Assembly (NCBI GenBank): GCA_963693365.1
Contig: CAVNZM010000019.1
Span: 322,130 to 386,129, forward strand
Origin: Amoebidium appalachense
Taxonomy: Eukaryota; Protista; Ichthyosporea
Direction: 5' to 3'
DNA: 64,000 nucleotides
In this document: piece by piece, positions 1 to 64,000 of the stretch
Layout: every line of letters starts with the position of its first letter
How positions within the stretch are numbered: position 1 is the stretch's first letter
Notes under the pieces: model-generated
The model's input: the letters and a program-made list of their open reading frames with translations, nothing else
Told to the model about the DNA's origin: nothing
Database searches by the model: none
Position numbers and translations under genes: made by a program

Positions 1-435
1 AAAATTGACTGGTTATGATACAGTATTGATGTGATGTGAACGTCGCGATTTACAACACTCCAAGCACGCCAATTTGAAAACAAAACCGAAATATTAATTT
101 GAAAACAATACAGAAATATTTAAACCCGATTTATACGAACATTTTTGCCATTGTTTTCCTATTGAACAGGTTGTTGTTTTAGTTTCTACTCAGAGTTCGG
201 AAAAGCGACTCGCGGTCAGGGTTATAACCGAATTGGGATCCCTGAAACAAAAACCCAAACAAAGATTGAAAAAACGGACCCCCATCCACAACAGACCCAA
301 GCTCTGTTTAGTTGTTTTTGCGCCGAAGGACACTTTCGCACCCTGGCAAAGCCACTGGGACCAATCAAATTGGCTATAGGACCCATATAACACCATCACT
401 GCTTCGGATGCTGCCAGTCTTGCAAACCTGCAGCT

Positions 436-1452
436 ATGAACCACAAGCCAAACGTTAACCTGTGGCGCCTGCGCGACAAGCTCTTCCAAGCGACAACACC
501 GGCCAGCGAGGCAGCGCTCATGGGCGTTCCCGTCTTCGGCGAATTCGACATGCACTCGCCCCCAGCCAACATGCACTCGTTCCCCGCCAACACAAAACCT
601 GCACGCGCAATACCGCCCAAAGACGACTGCGTGCATGCACAGCCTTCCCAACCCCCTTTTGCAGTTGTGCACGCACCGCCCCTGTGCAGCAAGGACGTGC
701 GAGTGTACCCGTTGCAGACAACATGGCCACCACCACCGGGCAAGATTCCGCTACGCAGGATTCTCCCGTACAAGACTTCAGGTGCTGCGGCCAGCGACGT
801 GGAACAAAAGCAACGGGATGTATTTTATTGGAAGGCAGGGGCGAATCCAAGTAGATGTGGACGGTACTTACGCAAAAACAAGATGGGGGCCTCCAAAAAA
901 CTCACCTCCCCGCGCCTACCAGTGGCAGTCAACGCCGAACCCAACGCGCCCTGGCGACCACTCTCTTTTCCGGATTTGGACACGGAAGAGACCACAGAGG
1001 CAGCGGATAGGGAGAACGCAGCAGCGCCCCCAAGCAGCCAGGTGTGCGAAGCAGCAGCGCCCCCAAGCAGCCAGGTGTGCGAAGCAGCACGCGAGCCGCT
1101 CGTGTACGAGGACCACAGTTCCGTCGACGTCGACGACCAGGTGGCCTTCACGGGGCAGATGGTATCCACGAGCAGCCCCCAGTCGGAGACAACGGGAGAG
1201 CAGTGCGAGATCTGGGTGTCTGTCGATCGATCTCCGCACCCCCCATACATCTACTACAACGTGAAGCATGTCATAGTGCAAGTAACAAACAAGGGTTCTA
1301 AAATACACATCGCATACGAGGAGGCCTCCTCCAACCAGCTGTGGCAACTGCAATTTAAGGACAACAAGAAGCCTTTGCATGTAGTCATAGGAGGCAATGG
1401 AGAAAACACTGTTGCGGTGAATGAGGTGTGGGTGTGCATTCGACCAGGATAG
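436..1452 (+). CDS. Hypothetical protein, 338 aa, Pro/Ala-rich with a beta-rich C-terminus
   Basis: ATG-to-stop ORF preserved at identical length in copy 50376-51392; CCAAT and TATA-like motifs upstream; internal AAAPPSSQVCE duplication. Confidence 0.7.
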   Translation: MNHKPNVNLWRLRDKLFQATTPASEAALMGVPVFGEFDMHSPPANMHSFPANTKPARAIPPKDDCVHAQPSQPPFAVVHAPPLCSKDVRVYPLQTTWPPPPGKIPLRRILPYKTSGAAASDVEQKQRDVFYWKAGANPSRCGRYLRKNKMGASKKLTSPRLPVAVNAEPNAPWRPLSFPDLDTEETTEAADRENAAAPPSSQVCEAAAPPSSQVCEAAREPLVYEDHSSVDVDDQVAFTGQMVSTSSPQSETTGEQCEIWVSVDRSPHPPYIYYNVKHVIVQVTNKGSKIHIAYEEASSNQLWQLQFKDNKKPLHVVIGGNGENTVAVNEVWVCIRPG

Positions 1453-1816
1453 TGGTGTGGGGTGTTTGCTGGGTGGGTGAGTGTGTATGGGAGAGAGGAA
1501 TGCTATACCCGTAATATAGACAGGGCAGTGTGTACAAGTACCACAATGTGATATGCTATGATATGCCCCAACCCATACATGTGCAAATGTGCAAACCAGC
1601 GCAAATATCCCATCGTTTGTTTCTTACGATGTCTTCTCGTAAGCACGATTTGGTGCAAACATCATCTATGTATCTGAATCCTAACATGTAAGCGAGACTT
1701 CACGACAGCAAGAGTGAATAAACGCAAAAGTCAATACATAACCACACTTGGACGTATCTGAAACATGCATGTGCGTATGTGTGTGTGGTGTGCATGTGTG
1801 GTGTGTGTGTGTGTGG

Positions 1817-1884
<68 letters not shown>

Positions 1885-1962
1885 TATGTGTGTGTGGTGT
1901 GTGTGTGTGTGTGGTGTGTGTGTGTGCCTGTGTGTGCGTACAGATGTACAGATGCCAAGTCT

Positions 1963-3242
1963 TCACGATTTATTTTGCGGGGTGCCCGTGGTGGCCGGCA
2001 CCCACACATTTTGCCACCCAGAGGGGAAAAGCATCCACAACCACTCACCCTCGGGGGAGTTGGGGTCTTCAACTTCTAAATTCTCGCATACAGTATCTTT
2101 AACAGGCGGTGTGAGCGGGCTTGGGGATGGGTATGGGCTTGGTGGAAGATATGTGCATGGTGGGGGTTGGGGAGAGAAATGGGTGTTTGTGTGGGCTTGT
2201 GGGGCAGGAACAAGTCTTCGGGGGGGCCAAGCCCGGTCGCAGCTGTCGTCTACGGCCAACAAGCAGCCTCGCACAGCCGTCCACACCATGCTGATGCTGC
2301 AGGACGAGTGTGTGGCAGTCGGCACACACGAGCACGGTGGCAGGGCATGCAAAGATGTGCAGGCAGTGTGGACAAGGACAGGAATGGAAGCGGAGGGGGA
2401 GGTCGGCGGCCACGTAGGCCTGGGGTGTGCCGGGTGAAGCTGGGCGGCGGCGGCAGCTGCACAAGGGGCAGTATTCGAGGGCGGGGGTGTACTTGTCAGT
2501 GACAAGGTGGCGCAGGCGACCCGCACGCATGTGAGCGAGAAAGGCCTCCGCATTGCGGTAGTGTGTGCATGCACAGACGGGGGAGGCACATTCGGGCACG
2601 GGAGCGGGGAAGCCAACGTGCCACATGGCACATGCAGGGTTGTGCGGGGCCATGCGGTGGGCGGTGGGGAGGGGGTCTGGGATGTCGGGTATGCACGTGC
2701 ACGTGACGGGTATGGTGGTCAGCAGGGAGTAGACGGCATTCCAAGCCCGCCGACGCTGTGTGTTGATATAGTTGTGGGTGCGACGGGCGATGCGGAAGGC
2801 ACAGTGGGTGCCGCTACGGCATGTGTCGCAGCAGCCGGGGAGGCCGGGCACGGGAGAAGAGTGAGTCGACAGCGAGGTGAAGCACGAATAACACAGATGG
2901 GGAACACTTGTTGTCGCAAGGGTCAGGCAGTGGTCGCAGCCACAAACAAAATGGGTGATGGCGGGGAAGTGTTTTGCCTTCGTCTTGAGATGCGGGGTGT
3001 TGTGGTAACCGCAGACGGCACACGCGTCGGAGGAGCCGCCACAGACGCGAAGGTCTGTGCAACGAGTGCATTCACAGCCTTCAACGGGCTTTGGGGGTGA
3101 AGGGAGGGGCGGGGGGAGTGGGTGGGGGGAGTGGGGAGTTCATGTTTTGCAAGGGTGGGTGAAGAGAAATCGCTGTGAGCGAAAGGTGAAAAAACGAAAA
3201 GGTGAACAAACGAACCCGATTGGAGTGAGAGTTGATGTCCAT
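1963..3242 (-). CDS. Cys/His-rich (multiple CxxC) protein; frame breaks at homopolymers or a 5' intron; boundaries approximate
   Basis: Many CxxC motifs (CTRC, CAVC, CDHC, CDTC, CPLC, CPHC, CADC) when ORF pieces of this copy and of 52010-53272 are joined; the two copies break frame at different G-runs. Confidence 0.55.
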
Positions 3243-3624
3243 GTGACACTGTTTGCCTGTCACACAATCTTCAATTAAAAATGCCATCGCGTCATGGAAA
3301 TCTCCCGCAAGCGACAAAAACGGTGGGGTTTATTAATGAAACGCAATTTACATGGCAATCCGCGCCGCGGAATGCGATTTAATCAGACAAGATCGATAAA
3401 CCCCCCTTTCTCCTCAAAGATCAAAGGGTGGTGATCAGACGCCAAATGATCTGATTGGTCAGCTTTATATCACGTGACATGATAAGATTATGACACATTT
3501 GATAAGCAGGCATTGGGTTATTGGGGCTGTCGAGCTCAAGTGCGAGACAACGCGCAACGTTTAGCGGCTATTGTTGATGATTATGTAGGTGTATATAAAG
3601 ACTGAAATGCCAACAGAAGAGGCC

Positions 3625-3937
3625 ATGGCTCCAACACAAAACCCCAAACCGGCTGCACCTACGATGCCGAACCTAAAAGCAGCAAAGCCCAAACCCACCA
3701 GTACAAGCGCGCCCAAACCGGCTGCACCTACGATGCCGAACCTAAAAGCAGCAAAGCCCAAACCCACATGCACAAGCGCACTCAAACCGGCTAAAAAAAA
3801 AGTATGTATCCCAGGACAAGTGCCCCAACAACTCCAAATCGTGCAAGCTTGCGCGGCGCTGCCCCGTGTGCACAGGACTCGTGCGACGCATCCATCCGTA
3901 CATGTCCGCCCAACCTAAAGACTCCGATCCATCCTGA
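3625..3937 (+). CDS. Small Lys/Pro/Ala-rich basic protein with a C-terminal Cys4 motif; frameshift in an A-run
   Basis: Copy 53671-53982 is intact (…KKKYVSQDKCPNNSKSCKLARRCPVC…); TATA (gtatataaag) upstream; 69-nt internal duplication. Confidence 0.6.
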
Positions 3938-4864
3938 AGCATGCACACTCTTCGTGTCCGGCCGGGGTGTCCGGGCGCTCCTGCATGGCATAGAAGAAGG
4001 ACTTGGGCTCCATGGGCAACTGCTGTATGCCGGCAAAGGCCTTCTCCAGGGACCGACCCAGCTTCCCCAGGTCGCGCAGCTGGGGGTCCATGAAGGTGCT
4101 GCTGGCTGGGACGCCGTGTGGATGGTGCACGTCAACGTCCAGAGCCTCCAGGGCGCGCGAGAGAAACGTGTAGAGGTGCAACGTGTTGATGTCGAGCGCA
4201 GACGTTATCGAAACGCCCGTGTCTATATTGATGCGCTGGGCAAGCACCTTGAAAACCAGCGCCTCGGCGTGCTGGGCGCAGATGTTGCGGGTCTTGAAGC
4301 GGGAAGTGACTTGCACGTTTGCGACCTTTTCAAGGATGGTCACCAGGCTGTGGACGTCAAGCACGGATGTCGAGCTGAGTGTGGCCACCAGGAAACCGAC
4401 AAAGGTAGCGCGAATGTGGCGGGTGGCATCCAGAGGGGTGGTGGAAGGGCGCGCGCCACGGGTCTTCTCGTAGAGCCGGGTTTCGTGCAAGTGCAGCGCC
4501 TTGCTGCGGGCGCTGTTAAACCACCCCAGAAAATCGAGGGCCAGGGGGGACTCGTACAAGACCTGGGTGGTCAGGTGAAGAAACGCAGCCGGCGAGACCA
4601 GTATGATGTTACCCTTTTTGCAGTAGTGTGGGGTACCCTGTAGGGATCATCAAAGATCAGCATGGATTGAGTATGGTGGGGGTGGGTCACCCTTCGGATC
4701 CGAGAACACGGGAAAGAGATAGTCAAGGATACTGAGAAAGAACATACCCACGCAAAAAGCTACCGCCGCCACGGCCACTATGGTGCCCGGATCCACCATT
4801 TAGTAGGGGTGTTGATAAAGTGCCGAGCAACAATTAGCTTTTTGTGTGTGTGTGTGTGTGCGTG

Positions 4865-4912
<48 letters not shown>

Positions 4913-5655
4913 GGGGGGCTGCCTACCGGGTCTGTGCTTGGCACACCGCCGACGACGTTGGCGATTTTGGCCTGGTCCAGACGGTCCCGGATCTCATTGA
5001 TGTCCCTGTAGCCGAGAAGCGCACAGATACTACCAGCGTCCAGGTAGAAGAGTTTGTCCCTGCTCGCGGCATACGGGAGCGTGCAGTTGACGAACGGTAC
5101 AAAGCACAGCGGGTGAAGTCTGTCGAACGCCTGTTTCAACAGCTGCGAAACGGGCTGGGGTGCAAGATGGCGCCTCCAATCACTAGCTGTGGCAATCGCT
5201 TTGATTTCACCAGGTGGCTTTCTGGTCATTGAAATGTTAGCGCGCGGGCGCTTTGATTGTCTCGTGTCAGAATCGTGGTTCTCGGCAGACCCGAGCTGGT
5301 CAAACCATGTTGTGGCTGGCGTGGTTGTGGTGGGTGGTAGCGTGGGGGCTTGAGTGGCGACCGCTTGCAGATGCAGATGTGTGGGAACAGGACGCGCCGC
5401 CGGGGAGAGGGGGATTGTCTCGCCGCAGACCATGTCGAAGTCGAAGACGTGGTTCTGGCCGTGGCTCGTGGCTGTCGTCGGGGTGGGGGCATAGAGCATG
5501 GAGCCATCACCTAGTTGGTTGTCAAAAGCAGAAAAATCGTCGGCGGTCAGCGGAACGAAGTCGGTACTGTGTATGATACCCAGGTCGGGTTGTGGGGTGG
5601 GTGGAAACGTGAAGGTGCTGTATGAGACAGGCGCAGCGCCATGTGTCGTGTACAT
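3915..5655 (-). CDS. Spliced gene (exon 1 5655-4927, exon 2 4637-3915, ~483 aa); distant paralog of the MSV199/AntA-like family
   Basis: Donor CCG|GTAGGC and acceptor CTACAG|GGT join in phase 0. [12 protein letters not shown] resembles ISGRAVFKLLGY, and QRINIDTG…[10 protein letters not shown] resembles ERIRLWTG…DMTTQQLYTF. Both splice sites are conserved in copy 2. Confidence 0.7.
4650..4799 (-). CDS. 49-aa single-pass membrane micro-protein with PPPY motif, nested in the predicted intron
   Basis: [49 protein letters not shown]; copy 54692-54847 differs mainly by third-position changes and one in-frame 3-nt indel. Confidence 0.55.
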   Translation of the reverse strand: MVDPGTIVAVAAVAFCVGMFFLSILDYLFPVFSDPKGDPPPPYSIHADL

Positions 5656-6217
5656 TTTGCCTGTGTTGCCTGAGTATCTGTGTTTGTAGAATGCAATGGC
5701 ATCGGCCGAGTGGATGTGACCTTATATACTTGCTTGGCAATTCCGCGACATATGATTGGATGTCAGACTTTGTTATTTGAGTGGATTCTATTGGCAGCCA
5801 CGCTGGATTGGCTTTTTGGTGATCTTAGTCCCAGAGTAGTGCAAAACGACTCAAGATATTTCCGAGCCGCTAATGCACTCAATGTTTACAAATGCAACAT
5901 CAAAACATTGACGTAGTACCTACAGTTTCTCGGATGGTTTAACCTTCTTTGATTTAATCGAGTTAAACACAACCTTTTACCCATCAAACATTTCATCACC
6001 AAGGGCTTCTTTGAAATCGATGCTCGACCAATCGCAGACAACCAATCACAATTAACCAATCAGATATGAATAGAATGTTCACTGAAGTCTCAAGCCAAAG
6101 AGCACAAGTTCGATATCCAGTAAATTCGCGCTTCACATATGAACCCACTATGTTATCATGATTTTTATTGTTTATTTCCCATATATACAGACATACATGT
6201 TCCCACATAATTTCATG

Positions 6218-6595
<378 letters not shown>

Positions 6596-6914
6596 TATCT
6601 GGTTATTGGTAATAAACAATGACACCACACCAACAAAATTGAGTCGGGTGCGAGCCAAACCATTTTTTTGTGTTGTGTGTGTGTGTGTGTGTGTTGTGTG
6701 TGGTGGGGGGGGGGGGGGAGGAGGGAGGGAGCGCAGATCCTTGCTTTGCACACTTTGTACCGTCTGTAATCACTTACCTGCTCACTCAAGTGAATTCGAA
6801 GCACACAGATGTGATGGTGTGTGTGTGCGTCTGTGTGCACACGTGTGTGTGTGTGCACACGTGTGTGTGTGGTGTGTGTGCACACGTTGTGTTTGCGTGT
6901 TGTGGTTTTTTTTT

Positions 6915-7037
<123 letters not shown>

Positions 7038-7320
7038 TTGGGGGGGGGGGGGGGGGGGGGCTGTGGTGTAGGAAAGGATGGTAGGTCCAACTGTATCTGT
7101 ATCTGGGTATTGGTTCACATTAACGAGAGTTTATTCTTAAGTCTTGGATCAAATCCCTGCACTATGCCTGGAACTCTCCGATCGGCTCTGGGGACATCAT
7201 CATTTTTCCGTCATTTACACAGAGCACCAGAGGTGGTTCGGGCGGATCGGTTTGCTCGTTCTATAACTCTAGCGCTATACACTAACACCCCCAAGCGACC
7301 AGCGCTACACAACCCACACT

Positions 7321-9211
7321 TCACTCACTATCACTGTCCGCAATCACCACAACATCAACGGGCCCCTCGTGCTTCTGCAGGTGCGCGACCTTGCGGCGAC
7401 GCCCCAGCCGCCCGCGCTGCACATACACGTCGAGCTGTGTCTGCCCCTTGATCTGCTCGCCGCGATCGGCCAGGGGCGTGTCGAGGCTGACAGTGCGCCC
7501 GAGGTCCAGGGGGCGGATGTTGGGGAACTTGTCCTGGATAGCGCCCAGCCAGACGGCCATCTCAATTGGCACCCCGATGTCTGTGGGGACCACCACCTTG
7601 TCGTCAAGGGTGGACTGGAACAGCTGTCCCCTGCAGAAGCCGACGTACCAGCCCACAAAGTTGTTCATAAACGTGTAGAGCTGCTGCGTGGTCATGTCCA
7701 TCCAGCAGGTCAGCACGTGTCCGGTCCACAGGCGGATGCGCTCCTTGATGGCGCGCTGCAGCCCGTTGGTTGCCGCCGCAACCGACAACACATTGGTCGG
7801 GAACAGCACGCACACACCGGTAACGGCCATCACCATACTTGTGTACTTGCCGGCACAGCGCACTTCGTGGCCTTCCAACGTCCCCACACACATGGAGATG
7901 AATGCCCGAACCAGGCGCCGGAAGTCGGTGTTGTCAATGTACTTGGCATCGGCTGACTGCGGCCCCAGCTTGACGCGTTCGAGGGCGGCGACCAGGGGTG
8001 CGAGCGCCTCGTCCAGTGCGGTCTCGGCTGCCTGCTTGGGATCCTCAAGGGTTGCACGAGCCTCCGCAGCAGCGACAGCTTCAGCCTCTGCAGTGGCAAG
8101 AGTTGCCAAAAAGGCCGTGTACTTCCCGTCGTTGAGGTTGCGCATGAGACGCACAAACCCCTTCTCGATGTCAAGGGCCAGCCCACGGAAATCGCGAGCC
8201 AGCCAGCCCGAGTTCGCATCCGAGCCCATGATAGCGGCCATCCGAAAGCCCTCTGGTTTCAAAAGGTGATCTTGTTCGGTACGGCCACCGATGCTCTGTG
8301 GACAACAAGGTTAGCGATGAGTCTTTTTTTTTTTGCGGGTCATATATGGAGCCCTACAACGATGGATACCCCATATAACAGCGAAAGATTGATGAGCGAG
8401 CTAAACCTTACATGGGGAAGGGCGCAGGAGGCCATAAGAAGAGCAATTATCCGAAATAAATGGAAGAACAACAAGGATTACCGAAGCAAAGCCATGCCAT
8501 CAACCGGGGGGCGGCCAAGAATTTCATACAAGTTTACACGCCAAGCTTTTGAAACAATTGTAAAAAGCTTCAAACCATCAGGCAAACAAGCAGAAGAAAT
8601 TGTTCGTGTGCGGCTGCAACAACGAGAGGGCGGGAAAAAGCAACGAATAGCACGTGGGGAAATTGATCTCTTAACCGATAAAGATGTAATCGAAGTGAAA
8701 CATGTTCGTGGTTGGAAAGGTGCACTCGGACAAATTTTGGTGTACGGGTTGGAATTTCCAAAGCACACAAGAAGAATCCATCTCTTCGGGGAGGCGCCAC
8801 CCAGCTATTACGCAGACGTCGTTGGCTGTCTACTGAGGTTTGGAATCTCCGTTTCCATAGAGCCCGGGGAATGCGATATAGCAAAACTCAACGAGTACCT
8901 CAACAACTCACCTTCTCAACCACCCGGTACTGGTGGGCAGGCATCGCAGCAGGAACACCATTCTGCCCCTTGAACATGACCCTCACGAAGTCATTGTACC
9001 TCCGGTACCCCAGCAGCTTGAACACGGCGCGCCCGGAGATGGTCTCGGTGCTGTCCAGCAGGAACGGGTCCAGGAAGCGCAGCACCTTGACCACCACGTC
9101 GTCGCCCACGGTGCCCAACAGGCGCTCGAGCTCGGGGGAGATGGGAGGGAAGCCAGCCTCGCAGGCACCGGCAATGTTGAGGCGCTCGTAGATGGCGTAG
9201 GTGGAAGCCAT
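7321..9211 (-). CDS. Spliced gene (exon 1 9211-8912, exon 2 8295-7321): MSV199/AntA-like DNA-binding domain, coiled coil, and C-terminal domain with PIP-box-like motif
   Basis: Exon 1 is exactly 100 codons ending AAG|GTGAGT; branch point GCTAAC and acceptor TCCACAG|AGC; the splice gives YRVVEK|SIGGRTEQDHLLKPEGF, in frame with ORF 7321..8262. Confidence 0.8.
8362..8973 (+). CDS. PD-(D/E)XK restriction-like nuclease with an N-terminal AntA/MSV199-like domain, antisense within intron 8296-8911
   Basis: Motifs E…GEIDLLTDKDVIEVK…WKGALGQILVY…RRIHLFG; N-terminal KDY…STGGRP..Y.FT; near-identical copy at 35643-36254. Confidence 0.8.
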   Translation: MDTPYNSERLMSELNLTWGRAQEAIRRAIIRNKWKNNKDYRSKAMPSTGGRPRISYKFTRQAFETIVKSFKPSGKQAEEIVRVRLQQREGGKKQRIARGEIDLLTDKDVIEVKHVRGWKGALGQILVYGLEFPKHTRRIHLFGEAPPSYYADVVGCLLRFGISVSIEPGECDIAKLNEYLNNSPSQPPGTGGQASQQEHHSAP

Positions 9212-9597
9212 GGTCACTGGTTGTGTGTTGTGTGTGTACCGTAAAGGTGCTGGCTGTCCAGCGCTTGCTGTGTTTATATAGGGGGCATCCGGCGTTTCAT
9301 TGGTTGTTCGCTTCATTGGTTGTAGGAGGAGAGGAATGGAATCCAGCATTCGATTGGAGAGAAGTGCAAAGAATACTGGTCCCAGATGATTGGGTCGATT
9401 TGTTCGGCGCTACGTGCACTTTTTACACATATGCTGCATGCCATTCCCCTAACCAATCGAATGCTGCATTCCACCCCCTCCTTCTACACCCAATGAAGCG
9501 CCGTTTTACGGTGCTCACACACCCGTCACAACCCCTGTAACTCCAAAGTGCCAACTTTTCAATTCTAAATTATAATAGCGCTATCATCAGTAGTGTG

Positions 9598-11073
<1,476 letters not shown>

Positions 11074-11092
11074 TGTTTGTGTGTGGGTGGGG

Positions 11093-11137
<45 letters not shown>

Positions 11138-11180
11138 GGAGGGGGGAAGCACAAAGATATACACACGGGCGTGGGGGGGG

Positions 11181-11217
<37 letters not shown>

Positions 11218-11518
11218 GGATTTGGGGATGGGGGAAGGGGGTGTGTGTGTGTGTGTTTTGGGGGGGAGGGGTGTGTGTGTGTGTGTGTTTTGGTGGGGGG
11301 GGGGGAGGGTTTTTTTTTTTTTTTTGGGGGGCAGGGGGATATGGGGGCACAAAAGCACATACACACGGGCGGGGGGGGGGGGACTCTGCCGGGCGAGGAC
11401 TCCTGTTCAGACCGAACCGGACCAGACTGCGGTCCAAAGGGGTCGGACCGGACCGGAAGGGGGTGTTTTAATGCATTTTTACAACCACGTTTTCACTTCG
11501 CCAAGCCCGTTGGCCTTA

Positions 11519-13221
11519 TCAAGCACACACCAGATTCCCGAGAAAGTACCCTCTTGCCTTATGGCACGGATAGCCGGGCTTTCCTAAACGGTTCCTAGGG
11601 AATTTCACAGCATAAACTTCCCCTTTTTTATGGCGCATCACCTCTATCTTGTCTATAGCCCTAAAATACACAGTTACCTGCTTGCCCAAAAACCTAGCTA
11701 CTTCATCCGTAGACAGAGGCGCTCGTGCGAAAGTCCTGCTCTCACTGCTAGCCTTCTTGTGGAACAGGTCCCTGAGGTGACGAAGAAGATAGACCGCACC
11801 ACAGGGGGCCGATTCCTTGAGCCGATTGAAGAATTTGCTAACTAGCCGCTCCCTGTGAGTGGGCGTCCTCTTGGTGCGCTTAGCACTTCTGGTGTCGGCG
11901 GCGCGGGTGTCCGAAGCAGGGCGCTTTTGGGGTGCTGTGTGCTGCGCGTCGGCCTTGGCGAGAAGCCCCTGGATCTCGTCGACAACCCGTTTTCCTTTGG
12001 CGCGGACGATATCCGTGTCCGTGCTATCCCGCACGCCGTCGACCAGTAGGATGAGGCTCTCCAGTGTCTGCTGATAAAATACAAGGATGCGGTTGACGCC
12101 GCGTTCGTCGTAGACGGGGTTGTCATAAATTTCATCGCGGTAGGCCCGCTCGAACCCTCGGGCACTGCTGATAATATCTTGTAGCCGTTTCAGTTTATCC
12201 TCTTGCGCGGCACGCCGTTCCTCTGTCACTGTGCTCTCCTGTTCGTGTTCCGTCTCCTTTACACCCATCTCCTCGTTATCACAGTCGTTACACAACGGAT
12301 GATCCTCCCCGTGTCCCTCAGGCATTTGGGTCTCCCCGCCCCCGTCCGCCTCGACCATTTCCCCGTCTGCCCCCGTCCCTCCATCCCTGTCTGCCCCGTC
12401 CACGACCTCCGCCACATCCACGATATTCGCCACATGCCCCCTCTCGGCATCCATCACCGTCTCCTGTTCCCTCTGTTCGTTTGTTCCCATCCTTCTCAGT
12501 TCTATCTCGAGGCGTGTATTTTGTATACGGAGTTCCATCATCCTCTCGTCGTGCCGACGCTTCATCTCGCGCTCGTCGTGCTCAAGTTGGAGTTTTAATT
12601 TAAACTCCTCGTGTTGAAAACCCGCTACTTTCGCGGCGAGTGCAGTCGCTTCTGCCTGCTTCGCCGCTACGTGCAGTATGGAGTGGTAGTTGTGCTCGTC
12701 GCCAGGCTCACCGTGGTGTACAGCCTGCTCGTAGTTAGGCAGGGGGGGTGGCAACAAGAGTGGGTTCTGTTTACCCGCTGTCGACGCACTCGCGTTGTTT
12801 GCAGAGACGTCATGTGTGGGGTTTTGGTGGGGCGCAAGGGTGGCCGGGTGGGCGGCGTCGTGTGATTCTTTCGCGCATTTGAACTACTTGGTCCACTTGG
12901 GTCTGAGAGGCGCCTATCGCGCGGAAGAAGCGCTCGCCGTCTGCCTCTAAAAACTCCGCGGATGTGGCGCTCTCGGTGGCCATTAACATTTGGCTGATTG
13001 TGTCCGCAGGGGCAAAGTAATAGTGGGAGCCACGTGCACCCGAGACCGTGGTAAACAGAGCACGATTCCGCTGCAGCATCAGTTTCATGGCCTTTATTGC
13101 CGTGCTCCGCATTCCGTTATAAGCTACGGTAAAGCAGTCGACGACGTCGAATTCTCCATTTTTTTTTTCGTACTTCAAACAATTTTCCATTACTTCTGAT
13201 GAAATGGAGAAGAGATGTCAT
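11519..13221 (-). CDS. Probable single gene with 2 frame breaks: Bro-N-like N-terminus, coiled coil, acidic linker and BAG domain
   Basis: BAG-like helices [14 protein letters not shown]…[22 protein letters not shown] in ORF 11519..12757; upstream ORF 12810..13190 extends to [28 protein letters not shown] across a T-run. Confidence 0.6.
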
Positions 13222-13515
13222 CGTGCAGTACAGCATCGCGCAGATTCGAAACTACAGAGACTGTGCCGATCAGCAGCCACCGTGATGGTCCATATTATAT
13301 CGCTCATCAAAGGTTTGTCACGAACCCCGCAGTCCCATTGGCTGCACTAACGATTGTTTGTCTACACACACACATATATATATATACATGTACCTGTCTC
13401 TACATAGTATAACATCGGCATACATAGTGTACTTTTACATCCATACTAATGTTTATATTTAAAATATAAGTATATATGTTTATAAGGTAGAAAGTAATAA
13501 AAAGCCCAATGTTTA

Positions 13516-13852
13516 ACGTGCACCCGAGACCGTGGTTTCTTTTTCAAACAGAGCACGATTCCGATGCAGCATCAGTTTCCGGGTCTTTATTGCCGTGCTC
13601 CGAATTCCGTTATAAGCTACGGTAAAGCAGTCGACGACGTCGAATTCTCCATTTTTTTTTTTCGTACTTCAAACGATTTTCCATTACTTCTGATGAAATG
13701 GAGAAGAGATGTCATCGTGCAGTACAGCATCGCGCAGATTCGAAACTACAGAGACTGTGCCGATCAGCAGCCACCGTGATGGTCCATATTATATCGATCA
13801 TCAAAGGTTTGACACGAACCCCGCAGTCCCATTGGCTGCACTAACGATTGTT
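13516..13852 (-). pseudogene. Duplicate of the 5' end and promoter of the BAG-domain gene
   Basis: Near-identical to 13033-13360. Confidence 0.8.
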
Positions 13853-13906
13853 TTGTACAGTTGACCTACCATCCTTTCCTACACCACACCCCCCCCCCCC
13901 CACACA

Positions 13907-13948
<42 letters not shown>

Positions 13949-14009
13949 GTGTATCAACGTATTTTCCATTACATTGTGTGTGTGTGTGTGTGTGTGCGTG
14001 TGTGTGTGT

Positions 14010-14825
14010 GTGTGTGCATAGCGCTAGAGTTGTGTAGCGCTGAAAGCGCATATTTATGAAGGCGCTCCCATCAGTGAGTTGGGTTGCACTCACCGACTAT
14101 CCAATCAAATCACTGCAATGACTTCATCGGCAATTTCATTATTCAAACTGTCGGGATGCGCGCGATTTGATTGGTGAGTTGATGAGTTGCTACAGAAACC
14201 GACTTTCCATACCCCACACACCACACACCATGCACCTACATGTATACGTATGTTACAGTATCATTCTTGCATATGTAGGTATCTATATAAATATAAATAT
14301 ATATATATATATTAAAATCAAATAAAAGACATATGAACTTCACTTTTGTAAATATTTATTTATATATTTATATTAAATGAACATTGAAGTAGTCTTCCAA
14401 GTATAGCAACCCAGTCATCCGATGTAGTATCACTACATGATCCTTTTGGAAGAAGGTTAGAAGAATATGAAAAGGTCAGTGTATACAAATAAAAATTAGA
14501 ATACAAAGAAATGTATATATATATATTATGTGTATATAAGTATACATATGTATAAAAATATGTACGCTTGTATGTATATGTGTATGATATATATAGATGT
14601 ATGTGTGTGTGGTGTGTGGGGTATGAAAAGTCGGTTTCTGTAGCAACTCATCAACTCACCAATCAAATCGCGCGCATCCCGACAGTTTGAATAATGAAAT
14701 TGCCGATGAAGTCATTGCAGTGATTTGATTGGATAGTCGGTGAGTGCAACCCAACTCACTGATGGGAGCGCCTTCATAATTCGCTTTCAGCGCTACACAA
14801 CTCTAGCGCTATGCACACACACACA
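14010..14825. repeat. Long inverted repeat (~220-bp arms) around a ~370-bp AT-rich core (family P1)
   Basis: 14017-14229 is the reverse complement of ~14604-14815; same arms and core as the units at 60400-62865. Confidence 0.92.
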
Positions 14826-14841
14826 CACACGCACACACACA

Positions 14842-15081
14842 AGGCCGGTTCCCCCCCCATCACCCCCGAGCTTGAGCAGCTGCTGGGCACTGTAAGGGAC
14901 GATGTGGTTGCTAAGATGCTGCGCTTTCTGGACCCCTTTCTGCATGACAACACCGAGACCATCTCTGGGCGCGCCATTTTTGGGCTGTTGGGGTATGGCA
15001 ACTAAACAGTTGTGCGCGCATTCAGGGTGTGAAAAGTTCCATCGTCGGCCTACTGGCAACTACTTGCCGTTGAGATGGAGG
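14842..15081 (+). pseudogene. 5'-truncated, stop-containing copy of MASTY-family exon 1
   Basis: AGSPPITPELEQLLGTVRDDVVAKMLRFLDPF…LLGYGN*; ends GAG|GTGTGT and is followed by sequence like the 34405 intron. Confidence 0.75.
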
Positions 15082-15367
15082 TGTGTTCTGTTTCAATTGC
15101 TTTGAACTATTGACGTAATAATTGTCAGCCAGTTGGGCTGTCAATTGTCTGATTGGTTGTGTGATTAATTTTCTTGGTCATGCATATGGTCTAGAACCAT
15201 GGTTGTAAAAGGCAACGACAATAAAGCACAGCAAAATATAAAAACACGGGAGCAATGGGAGCCCAATGCGCGTTACTATGTTAACACAGAACCACCCACC
15301 ACCAACCCACCACCCCCACAAACACCCACACACCCACACACACACAAACAATAACACACCACACACA

Positions 15368-18070
<2,703 letters not shown>

Positions 18071-18486
18071 CGCACTACTTACGGATGATAGCGCTATTAT
18101 ATATTAGAATGGAAAAGTTGGCACTTTGGAGTTACATTGGGTTTGTGACAGGTGTGTGAGCACCGTAAAGCGGTGCTTCATTGGGTGTAGAAGGAATGCA
18201 GCATTCGATTGGAGAGGAGAATGGCATGCAGCATATGTGTAGAAAGTGCATGTAGCGCCGAACAAATCGACCCAATCATCTGGGACCAGTATTTCTCCCC
18301 AATCCTCTCCAATCAAATGCTGGATTCCATTCCTCTCCTCCTACAACCAATGAAGCGTACAACCAATGAAGCGTAGGCAGCCCCCTATATGACACAGCAA
18401 CTCGCGCTGGACAGTCAGTACCTTTACGGTACACACACAGCACACAACCCCCAAACTCCAAAGCGCCAACTCTTCCACCAGCGACC

Positions 18487-18785
18487 ATGGCTTCCACCTA
18501 CGCCATCTACGAGCGCCTAGACATTGCCGGCGCCCGCGAGGCCGGTTTCCCCCCATCACCCCCGAGCTTGAGCAGCTGCTGGGCACCGTGGGGGACGATG
18601 TGGTGGCGAAGGTGCTGCGTTTTCTCGACCCATTCCTGTTGGACAGCACCGAGACCATCTCAGGGCGTGCTGTGTTTGGCCTGCTGGGTTACAGCGACTA
18701 CAGGGAGTTTGTTAGGATCATGTTTAGGGGGCGCGACCATAAAGATGGCCTTCTCAATCCATCATTATTCAATGTCGTGGAGATG
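18487..18785 (+). pseudogene. MASTY-family exon 1 (1-nt loss in a C-run); exon 2 cut off by an LTR insertion
   Basis: ORFs 18487 and 18588 join to give exon 1 ending ATG|GTAAGC; the sequence after the branch point gctaacacaaagactgt is replaced by an LTR. Confidence 0.75.
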
Positions 18786-18801
18786 GTAAGCGTTTGCTAC
18801 G

Positions 18802-19340
18802 TTTTGTGGTGGCCTGGCTCAAAAGCCCCCTGTTCTATTTTTGGCAAGCTTCGGACTCTGGTTTCTATTTATAGTCCATGTTGACGTCATCACTTTTGTG
18901 GTGGCCTGGCTCAAAAGCCCCCTGTTCTATTTTTGGCAAGCTTCGGACTCTGGTTTCTATTTATAGTCCATGTTGACGTCATCACTTTTGTGGTGGCCTG
19001 GCTCAAAAGCCCCCTGTTCTATTTTTGGCAAGCTTCGGACTCTGTTTTCTATTTATAGTCCATGTTGACGTCATCACTTTTGTGGTGGCCTGGCTCAAAA
19101 GCCCCCTGTTCTATTTTTGGTAAGCTTCGGACTCTGGTTTCTATTTATAGTCCATGTTGACGTCATCACTTTTGTGGTGGCCTGGCTCAAAAGCCCCCTG
19201 TTCTATTTTTGGCAAGCTTCGGACTTTGGTTTCTATTTATAGTCCATGTTGACGTCATCACTTTTGTGGTGGCCTGGCTCAAAAGCCCCCTGTTCTATTT
19301 TTGGCAAGCTTCGGACTTTGGTTTCTATTTATAGTCCATG
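18802..19340. repeat. 92-bp tandem repeat x~6 inside the intron
   Basis: Units start at 18802, 18894, 18986, 19078, 19170 and 19262; complete units contain TGACGTCA and a ggact…agtcc stem; degenerate version at ~27287-27547. Confidence 0.95.
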
Positions 19341-19369
19341 CAATTCTAGTTGCTAACACAAAGACTGTT

Positions 19370-20560
19370 TGTAAACAGTTGGACTAGCTAGGATAAGGCA
19401 GAGTACAACTGAATCAAAATAAAGACAGAGAACGGGTAGAAAGGCACACGCGGCCAGGTTGCTTTTACTATGGGCCGACTCAGTCTGTCTCAGACTTCAC
19501 TGATGTGATCCCCGTACTGGGACGGCTTTGTTATATAGCCCCCAGGTTTCGGATCAAGGCCCAGGATTGGTTCATCCGCGGCCAGCGCGGGTGGCAACAT
19601 GCCATTCGTGATTCTGGTGCGGTCCGAGCCAGTCAGACCTTTGTCCTATTTATGCAAACCTCTTATTGGTTCAATTCGTTTATGTGGTATGCAGCTGAAG
19701 AACCATATATGGTTCAATTCTTAGGTCAGAGTGAGTCCTATTGGTGTGGACATAATATTTATGTGATATTCATGACAAAGAACGAATTGTGTGCTAGTAG
19801 ATCACATTCTTTAGTAAACATGTACAGTTCATGTGTACAGTTGTTTACACTCCCCCCCTTGTCGGGAGCCTGGTGGTGTCGTTAGGCAAGCAAACCACCA
19901 GGCTGAGAGGCGATAAACAACCTTCAGCGAGAATTCTTGTGCGCCGAGCTGCTGGGCAGAACAGAGCAAGGATGGTTGAATAGAGTTGTGCACGTCTATG
20001 AGCACTTCTTCGTTTGCCAAAACGTAAATTCATGCAGCATTCTTCTGTGCGTTCATTTTCGTGGCGAAGATTGTTGCAGTGTTCGTGCGAATTGTTCGCT
20101 TCGTCTCTGTGCTTGGCTTTTTCTGTAGAAGTAATATTTTCCTTTTTGGGAATTTTTCCTTTTTAGGATACTCCCGCAGATTCGTTTTCAATTGCGAGTA
20201 ATTTGGTTGTGTGGATGAATGATCATACCAAGCATTCGATAATGAATATAACTCAAGCCTTAGGTCACTTCGTAGCTCAGGTAGTGGTGGATAGCTTCAA
20301 GGCTTAGCCGCTGCTCCTTATCCCGGTTCTACCTTAAGACTGTAAGGCGAGTCGCCATGGCCAGAAAAGCCACTTCTTTCATGAACAAATAGCACTTCTT
20401 TCCTTTCAGCTTTAACCCTGCATCATCGGAGCTGGGAAAAACAGAATAAAAATGCCCTTAGTGTTCTTCGTTGGGTGACATAAAGAAATCTATCAGCCCG
20501 TTAGAACCATTAAAAACCCGGTTCATAATTCATAAGTCTATGAAAAACACGGCGGGGGGG
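19370..20560 (-). mobile_element. Ty3/gypsy-like LTR retrotransposon remnant: 3' LTR (19370-19849), PPT (19850-19860) and degenerate RT
   Basis: LTR ends TGTAAACA…TGTTTACA; adjacent minus-strand polypurine tract AAGGGGGGGAG; minus-strand RT motifs PAVF(H)RLMN (~20530-20555) and AGLKLKGKKCYLFMKEVAFL (~20360-20422). Confidence 0.75.
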
Positions 20561-23273
20561 CGCGGGGGGCGCGGCGGGACCCGGGGGGGGGCGCCGGGGC
20601 GGAGGGGCGCCGCGCGCGGGCGGGCGGGGCGGCGCCGCGGAGCGGCGCGGGGGGGGCCCCGGGGCGCCGGCCGGCCGGGCGGCGCGCCCGGGGGGGCGCG
20701 CACCCCGCCGGGCGGGCGGGCGGGCGAGACAGCGCCGAACGGTGGGCGCGAGAGGGGACACACGCAGACGCCCGCACAGCGCGGGCAGGACCGAGGTGGA
20801 GGTGGACGGGAGCGGGCGCCGCGCCGAGCCGACGGGGCGCGGAGCGGGCGGGGAGGGGCGGGCAGCGGCGGCGGGGAGGCGAGAGGAGGACGCGGCACGG
20901 GGCGGGGGGCGGAGCGCGGGAGGACGACACCGGGCGGCGGGGGGGGCGAGAAGGCGAGGGTCAGACCCAGGCGGAAGCGCGCCCAGCAGCGCGATGGGAG
21001 CGACAAGCGGGCGCGGCACGAAGGAGACCTCCGCGACCGAGGTGGGAAACAGGCGGGAGATGGGCCCGCGGAGCGGGGCACCGGCAGCGGCGAAGTGGTC
21101 GCGAGGTCCGACCGCAGAACGAGGGAGACGAGCGCAGGGCGGAAGCGGGCAAGGCCGACTCGGCGGTGGTGGCAACGACGTGGGGGCACGGACGCGCATG
21201 GCAAGTCGATGGACTCGGGCCCCCGGATGTCGACGCGGATGCGGGTGTCGCTGCTGGCGAGGTCGGCCCGTGCCGGGAGCGCGCGGCAGACGAGCGCGGC
21301 GCGGCGCGAGGAAGCGAAGGAAGGAGCAGAGTGCACAAGCAGGTAGTGGTGCCGAAGACCAGCTGTTGTGCGCTGGGGGAAGGGTGGACAGATCGGCGCC
21401 CAGTGGATGGGTGGTGACTGCAAATGGCCGCGGTGAAGAGTGACGGGACGGAAGCAGGCCAGCAACCCCCTGCAGGAGAGCCGCGGACCAACCAGAAGGG
21501 ATGCAGGCTGCACGGAACCAATCCGCTGCAGTCGCAGATGGCAGCCGGCCACACAACATCCCCCAACGAAGAATCGAGGGACAGAACGCCCGAAACAGCA
21601 ACATAGAACAATGTCAGATGAGCAACCCGAATCTCCCGTGCAGTGCCGCCCGGAACACGCACAGTGGACGGTGGATCGAACCTCGGCACGGTGCAGTGCA
21701 GGCACAGGGCACAATTCCGCGCAGAGTGGCAGCGAACAGAGAAGCGGAACCTGTCATGACAAGCGAGACAAAACAGTGCCCAAGAAAGGACCGAGAGAAC
21801 ACCGCGGACCAGGAGACACCCTGGCGAGGACAGCCGAGCAGCGACGAGGCCAGACGATGCCGGGCCAGCCGCGGCCCCTCCGTGCCAGTCCCACATCCAC
21901 CCGTCGGACACACACACGCATGGACACTGCAACCACGCACGGGGGCGGGCGACCGGCTCCAGGCAACACGACATCGAGATGCGCCGCGGGGTGCCCCAGG
22001 CGCCGACCAGCCCCCACACCGGGCGGACAGCCTCCCCCCTACCCCCGACCCGACCCGAGCCACCCCCCCCCCCGACCCCCCGCACAACCAGCGCGCCAGC
22101 CCGCGCGAGGAGAACCAGCCGCCTGCCCGCCGCCACCGCCTGCACCAGACAATCAGGAACCACGACCCGCCGCGGCCCCCCCCGCGGAGGGGGAGAGGGG
22201 GCCACAGAGACGACGACCACACGGGACGCACAGACGCCCGCGCCCCCAGTGGCCGAGGAGACGCCGGCCCACAGGGCCGGGAGAGGGCGGGGGAGGGACG
22301 TCGAGGAGCAGGGGCGACAGACGGCACGCGACGCACCGGTCACCGAGCTCGAGAGCTGGGGGTCGGCGACGACCAGGTGCAGGAGAAGCCACGGAGGACA
22401 GCCCCGTGCCCAGAGTACTGGGGAGGTGTCCGTGGACCGCGCCCCACCCCCACACACTACAGCAGAGAAAAGTCACAGCGGCGGCGGAGCCCCGACCCCC
22501 CCACCGAGCACGCAGTGGACTGCAAGGCGACGAAAGGCGGGGAAGGGGAGGGGGAAAAAACTGCGTGGACGAGGGGGGCAGGGAGAGAAAAAGGAGGAGA
22601 GAAAAAAAAGGAGAAGAGAGCCCAACGGCTGCACGAAAAGGGCGGACAAAATGGGGGGGGGGGGTGTGGGGTGTGTGGTGGGTCCCCTTTTTGTTGTTGT
22701 CCCCCTCCCCCAAAGTGGGTGTGTGTGGGTAGTGTGTGTTGTTGTCCCCCCCCCCAGAATGTGGGTGTGTGTGTGGTGGTGTCCCCCTCCCCCCCAGAAT
22801 GTGGTGTGTGTGTGTTGTGTGTGTGTGTGTGTGTGTGTGCCCCCTCCCCCCCCCCAACGAATTGTGGTGTGTGTGTGGTGTGTGTGTGTGTGTGTGTGTG
22901 TGTGGGTCCCCCCTCCCCCTCAACGAATTGGGGTGTGTGTGTGGTGTGTGTGTGTGTGTGTGGGTCCCCTCCCTCCCCCTCAACGAATTGTGGTGTGTGT
23001 GTGGTTGTGTGTTGTGTTGTCCCCCCCCCCCAACGAATGTGGGGGTTTTGTGTGTGTGTGTGTGGGTCCCCCCCCCCCCCAACGAAGGGTGTGTTGTGTG
23101 TGTGTGTGTGGTCCCCCCCCCCCCACGAATGGGGGTGTTTGTGTGTGTGTGTGTGGGTCCCCCCCCCCCCAACGAATGTGGGTGTGGTTGTGTGTGTGTG
23201 TGTGGGTCCCCCCCCCCCTCAACGAATGTGGGTGTTGTGTGTGTGTGTGTGTGGGTCCCCCCCCCCTCAACGA

Positions 23274-23309
<36 letters not shown>

Positions 23310-25832
23310 CCCCCCCCCCCTCAACGATGTGGTGTGTGTTTGTGTGTGTGTGTGTGGGGCCCCCCCCCCCTCAGATTGTGTGTGTGTGTGGTGTGTGTGT
23401 GTGTGTGGTCCCCCCCCCCCTCAACGATTGTGGTGTGTGTGTGTGTTGTGTGTGTGTGTGTGGGTCCCCCTCCCCCCCAACGATTTGTGGTGTGTGCCAA
23501 CGATGTGGTGTGTGATGGTGTGAAAGCCAGCCCTAACACGGTTTCGGCTCGTGTCGGTGTCGCGTCCGCACCCACCCCCAGCCGAGAAGCCCCACACCCA
23601 CCATCTCCGAGGGAGCGGGGTGACCCCACCACAGCACGACAAAAGTTCACACACGCAGTTACACCAATGGGAGGGGAAGGGAGTGGGGAGAGGGGGGGAG
23701 GGCGACGTGTCTGTGGATGAGAGGGGGGGGCGCCAGCCGGAGGTCCCGTCGGCGGCCGAGCCAACGAACAACAGCGCCCACACAATGTCGGCACCGGGCG
23801 ACACGAGCGGTGGAGGGGCGCACACGAGCCGGCCGGGCGTGCAAAGATGCGCAGGAGTGGTGCACGGGACGAGTGGAAGGGAGGGGAGGGGGGGCGGGGC
23901 ATGCGAAACCTACCGGGGTGGGGGGGGGGCGGCAGCTGCACACGGGGAGTGGTCGAGGGGGGGTGTACGAATGAGAAATGGGCAGCCGACCGGCGCATGC
24001 GTGTTCAAGGACTGTCTGCGATGCGGTAGTGTGTGCAGGAGCAGGCGGGATCCACACAGTCGGGCACGGGCGCGGGGAAGCGATGTGCCACAGCGCACAT
24101 GTGGGCAGGTGGGGGTCCCGTGGTGGTGGGTGGGGGTGGGTCTGGAAGGTCGGGAATGCACGTGAGGTGACGGGAACACGCCCAGAAGCGAAAGACAGGT
24201 CCACGCACGTAGGCGCTGGGCGTTGAGTAGTTGTGGGTGCGGCGGGCAAGCGGAAAGCACAGTGTGTGTCGCTGCGGCACGTGTCGCAGCAGCCCGGGAG
24301 GCCAGGAGGGCGGGATGGTGGGTTGACAGGGGAAAACACGCATGGCACAAACGGGGAACGCCGCGCACAAGGGTCAGGAGTGGTCACACCCACAGGAAAG
24401 TGCTACTGTGCTAGCTTTCCCCCCAGTGCCCGTGGCGTGTTCGAGAAGCTGCAGTGACACAAACATCAGAGGCGCACAGACACGAAGGTCCGTGCAGCGC
24501 GACACTCGCAGTAAACGGGGGGTGGTGGGGGGAGGTAGGGGGCGAGGGGGGAGAAAAGGCAAGAAGTAGCAGACACAGGTGAACGGCAGTCATGATGAGA
24601 CAGTGGGGAACAAACTGATGGTGGTGTGACACAGCGCAACCCAGTTAGGGGCGTCGTGAATCCCCTGCGCTAACATGGGGGGATCGGAAGGGAAACACAA
24701 CTGTGGGGCAATCGCGATGGAAATCGGAAAACCCCCCCAGGAAATAAGACACACCAGAAGATAGGCGCGAGTGATGGGGGAAGATTGGATCATTAGATTC
24801 CCCGACCGGCAGATCAGTACGTGGGAAAAACAAGACCGAGACACAGATCCGAGTTCGAACTAGGCAGCTCCAAACCCAGGCCCCCAACAGCAGCTCCAAG
24901 AGCACTGTGGGAGCGCACCTATGTCATCACCAGCCCCCAAACCGATCATGGCTCAACCGCAAAACATGCAAACGGCTAGTCTGTTTACCCCCCAGTCGCA
25001 AAAGAAAAAGAAACTACCGAAGCACATACACACCCGACCCACCGAAACCAAAGAAAAAGTACAACACGGACAAGTGTCCCTACAAGTCCAAGTCGTGAAG
25101 CTACCGGCGCTGCCCGGGCGGGGGCGCCGATCCATCCGTACAGTCAACACACAACCCAACACACCACAAGACACACAGGACCACACGACGGGAACAGTGG
25201 GACGGAAGATGTGGGAGGAGGGAGGGCGACGAACGGATGGACGGCCAGCGAGGGGAGCTGCACGGTATGGTGGACGGTGGTGACGGGCGGGGCCAACAAG
25301 CAGGCGGGAGGAGCGAGAAAGGAGGGAGCGAAGATGCCCAGGCGCAAACACGCCCGTGTCATGGAGATGCGATGGGCGAGAGCCAAACACGAGAGCCTGG
25401 GTGGGGGGCGCACACGGAACGACAGAGCGACGAACGACGGGAAACAGAGGTGACCAGGGTCGCGAAAGAAAGAAGGAAGCCGGAGGTCGAGGAATAAAGG
25501 GGGGTCGAGGGGGGCATCGGGACTCATCGTACAGCCGGGTTGTGTTCGCACAGGGGGGCGCCGACTGGAACCACCGAAGTCGCGAGAAGTTGGAGGGTGA
25601 GTGTCTGGGTGACGAGGTGCACAAGCGCGCGGGAAAGCAGCAGAAGGAGAAGTGGGGGCCCGGGGGAAGAAGAGTCAGCATGGAAGAGTATGGTGGTGGG
25701 GGTCACCCAGTCGGTCAGGAAGTGGAAGGAGGAGACGAGACAGAAAAACACCGACAAGAACGCACGGGCACAGCCACAATGGTGCCCGGGTCCACAAGTA
25801 GGGGGAAAAAAAACGGACAGGAGAACAGCTAT

Positions 25833-25897
<65 letters not shown>

Positions 25898-27000
25898 TGG
25901 TGGGGACTACGGCGGCACCAATGGGTGGTGTGTTGCTGGATGTGAAGCCGCCGGTCAGCCCGGAACATCCCTAGGGTCTCGAATCTAAGAGCACGCGGGC
26001 GCGAGGCGCGACATAGGAGACGGGTGGACGCGAGGGAGGTGGAGAAGGGCAGCAGCGAGGAAAGTGAAGCAAACGAGCGGCCAAACGCAGCGAAATGGGT
26101 TGTGGAGTAAGTTGATGCCGCCAACCGGTGTCGATTGGTGGTCGCCAGCGCAACGGTCCTGCCCGAGTTGCGCGTAAATGCGGAAACCCAGCCGTATATG
26201 GCCCGATAACGTTCTTCGCCGAGCCGGTCGGATTGGGTGGGATGTCGGTGCGGGCTGCGCAGGGGAAGTCGGCACACCACCGCAGAAGAGATCGAAGTCA
26301 AAAAGACTGCGCAGGGGCTCCGCGGTGTAGGCAGCGAGGCAAATCATCGACCCACCAGCGAGAAAGTTGGAGTCTCAAGTACCACGTCCGACCCGTCAAG
26401 GGAGGTGTGTCGATGCCCTGCAGAAACGCAAGTCGCTGGTGAGGGAAAGAGAGTGTGACATCGGCAGGCTGGGAAACAACGGAGCCCCGGCGCGCGAATC
26501 CAAGTTGTGGAATGTGTGGCCGAACAGCGGAGGAACCGTCTGCTGCAGTCCAGCAACGATTCTGCATCAAGGTGTTGGCAGCTAAGGGCCGATTGGCCAG
26601 GGGCGAGATTGGTCGATCCTGATTGGCGAAAAGCACTGTGAACCGGATCAATCGGATTCGCGGAAAAGTCACCAACACCAAAGTCGGTCGATGGGCCGGC
26701 GAAGATCGATTGTCACGTACTCAGGCAGATGCCCATGGTCGGTGAAAACACGCAAAAAGCACGAGAATGCACAAAAAGCAAGGAAAATGGACAACGTGAA
26801 ACTAAAGATGACACGAATGTGGTGAAATGGGGCCTGTTCGGCCTGTACGCGGCAGCATGCCGTTTCTCCCGTGAGCCACCTGACTCTGGCGACTTCTGCA
26901 TGTAGCGCCCGTCATTGGGCGCGGGCAAAAAACCGACTGCCACCGTTGCAGGCACCAGTCTGCACACGCACACTGCCGAACACATCCAAACAACACAACG
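20560..27000. other. Degraded, T-depleted third copy of the F-box to MSV199-like gene block (probably low-quality consensus)
   Basis: 21335-21410 resembles 49555-49632 (F-box gene start); 23800-24500 resembles 2300-3060; 24948-25140 resembles 3625-3900; 26700-27000 resembles 35068-35400; all with dense indels. Confidence 0.65.
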
Positions 27001-28890
27001 CTCCACCACGCCATCTACGAGCGCCTCAACACACGGCGCCCGCGGGCCGGCCCCATCACCCCCGAGTGAGCAGCTGCTGGGCACCGTGGGGGACGATGTG
27101 GTGGCGAAGGTGCTGCGCTTCCTCGACCCGCTCAAGGTGGACAGCACCGAGACCATCTCAGGGCGGTGTGTTTGGCCGCTGGACAGCGACTACAGGGAGT
27201 TTGTTCGGATCATGTTTAGGGGGCGCGACCAAAAGATGGCCCCAATCCACAATACAATGTCGTGGAGATGGTAAGCGGCCGTATCATTTTGTGGTGGCCT
27301 GCCAAAAGCCCCCTGTTCTATTTTGGCAGGCTCGGACCGCTATAGTCATGTTACGTCATCACTTTGTGTGGCCGGCCAAAGCCCCCTGTTATTTGAAGCG
27401 GACTGTTAGTCATGTTGAAGTGGTGGCGGCTCAAAAGCCCCCTGTTCTATTTGGAGGCGGACCTGTTATAGTCATGTTGACGCACTGTGGTGGCCGGCAA
27501 AAGCCCCCTGTTCTATTTTGGAAGCGGACTTTGCATATAGTCCATGCAATCTAGTTGCTAACACAAAGACTGTCCCAGAGCACTGGTGGGCGACCAATGA
27601 AGGACCACCTGCTGAATGCCGATGGATTCCTCACCGTGGAGAGATCGCCAACGGTCGGCGACAGTACGTATGTGGTGTTGCTGTTCGAAAGGCATTTGCC
27701 CGTCTGGCCGAAATCAGCAAGACCAGTGCCCTGCCGCCTGCAAGCCGAGACCACTGCTGCCGAGGAACGTGCCCGGGCGCACGAGGGACGCCAGAGAAGG
27801 CGAGCAGTGGTACACGGAGACGCCGAGCTCCTGGACTCCGCCAACGAGCGCCTTGCCACTATGAGGGCGACAACGGCACCCGCAGCGCATCGTTCTCTGC
27901 GCCCCGGCACCTCGCCCAACACCCGCTGCATGGAGACGGACTACGGGCGCGAGCTGGCGCGCAAGGTGTTCCACGACGCTGCCGTGCTGCTGTGGCGCCG
28001 CCACGAGGGGTGAGCACCTGTGTGACCCCACCTACTGGAACCGCTCATCAAGGACCACATGAACGTGGACCCCGACCAGGCAGTGTACCGCTCGCACATC
28101 AACATGTACACGGCGCTCTGCAAGGCGGCCTTCACCTCCACGGCGTGCCCAAGGTCACCCACCTGACCTACAACCAGCTCTATGCCGTGCTTCGTGTTTT
28201 TGCGCTCTATGAAAACTACTCCGGGACGTGTGTTGCCTCTAGGGGGACATCCCCTTGGACGAAAGTGAACCTGCAATGGTTGTAAACCACGGCAAGCCCC
28301 CAGTCATCAATTTATTGATCCGTGAGGTCCATGTGCCCAAAAAACGGGGGAAGTCTTCGCCCCGTGAAAAAACAGCACGTATGTGTGGATCAATGGGGGT
28401 TGTGTGTGGGTGTAGGTGGGTGGGTGAAAAGGAATATATAGCTGTAAGGCTGTGGATGCTAAACACAGAAGATGTGTTTGTAGCTTGCTGATCTGCTAAA
28501 AACTGTCGTGCTTATATACCTAAGCCTACCGATCTGAGCCAATCAAAAATCGATCTAGTGATATGTGAAATCTGATCCGAGCCAATCATAACTCGGTCTA
28601 GTGATCTGTGGTATCTGATGTTTTGACTGGCTAATAGGTGCCCGTGTGCGGGCAGCCAACCGCTAACTGCTAAAACACGAAATGAAGCCTACATGGTTGT
28701 GTTGGTATCGAACACCCATCCTACGTGTTTACCCAGAAAAATATTTATGTCAATAATTTCCACAAATAAAACCTCTATGAAAACTACTCCGGGACGTGTG
28801 TTGCCTCTAGGGGGACATCCCCTTGGACGAAAGTGAACCTGCAATGGTTGTAAACCACGGCACGAGAGCAGTATGCTTGCTCCAAAGGTT

Positions 28891-29922
28891 TCACTTAAGA
28901 AGAGAGGCGAATACACGTGTGGTGGTGGCAGCAATGGAGGCCGGACGAAGTCGGGTATAGATCAGGAAGCAGTCGGAGGACCACCGGCCGAGTTGTTTGA
29001 TCCGGGAGTCGTCGACCCCGGCCTCAGCCAGTGCTGTGGCCCCCCCGATGCGGAGGCTGTGTCCGGCAAACCGGGAGGGTGAGAGGCCTGCCCGGGAGAG
29101 GAGGGCACGGAAATCGGCAGAGAAAGCACTCTTGGTGTAGGGGATGCCACCGAGACTGAAGAGGGGGTCGTCGGGTTGACCGGACGTTGTATCCAGGAAC
29201 TGCCGGAGGAGATGGGCTGGGGAGAAGTGGGTGAGGGGCAGGGCAGCTAGGGTGACGTTGACACCTCGGGCCTGTACATCCGTCTTAGAGGTTGGCAGGT
29301 GGAGGGTGGCATGGGACAAAGTACCGGTGGGGGTGTAGCTGAAGGTCACGTCCTTCCGTTTAACGTGACGGGACGGGTCGAAAGAAGTCAGGGTCTTGGA
29401 GGTAAATTCCCCTGAACGGAGGAGACCACAGAAACCGACGATGAGGGCCGTCCATAGCCGGAGATTGGCCGAGGAGGCCTTGGTGGGGCACTGGCCATGG
29501 AGTAGGCGGAGGTGGGAGGGGAGGAGGGGTTCCCTGGTGGATGAGCGGGGTCGGATGTTGTGAGAAAGCTGCCATCGGCCTACCCCCCGTAGGAACCAGG
29601 CCAGAGACTTGTCGTGGGGGTAGGGAGCAGGGAGGCCCATGTCGAGGTGGAGCCTGGTGATGGCCGAATTGTAGCCGGTTAAGGAAGAGGCCTGTACCCC
29701 TCGTTGGGCACACCAGGCGAGAAAAAGTTGCACGGTGTGTGGGGAGGCCGGGAGGGAGGACCCGGAGGAGGATTGCAGCCGAGATGCCACACAGAAATCG
29801 ATGAACACTTTTTGCACCCGGGAGTAAAAGGCCCGAGAGTCGAGGTTGAGACTCAGGGCCTGGCATTCCTGCAGGGTAGTGGTGGCTCGAAGCAGCTCGG
29901 CCGGAGCAAAGTGGGGGGCCAA
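28891..29922 (-). CDS. Tyrosine recombinase of the retrotransposon
   Basis: Catalytic motifs FCGLLRSGEF (R), TSKTD (K), GHSLRIGGAT (HxxR) and LGRWSSDCFLIY (W, Y); start uncertain. Confidence 0.95.
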   Translation of the reverse strand: MAPHFAPAELLRATTTLQECQALSLNLDSRAFYSRVQKVFIDFCVASRLQSSSGSSLPASPHTVQLFLAWCAQRGVQASSLTGYNSAITRLHLDMGLPAPYPHDKSLAWFLRGVGRWQLSHNIRPRSSTREPLLPSHLRLLHGQCPTKASSANLRLWTALIVGFCGLLRSGEFTSKTLTSFDPSRHVKRKDVTFSYTPTGTLSHATLHLPTSKTDVQARGVNVTLAALPLTHFSPAHLLRQFLDTTSGQPDDPLFSLGGIPYTKSAFSADFRALLSRAGLSPSRFAGHSLRIGGATALAEAGVDDSRIKQLGRWSSDCFLIYTRLRPASIAATTTRVFASLLK

Positions 29923-29953
29923 TCTGCCAGTGTTGCTCCGGAACGGGAGATCT

Positions 29954-29990
<37 letters not shown>

Positions 29991-29993
<3 letters not shown>

Positions 29994-31643
29994 GCCCAAG
30001 GGAAGGGATAGGAACTCGTGGACCCAGGAGGGGAAGGGGCAGGGCTCCGGTTGCAGGGAAGGTCGGAGTCGTCGGGCCCGGGGAAGTTGGTTACGAGAAA
30101 TGGCATCGGCCAGATGGTTGAGGGGTCCTGGTAGGTAGGATGCCTGTAACGTAAATTGGTATTGCATTTCCATGCGGGTGATGAACCGAAGAAGTTTGGC
30201 CATCACGGGGTGGGGGGAAGACCGGGAGTGCAGGTCAGACACAGCACCCGTGTTGTCGCATAAAATACGGACATGGTGGGTGGACCAGGAGGGGGCCCAG
30301 AGGGCCACGGCGGCTGCGATGGCCAGGAGTTCGATGACGGAAGAACCGAGTTTGCCCTCATGAGCATAGAGGGCTTGGGTGGAGGGGGACCAGGGCATGA
30401 AGAACCATTGGTCGAGCCAGTGGCCACCTAGACCCACCGATCCGGCAGCATCAGTGGCCAGGGTGGTGTATGTGGGGGGTGTGATGAGGTGCACCCCATT
30501 CCATGATGTGAGGAACTGGTGCCATTCGGCTATGTCGGCCCGCGCGGCAGCAGTCAGTCGTATGTGGTGGTGGCCGGCAAGGTGTGGGTGGGTTCGGAGA
30601 AGGGCCCATAGGCGCTGGGAGAAGGCCCTCCCGGGGGGAACCAGCTGGGCACACCAGGTGAGTTTGCCGAGGAGGGACTGGAGGTCCCGAATGGTGATGG
30701 TGGGTTTTGGGTGGGAAGTGAGGTCGAGTAGGTCCGAGAGCTTGGAAGCCGGGATTCGTGCCTCCATGGCGATGGAGTCGAATTCGATACCGATGAAGAC
30801 GACACGGGTAGCCGGGCCCTGCATCTTGTCTTCGGAGATGGCAATGTGCAGCTCTCGGCAGAGTTGCAGGAAGGTGGATAGGTGACGTTGGCACTGCTCT
30901 TGTGTGGGGGCGACTATAATCCAGTCGTCTACGTAGTGGCGGATGAGGGTAATACCGTGCTGGTGTGCCAGCCACTGTAGGGTGGCCGCGATCCGTTCCC
31001 AGATGGCTGGGCTAGATTTCAGGCCGAAGGGCAGTCTGGTTTCAACGTAAAAATGCCCTTGCCATTTGAATGCCATTAAGTGGTGGTCTTCCGGTCGGAT
31101 GGGCATGTGCCGGAAGGCAGCCTGCACATCTGCCACGGCCATGTAGCAGCCGGGGCCTGCGTCGAAAATGAGTTGGGTGACATCCCGGGCGCGAATGTAC
31201 TGAAGTTCGTCGGGGTAGGTGATGCTGTCATTGACACTGCTACCCCGGGGCCAGGAGAGGTGGTGGATTCGACGGTACTTGGGGGGGTTCCCTTTCTTGG
31301 TAACGGCGCCGATGGGGGAGGAACGGTGGACGGGAAATTCGTCAAAGAATTGGGCCGGGGAGAGGGGGCCGCGCAGGTGGCCGAGGGCGACTTCTTTGGC
31401 AATATCCACCGTGATAGCGGCAGCTGCCTCCGGGGTGGTGGGTAGGTTGGGGCCCACCCGAGAGGTGGAGGGGCCGCGATAGCCGATGTCGACGCCGAAT
31501 TCGACATCGTGGAGGAGTTGTGCGGCGAATGGTTGGTCCGGGTAGGAGGCCAGCAGTTCCCGGAGGCGGGAGGTGTCAATGTGGTGCTGGGGCAGCGGGC
31601 GGGCCACCGGGTCTGAGCCTCGGGGGAAGGGGGTGGTTAGCAA
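29991..31643 (-). CDS. pol: Reverse transcriptase / RNase H
   Basis: KYRRIHHLS, DVQAAFRH, LPFGLKSSP, HYVDD; RNase H motifs TDAA, IELLA, CDN, NHLADAISR. Confidence 0.96.
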
Positions 31644-31674
31644 GGGTGGTGTGCCCTTGGGGAGATCCCGGCAG

Positions 31675-31722
<48 letters not shown>

Positions 31723-32116
31723 CAGGGCCCCGGGGGTTAGAGTAGGGCAGCTGGGCCCAAGTGAGGGTTGGCAGGGAGGGCAGCGGGGCCCTGTGCAGGG
31801 GAATGTGCCCGAGCACGCGGGGGTGTGGGCGGACACAGCGGTAGAAGAAGGGGGGGGGGGGGGGAGGGAGTGCTAGGTGAGTGTAAGGGGGGGGAGGCTC
31901 GTGGGATGGGGGGGGGAGTAAAATTATGTGCAGTGGCCAGAATAAACGTCTTTGTGTAGGGACATTTATTCGTGACGCGCGCGGGCGCCGTAGTTGGCCT
32001 GCGAAATTTTGTACTCAGCCCTATTGGCCCGTTCTCCCGAGCTCCGTTTCCCTGTACTCGTGTGTCCTAGCTCCTAACCCCTATGTTCTAGCTGTGTGTG
32101 TGGGTGTGCGCGTAGA

Positions 32117-33286
32117 CTAGGCATTGTGCTTGCAGTCTTTGCGGGGGTGTGTGCCAGAGCAGAGCGGGCACACGTGGGAGAAGGGGCAGGGCTGCTTAGC
32201 GCAGGACCGACCGTTAATGTGGAAATTCCTGCAGTGCGTCGCGGGTAGATCCACGGGTCGGGCCGGTTTTGCCGGGCCGGGTTGCGGGCCAGGGCGGTTC
32301 GGGGTGTGACCCCCGCCGGGCTTGTGGGGCGGCTTAAAGCCGTCAAGACCACAGCCGGGCTTGGGGTACATGGGGCAGGCCGCGCTGGGGTGGTCGGGGA
32401 AGCCACAGCGCTGACATGCGTCCGGGATGAGCAGAGTGGGTGGCAGGAGGAGATCCTGGTGGAGTTGGGCGAGCAGGTTGGGGCACTCGATCGGAGCCCG
32501 ACCCTGCTGGTGGGCAACGGTGCGGGCGTATACGTCATAGTTGTGGATCTGGGCCCACGGGTATCGGGTGCTGAGGCGAGTGATGTGCTGAGTCCAAAGT
32601 ACGTCTTTGTCCGTGGGAAGGCCGAGGTGGTGCTTGGCGGCCATGTAATGGGTCCAAGCTTGGATCCAAATGACGAGTGAACGCAGGGGAACGGGTTTGT
32701 CTTGGCGAAAAGTCTCGATGCTGCCGTCGTCGGCCATGCGCAGATGCTGACCTTTCTTGGATGGGGCCAGGAGGGCGGCGGGGGTGAACTTATACAGATC
32801 GACGAAACGATTGGCGCGCAAATCTGCCAGCACATCCGCGGGGGGAAGCGGGAGTGTGCCCGGCTGAATGTCGCCAGTGTTCTCACCTGTGATGGGGGGC
32901 GCGGGCAGGGCAGGTAGGTCTAGGTCAGGGCCGAGATGCAGCCCCGGGGAAACCTCCCCGGGTGTGGAGGGCGCGGCGGGGGGCGCGGGAGGGTCGCGGT
33001 TGGTGAGAGCAGCCAGGACGCCAGCCATCTGGGTGCTGATGGCGGTGAGGGCGGCCAGGACGGCGTCTTGAGAAGTCATCTGCGGGGACGGCGGGGCCTG
33101 AGGGGGAACTTCAGGAGTGGAGGGGAGAGTAGCCGGCGGGTCCGGGTCCGTGGTGGTATGGGCCGCTGGAGGCGCGTCAGTGTCCGCGGGAGCGTTGGTC
33201 AGCCTGTGGCGGAGGTCGCTGCGGGTCAGGCGCTTAGGTGCCGCGGCAGGGGCGGCGGCTGAGGCCTGGCGCTTTTTCGGCGGCAT
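32117..33286 (-). CDS. gag: Gag-like protein with a C-terminal Cys/His zinc finger
   Basis: First ORF after repeat A1; YDVYAR helix, CQRCGFPDHPSAAC knuckle and CRNF…C…CPFSHVCPLCSGTHPRKDC finger. Confidence 0.85.
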   Translation of the reverse strand: MPPKKRQASAAAPAAAPKRLTRSDLRHRLTNAPADTDAPPAAHTTTDPDPPATLPSTPEVPPQAPPSPQMTSQDAVLAALTAISTQMAGVLAALTNRDPPAPPAAPSTPGEVSPGLHLGPDLDLPALPAPPITGENTGDIQPGTLPLPPADVLADLRANRFVDLYKFTPAALLAPSKKGQHLRMADDGSIETFRQDKPVPLRSLVIWIQAWTHYMAAKHHLGLPTDKDVLWTQHITRLSTRYPWAQIHNYDVYARTVAHQQGRAPIECPNLLAQLHQDLLLPPTLLIPDACQRCGFPDHPSAACPMYPKPGCGLDGFKPPHKPGGGHTPNRPGPQPGPAKPARPVDLPATHCRNFHINGRSCAKQPCPFSHVCPLCSGTHPRKDCKHNA

Positions 33287-34101
33287 GCTGACCGGCGTAG
33301 GGAAAGATAGGGAGAATGAAAAGGAATATATAGCTGTAAGGCTGTGGATGCTAAACACAGAAGATGTGTTTGTAGCTTGCTGATCTGCTAAAAACTGTCG
33401 TGCTTATATACCTAAGCCTACCGATCTGAGCCAATCAAAAATCGATCTAGTGATATGTGAAATCTGATCCGAGCCAATCATAACTCGGTCTAGTGATCTG
33501 TGGTATCTGATGTTTTGACTGGCTAATAGGTGCCCGTGTGCGGGCAGCCAACCGCTAACTGCTAAAACACGAAATGAAGCCTACATGGTTGTGTTGGTAT
33601 CGAACACCCATCCTACGTGTTTACCCAGAAAAATATTTATGTCAATAATTTCCACAAATAAAACCGCATGGGCGTCTGCCTGGTGCAGAAGGCCGAGCTG
33701 GAGCTTGTGTTTGGTGACCAGCTGGACAAGTACGCACAGACCACCCTGGACAAGTTTATGGCCTAACCTATCTGTTTTAATTTAGTGTTGTGAAGTTGTT
33801 TTGGTGTAGTTCAGTGTATATGGGATATATTTCATTGGTGTGTGTGTGTATGTTGGTGCATGTAGCGCCGAATAAATATACATGCAAAGTACTACTTCCC
33901 GCGTGTGGAGTCCCCCCCCCAACCCAAATTGTGAGTAACTACAGAGATGGATTTGTCATCAGAATATACCCGTTGTGAGAGATGTGTATTAAGCCCATCA
34001 AAGTCGCATTGGGTCCTGGGATTTGTATAAAAGTCGGATGCGAAACACGGTAGTCACATACTTGAACACCAACGATACGTTCATTTGCAATTAAAGCAAC
34101 C

Positions 34102-34726
34102 ATGGCTTCCACCTACGCCATCTACGAGCGCCTCAACATCACCGGCGCCCGAGAGGCCGGCTTCCCTCCCATCTCCCCCGAGCTCGAGCGCCTGCTGGGC
34201 ACCGTGGGGGATGACGTGGTGGCGAAGATGTTGCGCTTCCTCGACCCGTTCCTGCTGGACAGCACCGAGACCATCTCCGGGCGCGCCGTGTACACGCTGC
34301 TGGGGTATGGCAACTACAACGAGTTTGTGCGCGCCATGTTCAGGGGTCGTGATAAAGTTCCTGCCGTGGTGTCGATCGGCAACTACTGTGCCGTTGAGAT
34401 GGAGGTGTGTTCAGAATCTGTGCTTTGACAAGCAGTAACTATTGGGCTGTCAATTGTCTGATTGGTTGTGTGACGTCATAAATGTAAGCCAGTTGTGTGA
34501 CGTCATAAATTGGCTTTCAATTGTCTGATTGGTTGTGTGACGTCATAATTGTCAGCCAGTTGGGCTGTCAATTGTCTGATTGGTTGTGTGACGTCACTGA
34601 CAATACGAACACCTTTCCACGCAGACTTCCGGACTGGGTCGTCGTACGTATGACCACCTCCTGACGTCCAAGGGGTTTCGTATGGCATCTTCATCCTCCA
34701 GCACCTTACTGGGGCACACTGTGTAA
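34102..34726 (+). CDS. Short spliced MASTY-family member (exon 1 34102-34404, exon 2 34625-34726), DNA-binding domain only, ~134 aa
   Basis: Donor GAG|GTGTGT, branch CACTGAC, acceptor CCACGCAG|ACT giving TSGLGRRTYDHLLTSKGFRMASSSSSTLLGHTV*; TATA upstream; the intron holds CCAAT/CRE repeats. Confidence 0.65.
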
Positions 34727-35404
34727 CCATGTGAAAGTCGGCATAGATCTCATACGAGCACGTTTCGTTGCATGTACACAACCCCGTCAGATCCAGTACA
34801 AGGTGCAGGGGCTATTACGACAGGTGGGGCCCAGGTGGTTGCCCGGGGGGGTTGTCGGACGCCGCAGAAGAGGGTACCGTTGGTACCTGTCATGCCTATT
34901 TGTATAGAAAAGAATTGGTGACTCGATTTGTTGCTATAGCGGTATAATTGAAATTCCCGGCAGCTGCCGGGAAATGTTCGATTTGCTCTAAGGGTATCGA
35001 GTGACGTCGCTGGAAAAGTTCATTCCAACACTTTCATAAGCTCGCGTCTGATTGGGCTCGGCTGGTCAAGATCGATTGGTCACGTACTCAGGCTTTTAGA
35101 TGCCCATGGTCGTTGTGTAAAACACGCAAAAAGCACGTAGAATGCACAAAAAAACAAGGATTAATATGTTTGATTACCGTGTATATACTAAAGATTGATA
35201 TCACGAATGTTTTGGTGAAATGGGGCCTTTGTTTCGGCCTGTACGCGGCAGCAATTTCTCTCCGTGAGCCTGGAATGCTTCTAGCGACTTCTGCGTGTAG
35301 CGCCCCGTTTCATTGGCGCGCGGGCCTATATAAACCGACTCTGCCACCGTTGCAGCACCAGTCTGCACACGCACACTTGCCGAACACATCCAAACAACAC
35401 AACC

Positions 35405-37301
35405 ATGGCTTCCACCTACGCCATCTACGAGCGCCTCAACATCACCGGCGCCCGCGAGGCCGGCTTCCCTCCCATCTCCCCCGAGCTCGAGCGCCTGCTG
35501 GGCACCGTGGGCGACGACGTGGTGGTCAAAGTGCTGCGGTTCCTCAACCCATTCCTGTTCGACAGCACCGAGACCATCTCCGGGCGCGCCGTGTTCAAGC
35601 TGCTGGGGTACTGGAGGTACAATGACTTCGTGAGAGCCATGTTCAAGGGGCAGAATGGTGTTCCTGCTGCGATGCCTGCCCACCAGTACCGGGTGGTTGA
35701 GAAGGTGAGTTGTTGAGGTATTCGTTGAGTTTTGCTATATCGCATTCCCCGGGCTCTATGGAAACGGAGATTCCAAACCTCAGTAGACAGCCAACGACGT
35801 CTGCGTAATAGCTGGGTGGCGCCTCTCCAAAGAGATGGATTCTTCTTGTGTGCTTTGGAAATTCCAACCCGTACACCAAAATTTGTCCGAGTGCACCTTT
35901 CCAACCACGAATATGTTTCACTTCGATTACATCTTTATCGGTTACGAGATCAATCTCCCCACGTGCTATTCGTTGCTTTTTCCCGCCCTCTCGTTGTTGC
36001 AGCCGCAGGCGAACAATTTCTTCCGCTTGTTTGCCTGGTGGTTTGAAGCTTTTTACAATTGTTTCAAAAGCTTGGCGTGTAAACTGGTAAGCAATTCTTG
36101 GCCGCCCCCCGGTTGATGGCATGGCATTGCTTCGGTAATCCTTGTTGTTTTTCCATTTATTTCGGATAATCGCTCTTCTTATGGCCTCATGCGCCCTTCC
36201 CCATGTAAGGTTTAGCTCGCTCATCCATCTTTCGCTGTTATAGGGGTTATCCATCGTTGTAGGGCTCCATATATGACCCGAAAAAAAAGGACTCACCACT
36301 AACCTTGTTGTCCACAGAGCATCGGTGGCCGTACCGAACAAGATCACCTTTTGAAGCCAGAGGGCTTTCGGATGGCCTCTATCATGGCCTCGGATGCGAA
36401 CTCGGGCTGGCTTGCTCGCGATTTCCGTATGCTGGCGCTTGACATCGAGAAGGGGTTTGTGCGTCTCATGCGCAACTTCAACGACGGGAAGTACACGGCC
36501 TTCTTGGCAACTCTTGCCGCCGCAGAGGCCGCTGCAGCGGAGGCTCGTGCAACCCTTGGGAGTGACATGCCACTTGAACCCAAACAGGCCGCCGAGGCCG
36601 CACAGGACGAGGCGCTCGCGCCCCTGGTCGCCGCCCTCGAACGCGTCAAGCTGGGGCCGCAGTCAGCCGATGCCAACTACGTTGACAACACCGACTTCCG
36701 GCGCCTGGTTCGGGCGTTCATCTCCACATGTGTGGGGACGTTGGAAGGCCACGAAGTGCGTTGTGCCGGCAAGTACACAAGTATGGTGATGGCCGTAACC
36801 GGTGTGTGCGTGCTGTTCCCGGCCAACGTGCTATCGGTTGCCGCCGCAACCAACGGGCTGCAGCGCGCCATCAAGGAGCGCATCCGCCTGTGGACCGGAC
36901 ACGAGCTGACCTGCTGGATGGAAATGACCACGCAGCAGCTCTACACATTTATGAACAACTTTGTGGGCTGGTACGTCGGCTTCTGCAGGGGACAGCTGTT
37001 CCAGTCCACCCTTGACGACAAGGTGGTGGTCCCCACAGACATCGGGGTGCCCATTGAGATGGCCGTCTGGCTGGGCGCCATCCAGGACAAGTTCCCCGAC
37101 ATCCGCCCCCTGGACCTCGGGCGCACTGTCAGCCTCGACGCACCCCTGGCCGATCGCGGCGAGCAGCTCAAGGGGCAGACACAGCTGGACGTGTTCGTGC
37201 AGCGCGGGCGGCTGGGGCGTAAGCGCAAGGTCGCGCACCTGCAGAAGCCCGAGGGGCCTGTCGATGTTGTTGTGATCGCGGACAGTGATAGCGATGAATG
37301 A
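35405..37301 (+). CDS. Spliced MSV199/AntA-like gene (exon 1 35405-35704, exon 2 36318-37301); inverted paralog of 7321-9211
   Basis: AAG|GTGAGT donor, CACTAAC branch, TCCACAG|AGC acceptor, in frame with ORF 36351..37301; CCAAT (cattgg) and TATA (ctatataaa) upstream. Confidence 0.8.
35643..36254 (-). CDS. Intron-nested antisense PD-(D/E)XK nuclease
   Basis: GEIDLVTDKDVIEVKHIRGWKGALGQILVY; fills intron 35705-36317 and ends antisense within host exon 1. Confidence 0.8.
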   Translation of the reverse strand: MDNPYNSERWMSELNLTWGRAHEAIRRAIIRNKWKNNKDYRSNAMPSTGGRPRIAYQFTRQAFETIVKSFKPPGKQAEEIVRLRLQQREGGKKQRIARGEIDLVTDKDVIEVKHIRGWKGALGQILVYGLEFPKHTRRIHLFGEAPPSYYADVVGCLLRFGISVSIEPGECDIAKLNEYLNNSPSQPPGTGGQASQQEHHSAP

Positions 37302-37335
37302 TGGGAGGTGCTATGCCGGGCGTGTTGGGGGTAGT

Positions 37336-37366
<31 letters not shown>

Positions 37367-37622
37367 GGGGGGGGTTAGAATCTGCCACATAGGCTTGTAT
37401 TGTCTTAATATCAATATCATAAAATTAGTTGCCTTGATTCATGTAAAATTCTAAATAAAGGTGACAACTTATGGAAGCTACCATGTCGGCCACGAACCCT
37501 CTTTTCATGAACATAGAAGTGTGTGTATGTGTGCGTGCCTAACCCTCAGACCTCCAAGATGTGACGCATACTGATTCCAGTCCAGCGAATGTGTGGGTGA
37601 CTTTTTATTTTACTCCAAAGGA

Positions 37623-39907
37623 ATGGGTGGGGGACAAAGCATACTGGAAGACGTGTCATGTGTCGACACAAAGGTTCGTTGTACTCGCTGGTCGGAGCTG
37701 GAATCCTGGATTCGCGAAACGTGCAGAGACAAAGATATCCCAGGTCAGCGGATCAAGCCCTGGTTGCAGAATGGCAGTATGTTGTCCGACGTACACGTGT
37801 TTGCAAACGGAAACGCGAACGGACCCTGCATCGCAAGCATGGTTGTTCTACATGTCGGCAGTCAGACCATACCCAAAGGGCCGTATCGCGTGCTTTCAAT
37901 AACCACCTACCGAAGCAGGGCGGATAACATCACCCAGTATGCCATCGCGCTGCTTGCTGGGGGCAGGGTATTCACTCTGCTTGTAAGTCCCGGGAGTGAG
38001 GTGCATACCACGCGCGAGTCGACTGTTAACATAGAGGGTAAGCTCTACATGAAACAACCCGTGCATGTGGGCCCCCCAGATTGGACTGGATCACTAGTTG
38101 TTGATGTCTGCAGCCGATGCTCCCCGGTTGACACCGCCGACGACGAAGCCGGCGTACCCGCGCCCGTGCCCGAGGACGACGAAGCCGGCGTACCCGCGCC
38201 CGTGCCCGATGACGGCCAAGCACGCCAACTCTGGCCGGACAGAGGAATGGTGTGTACAAACCCGGATTACGCAATTGTTCAGGAGACCATGTACGATCAT
38301 CTCGTCTACTGCGAGAATGTACTACAGGAGTACGAAAGCTTTCCCATTACCGATGGATTTCTTCACGATTCGAAAACACCAAATGCCTTTGCATGCGGTC
38401 TTATTAACGGCGTCGTGATGCGATTCATCAAGGGGGTTCAGATACCGGCTGAGGCAACCCTGACACCGTGTATCCGGCGCCCGGATGTAGTTTCTGGCAT
38501 CCTCTGCATGCCGTTGCTCTGTATTCGGTGTCGGCGGCCACCACAGATGACACGAACAAAACCTGTGTTGTGTACTGGGTGTCTGTGGACAATCCAGGCG
38601 ACAGGCGCATCCATGTGTCAATGTGCGCCGACCGAACGGCTATCGGACCTACGTCCGAGGTGTACGGTCAAACGGGTTACCTGCCAACTGACACTGGTAG
38701 GTTTACATGGGAGTTTGCCATGTGCAAGCGCCGCTCGGAAAAACGAGCGGGAGAAGATAGTGGAGATGAGACCCAGCGCGCGGCCAAGCGCGCGCGCATG
38801 CCAGATGAATCTCCTATGCCCGACAGCGAGGCAGGCGAACAGGAGGTCAGCTGGGTCGACGACCGTCAGTCTGCCGACGAACATCGGGTCAGCGGCGAGC
38901 CTCAGTCTGCCGACGAAGATGAGGTCAGCGGCGAGCCTCAGTCTGCCGACGAACATGAGGTCAGCGGCGAGCCTCAGTCTGCCGACGAAGATGAGGTCAG
39001 CGAGGCAGTACATTACCTGATTGAACAGGGGGTCGACGAGGCCGCAAACGCGATCGTGGACATCATGGAGCTCCTGCAGGATGCCAGCGGGTTTGATTTG
39101 CGCAGGGACGACATACTCGAGACAATAGCGTACCCTGCTGGTGCCGAAGGGTTTGGCGATCTGGAGCAGGCGCGCGCGGTAAAAATAACACGCGCCAGCA
39201 TCGATGTGGACCTCTATTCCACCCCCGACGCCCAACAATTCCGCAATATGTGGTATGAAGTCGAGTTTGCCAACGGGGACAGTGTATGGTACCCCTTCAA
39301 GGTTGTGTGGTTTGCAACCCAGCTCAGACCACTCTACGAGGACATGTTGACAAGGCCTGGAGAGACAGAGTTTTTGAGATTGTCTCTCCCTGGCCGTCGG
39401 CTACCACCACCCATCCTAAATGTGGAGCTACGGAAACAAGAAACTTCAGAATTTGCAAGAATTCATCTCAAACCTCGGGTATCAACCCAGGAGAGCCTCG
39501 ATTTGGACATGAGGGGTATTTATGCCGGTCAGTATATCAAAAATGGGCAGACAATCCTTGAGTACACTGGCGAGCTTGTGCCTGTCGGTACCTGGAAGGG
39601 GGTCAACAAATACACCATCCAGCTTGATGACAGTCATGTGCTTTCAGCACACAAGTGGAAGCTGCGGAACGAGGCACACACAATGCAAGTAGCGCCCCGG
39701 AGGCTCGTGACATTTTCCAACTGCAACCTGGTGGTCGACAACGATCGTGCATACGTGGTTGCTGCAGAAAATATCGAGGAAGGATCCGAGCTCGTTGTGC
39801 ACATGGATGTAGACGATGATGTTTGGAAGACAAAGGACTTGGGTGACACAATAATTGACCCCAAACCCCCGGCCGGTGAGGAACAAATATTTCAACAGAA
39901 TGACTAA
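37623..39907 (+). CDS. Protein with a C-terminal SET/PR-like domain; probably one gene with a frame break near 38450, or two genes
   Basis: RGIYAGQYIKNGQTILEYTGELV…NCNL…VVAAENIEEGSELVV is SET-like; N-terminal MGGGQS; acidic 12-aa repeats SGEPQSADE(D/H)EV; NLS-like AKRAR. Confidence 0.7.
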
Positions 39908-40059
39908 GATTCTAGTTATAGGTCTCGGTATTGTATTTGCAGACTTGCTTCGAGAATAAAAGATATAATCCATCATCTGAAACGGTTTTTAAGGACCGCA
40001 AAGTCTCTTAACACCTACCAGCGCGAGTCGGCCGCGTGAGTCCGTGTGAAGGTGTCTTC

Positions 40060-41240
40060 GGGGACGTCACTGCTCGAATTCGATTGGTGAGTTAGATGAA
40101 GTTCTCGCAACTCACCAATCAGACGGCGCCGATGACGTCATCGGGAAATTTTGAATAGTGAAACATCGGAGCGCGCGCGATCTGATTGGTGAGTTAGATG
40201 AGTTAGATGAGTTACGTGTTTTTGACCCCCTCCCTGAGGCTCCGGCTATAAATAGATATGAGGCTCCGGCTATAAATAGATACTAATATATACATTGAAG
40301 CTATTAATAGATACCGATCGAATTTGTAGAGTCTATTGAATTAAGTCAATAATTATATATATATATATAGTATATATTCATATATATTTATATATATATG
40401 TACTTAAATGAAATTTCTTATAAAGTATTGTCAAATGTATATAAGTGAAGCGTGTGTGTAATATATCCTAGACTTGACTTCTTCAATGTATATAATGAAT
40501 ATCTATTTATAGCCGGAGCCTCAGGGAGGGGTCAAAAACACGTAACTCACCTAACTCATCTAACTCACCAATCAGATCGCGCGCGCTCCGACAAATTCTC
40601 TCTGAAAATCAGCGGTTGACGTCACTACTCGAATTCGATTGGTGAGTTAGATGAAGTTCTCGCAACTCACCAATCAGACAACGCCGATGACGTCATCGGT
40701 AGATTTTGAATAGTGATACATCGGAGCGCGCGCGATCTGATTGGTGAGTTAGATGAGTTAGGTGAGTTACGTGTTTTTGACCCCTCCCTGAGGCTCCGGC
40801 TATAAATAGACACTAATATATACATGGAAGCTATTAATAGATACCGATCGACTTTGTAGAGTCTATTGAATTAAGTCAAAAATTATATATATATATATAG
40901 TATATATTCATAAATATATATATATATATATGTACTGAAATTTCTTATGTTTTAATGTATAAAGTATTGTCATATGTATATAAGTGAAGCGTGTGTGTAA
41001 TATATCATAGACTTGACTTCTTCAATGTATATAATGAATATCTATTTATAGCCGGAGCCTCAGGGAGGGGTCAAAAACACGTAACTCACCTAACTCATCT
41101 AACTCACCAATCAGATCGCGCGCGCTCCGACAAATTCTCTCTGAAAATCAGCTTGTGACGTCACTACTCGAATTCGATTGGTGAGTTAGATGAAGTTCTC
41201 GCAACTCACCAATCAGACAACGCCGATGACGTCATCGGGA
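40060..41240. repeat. Two tandem inverted-repeat units (~90-bp arms, AT-rich core; period ~550 bp) separated by three small hairpin/CRE modules (family P2)
   Basis: Arm tcggagcgcgcgcgatctgattggtgagttag…gaggctccggctataaataga and its reverse complement occur twice; module gattggtgagtt-N15-aactcaccaatc at ~40082, 40637, 41176. Confidence 0.92.
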
Positions 41241-41344
41241 ATGCTTATTAGCACTAGGGCTTTATTTTGAGATATTGAGGTATCGATCAACGGCGACCTA
41301 AACATAGCCAGCGAAACTATCATTTTTTCTGGAAAACCATACAT

Positions 41345-42155
41345 CTATCGCGGCTCCAGGCCGGTACACGAGCGAATCAATGTATCCACTACCCCAGCCT
41401 CATCCCCCGAGTACACACGCCTCCGAAACAACTGCCCCCTCTCGTTTAAATCCTGCAGGAAGCTCTTAGGCTTGTGCTTCAGGGCCCCGTCAAGTCTCTG
41501 GCGAACCCACTCCACCTGCTCGGCTGTCAGCTCGAGTCCGAGCTGGGTGGCTCGGCCCACGATCGTGAATGCTCCAGCATGCACGTGGTTGTTCTCCATT
41601 GTTGCGACCCGAGCCTGGGCTGCCGCCAGCTCCGCCTCTGCTCTCTCGCGCGCCTGGCGCTCCATATGTGCAAGGGCCGCAAACTTGTGGAACACAAACA
41701 GAAGCCCAGCCTGCGAGCACAGCCACCACATGGTGGTGGTGTAGGGAGTCGTGGCCGATGCCAGCAGGATGCCGAATCCGGCATATGTGATCTGGCAGTC
41801 GACCAGCTCGGTGTGCTCGGCATTCATACCAAGCACGCCGGGCCCACCCAGAACGACGTGAAAGTGCGTCCCGTATGTCAGCAGGGATGTGCACTTCCGG
41901 ACGGCCTGGGCGCGCAGCTCCCATCCCGTGTTGATGGTGGCCGGATCGATGATAAATGGGGCAATCGCTGACGCCATGACATGGGAGATCGACACGTCGT
42001 TGCGCCCCCTCTCCGAAAGGGTCGCACGCCTTGAGGATCGCGGCCATCACCGCATATGCCTTGGGTGCGGGGCCGAACACTGCCATGTATGCCGGGGGCA
42101 TGCAACTGGACATTGCGGCAGCATGATGCAGCAGCATGACATCGATGGCCTCCAT
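41345..42155 (-). CDS. Divergent intronless MSV199-like paralog with coiled coil; frame break near 42005
   Basis: ILKACDPF…VSISH resembles VLRFLDPF…TISGR; DCQITYAGF resembles DHLLTADGF; Ala/Glu coiled coil follows. Confidence 0.5.
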
Positions 42156-42250
42156 AGTGAAGATGAATAGGGCGTGTTAGCGACTCCGAATTCTGTTCGG
42201 TCTGTTGATGGGCGGCTGCCGGGCCTGCTTTTGAGCAATCGGCTGCGATC

Positions 42251-42986
42251 TTATGCAGGGAGTGGCTCACGGCATTTCAGCTCGGCGAGATCGCCGCGAT
42301 CGTGACCCACAAATAACATGAGCTGCGAAAACACAAACAGGAGGTTAGCGCAGTCAATAACAGTAGTCCCGATGGTCTTTGAAACGGAAAAGGAGGTCGC
42401 GGCTGCCGTGGCCATTGTGGCCAGCGCGGTTGCCGTTGTAGCGACCAACACCTGCCGGCATAGTCCACGGGATCTTTCCCCGATGAGCAAGGCCCGATTC
42501 GACCACAGAAAGAAGAAGCGGGCGGACAACATGGCTACCGAGGCAATGCACACCGTCGTCCAGAAACAGTACAGGACTAGAAGTGAGGTTGGGTTGGGAT
42601 GTGGCGGTACATGACAGAGTGTCGTAAGAATGTATGTAAACAACACGTATGCCAGGTAGAGCGCCGAGGAAGTTACGAACACCATGACATCCAGCCATGC
42701 TATGTGTAGAAGTGACAGCGAACAGGCATGATCCATAATGTATGCATACTTGCACGCGTCTTTCAGACACCATAAAAAGATCCGCAGCAAGGTACGTATT
42801 GAATGCCGAACAACCGGACTGCATGCCTGCTATGTAGAACACCAGAAATGCCAAAGAATCGAGCACCACCATGAGATCAAGGAAATCGCGATATTGAAAG
42901 CGAGGCATACGGAGCTCATACAGCAAAAGCATAAGCGTGCCAAATGAAACCAAGCCGGAGTAGTAGTTCGCCTCGCTTAGCCCCAT
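42251..42986 (-). CDS. Multi-pass (about 7 TM) membrane protein; frame break near 42790
   Basis: Two hydrophobic segments in ORF 42354..42986 followed by about five in ORF 42251..42790. Confidence 0.55.
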
Positions 42987-43411
42987 GGTGCCTGCGATTG
43001 GCCGTCATTATATGTGACTGTGCAATTGATGGACATCATGGTTGCAGATACAGTTAGACCTACCATCCTTCCCCAAACTTGCCAACATGAATGTTGGGTG
43101 GGGTAGTGGCATGGTCCTGCAAGGCTACTAGAACCCAGGCCTGTACCGGCAGAGGCCCATGGTTACCCATGGGCCGCATACAAGCATGCTAGATTGTCCG
43201 AAGGCTTGGTTATCGCCTCGTTTCAGATGGACAAATCGTGCTCTGCTTGATTCATCGGGCTTGGATATCGCCCTGTGACCTCTTAGGTACCTATTGTCTA
43301 GATAATATGTCGCAGCTGCCAGAACATTGGCAATCCTGGCATGACGTAGCAAAGGCACCACACAAATGAGTGTTTTGTGTACACCAAATGTACCATTCTT
43401 GGTAACAGCAA

Positions 43412-43455
<44 letters not shown>

Positions 43456-43490
43456 AAGAACTAAATGTTCGGAGTACAAGCACAGCTTTA

Positions 43491-43973
43491 TTATTCTGTT
43501 TGAACATTTGGCTGATGTTTATGAAGCTGATGGTACCTGAGTCCACTACTCTGTCGGAAGGTACGGCCGCATGTTGTACACTGGAACGGGCGCTCGTCAG
43601 TGTGGACTCGCAGATGGACCTGCAAGTGGCATTTTGCTACAAAACACGCGTCGCATTCCGGCCAGGGACAAGCGAACGGGCGAATATTCTCATGGGCTTG
43701 TCGATGCATCTTCAGCTTTCCTGGGTAGTTGAAGTGCTTGCCACATCCAGCAACATCGCAAACATAGCGATGATCTCCAGTGTGTAATCTGTAATGATTT
43801 TCCAAAGTTGATTTTTGTGAAAATCGTCTGTCGCACCGAGGCCACCCACAGCAGAATGGTTTTTCACCTGTGTGCACAAGAGTGTGTCGTTTGAAAGCAT
43901 GGATATTATGAAAAGGCCGCCCACAGCCCTCCCAATTACAAGTGTAAACATTTTGGAGAGTCTGCGTGTCCAT
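43491..43973 (-). CDS. C2H2 zinc-finger protein with 5 tandem fingers
   Basis: C-x2/4-C-x12-H-x3/4-H repeats with HTGEKPF, HTGDHRY, HENIRPF and HTDERPF linkers. Confidence 0.95.
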   Translation of the reverse strand: MDTQTLQNVYTCNWEGCGRPFHNIHAFKRHTLVHTGEKPFCCGWPRCDRRFSQKSTLENHYRLHTGDHRYVCDVAGCGKHFNYPGKLKMHRQAHENIRPFACPWPECDACFVAKCHLQVHLRVHTDERPFQCTTCGRTFRQSSGLRYHQLHKHQPNVQTE

Positions 43974-44256
43974 TACACAAGTTAGGCAGAAAAAAAAGCT
44001 GCATGGGAACAGGGGATGCATGGGAACTTTAGGCCCCGGCACACAAAATCACAAACAGCCCTCCTCGACCAATCAGATCGCTTTATTTTTCCGGGTCGGT
44101 ATGGAAAAAAGTTCCCCTGCATCCCCTGTTCCCCTGCAAAAAATAAAATAATCCAATCCCATTGGCTAAGAGCGCACCGGGTGCGCTCTCGACCAATCAT
44201 TATCCCCTGCAATTCCCCTGCACTGCATGGGAACTGCATGGGATTGCAGGGGAATG

Positions 44257-44545
44257 AAATACGGGATATCAATAAACACCGAGTTTTGATTCTGTTAATT
44301 CTTGAAATTTAAGCATTTCACTCGATTGTTTATATATAAACTGGCGAGAAACAACAGAAAGAACAAAATAAAATAGAATTTCAGGAATTCCTGTTTGCAT
44401 TATTTGCATAGTTTGTGACATCAAATACGGAAAATCAATAAACACCGATTTTCGATTCTGTTAATTCTTGAATATTAATCATTTCACTCGATTGTGTATA
44501 TATAAACTGGTAAGAAACAACAGATAATTTAGAATTTCAGGATTT
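44257..44545. repeat. ~166-bp-period direct duplication at the 3' end of the helicase gene
   Basis: aaatacgg…atcaataaacaccga…tatatataaactgg…agaaacaacaga…tagaatttcagga occurs twice. Confidence 0.8.
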
Positions 44546-46064
44546 TCTTTTCGCATAATCTATAACATCCTACACGCCCTGAATCTGGCAGGGGATGGTG
44601 GTGCGAAAATGTGCAGACTTTGACCGTGTTGACGGTTGCAACTGTACCCAGTATCTTCTTGATCGCCATTCCAAAGGACCTGAGACTTGGCAATTTGCTG
44701 TCACGTGCGTTCATCCTATGCCAATTTTGATAAAGTTGGAAGAGTGCAGTGGGTGTGAAGTACTGGTTCTCCGGGCTGCAAGGTTCGCCGTTCTTGTAAA
44801 ATTCGAGACCTTCACAGCCATTCTCCTGTCTGACCAAATCCCGCAAAAACTGCGCCTCGTCACTCCGGCTGATTCCTTTGAGTATATCCTTGGTGTCGTT
44901 TTCGGGTGGTCGTGGCATCGTTTCTGGTACATTCTCTTCGTTCATGAAGTAGTGGTATATGGCAGAATGCACCTGTGGTTGCCGTAAATAGGAAACAAAC
45001 TGTTCGAAGTACACGTGGTCACCAATACGCTCCGGACTCACTCCAAAGCATGCCCATCTTCTATCACTGGTTTCCACCCTCACAGGCCAGTCCTCGTTAC
45101 TCAACACAACATACCTCTCGTATGCAGCAGTGTTATATGCATCACACCCCTTTTTCTCCAGCATCATCGTTGGTTGTGTAATGCGTGCCTTCATAAGGTT
45201 GTTTGTCTCATGTGAACCGCCCCATGTCACTTCGTCACACACAACCAATAGCTTGTTGGCAAGATGCTGATTGAACTTGCCTGACATGTGTTCACGGTGA
45301 ATAACATATGCATAGTAATCTGGTGTTATTATGTCCATCACTGCCTGCCACCAGACATTCTTTCCAGTCCCCTGTTCAGACACAAAGAGAAGTGCAGTCC
45401 CCGGTTTACTGGCTGGGTACTGAAAGAGATGGGCAATCCAAAGCTTGAGATACCAATACTCTATCTCACGGCCGTTGCAAAGTACATGTTTGGCATGACT
45501 CAAAAATGGTTCGAGAATGTCAGGTTTGAGCTCGTAGTGGGGGTCGTATTTAATTCGTAAACCTCTATACATGTTATAAGGCCTGTATATGGGTCCTATG
45601 TTGCGCTCGTTTCGCTTGCCAGTTTTGGGGTGGGGATCTGATGGGTCGAAAATGATCCTGGTATATACAGGAATGGCATTGCTCCGCAAAATGTCTGTTC
45701 CGTTGATTGGTGGTTGTGCCTTGAGTGCTTTTCCTACTTTGAGAGATGGTTGGGGGAAACTGTAAATGGATAAAGTTGCAAATGCTTCTTGTTTATTGAC
45801 TATTTTATGAACATGAACATTGTTCTCGTGGTCATACGTTTTTAGTATGAACATAGTGGTTCCGTTTATGTGAGCTATATTTGCCCCGATGAACGCCTCT
45901 ACCTCAGGCAGTGTCCATGTTCTGTGACTGCAAATGGATGGATGCATGCACAACCCCTGATAAGCGTCAGGTCCTAAGTACTCGAATGCCATAAATTTTT
46001 GGAGGCTGTGCTGGTTGACCTGTGTGGCATCAATACTGCGACTGATGGCTAGTAACACATCCAT
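44529..46064 (-). CDS. Superfamily 3 (D5-like) helicase with a C-terminal winged-helix-type domain; no recognisable primase domain
   Basis: Walker A SEQGTGKN, Walker B LLVVCDE, motif C VVLSN, arginine finger SDRRW; C-terminal LFQLYQNW…SLRSFGMAIKK. Confidence 0.9.
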   Translation of the reverse strand: MDVLLAISRSIDATQVNQHSLQKFMAFEYLGPDAYQGLCMHPSICSHRTWTLPEVEAFIGANIAHINGTTMFILKTYDHENNVHVHKIVNKQEAFATLSIYSFPQPSLKVGKALKAQPPINGTDILRSNAIPVYTRIIFDPSDPHPKTGKRNERNIGPIYRPYNMYRGLRIKYDPHYELKPDILEPFLSHAKHVLCNGREIEYWYLKLWIAHLFQYPASKPGTALLFVSEQGTGKNVWWQAVMDIITPDYYAYVIHREHMSGKFNQHLANKLLVVCDEVTWGGSHETNNLMKARITQPTMMLEKKGCDAYNTAAYERYVVLSNEDWPVRVETSDRRWACFGVSPERIGDHVYFEQFVSYLRQPQVHSAIYHYFMNEENVPETMPRPPENDTKDILKGISRSDEAQFLRDLVRQENGCEGLEFYKNGEPCSPENQYFTPTALFQLYQNWHRMNARDSKLPSLRSFGMAIKKILGTVATVNTVKVCTFSHHHPLPDSGRVGCYRLCEKKILKF

Positions 46065-46142
46065 ACTCAATGGGTTAGAAAATAAAAAATCGGATGGCGC
46101 TGCAGAGCCCGTCCCCCCCCCACCTTCTCATCCAGTAACCGC

Positions 46143-47315
46143 TTATGTACATATGATATTCCTCATATACTTAGGTACATTCTCAAACGCCATGAACTCG
46201 TGGTAGATGGCCTCCAAAACGGCAGGCTGCTTGAGGTGGGACACCAAGAAATCAAAGTACTGGCGGTCCCCGACACGAGCGGAGTTTGTCTTGAAGCAGG
46301 CATACATGCGGCATGACTGCTCGATTTGTCCGACAGGGCACTCTTCGTTCGACAGCATGACGTACCTCTCGTAGCAGTCAATGTTTACCGCATCACATCC
46401 CTTCTTTTTCAGTTTTATAGTTGACTGTGTGATGCGGGCCTTCATGATGTTGTTGAGTTCGTGAGAACCACCCCAGACCACCTCGTCGCACACAACCAGA
46501 AGTTTGTTTGCCAGGTGCTGATTAAACTTGCCTGCGATGTGTTCCTTGTGGATGATATAAGCACAGTACTCCGGGCTCAGTATATCCATGAGTGCCTGCC
46601 ACCACACGTTCTTCCCCGCTCCCTGCTCAGACTGAAAAAGCAGGGCGGTGCCGGGCTTGCTCTTGGGATGCTGGAACATGTGAGCAACCCACATCCGCAG
46701 GTATTCATACTCCTCCGCACGCCCGTTGCACAGAATCTCCAACCCATGTCTGTTGAATGGACCGGTCAAATCAAAATTGAGGGGGTACTGTGGGTTGAAC
46801 ACAATGGGCAGCCCCCGGAACGGGTTGTACATACGGTACATCCCAGACGTGGCGGCCGCCTTTGCACCGGTGCGAGGGTCAGGGTCAGAGGGGTCGAACA
46901 GTATGCCCATGTACTTGGGAATGGCGGATGAACGAAGAACATCGGTGCCGTTGATGGGCGGAAGGGCCTTTGTTCCCTTTCCCACCTTCTCGGGTGGTTG
47001 GGGGAAGGAGTATCCAGAGAGTGAAATGGACAGCTCCTCCTTGCTGACCAACTTGAAAGCATAGCTGAGACGTATGGGGCAAAATGCCTTCATCACATAC
47101 AGTTTTGTCCCTTGAATATGCGCAACATGTGATCCAATAAACTCTTCCACCTCCGATTTCTTCCACAGCCGGAGGTCACAGGATGCAGGCATGAACGGAA
47201 GACCCCTCATCTCAGTGTTCTCAAATGCATCAAACAGACGGAGGGTCCGTGCAACTACCTTGTCGAGCTCCTGTGTCGACACACCACCGGAAAACAATGT
47301 CATGGCCGCCTGCAT
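46143..47315 (-). CDS. Second SF3 (D5-like) helicase paralog lacking the C-terminal domain
   Basis: SEQGAGKN, LLVVCDE, VMLSN; colinear with the neighbour; the DRR arginine-finger motif reads SCRM. Confidence 0.88.
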   Translation of the reverse strand: MQAAMTLFSGGVSTQELDKVVARTLRLFDAFENTEMRGLPFMPASCDLRLWKKSEVEEFIGSHVAHIQGTKLYVMKAFCPIRLSYAFKLVSKEELSISLSGYSFPQPPEKVGKGTKALPPINGTDVLRSSAIPKYMGILFDPSDPDPRTGAKAAATSGMYRMYNPFRGLPIVFNPQYPLNFDLTGPFNRHGLEILCNGRAEEYEYLRMWVAHMFQHPKSKPGTALLFQSEQGAGKNVWWQALMDILSPEYCAYIIHKEHIAGKFNQHLANKLLVVCDEVVWGGSHELNNIMKARITQSTIKLKKKGCDAVNIDCYERYVMLSNEECPVGQIEQSCRMYACFKTNSARVGDRQYFDFLVSHLKQPAVLEAIYHEFMAFENVPKYMRNIICT

Positions 47316-47412
47316 CCTTCCTTGTAGCACAGAAAATAATCGATGACCCACCCCCACCCACCCAAAACCTATAAAAGGCCCACCCTGCAATATTTTTGTT
47401 CACTACTCTAAG

Positions 47413-48045
47413 ATGACTGGAAGTGATGGGTCTGAAATCGTAACACGCCTTTTATACCAACCGGAAACCACAAAGCTCGGGGAGGACTGTGTGCTGACGG
47501 GAACCGACGTGATACTGGTGGTCCACATCACCCGATTCGTAGACGGCCTACAAACAATCCTTGCAAGACAGAGCACATACCCCAACCACCGCCCAACACT
47601 TTATTTGTACGGCCACTCCCCGTGGCGTGCATACAAGTCTGCCTTGGACGACGGGAAGTCACGGGGGGTGCGCATACTTATTGACGATAGGATAGGCGAG
47701 TGGATAACAAGGCCGTGGAAAAAAGACTCCAATCTGCGACACAGCAAGGGATACGAGCTGGTCAAGCAGTTTTTTATTGAATTTTTGAAAGACGAACACA
47801 ACAGGCACAAGTTCCCCCCGGGATCCCCCGTAAAAACATCGTCTCTCTATGCACTGTACTCCGAATGGGTGAGACGACAAGGGTCAGACATGGAGGTTCA
47901 CATGAACCTATGTGTATTTGGCAAAGTTCTACGGCAAATATTCATGATGAAACCAGTAAGTACAAAGAAACTAAGTGCAAACAAGGTGACCATCAAGGCC
48001 CACAGATTCGACTACAATCACATGACTAAGTGTCTAGGGCTCTAA
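47413..48045 (+). CDS. Protein with a stand-alone D5-type C-terminal winged-helix-like domain
   Basis: VKQFFIEF…KTSSLYALYSEW…NLCVFGKVLRQIF resembles the C-terminus of 44529..46064; TATA ctataaaag upstream. Confidence 0.65.
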   Translation: MTGSDGSEIVTRLLYQPETTKLGEDCVLTGTDVILVVHITRFVDGLQTILARQSTYPNHRPTLYLYGHSPWRAYKSALDDGKSRGVRILIDDRIGEWITRPWKKDSNLRHSKGYELVKQFFIEFLKDEHNRHKFPPGSPVKTSSLYALYSEWVRRQGSDMEVHMNLCVFGKVLRQIFMMKPVSTKKLSANKVTIKAHRFDYNHMTKCLGL

Positions 48046-48057
48046 ACAGCCCGACCC

Positions 48058-48116
48058 CAAGCACTTCTAAGCGGTTCCAAGCACTTCTAAGCGGTTCCAA
48101 GCACTTCTAGCGGTTC
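48058..48116. repeat. 20-bp tandem repeat x3 between convergent genes
   Basis: ccaagcacttctaagcggtt repeated. Confidence 0.9.
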
Positions 48117-48160
48117 GGATTATCAACTCCACCGACTCAACGTACCCCCCCCCCCCCCCC

Positions 48161-49627
48161 CTACACCCCCTCGGGGAACGGCAGGTGCCTGTACGACTTG
48201 TCGCCCATGTACTGCAGCTTCCGCCCGAGCGCCCACGGCATGTCGCACTGCGTGATGTGGAGCAGCCGTGTCATGAACCGGTCCCACTTCGAGTCCATCA
48301 GGAACCCGGCCGCACGGAGGAGCCAGTGGTTGTAGAGGACCAGGTCGCAGTCGCTGGAAAACACAAGCGGGCGGATGAGCCCGCTGGGGTCTGCGAGCAC
48401 GACCAGGCGCACGTGCCTGAAGTTGACCATCTCGATGGTCGGGGGCATGTGGTAGACGAGCTCCTTGTCGCTGAACATGGGCGCCGTGACGGTCAGCGAG
48501 CGCAGGTTGACGGCCTGCGCGATGGCCGCCAGCGCGCGCGGGCTGTGGGGCACGTGCATGATCTCCAGCACATGGACGTCCTGCAGCGCCCAGTTGTGGG
48601 CGGGATGGAAGCACTCGAACTCGCGGGCGCCGGCCACAAGCAGCCGGTTGCCTGGGTAGTCACTGGCGCTGTCCCCGGTGGTGGTGATCTCGATGTCGCG
48701 CACCTCCTTGCCGATCTGGACGCTGGTGCACCCGCGCAGCGTGCCGCGGGCCTGTGAGCACAGCAGCTCGACACGGTGGGCGCGATTGATGGTGTCGAAC
48801 ACCACCATGCCAAAGACGCACACGTGCACATTGCGCATGTTGACGCAGGACTCGATGTTGTGGATGTTGTGGATACCGGGAGCGGAGCCGCCGCTGCCGT
48901 AGCCGTACTGGTGGCCGCACATGGAGCGGAAGCGGTAGTCCAGATGCAGTTTCACAAGGCCCGCAGGCACATGCAGCGCCGTGCTGGGGATGGCGTAGAT
49001 GTTAGAGGGGTTCACACGCGTGCACAGGTGGACGTGCAGATGGGCCAGGTTTTCGAGCGCAGTGAGATCCATGACTACACCAGGTGTGGGCCTGGGAGTG
49101 GCAGAGAAGGCAAGGGTCAGACTCGTCAGGTTCAGGATAGCGCGGCCCAGCAAGGCGAAGGGGGCGACAAGGGGGGTGTGGCACTTGAAGGAGTTGACCT
49201 CTGCGACCTTGAGGTTGGGAAACAGGTCTGGGTAGATGGGCTCCGTGCTGGTGTAGCGGTGGTTATGGGCAGCCTTTGCATGGTGGTTGGCCAGGTCCCG
49301 GTACTCATCAAGAACCATGTGGAGAACGAAGCGCATGGGCGGAAGCTCGGCAAGGCGCTTGTAGTCAGCAGTGGTGGCAACGACGTGGGTGGCACGGACG
49401 CGCGTGGCAAACTCGATTGACTTCGGACCCTTGGATAGGTCGACGCGCATGTGGCTGTTCGGGCGCGCCAGCTCTGCCTCGTGTACGTGGCGAAGCGCTC
49501 GGCAGGTGAGCGCAATGCTGCGACGTGAGCGTGCATCCAGGAAGGAGCAGATGTACAGAAGCAGGTAGTGGTTGCCCAAGACCAGCTGTTGCGCGCTGGG
49601 AGAAAGGGTGGACTGATCGGCGCCCAT
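48161..49627 (-). CDS. F-box-like protein with a degenerate LRR-like region and an N-myristoylation-like start
   Basis: MGADQS; LVLGNHYLLLYICSFLDARSRRSIALTCRALR (F-box-like); LFPNLKV, NLTSLTL, LENLAHLHV, NLRSLTV. Confidence 0.75.
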   Translation of the reverse strand: MGADQSTLSPSAQQLVLGNHYLLLYICSFLDARSRRSIALTCRALRHVHEAELARPNSHMRVDLSKGPKSIEFATRVRATHVVATTADYKRLAELPPMRFVLHMVLDEYRDLANHHAKAAHNHRYTSTEPIYPDLFPNLKVAEVNSFKCHTPLVAPFALLGRAILNLTSLTLAFSATPRPTPGVVMDLTALENLAHLHVHLCTRVNPSNIYAIPSTALHVPAGLVKLHLDYRFRSMCGHQYGYGSGGSAPGIHNIHNIESCVNMRNVHVCVFGMVVFDTINRAHRVELLCSQARGTLRGCTSVQIGKEVRDIEITTTGDSASDYPGNRLLVAGAREFECFHPAHNWALQDVHVLEIMHVPHSPRALAAIAQAVNLRSLTVTAPMFSDKELVYHMPPTIEMVNFRHVRLVVLADPSGLIRPLVFSSDCDLVLYNHWLLRAAGFLMDSKWDRFMTRLLHITQCDMPWALGRKLQYMGDKSYRHLPFPEGV

Positions 49628-49719
49628 TGTGATGAACGCGCCGTGAGTTCGTTTGGAGAGTGAAGTTTGAAAGCTGTGCTGTGGTATACCCCTCCCTGAG
49701 AGCCGGCCACCAATAGCGC

Positions 49720-49810
49720 GCTGACCAATCAGACGCGTTGACCAATCAGACGTACCGACCAATCAGACGTTTGGAATTTTGACCAATCAGCGTGATGACC
49801 AATCGGATAG
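49720..49810. promoter_or_regulatory. Cluster of CCAAT boxes upstream of the F-box gene
   Basis: gaccaatc occurs five times in ~90 bp. Confidence 0.55.
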
Positions 49811-50375
49811 AGGGTCTTGTATTCCTGTGGAAGATGACCGAAGGGTCTGTAGCCAAGGCATGCAGCGTCTGATTGGCTCAGTTACAGCATTTGTGTTATT
49901 TTAAAATTGACTGGTTATGATACAGTATTGATGTGATGTGAACGTCGTGATTTACAACACTCCAAGCACGCCAATTTGAAAACAAAACCGAAATATTTAA
50001 AACCGTTTAATAAGAACATTTTTGCCATTGTTTTCCTATTGAACAGGCTGTTGTTTTAGTTTCTACTCAGAGTTCGGAAATGTGACTCGCGGTCAGGGTT
50101 ACAACCGAATCGAGATCCCTGAAACAAAAACCCTATATACAATAGGATGTCTGTTTTGTTTAAATCAATTTGACCGAGTTCCTCTCGTTGTGTGGCTTTC
50201 ACAACAGTTGATTATTCTATAGATTATTCATTTCGTTTCATTTCAGTTGCAAATCTACTGCGCCGAAGGACAATTGCGCACCCTGGCAAAGCCACTGGGA
50301 CCAGTCTAATTGGCTATAGGACCCATATAACCCCATCACGGCTTCGGATGCTGCCAGTCTTGCAAACTTGCAGCT

Positions 50376-51392
50376 ATGAACCACAAGCCAAACGTTAAGC
50401 TGTGGCGCCTGCGCGACAAGCTCTTCCAAGCGACAACACCGGCCAGCGAGGCAGCGCTCATGGGCGTTCCCGTCTTCGGCGAATTCGACATGCACTCGCC
50501 CCCAGCCAACATGCACTCGTTCCCCGCCAACACAAAAGCTGCACGCGCAATCCCGCCCAAAGACGACTGCGTGCATGCACAGCCTTCTCAACCCCCTTCT
50601 GCAGCTGTGCACGCACCGCCCCTGTGCAGCAAGGACGTGCGAGTGTACCCGTTGCAGACAACATGGCCACCACCACCGGGCAAGATTCCGCTACGCAGGA
50701 TTCTCCCGTGCAAGACTTCAGGTGCCGCGGCCAGCGACGTGGTACAAAAGCAACGGGATGCATTTTATTGGAAGGCAGGGGCGAATCCAAATAGACGTGG
50801 GCGCTACTTACGCCAAAACGAGACGGGGGCCTCCAAAAAACCCACGTCCCTGCGCCTACCAGTGGCAGTCAACCCCGAACCCAATGCGCCCTGGCGGCCC
50901 CTCCCTTTTCCGGATATGGACACGGAAGAGACCACGGAGGCAGCGGATAAGGAGAAAGCAGCAGCGCCCCCAAGCAGCCAGGCGTGCGAAGCAGCAGCGC
51001 CCCCAAGCAGCCAGGCGTGCGAAGCAGCACGCGAGCCGCTCGTGTCCGAGGACCACAGTTCCGTCGACGTCGACGACCAGGTGGCGTTCACGGAGCAGGT
51101 GGTAGCCACGAGCAGCCCCCAGTCGGAGACAGCGGGACAGCAGTGCGAGATCTGGGTGTCTGTCGATCGATCTCCGCACCCCCCATACATCTACTACAAC
51201 ATGAAGCATGTCATAGTGCAAGTAACAAACAAGGGTTCTAAAATACACATCGCATCCGAGGAGGCCACCTCCAACCAGCTGTGGCAACTGCAATTTCAGG
51301 ACAACAAGAAGCCATTCCGTGTAGTCATAGGAGGCAATGGAGAAAACACCGTTGCGGTGAATGAGGTGTGGGTGTGCATTCGACCAGGATAG
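50376..51392 (+). CDS. Hypothetical protein, paralog of 436..1452
   Basis: Same length and highly similar translation. Confidence 0.7.
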   Translation: MNHKPNVKLWRLRDKLFQATTPASEAALMGVPVFGEFDMHSPPANMHSFPANTKAARAIPPKDDCVHAQPSQPPSAAVHAPPLCSKDVRVYPLQTTWPPPPGKIPLRRILPCKTSGAAASDVVQKQRDAFYWKAGANPNRRGRYLRQNETGASKKPTSLRLPVAVNPEPNAPWRPLPFPDMDTEETTEAADKEKAAAPPSSQACEAAAPPSSQACEAAREPLVSEDHSSVDVDDQVAFTEQVVATSSPQSETAGQQCEIWVSVDRSPHPPYIYYNMKHVIVQVTNKGSKIHIASEEATSNQLWQLQFQDNKKPFRVVIGGNGENTVAVNEVWVCIRPG

Positions 51393-51719
51393 TGGTGTGG
51401 GGTGTTTGCTGGGTGGGTGAGTGTGTATGGGAGAGAGTAATGCTATACCCATAGAGAAATATAGACAGGGCAGTGTGTACAAGTACCACAATGTGATATG
51501 CTATGATATGCCCCAACCCATACATGTGCAAAAGCGCAAATATCCCATCGTTTGTTTCTTACGATGTCTTCTCATAAGCACGATTTGGTGCAAACATCAT
51601 CTATGTATCTGAACCCTAACATGTAAGCGAGACTCAACGACAGCAAGATTGAATAAAAAAGTCAATACATAACCACACTTGGACGTATCTGAAACATGCA
51701 TGTGCGTATGCGTGTGTGT

Positions 51720-51755
<36 letters not shown>

Positions 51756-51861
51756 GTTGTGTGGTTTTTTTGTTGTGTTGTGTTTGTGTGGTGTGTGTGT
51801 GTGTGTTGGTGTGTGTGTGGTGTGTGTGTGTGTTGTGTGTGTGTGTGGTGTGTGTGTGTGG

Positions 51862-51892
<31 letters not shown>

Positions 51893-51901
51893 TGTGGTGT
51901 G

Positions 51902-51939
<38 letters not shown>

Positions 51940-52009
51940 TGGTGTGTGTGTGTGGTGTGTGTGTGTGTGTGTGCCTGTGTGTGTGTACAGATGTACAGAT
52001 GCCAAGTCT

Positions 52010-53272
52010 TCACGATTTATTTTGCGGGGTGCCCGGGGTGGCCGGCACCCACACATTTTGCCACCCAGAGGGGAAAAGCATCCACAACCACTCACCCTGG
52101 GGGGAGTTGGGATCTTCAACTTCTAAATTCTTGCATACAGTATCTTTAACAGGCGGTGTGAGCGGGCTTGGGGATGGGTATGGGCTTGGTGGAAGAGATG
52201 TGCATGGTGGGGGTTGGGGAGAGAAATGGGTGTTTGTGTGGGCTTGTGGGGCAGGAACAAGTCTTCGGGGGGCCAAACCCGGTCGCAGCTGTCGTCTACG
52301 GCCAACAAGCCTCCTCGCGCAGCCGTCCACACCATGCTGATGCTGCAGGACGAGTGTGTGGCAGTCGGCACACACGAGCACGGTGGCAGGGCGTGCAAAG
52401 ACGTGCACGCAGTGTGGACAAGGACAGGAATGGAAGCGGAGGGGGAGGTCGGCGGCCACGTAGGCCTGGGGTGTGCCGGGCGAAGCTGGGCGGCGGCGGC
52501 AGCTGCACAAGGGGCAGTATTCGAGGGCGGGGGTGTACATGTCAGTGACAAGGTGGCGCAGGCGACCCGCACACATGTGAGCGAGAAAGGCCTCCGCATT
52601 GCGGTAGTGTGTGCATGCACAGACGGGGGAGGCACATTCGGGCACGGGAGCGGGGAAGCCAACGTGCCACATGGCACATGCAGGGTTGTGCGGGGCCATG
52701 CGGTGGGCGGTGGGGAGGGGGTCTGGGATGTCGGGTATGCACGTGCATGGGACGGGTATGGTGGTCAGCAGGGAGTAGACGGCATTCCAAGCCCGCCGAC
52801 GCTGTGTGTTGATATAGTTGTGGGTGCGACGGGCGATGCGGAAGGCACAGTGGGTGCCGCTACGGCATGTGTCGCAGCAGCCGGGGGAGGCCGGGCATGG
52901 GAGAAGAGTGAGTCGACAGCGAGGTGAAGCACGAACTACACAGACGGGGAACACTTGTTGCCGCAAGGGTCAGGCAGTGGTCGCAGCCACAAACAAAATG
53001 GGTGATGGCGGGGAAGTGTTTTGCCTTCGTCTTGAGATGCGGGGTGTTGTGGTAACCGCAGACGGCACACGCGTCGGAGGAGCCGCCACAGACGCGAAGG
53101 TCTGTGCAACGAGTGCATTCACACCCTTCAACGGGCTTTGGGGGTGAAGGGAGGGGAGGGGGGAGTGGGTGGGGGAGTGGGGCGTTCATGTTTTGCAAGG
53201 GTGGGTGAAGAGAAGTCACTGTGAGCGAAAGGTGAACAAACGAAACCGATTGAGGTGAGAGTTGATGTCCAT
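52010..53272 (-). CDS. Cys-rich protein, paralog of 1963..3242
   Basis: ORFs 52010..52966 and 52860..53297 join across a G-run. Confidence 0.55.
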
Positions 53273-53670
53273 GTGACACCGTTTGCCTGTCACCCAACCT
53301 TCAATTAAAAAATGCCATCGCGTCATGGAAATCTCCCGCAAGCGACAAAAAAGGTGGGGTTTATTGAAACACAATTTACAGGGCAATCCGCGCCACGGAA
53401 TGCGATTTAATCAGACCAGATCGATAAACCCCCCTTTCTCTCAGCGATCAAAGGGTGATTATCAGATGCCAAACGATCTGATTGGTCAGCTTTATATCAC
53501 GTGACATGATAAGATTAGTACACATTTGATAGGTAGGCATGGGCCATCGGGCCTGTCAAATACAAACAAGGTTGCAAAAGCTCACGCGCGAGACAACGCG
53601 CAATGTTTAGCGGCTATTGTTGATGATTATGTAGGTGTATATAAAGACTGAAATCCCAACAGAAGAGGCC

Positions 53671-53982
53671 ATGGCGCAAACACAAAATCACAAACCGGCT
53701 GCGCTTACCATGCCGAAGCTAAACGGAGCAAAGCCCAAACCCACCAGTACAAGCGCACACAAACCGGCTGCGCTTACCATGCCGAAGCTAAACGGAGCAA
53801 AGCCCAAACCCACCAGTACAAGCGCACACAAGCCAGCTAAAAAAAAGTATGTATCCCAGGACAAGTGCCCTAACAACTCCAAATCGTGCAAGCTTGCACG
53901 GCGCTGCCCCGTGTGCACAGGACTCGTGCGACGCATCCATCCGTACATGTCCGTCCAACCTAAAGACTCCGATCCATCCTGA
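53671..53982 (+). CDS. Small basic protein with a Cys4 motif
   Basis: Intact ORF, TATA upstream, 23-aa duplication. Confidence 0.65.
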   Translation: MAQTQNHKPAALTMPKLNGAKPKPTSTSAHKPAALTMPKLNGAKPKPTSTSAHKPAKKKYVSQDKCPNNSKSCKLARRCPVCTGLVRRIHPYMSVQPKDSDPS

Positions 53983-55002
53983 AGCACGCACACACTTCGT
54001 GTCCGGCCGGGGTGACCGGGCGCTCCGGCATGGCATAGAAGAAGGACTTGGGCTCCAGGGGCAACTGGCGTATGCCGGCAAAGTCCTTCTCGAGGGAGCG
54101 ACCCAGCTTCCTCAGGTCGCGCAGCTGGGGGTCCTTGTAGGTGCTGCCTGCTGGGACGCCGTGTGGATGGGGTACGTCAACATCGAGAGCCTCAAGGGCG
54201 CGCGAGAGAAACGTGTAGAGGTGCAACGTGTTGATGTCGAGCGCAGACGCTATCGAAACGCCCGTGTCTATATTGATGCGCTGGGCAAGCACCTTGAACA
54301 CCAGCGCCTCGGCGTGCGGGGCGCAGATGTTGCGGGTCTTGAAGCGGGAAGTGACTTGCACATTTGCGACCTTTTCAAGGATGGTCACCAGGCGGTGGAC
54401 GTCAAGCACGGATGTCGAGCTGAGTGTGGCCACCAGGAAACCGACAAAGGTAGCGCGAATGTGGCGGGTGGCATCCAGAGGGGTGGTGGAAGGGGGCGCG
54501 CCGCGGGTCTTCTCATAGAGCCGGGTTTCGTGCAAGTGCAGCTCCTTGTTGCGGGCGCTGTTAAACCATCCCAGAAAATCGAGGGCCAGGGGGGACTCGT
54601 ACAAGACCTGGGTGGTCAGGTGAAGAAACGCAGCGGGCGAGACCAGCATGAAGTTGCCCTCCTTGTAGTAGTGCGGGGAACCCTGTAGGAATCACCAAGT
54701 ATCAGCATGGATTGAGTATGGCGGGGGTGGGTCCCCCTTAATCGGATCCGAGAACACGGGGAAGAGATAGTCAAGGACACTGAGAAAGAACATGCCCACA
54801 CAAAACGCCACCGTAGCCACGACCACTATGGTGCCCGGATCCACCATTTAGTAGGGGTGTTGATAAAGTGTCGGTGGAAGCTTCAAAAATTGTGTGTGCG
54901 TGTGTGAAGCTGTGTGTGTGTGTGTGTGTGTGTGTGAGCCTGTGTGTGTGCGTGTGTGAAGCCTTGTGTGTGTGTGTGTGCGTGTGTGTGTGTGTGGAAG
55001 CC

Positions 55003-55033
<31 letters not shown>

Positions 55034-55078
55034 GAAGCCTTGTGTGTGTGTGTGTGCGTGTGTGTGTGTGTGGAAGCC

Positions 55079-55109
<31 letters not shown>

Positions 55110-55915
55110 GAAGCCTTGTGTGTGTGTGTGTGTGGAAGCCTTCTGTGTGTGTATGTGTGTGTGTGTGGGGGGGGGGGGGGGGGGCCTCCTACCGCTTCTG
55201 TGCCTGGCACATCACGGGCGTTTGCGATTTTGGCCTGATCGAGACGGTCGCGTATCTCATCGATGTCCCTGAAGCCGAGAAGCGCACAGATGCTACCAGC
55301 GTCGAGGTAGGAGAGCTGCTCTTTGCTAGCTGCAAAAGGGAGCGTGCAGCTGATGAACGGTATAAGGCACAACGGGCTAAGTCTGTCGAGCGCCTCGCCC
55401 AACATCTGTGAAACAGGCAGGGGTGCAAGATGGCGCCTCCAATCACCAGCAGTGGCGAGGGCTTTGATTTCACCAGGTGGCTTTTTGGTCATTGAGATGT
55501 TAGCGCGCGAGCGCTTCCATTGTCTCGTATCGGAATCCTGGTTCTCGACAGACCTGAGCCGGCCAAACCATGTTGTTGCTGGCGTGGTTGTGGTGGGTGG
55601 CAGCGTGGGGGCTTGAGAGGAGACCGCTTGCAGATGCAGACGTGCGGGAACACCACGCGCCGGAGAGGGGGGGATTGTCTCGCCGCAGACCATGTCGAAG
55701 TCGAAGACGTGGTGCTGGCCGTGGCTCTTAGCCGTCGTCGGGGTGGGCGCATGGAGCATGGAGCCGTCACCTAGTTGGTTGTCAAAAGCAGCAAAATCGT
55801 CGGACGTCAGCGGAATGAAGTCGGTACTCTGTATGATGTCCAGGTCGGGTTGTGGGGTGGGTGGAAACGTGAAGGTGCTGTATGAGACAGGCGCAGCGCC
55901 ATGTGTCGTGTACAT
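53960..55915 (-). CDS. Spliced gene (exon 1 55915-55193, exon 2 54682-53960), paralog of 3915..5655
   Basis: GCG|GTAGGA donor and CTACAG|GGT acceptor, phase 0. Confidence 0.7.
54692..54847 (-). CDS. 51-aa TM micro-protein with PPPY motif, intron-nested
   Basis: [51 protein letters not shown]. Confidence 0.55.
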   Translation of the reverse strand: MVDPGTIVVVATVAFCVGMFFLSVLDYLFPVFSDPIKGDPPPPYSIHADTW

Positions 55916-56676
55916 TTTGCCTGTGTTGCTTGAGTATCTGTGTTTGTAGAATGCAATGGCATCGGCCGAGTGGATGTGACCTTATATACTTGTTTGGCAA
56001 TTCCGCGACATATGATTGGATGTCAGACTTTGTTATTTGAGTGGATTCTATTGGCAGCCACGCTGGATTGGCTTTTTGGTGATCTTAGTCCCAGAGTAGT
56101 GCAAAACGACTCAAAATATTTCCGAGCCGCTAATGCACTCAATGTTTACAAATGCAACATCACAATATTGACGTAGTACCTACAGTTTCTCGGATGGTTT
56201 AACCTTCTTTGATTTAATTGAGTTAACACAACCTTTTACCCATCAAACATTTCATCACCAAGGGCTTCTTTGAAATCGATACTCGACCAATCGCAGACAA
56301 CCAATCACAATTAACCAATCAGATATGAATAGAATGTTCACTGAAGTCTCAAGCCAAAGAGCACAAGTTCGATATCAAGTAAATTCGCGCTTCACATATG
56401 AACCCACTATGTTATCATGATTTTTATTGTTTATTTCCCATATATACAGACATACATGTTCCCACATAATTTCATGCAGATACAGTTGAACCTACCATCC
56501 TTTCCTAATCTTGCCAACATGACCACGAGTCATGCAGGAGCTAGACTCACCCCTTGTGAGCCACATGCTGGGTCCAGGGCGCCACAGCACCAACGTTGCC
56601 GACAACGGGTGACGTCATAATGACGTCATAAACGACGATCCTATGTCAGCGCTCTGAGTGTGTGTGTGTGTGTGTG

Positions 56677-56772
<96 letters not shown>

Positions 56773-57018
56773 TTGGGGGGGGGGGGGGGGGCTGTGGTGT
56801 AGGAAAGGATGGTAGGTTCAACTGTATCTGTATCTGGTTATTGGTTCACATTAACGAGAGTTTATTCTTAAGTCTTGGATCAAATCCCTGCACTATGCCT
56901 GGAACTCTCTGATCGGCTCTGGGGACATTATCATTTTTCCGTCATTTACACAGAGCACCAGAGGTGGTTCGGGCGGATCGGTTTGCTCGTTCTATTTGTA
57001 TGAAAAAAACACTGATGC

Positions 57019-57091
<73 letters not shown>

Positions 57092-57434
57092 TTGGGGGGG
57101 GGGGGGGGGGGGCTGTGGTGTAGGAAAGGATGGTAGGTTCAACTGTATCTGTATCTGGTTATTGGTTCACATTAACGAGAGTTTATTCTTAAGTCTTGGA
57201 TCAAATCCCTGCACTATGCCTGGAACTCTCTGATCGGCTCTGGGGACATTATCATTTTTCCGTCATTTACACAGAGCACCAGAGGTGGTTCGGGTGGATC
57301 GGTTTGCTCGTTCTATTTGTATGAAAAAAAAAAAACACTGATGCGCTACCACCAAGTGTCTGGCGCTACACAACGCTAGCGCTATGCACTAACACCAAGT
57401 GTCTGGCGCTACACAACTCCAGCGCTTTGCACTA

Positions 57435-57469
<35 letters not shown>

Positions 57470-57509
57470 CGCACACTCCCGTCGAAAGCGCTACACAACT
57501 CTTATACAC

Positions 57510-57553
<44 letters not shown>

Positions 57554-57624
57554 TCCCGTCGAAAGCGCTACACAACTCTTATACACTAACACCCCCAATC
57601 GACCAGCGCTACACAACTCACACT

Positions 57625-59817
57625 TCACTCACTATCACTGTCCGCAATCACCACAACATCAACGGGGCCCTCGGGCTTCTGCAGGCGGGCGACCTTGCGC
57701 TTCCGCCCCAGCCGCCCGCGCTGCACATACACGTCCAGCTGGGTCTGCCCCTTGAGCTGCTCGCCGCGCTCCACCAGCGGCTCGTTGAGGCTGACGGTGC
57801 GCCCGAGCTCCAGCGGCTCGATGTCGGGGAACTTGTCCTGGATGGCCTCCAGCCACGACGCCAGCTCGACGTGCACCTCGTACTCGGCAGCGCCCGTGTC
57901 CGCGTTGTTGATGGTCGACTGGCGCAGCACCGGCGCCTTGCAGTACTCGACGTACCAGCGCGTGTAGTTGTAGACAAAGGTGTACAGCTGCTGCGTGGTC
58001 ATGTCGGTCGAGTACTTGGGCTCCTCGCCGGTCCACAGCCGGATGCGCTCCTTCATGGCCTTCTGCAGCCCGGTGGTGGCGATGATGTTGGAAATCTCCC
58101 CCGACTGGAACACAAAGCACACGCCCGTGGTGGCCATGATCATGCCCGTGTACGTGCTGGCGCAGCGCACGCCTTCGCCGTACAGCGTGTCCACGCACAC
58201 ATACGCGAACGCGCGCGTCAGGCGCTTGAACTTATGGTTGTCCGTGTACGTGCCGCCGGTTGTGAGAGGCATGCGGGTCGGGAGGGTGAGTGGTTCGAGC
58301 TTCACGCGGGCGAGAGCGGCAGCGAGGGTGGCGAGTGCCTCGGCCTGGGCGGCCTCCGCGGCCTCCTTGGCTAACTCGGCAGCCATTTTGTCGCCCATGG
58401 CCTGTTCCCGCTCGGCGGCCACAGCGGCCGCGTTTGCTTCGGACGCAGCAAGGGTGGCGCGCAGGGCAGAAACGGCCTCGTCCTTGCTGTTGGCGGCCAG
58501 ACGGGCAAAGGCATTCTTGACTCCAAGGACCCAGACTCGGACTGTGTTGCCGATCAGGGTTGGAGATGCCAGAGCAGCAACAAGGAAGCCATCGGCAGTC
58601 AGCAGGTGATCCATACCAGGACGACCTCCAGTGCTCTGCATTTGTGGTCGTTTAGTTAGGTGTCGAGCAGCAAGAGAACTTTAGCGCCCTGATCCGGGAA
58701 AGTGATGACGTCACTTCACCAATCAAAACTTTTCAGCCACAAAGCTGAAAAGTGATGACGTCACCTCACCAATCAAAACTTTCCCGCTCTAATCCGTAAA
58801 AGTGATGACGTCATATGATACCCACAGAGCCAATCAAACATTTCCCGGCAGCTGCCAAATCGAGTCACCAATTTTTTTCCATACAAATAGTATGACGAGT
58901 ATCCAAATGAGCGCAGATACCATAGCGCGCAAGTATGGGCTCTCAAGAAATAGAATGACTGAGAATGTAATACGGACCATAAGACGACTGGGCTGGGTAC
59001 AGAATGTAGATTACAGAGTTACAAGAGTACGCACAGGCAGCAGGGGCTTGCCGGGCAAATCGTTTTTTCTAACTGATCGTGCTTACAACAAACTGGCCAA
59101 AAGGCTCGAACAGACTCTCGGAAAGAACCAGTCAGAAAAAAAAGATCTGTGAAAATCTACAGAAAAGAGAAGGGGGCGCGAAAAGAACAGTGCCTGCTGG
59201 AGAAATCGACTTGTTGACAGATAGCGATGTAATTGAAGTGAAGAATGTCCGGTCATGGAAACATGCACTTGGGCAGGTTCTTGTCTATGGAAAGTACTAC
59301 CCCGGTCATCGCAAACGAGTCCACTTATTTGGTAGAGCGCCCAACTCGTTCTACTTGTTTGTCATAGAGTCACTAATGGAACACGGTGTAATTGTGTCCG
59401 TTGAACCAGGTTGTTGTGATGCAGTTTACATATCAAGAAATTTGACAGGCTCATCCAAAAGCAAGCTCGACATGCTAGCCACGGTTGCACTTGCGACAGA
59501 GGGATTGTACATACCTCCATCTCGACAACACGGTAGTTTCCGACCGGAACAAAACCAGACGACCCCTTTTGCCCCTTGAACATGGCCCTCACAAAGTCTT
59601 CGTAGCGGCCGTACCCCAGCAGGCGGAACACGGCGCGCCCGGAGATGGTCTCCTTGCAGTCATACAGGAACGGGTCGAGGAAGCGCAGCACCTTGGCCAC
59701 CACGTCGTCGCCCACGGTGCCCAGCAGGCGCTCGAGCTCGGGGGAGATGGGAGGGAAGCCGGCCTCTTTGGCACCGGCAATGTTGAGGCGCTCGTAGATG
59801 GCATAGGTGGAAGCCAT
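57625..59817 (-). CDS. Spliced MSV199/AntA-like gene (exon 1 59817-59515, exon 2 58635-57625)
   Basis: GAG|GTATGT donor, CCTAAC branch, ATGCAG|AGC acceptor; the junction reads YRVVEME|STGGRPGMDHLLTADGF. Confidence 0.8.
58699..58845 (+). promoter_or_regulatory. Three CRE+CCAAT modules upstream of the nested nuclease, inside the intron
   Basis: aagtgatgacgtca…ccaatcaaa repeated three times. Confidence 0.5.
58892..59579 (+). CDS. Divergent intron-nested antisense PD-(D/E)XK nuclease; one extra A in an A8 run near 59140
   Basis: ORF pieces join as …KNQSEKKICENLQKREGG…GEIDLLTDSDVIEVKNVRSWKHALGQVLVY…RVHLFG. Confidence 0.75.
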
Positions 59818-60203
59818 GGTCGCTGGTGGAAGAGTTGGGGCTTTGGGTTTGGGGGTTGAGTGCTGTGTGTGTACCGTCACGAAGGTGCTGGCTGTCCAGC
59901 GCTTGCTGTGTTTATATAGGGAGGCGTCCGGCGCTTCATTGGTTGTACGCTTCATTGGTTGTAGGAGGAGAGGAATGGAATCCAGCATTCGATTGGAGAG
60001 GATTGCAAGAGAATACTGGTCCCAGATGATTGGGTCGATTTGTTCGGCGCTACGTGCACTTTTTACACATATGGCCCTGACCAATCGAATGCTGCATTCC
60101 ACCCCCCCCCAATGAAGCGCTGCTTTACGGTGCTCACACACCCGTCACAACCCCTAGTGCCAACTTTTCAATTCTAATTGATAATAGCGCTATCATCGGT
60201 AAG

Positions 60204-60341
<138 letters not shown>

Positions 60342-60399
60342 ATAGCGCTAGAGTTGTGTAGCGCTGAAAGCGAATTATGAAGGTAATACAGCAATTGCA

Positions 60400-60622
60400 T
60401 TGGTAAGTGTGATGCCACTCACCGACTATCCAATCAAATCACTGCAATGAGGTCAGTGGCGCTTTCATTATTCAAACTGTCGGGATGCGCGCGATTTGAT
60501 TGGTGAGTTGAAGAGTTGCTACAGAAACCGACTTTCCATACCCCACACACCACACACCATACACCATACACCTACATGTATACGTATGTTACAGTATCAT
60601 TCTTGTATATGTGTAGGTATCT

Positions 60623-60670
<48 letters not shown>

Positions 60671-60822
60671 TATACTAAAATAAAAGACATATGAACTTCA
60701 CTTTTGTAAATATTTATTTATAATAAATGAACATTGAACTAGTATCACTACATGATCCTTTTGGAAGTAGGTTAGAAGAATATCAAAAGGTCAGTGTATA
60801 CAAATAAAAATTAGAATACAAA

Positions 60823-60867
<45 letters not shown>

Positions 60868-61452
60868 GTGTATATAAGTATACATATGTATAAAAATATG
60901 TACGCTTGTATGTATATGTGTATGATATATATAGATGTATGTGTGTGTGGTGTGTGGGGTATGGAAAGTCGGTTTCTGTAGCAACTCTTCAACTCACCAA
61001 TCAAATCGCGCGTATCCCGACAGTTTGAATAATGAAAGCGCCACTGACCTCATTGCAGTGATTTGATTGGATAGTCGGTGAGTGGCATCACACTTACCAA
61101 TCATAGCGCTATTAGATAAATATGAGATTAAAGGGTTTATATATTAATACAGCGATTGCATTGGTCAAAGCTTTCGCGTTTTTTGCTTTTTTTGATATAT
61201 AAAACCTTTAATCTCATATTCAAGTGTGATGCCACTCACCGACTATCCAATCAAATCACTGCAATGAGGTCAGTGGCGCTTTCATTATTCAAACTGTCGG
61301 GATGCGCGCGATTTGATTGGTGAGTTGAAGAGTTGCTACAGAAACCGACTTTCCATACCCCCACACACCACACCCACACCATACACCTACATGTATACGT
61401 ATGTTACAGTATCATTCTTGTATATGTGTAGGTATCTATATAAATATATATA

Positions 61453-61484
<32 letters not shown>

Positions 61485-61645
61485 TATACTAAAATAAAAG
61501 ACATATGAACTTCACTTTTGTAAATATTTATTTATATATTTATAATAAATGAACATTGAACTAGTATCACTACATGATCCTTTTGGAAGTAGGTTAGAAG
61601 AATATGAAAAGGTCAGTGTATACAAATAAAAATTAGAATACAAAG

Positions 61646-61689
<44 letters not shown>

Positions 61690-62305
61690 GTGTATATAAG
61701 TATACATATGTATAAAAATATGTACGCTTGTATGTATATGTGTATGATATATATAGATGTATGTGTGTGTGGTGTGTGGGGGTATGGAAAGTCGGTTTCT
61801 GTAGCAACTCTTCAACTCACCAATCAAATCGCGCGCATCCCGACAGTTTGAATAATGAAAGCGCCGATGAAGTCATTCCAGTGATTTGATTGGATAGTCG
61901 GTGAGTGGCATCACACTTGAATATGAGATTAAAGGGTTTATATATCAAAAAAAGCAAAAAAGCATACATAGTGTACTTTTACATCCATACTAATGTTTAT
62001 ATTTAACCGATGATGTCATCGATAAGGTAGAAAGTAATAAAAAGCCCAATGTTTACCCTTTAATCTCATATTTATCTAATAGCGCTATGATTGGTAAGTG
62101 TGATTGCCACTCACCGACTATCCAATCAAATCACTGGAATGACTTCATCGGCGCTTTCATTATTCAAACTGTCGGGATGCGCGCGATTTGATTGGTGAGT
62201 TGAAGAGTTGCTACAGAAACCGACTTTCCATACCCCCACACACCACACACCATACACCTACATGTATACGTATGTTACAGTATCATTCTTGTATATGTAG
62301 GTATC

Positions 62306-62352
<47 letters not shown>

Positions 62353-62509
62353 CTAAAATAAAAGACATATGAACTTCACTTTTGTAAATATTTATTTATA
62401 TATTTATAATAAATGAACATTGAAGTAGTATCACTACATGATCCTTTTGGAAGTAGGTTAGAAGAATATGAAAAGGTCAGTGTATACAAATAAAAATTAG
62501 AATACAAAG

Positions 62510-62550
<41 letters not shown>

Positions 62551-62865
62551 GTGTATATAAGTATACATATGTATAAAAATATGTACGCTTGTATGTATAT
62601 GTGTATGATATATATAGATGTATGTGTGTGTGGTGTGTGGGGGTATGGAAAGTCGGTTTCTGTAGCAACTCTTCAACTCACCAATCAAATCGCGCGCATC
62701 CCGACAGTTTGAATAATGAAAGCGCCGATGAAGTCATTCCAGTGATTTGATTGGATAGTCGGTGAGTGGCATCACACTTACCAATCGTAGCGCTATTAGA
62801 TAAATATGAGATTAAAGGGTAAACATTAGGCTTTTTATTACTTTCTACCTTATCGATGACATCAT
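60400..62865. repeat. Three tandem P1 inverted-repeat units (arms ~160-230 bp, AT-rich core ~380 bp, period ~820-870 bp)
   Basis: Arm pairs at ~60400-60557/60942-61101, ~61180-61375/61765-61960 and ~62020-62250/62625-62865; the cores are in the same orientation. Confidence 0.93.
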
Positions 62866-63059
62866 CGGTGCGCTCTGTATGACTATCTATATTGAAGACA
62901 TAGTCATATTTATCATCATACATATATATATATATAAACATATACTTTTATTTTAAATATAAACATTAGTATGGATGTAAAAGTACACTATGTATGCCGA
63001 TGTTATACTATGTAGAGACAGGTACATGTATATATCCCCATATCCCCCCCCCCCCCCCA

Positions 63060-63880
<821 letters not shown>

Positions 63881-64000
63881 CCCCATCCCCACCCCCCCCC
63901 CCCCCCCACACACACACACACACACACACGTGTCATACACACACCCACACACACACACAAACACACACACACAAACACACACTACTTACTGATACACAAA

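Follow-up and report, generated by a model that had tools for sequence, protein, structure and literature searches.

We find that three members of a DNA-binding gene family (h1, h2 and h3) in the window (the whole stretch of DNA analyzed here, 64 kb in length) are each divided by a predicted spliceosomal intron, and that a putative PD-(D/E)XK nuclease is encoded antisense within each of these introns. We believe that this arrangement may well represent a selfish cassette whose nuclease cleaves sister copies of the host gene, with subsequent repair copying the cassette into them, in a process resembling the homing proposed for the spliceosomal 'shintrons' of mirusviruses. The initial annotation of this DNA had described a spliceosomal-type intron containing an antisense nuclease gene of this class, and that description is supported by the anatomy of the loci, the modeled fold of the nuclease, its invariant residues, the selection acting upon it and an Rfam search that returned no matches.

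Host gene h1 occupies positions 7321-9211 on the minus strand. Exon 1 (8912-9211, 100 codons) ends with the first half of a predicted AntA/MSV199/Bro-N-like DNA-binding domain, and exon 2 (7321-8295, 324 codons) encodes the second half of that domain, an Ala/Glu-rich helix and a C-terminal domain of no recognized family. The two are separated by a phase 0 intron of 616 nt (8296-8911; GTGAGT…CTAAC…CAG) with a GC content of 0.46, as compared to 0.62-0.63 in the exons of the same gene. Host gene h2 (35405-37301, plus strand) has its exons at 35405-35704 and 36318-37301 and a phase 0 intron of 613 nt (35705-36317; GTGAGT donor, CTAAC…CAG) that is 96% identical to the h1 intron. Host gene h3 (57625-59817, minus strand) consists of exon 1 at 59515-59817 (101 codons), exon 2 at 57625-58635 and a phase 0 intron of 879 nt (58636-59514; GTATGT donor, CTAAC…CAG). 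These boundaries and signals agree with those proposed in the initial annotation. All three of the cases that it counted are present, but h1 and h2 are 94-96% identical to one another, and the number of independent cases is therefore two. The predicted splicing of h1, h2 and h3 produces open frames of 424-437 amino acids. Between h1 and h2, both exons are under purifying selection (dN/dS of 0.18 and 0.25).

A self-search of the window identified four additional, nuclease-free paralogs (h4 to h7, all on the plus strand), each with a GT donor at the same codon as in h1-h3, bearing out the earlier claim that paralogs share the intron position in the absence of a nuclease. The first of these, h4 (34102-34726), comprises exon 1 (34102-34404), a 220-nt intron (34405-34624) and an exon 2 of 33 codons followed by a stop. 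Paralog h5 (26998-28230; 3' end approximate) has an intron at 27271-27578 and many small indels. In h6 (18487-19378) exon 1 is frameshifted, the donor is at 18786 and is followed by 92-bp repeats and a CTAAC motif at 19353; a search for its exon 2 found none. Paralog h7 (14842-15164) is truncated at its 5' end, with a donor at 15081 and an intron start of the h4 type. An acceptor matching that of the nuclease-bearing copies is present in h4 and h5. The host gene is open in all three nuclease-bearing copies and broken in all four nuclease-free copies of this assembly, a contrast that we count in favor of homing, although the copies are not independent of each other.

The case for these introns depends on the comparison of four intron types (h1/h2, h3, h4 and h5) and on the continuity of the encoded domain across the junction, rather than on the branch motif alone. 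The combination CTAAC…CAG occurs 24 times in the window versus 20.6 times expected, and so is not enriched in itself. CTRAC is found 5-30 nt upstream of only 81 of the 3011 YAG sites in the window. The non-coding parts of the four intron types are not alignable, yet their position and phase are common, and all four end in YAG directly before the same S/T-x-G-G/L-R codons, with a CTAAC branch motif in three types and CTGAC in h4. The read-through frame contains 5-8 stops in each of the five complete introns, and intron GC is 0.45-0.47 versus 0.62-0.65 in exons.

The earlier proposal that splicing rebuilds a DNA-binding domain is likewise favored, as a prediction, by profile comparisons. An alignment of the spliced host sequences matched an AntA/MSV199/Bro-N-like profile, which was home-built from 25 outside sequences only, with an HH probability of 86% over 54 columns that cross the junction, versus 33% for exon 1, 57% for exon 2, 16% for the read-through sequence and 0.3% for the reversed control. 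The members of this profile match Bro-N, MSV199 and AntA in Pfam only below the curated cut-offs, and the N-termini of host and nuclease have no direct Pfam match to domains of this kind. When profile scores were computed for single sequences, splicing produced a gain in h3 only (14.2 versus 5.9 bits; 5.5 versus 6.0 bits for h1).

The simplest alternative would be that no splicing takes place, and that the 'exons' are separate genes or remnants that flank an inserted nuclease gene. The internal ATG within exon 2 of h1, which opens a reading frame at 7321-8241, and the chance frequency of the branch motif would both fit such an arrangement; the common position and phase of four otherwise unalignable intron types, the domain match that spans the junction and the purifying selection on both exons all speak against it, and we regard it as very improbable. 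In h1-h3, splicing itself is a prediction from sequence, with spliceosomal donor, branch and acceptor signals found in three of three introns. Features of a group I or group II ribozyme core were not recognized in them: an Rfam search of the 64 kb gave no matches and hence no group I or II intron, and the h1 intron displayed no excess structure upon folding (z of 0.14). The non-coding part of the h1 intron is only ~66 nt, with the nuclease gene filling the remainder.

Homologs of the host gene were not found in a word-indexed protein search with exon 2, in searches of viral contigs with exons 1 and 2, in a search of metagenome contigs with exon 1 or in the Atlas. A structure model of exon 2, built from three sequences, had a pLDDT of 35. 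An apparent similarity between exon 2 and the C-terminal part of the public nuclease relative P0044 was rejected as not significant (E values of 0.028 and ≥1.1). P0044 and a further relative, P0195, each lie on a 183,011-bp contig deposited as Daphnia sinensis.

Nuclease 1 (8362-8973, plus strand) is predicted to contain an antirepressor-like N-terminal domain and a PD-(D/E)XK domain, and its last 20 codons overlap h1 exon 1. Nuclease 2 (35643-36254, minus strand) is intact, with a length of 203 amino acids. Nuclease 3 (58805-59579, plus strand) is distributed over two frames (58805-59152 and 59073-59579); the frame changes within an A-run near 59140-59150, owing either to mutation or to an assembly error. 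The earlier description of one opposite-strand nuclease ORF per intron thus holds for the first two copies but not for the third, while the D…EVK motif is present in all three, as had been claimed. Nuclease 3 is 54-57% identical to nuclease 1 in its core. The start common to copies 1 and 2 is probably the methionine at 8362/36254, as an ATG at 8317 is replaced by GTG in copy 2. The last frame of each copy does stop antisense to the host MFKG codons, as reported, but this position is probably no more than where the frame first meets a stop, since the tail that runs across the donor is absent in two homologs.

Residues D103, E112 and K114 are invariant among 105 aligned sequences of the nuclease family. 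The nuclease structure model (pLDDT 82.8) most closely matched the NucS-type repair endonuclease 2vld_B (Z of 10.2 and rmsd of 2.4 over 87 residues), and PD-(D/E)XK enzymes account for many of the highest-ranking matches. The predicted restriction-like core together with a D…(D/E)xK motif leads us to assign the intron-borne gene as a putative PD-(D/E)XK nuclease. Searches of the PDB with the model using Foldseek returned nothing at E≤0.001; the nuclease 1 sequence had no match in Pfam, PHROGs, phage records or PDB sequences and only matches below 0.8 in the Atlas, and nuclease 2 had no match in Pfam.

Purifying selection is evident between nucleases 1 and 2, both of them intact: over 183 codons they are separated by 10 synonymous and 10 non-synonymous substitutions (dN/dS of 0.27, p=0.005), whereas the two remaining frames of the nuclease strand give no such signal. 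A low value is also obtained for the host-strand mirror frame (0.26, with 177 of 183 codons countable), which we attribute to the third positions that it has in common with the nuclease frame.

The initial annotation had called for a comparison of nuclease and host phylogenies. The three nucleases form one clade (quick tree with 159 rows by 98 columns; SH-aLRT of 96), from which we infer a single entry into the intron; the same tree (98 columns, 14 of 156 branches starred) yields no donor lineage. Trees of the exon edges are weakly supported: the 3' half of exon 1 unites the nuclease-bearing copies at 66%, and the start of exon 2 pairs h3 with the nuclease-free h5 at 50%.

A sign of cassette movement is found in h1. 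The window contains two duplicated blocks of ~10 kb (about 319-9735 and 50259-60340), located ~50 kb apart and 93-95% identical (95% across the block genes), within which h1 and h3 are positional equivalents. Comparison of h1 with h3 gives identities of 0.966 for the promoter, 0.947 for the initial 150 coding nucleotides, 0.967 for the final 60 nucleotides and 0.956-0.982 for the 3' flank. Between those ends it is at most 0.74-0.82 (aligned columns), and the identity of h1 to h2 in the same region is 0.95-0.97. The h2-like tract extends approximately from 7380 to 9060 on the minus strand and includes the 3' half of exon 1, the intron, the nuclease and most of exon 2, with h3-like sequence on either side; the flanks of h2 are unrelated to those of h1. 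The combination of h3-like flanks and an h2-like core indicates that a cassette of ~1.7 kb around the intron was exchanged, with its ends in two conserved blocks.

This mosaic lends indirect support to the selfish spread among paralogs that the initial annotation had suggested, but other observations, including the weak exon-edge trees described above, weigh against that suggestion. An intron-less allele is represented by none of the seven family copies in the 64-kb window. Promoter type A is associated with three different cores (h1, h3 and h6) and type B with two (h2 and h5), and the nuclease-free core of h5/h6 is found behind both promoter types at 0.98-1.00 identity (aligned columns). A cassette without a nuclease has thus been shuffled as well, so that shuffling does not require a nuclease inside the cassette and plain recombination becomes a rival explanation. 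In addition, the exchange involving h1 and h3 is between two nuclease-bearing cassettes, and the divergence of the nuclease core (54-57%) is similar to that of host exon 2 (51-56%), as expected under long co-inheritance; we count both points against homing, along with the frameshift in nuclease 3 and the free-standing state of the public relatives described below. Low GC3 in the exon codons adjacent to the intron was considered as a homing signature and rejected: the values beside the intron versus the remaining codons are 30/48 versus 289/358 in h1 and 26/50 versus 323/372 in h3, and the nuclease-free h4 shows the same pattern (30/50 versus 72/79).

Shuffling of a nuclease-free cassette is what would be expected if nuclease and host protein, as members of one DNA-binding family, were linked partners that act together, and ordinary ectopic recombination between conserved blocks shuffled their cassettes. 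The two could form an addiction module, for example, with the host protein protecting certain sites from cleavage by the nuclease; nesting in the intron would simply lock the linkage. We regard such a pair, which the initial annotation had offered as its alternative, as quite possible although not probable. The N-terminal domains of host and nuclease match the same outside profile, with HH probabilities of 86% and 90%, respectively; compared directly, however, the two domains gave a probability of only 1.75%, and thus no demonstrated common binding site.

The relatives of the nuclease in public data bear on the same question. The family comprises 1342 representatives at E≤0.001, which are free-standing in giant viruses and phages, and the N-terminal DNA-binding domains of 105 relatives vary (KilA-N in 20 of 105, Bro-N in four, Rha in three). 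The same nuclease domain and the same modular construction are observed in fusions of KilA-N, Bro-N, AntA or MSV199 domains to PD-(D/E)XK nucleases from giant viruses and cyanobacterial phages (Foldseek E values of 2e-8 to 5e-5; 25-59% identity); examples in BFVD are L7Y5M1 of Megavirus lba, Q6XM53 of Feldmannia irregularis virus a and A0A2P0VMM5 of Tetraselmis virus 1. These viral fusion genes differ from those in the window in being free-standing, often in tandem with a paralog of the same domain. Antisense nesting within a GT-AG intron was observed at none of the 127 public loci (of 166) that had enough flanking sequence, in a screen that recovered two of three controls from the window and missed the frameshifted copy.

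A neighbor within ≤1.2 kb that shares the non-nuclease domain of the nuclease was found at 20 of 54 distinct public loci (those, of 104, with sufficient flank and domain length), as compared to none of 15 control ORFs. At 14 of the 54, the same-domain neighbor (KilA-N or AntA-like) lies directly downstream on the same strand, for example at L021, L024, L025, L028 and L046. We found no report of such a pairing between a nuclease fusion gene and a same-domain paralog in a limited literature search. The window itself contains a second such pair: a free-standing relative at 47413-48045 (plus strand), lacking the catalytic motif and fused to a D5-type winged helix, is positioned head-to-head with two tandem DUF5906 primase-helicases (44529-47315, minus strand). 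The public protein P0025 has the same construction with the motif intact, and its winged helix is 33% identical to that of the helicase. Together with the public neighbors, this pair suggests that nesting in a gene of the same family may be an extreme form of a family habit. These pairings favor a linked partnership, but 34 of the 54 loci are without a same-domain neighbor, and an equal pairing would be expected if a free-standing homing nuclease had acquired a portion of the gene that it targets.

A nuclease of low specificity that serves the surrounding element, for instance in DNA breakdown or in starting recombination, might also have landed by chance in a neutral intron site as a passenger. 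The size of the family, its free-standing occurrence in viruses and phages and its varied N-terminal domains would be compatible with such an origin, as would the purifying selection (which fits any useful gene) and the inclusion of non-specific nucleases among the fold neighbors of the model. A passenger would leave unexplained both why the host gene and the nuclease belong to the same DNA-binding family and why the exchanged tract brackets the intron, and we consider this explanation improbable.

Returning to homing, which we prefer, the family has one intron position, which is present in seven of seven copies. The nuclease would have entered that existing intron once, in antisense orientation, as its single clade suggests, and splicing would keep it out of the host protein. 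Its antirepressor-like domain is predicted to bind DNA and its D…ExK center to cleave it, the probable target being the sister allele near the intron, where the paralogs differ most. The h2-like core of h1 would then be the repair tract, with its ends having fallen in the 5' half of exon 1 and in the last ~60 nucleotides of exon 2. By these steps, the homing unit would be a nuclease cassette entering a pre-existing intron site, rather than an intron entering an intron-less gene.

The initial annotation had mentioned nuclease-bearing spliceosomal introns in some nuclear large DNA viruses, and this class has indeed been published: the mirusvirus shintron study (PMC12768974) describes 334 endonucleases harbored by spliceosomal homing introns, of four types (HNH, GIY-YIG, Vsr and PD-(D/E)XK, the last with 15 cases), and places 64% of shintrons in virion genes. 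According to a reviewer remark and reworded text in the same source (PMC12768974), shintron homing is a hypothesis drawn from metagenome assemblies, without experimental proof. A limited literature search found no further report of nuclease-bearing spliceosomal introns besides PMC12768974. The concept is therefore already published, and the case described here differs from it in the host family and in the coexistence of allele types.

Judged by that published description, the h1-h3 loci have the sequence-level properties of shintrons: a predicted GT-AG intron without group I or II structure, an endonuclease inside it, a fixed target gene and homing as the proposed mode of spread. All three nested nucleases are located at one codon of one family (two independent cases), and the predicted PD-(D/E)XK endonuclease is intact in two of three copies. 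A limited search of PMC12768974 gave no statement on the strand of its 15 PD-(D/E)XK genes. Unlike the shintrons so described, the host in the window is an expanded family of accessory DNA-binding genes rather than a virion gene, occupied and nuclease-free versions are present in one assembly, the 'empty' copies keep their intron and a mosaic tract is visible.

Two other kinds of mobile nuclease provide partial parallels. Group I introns of nuclear rDNA reportedly carry homing endonuclease genes in both sense and antisense orientation, and so resemble h1-h3 in having an antisense nuclease within a nuclear intron; those genes spread via a double-strand break. They differ in that the introns are self-splicing ribozymes with His-Cys nucleases, whereas the introns described here have no Rfam match. 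The free-standing homing endonucleases of T-even phages cut the cognate allele and co-convert long flanks, but are genes of bacterial phages that do not reside within spliceosomal introns.

The window combines an intact nuclease with the allele that carries it, another occupied allele and nuclease-free alleles of two types. The presence of occupied and nuclease-free alleles alongside an exchange tract makes homing directly testable in one cleavage assay. If correct, protein-driven mobility of spliceosomal introns would extend beyond the virion genes of mirusviruses into elements within cellular genomes, where nucleases could be reshuffling paralogous DNA-binding genes. A more tentative scenario, which we think somewhat unlikely as a whole, would be that a nuclease carrying the domain of its partner moved inside the spliceosomal intron of that partner and now drives the replacement of cassettes among the paralogs of one genome. 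In that event, the mosaic structure of h1 would provide the first footprint in a genome of homing by a spliceosomal intron, in which the donor, the recipient and nuclease-free target alleles are found side by side, and the window would display a route from a free-standing viral nuclease to a shintron.

The region as a whole looks virus- or plasmid-derived, on the basis of its two DUF5906 primase-helicases, several antirepressor-like genes and long palindromes. No Pfam match to a capsid, terminase, portal or polymerase was obtained among 28 + 126 ORFs of the window, in a scan that covered low-complexity ORFs, genes split by introns and the duplicated block's second copy only in part; nor was a mirusvirus hallmark gene found in the window. 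Relatives of the helicases are 33-57% identical, with matches in viral contigs at only 23-33%. The window also displays features of a eukaryotic type, namely spliceosomal signals, CA microsatellites, a DIRS-like element and F-box-like, SET and C2H2 genes, from which a eukaryotic source is inferred. Antirepressor/Bro-N-like motifs were noted by eye at 4834-5655, 54848-55915 and 41345-41977, with a faint Bro-N match (E of 0.29) for the first of these only.

A DIRS-like element with a gag-like ORF, a reverse transcriptase and a tyrosine recombinase (28425-33665) is located just downstream of h5 and is bounded by identical direct repeats of 349 bp. Long palindromic units, either origin-like or MITE-like, are present singly or in tandem arrays at 13975-14841, 40063-41238 and 60313-62870, with arms of ~150-200 bp, CCAAT-type motifs and an AT-rich core. 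The array at 40063 also contains the sequence TGACGTCA, which occurs 21 times in the window versus 1.4 times expected, with clusters inside the h3, h4 and h6 introns (sites at 18882-19257, 34471-34596, 58706-58813, 40133-41234, 6352-6370 and 56610-56628). In the h3 intron it forms part of a 50-bp TGACGTCA/CCAAT repeat (58699-58813) upstream of nuclease 3. This sequence may be the promoter sequence of the antisense gene, persisting or expanding where the nuclease is absent. Two pieces of ~50 bp that share 86% identity with the segment of the h3 intron just upstream of nuclease 3 are found at 34870-35010, between h4 and the h2 promoter and outside any intron.
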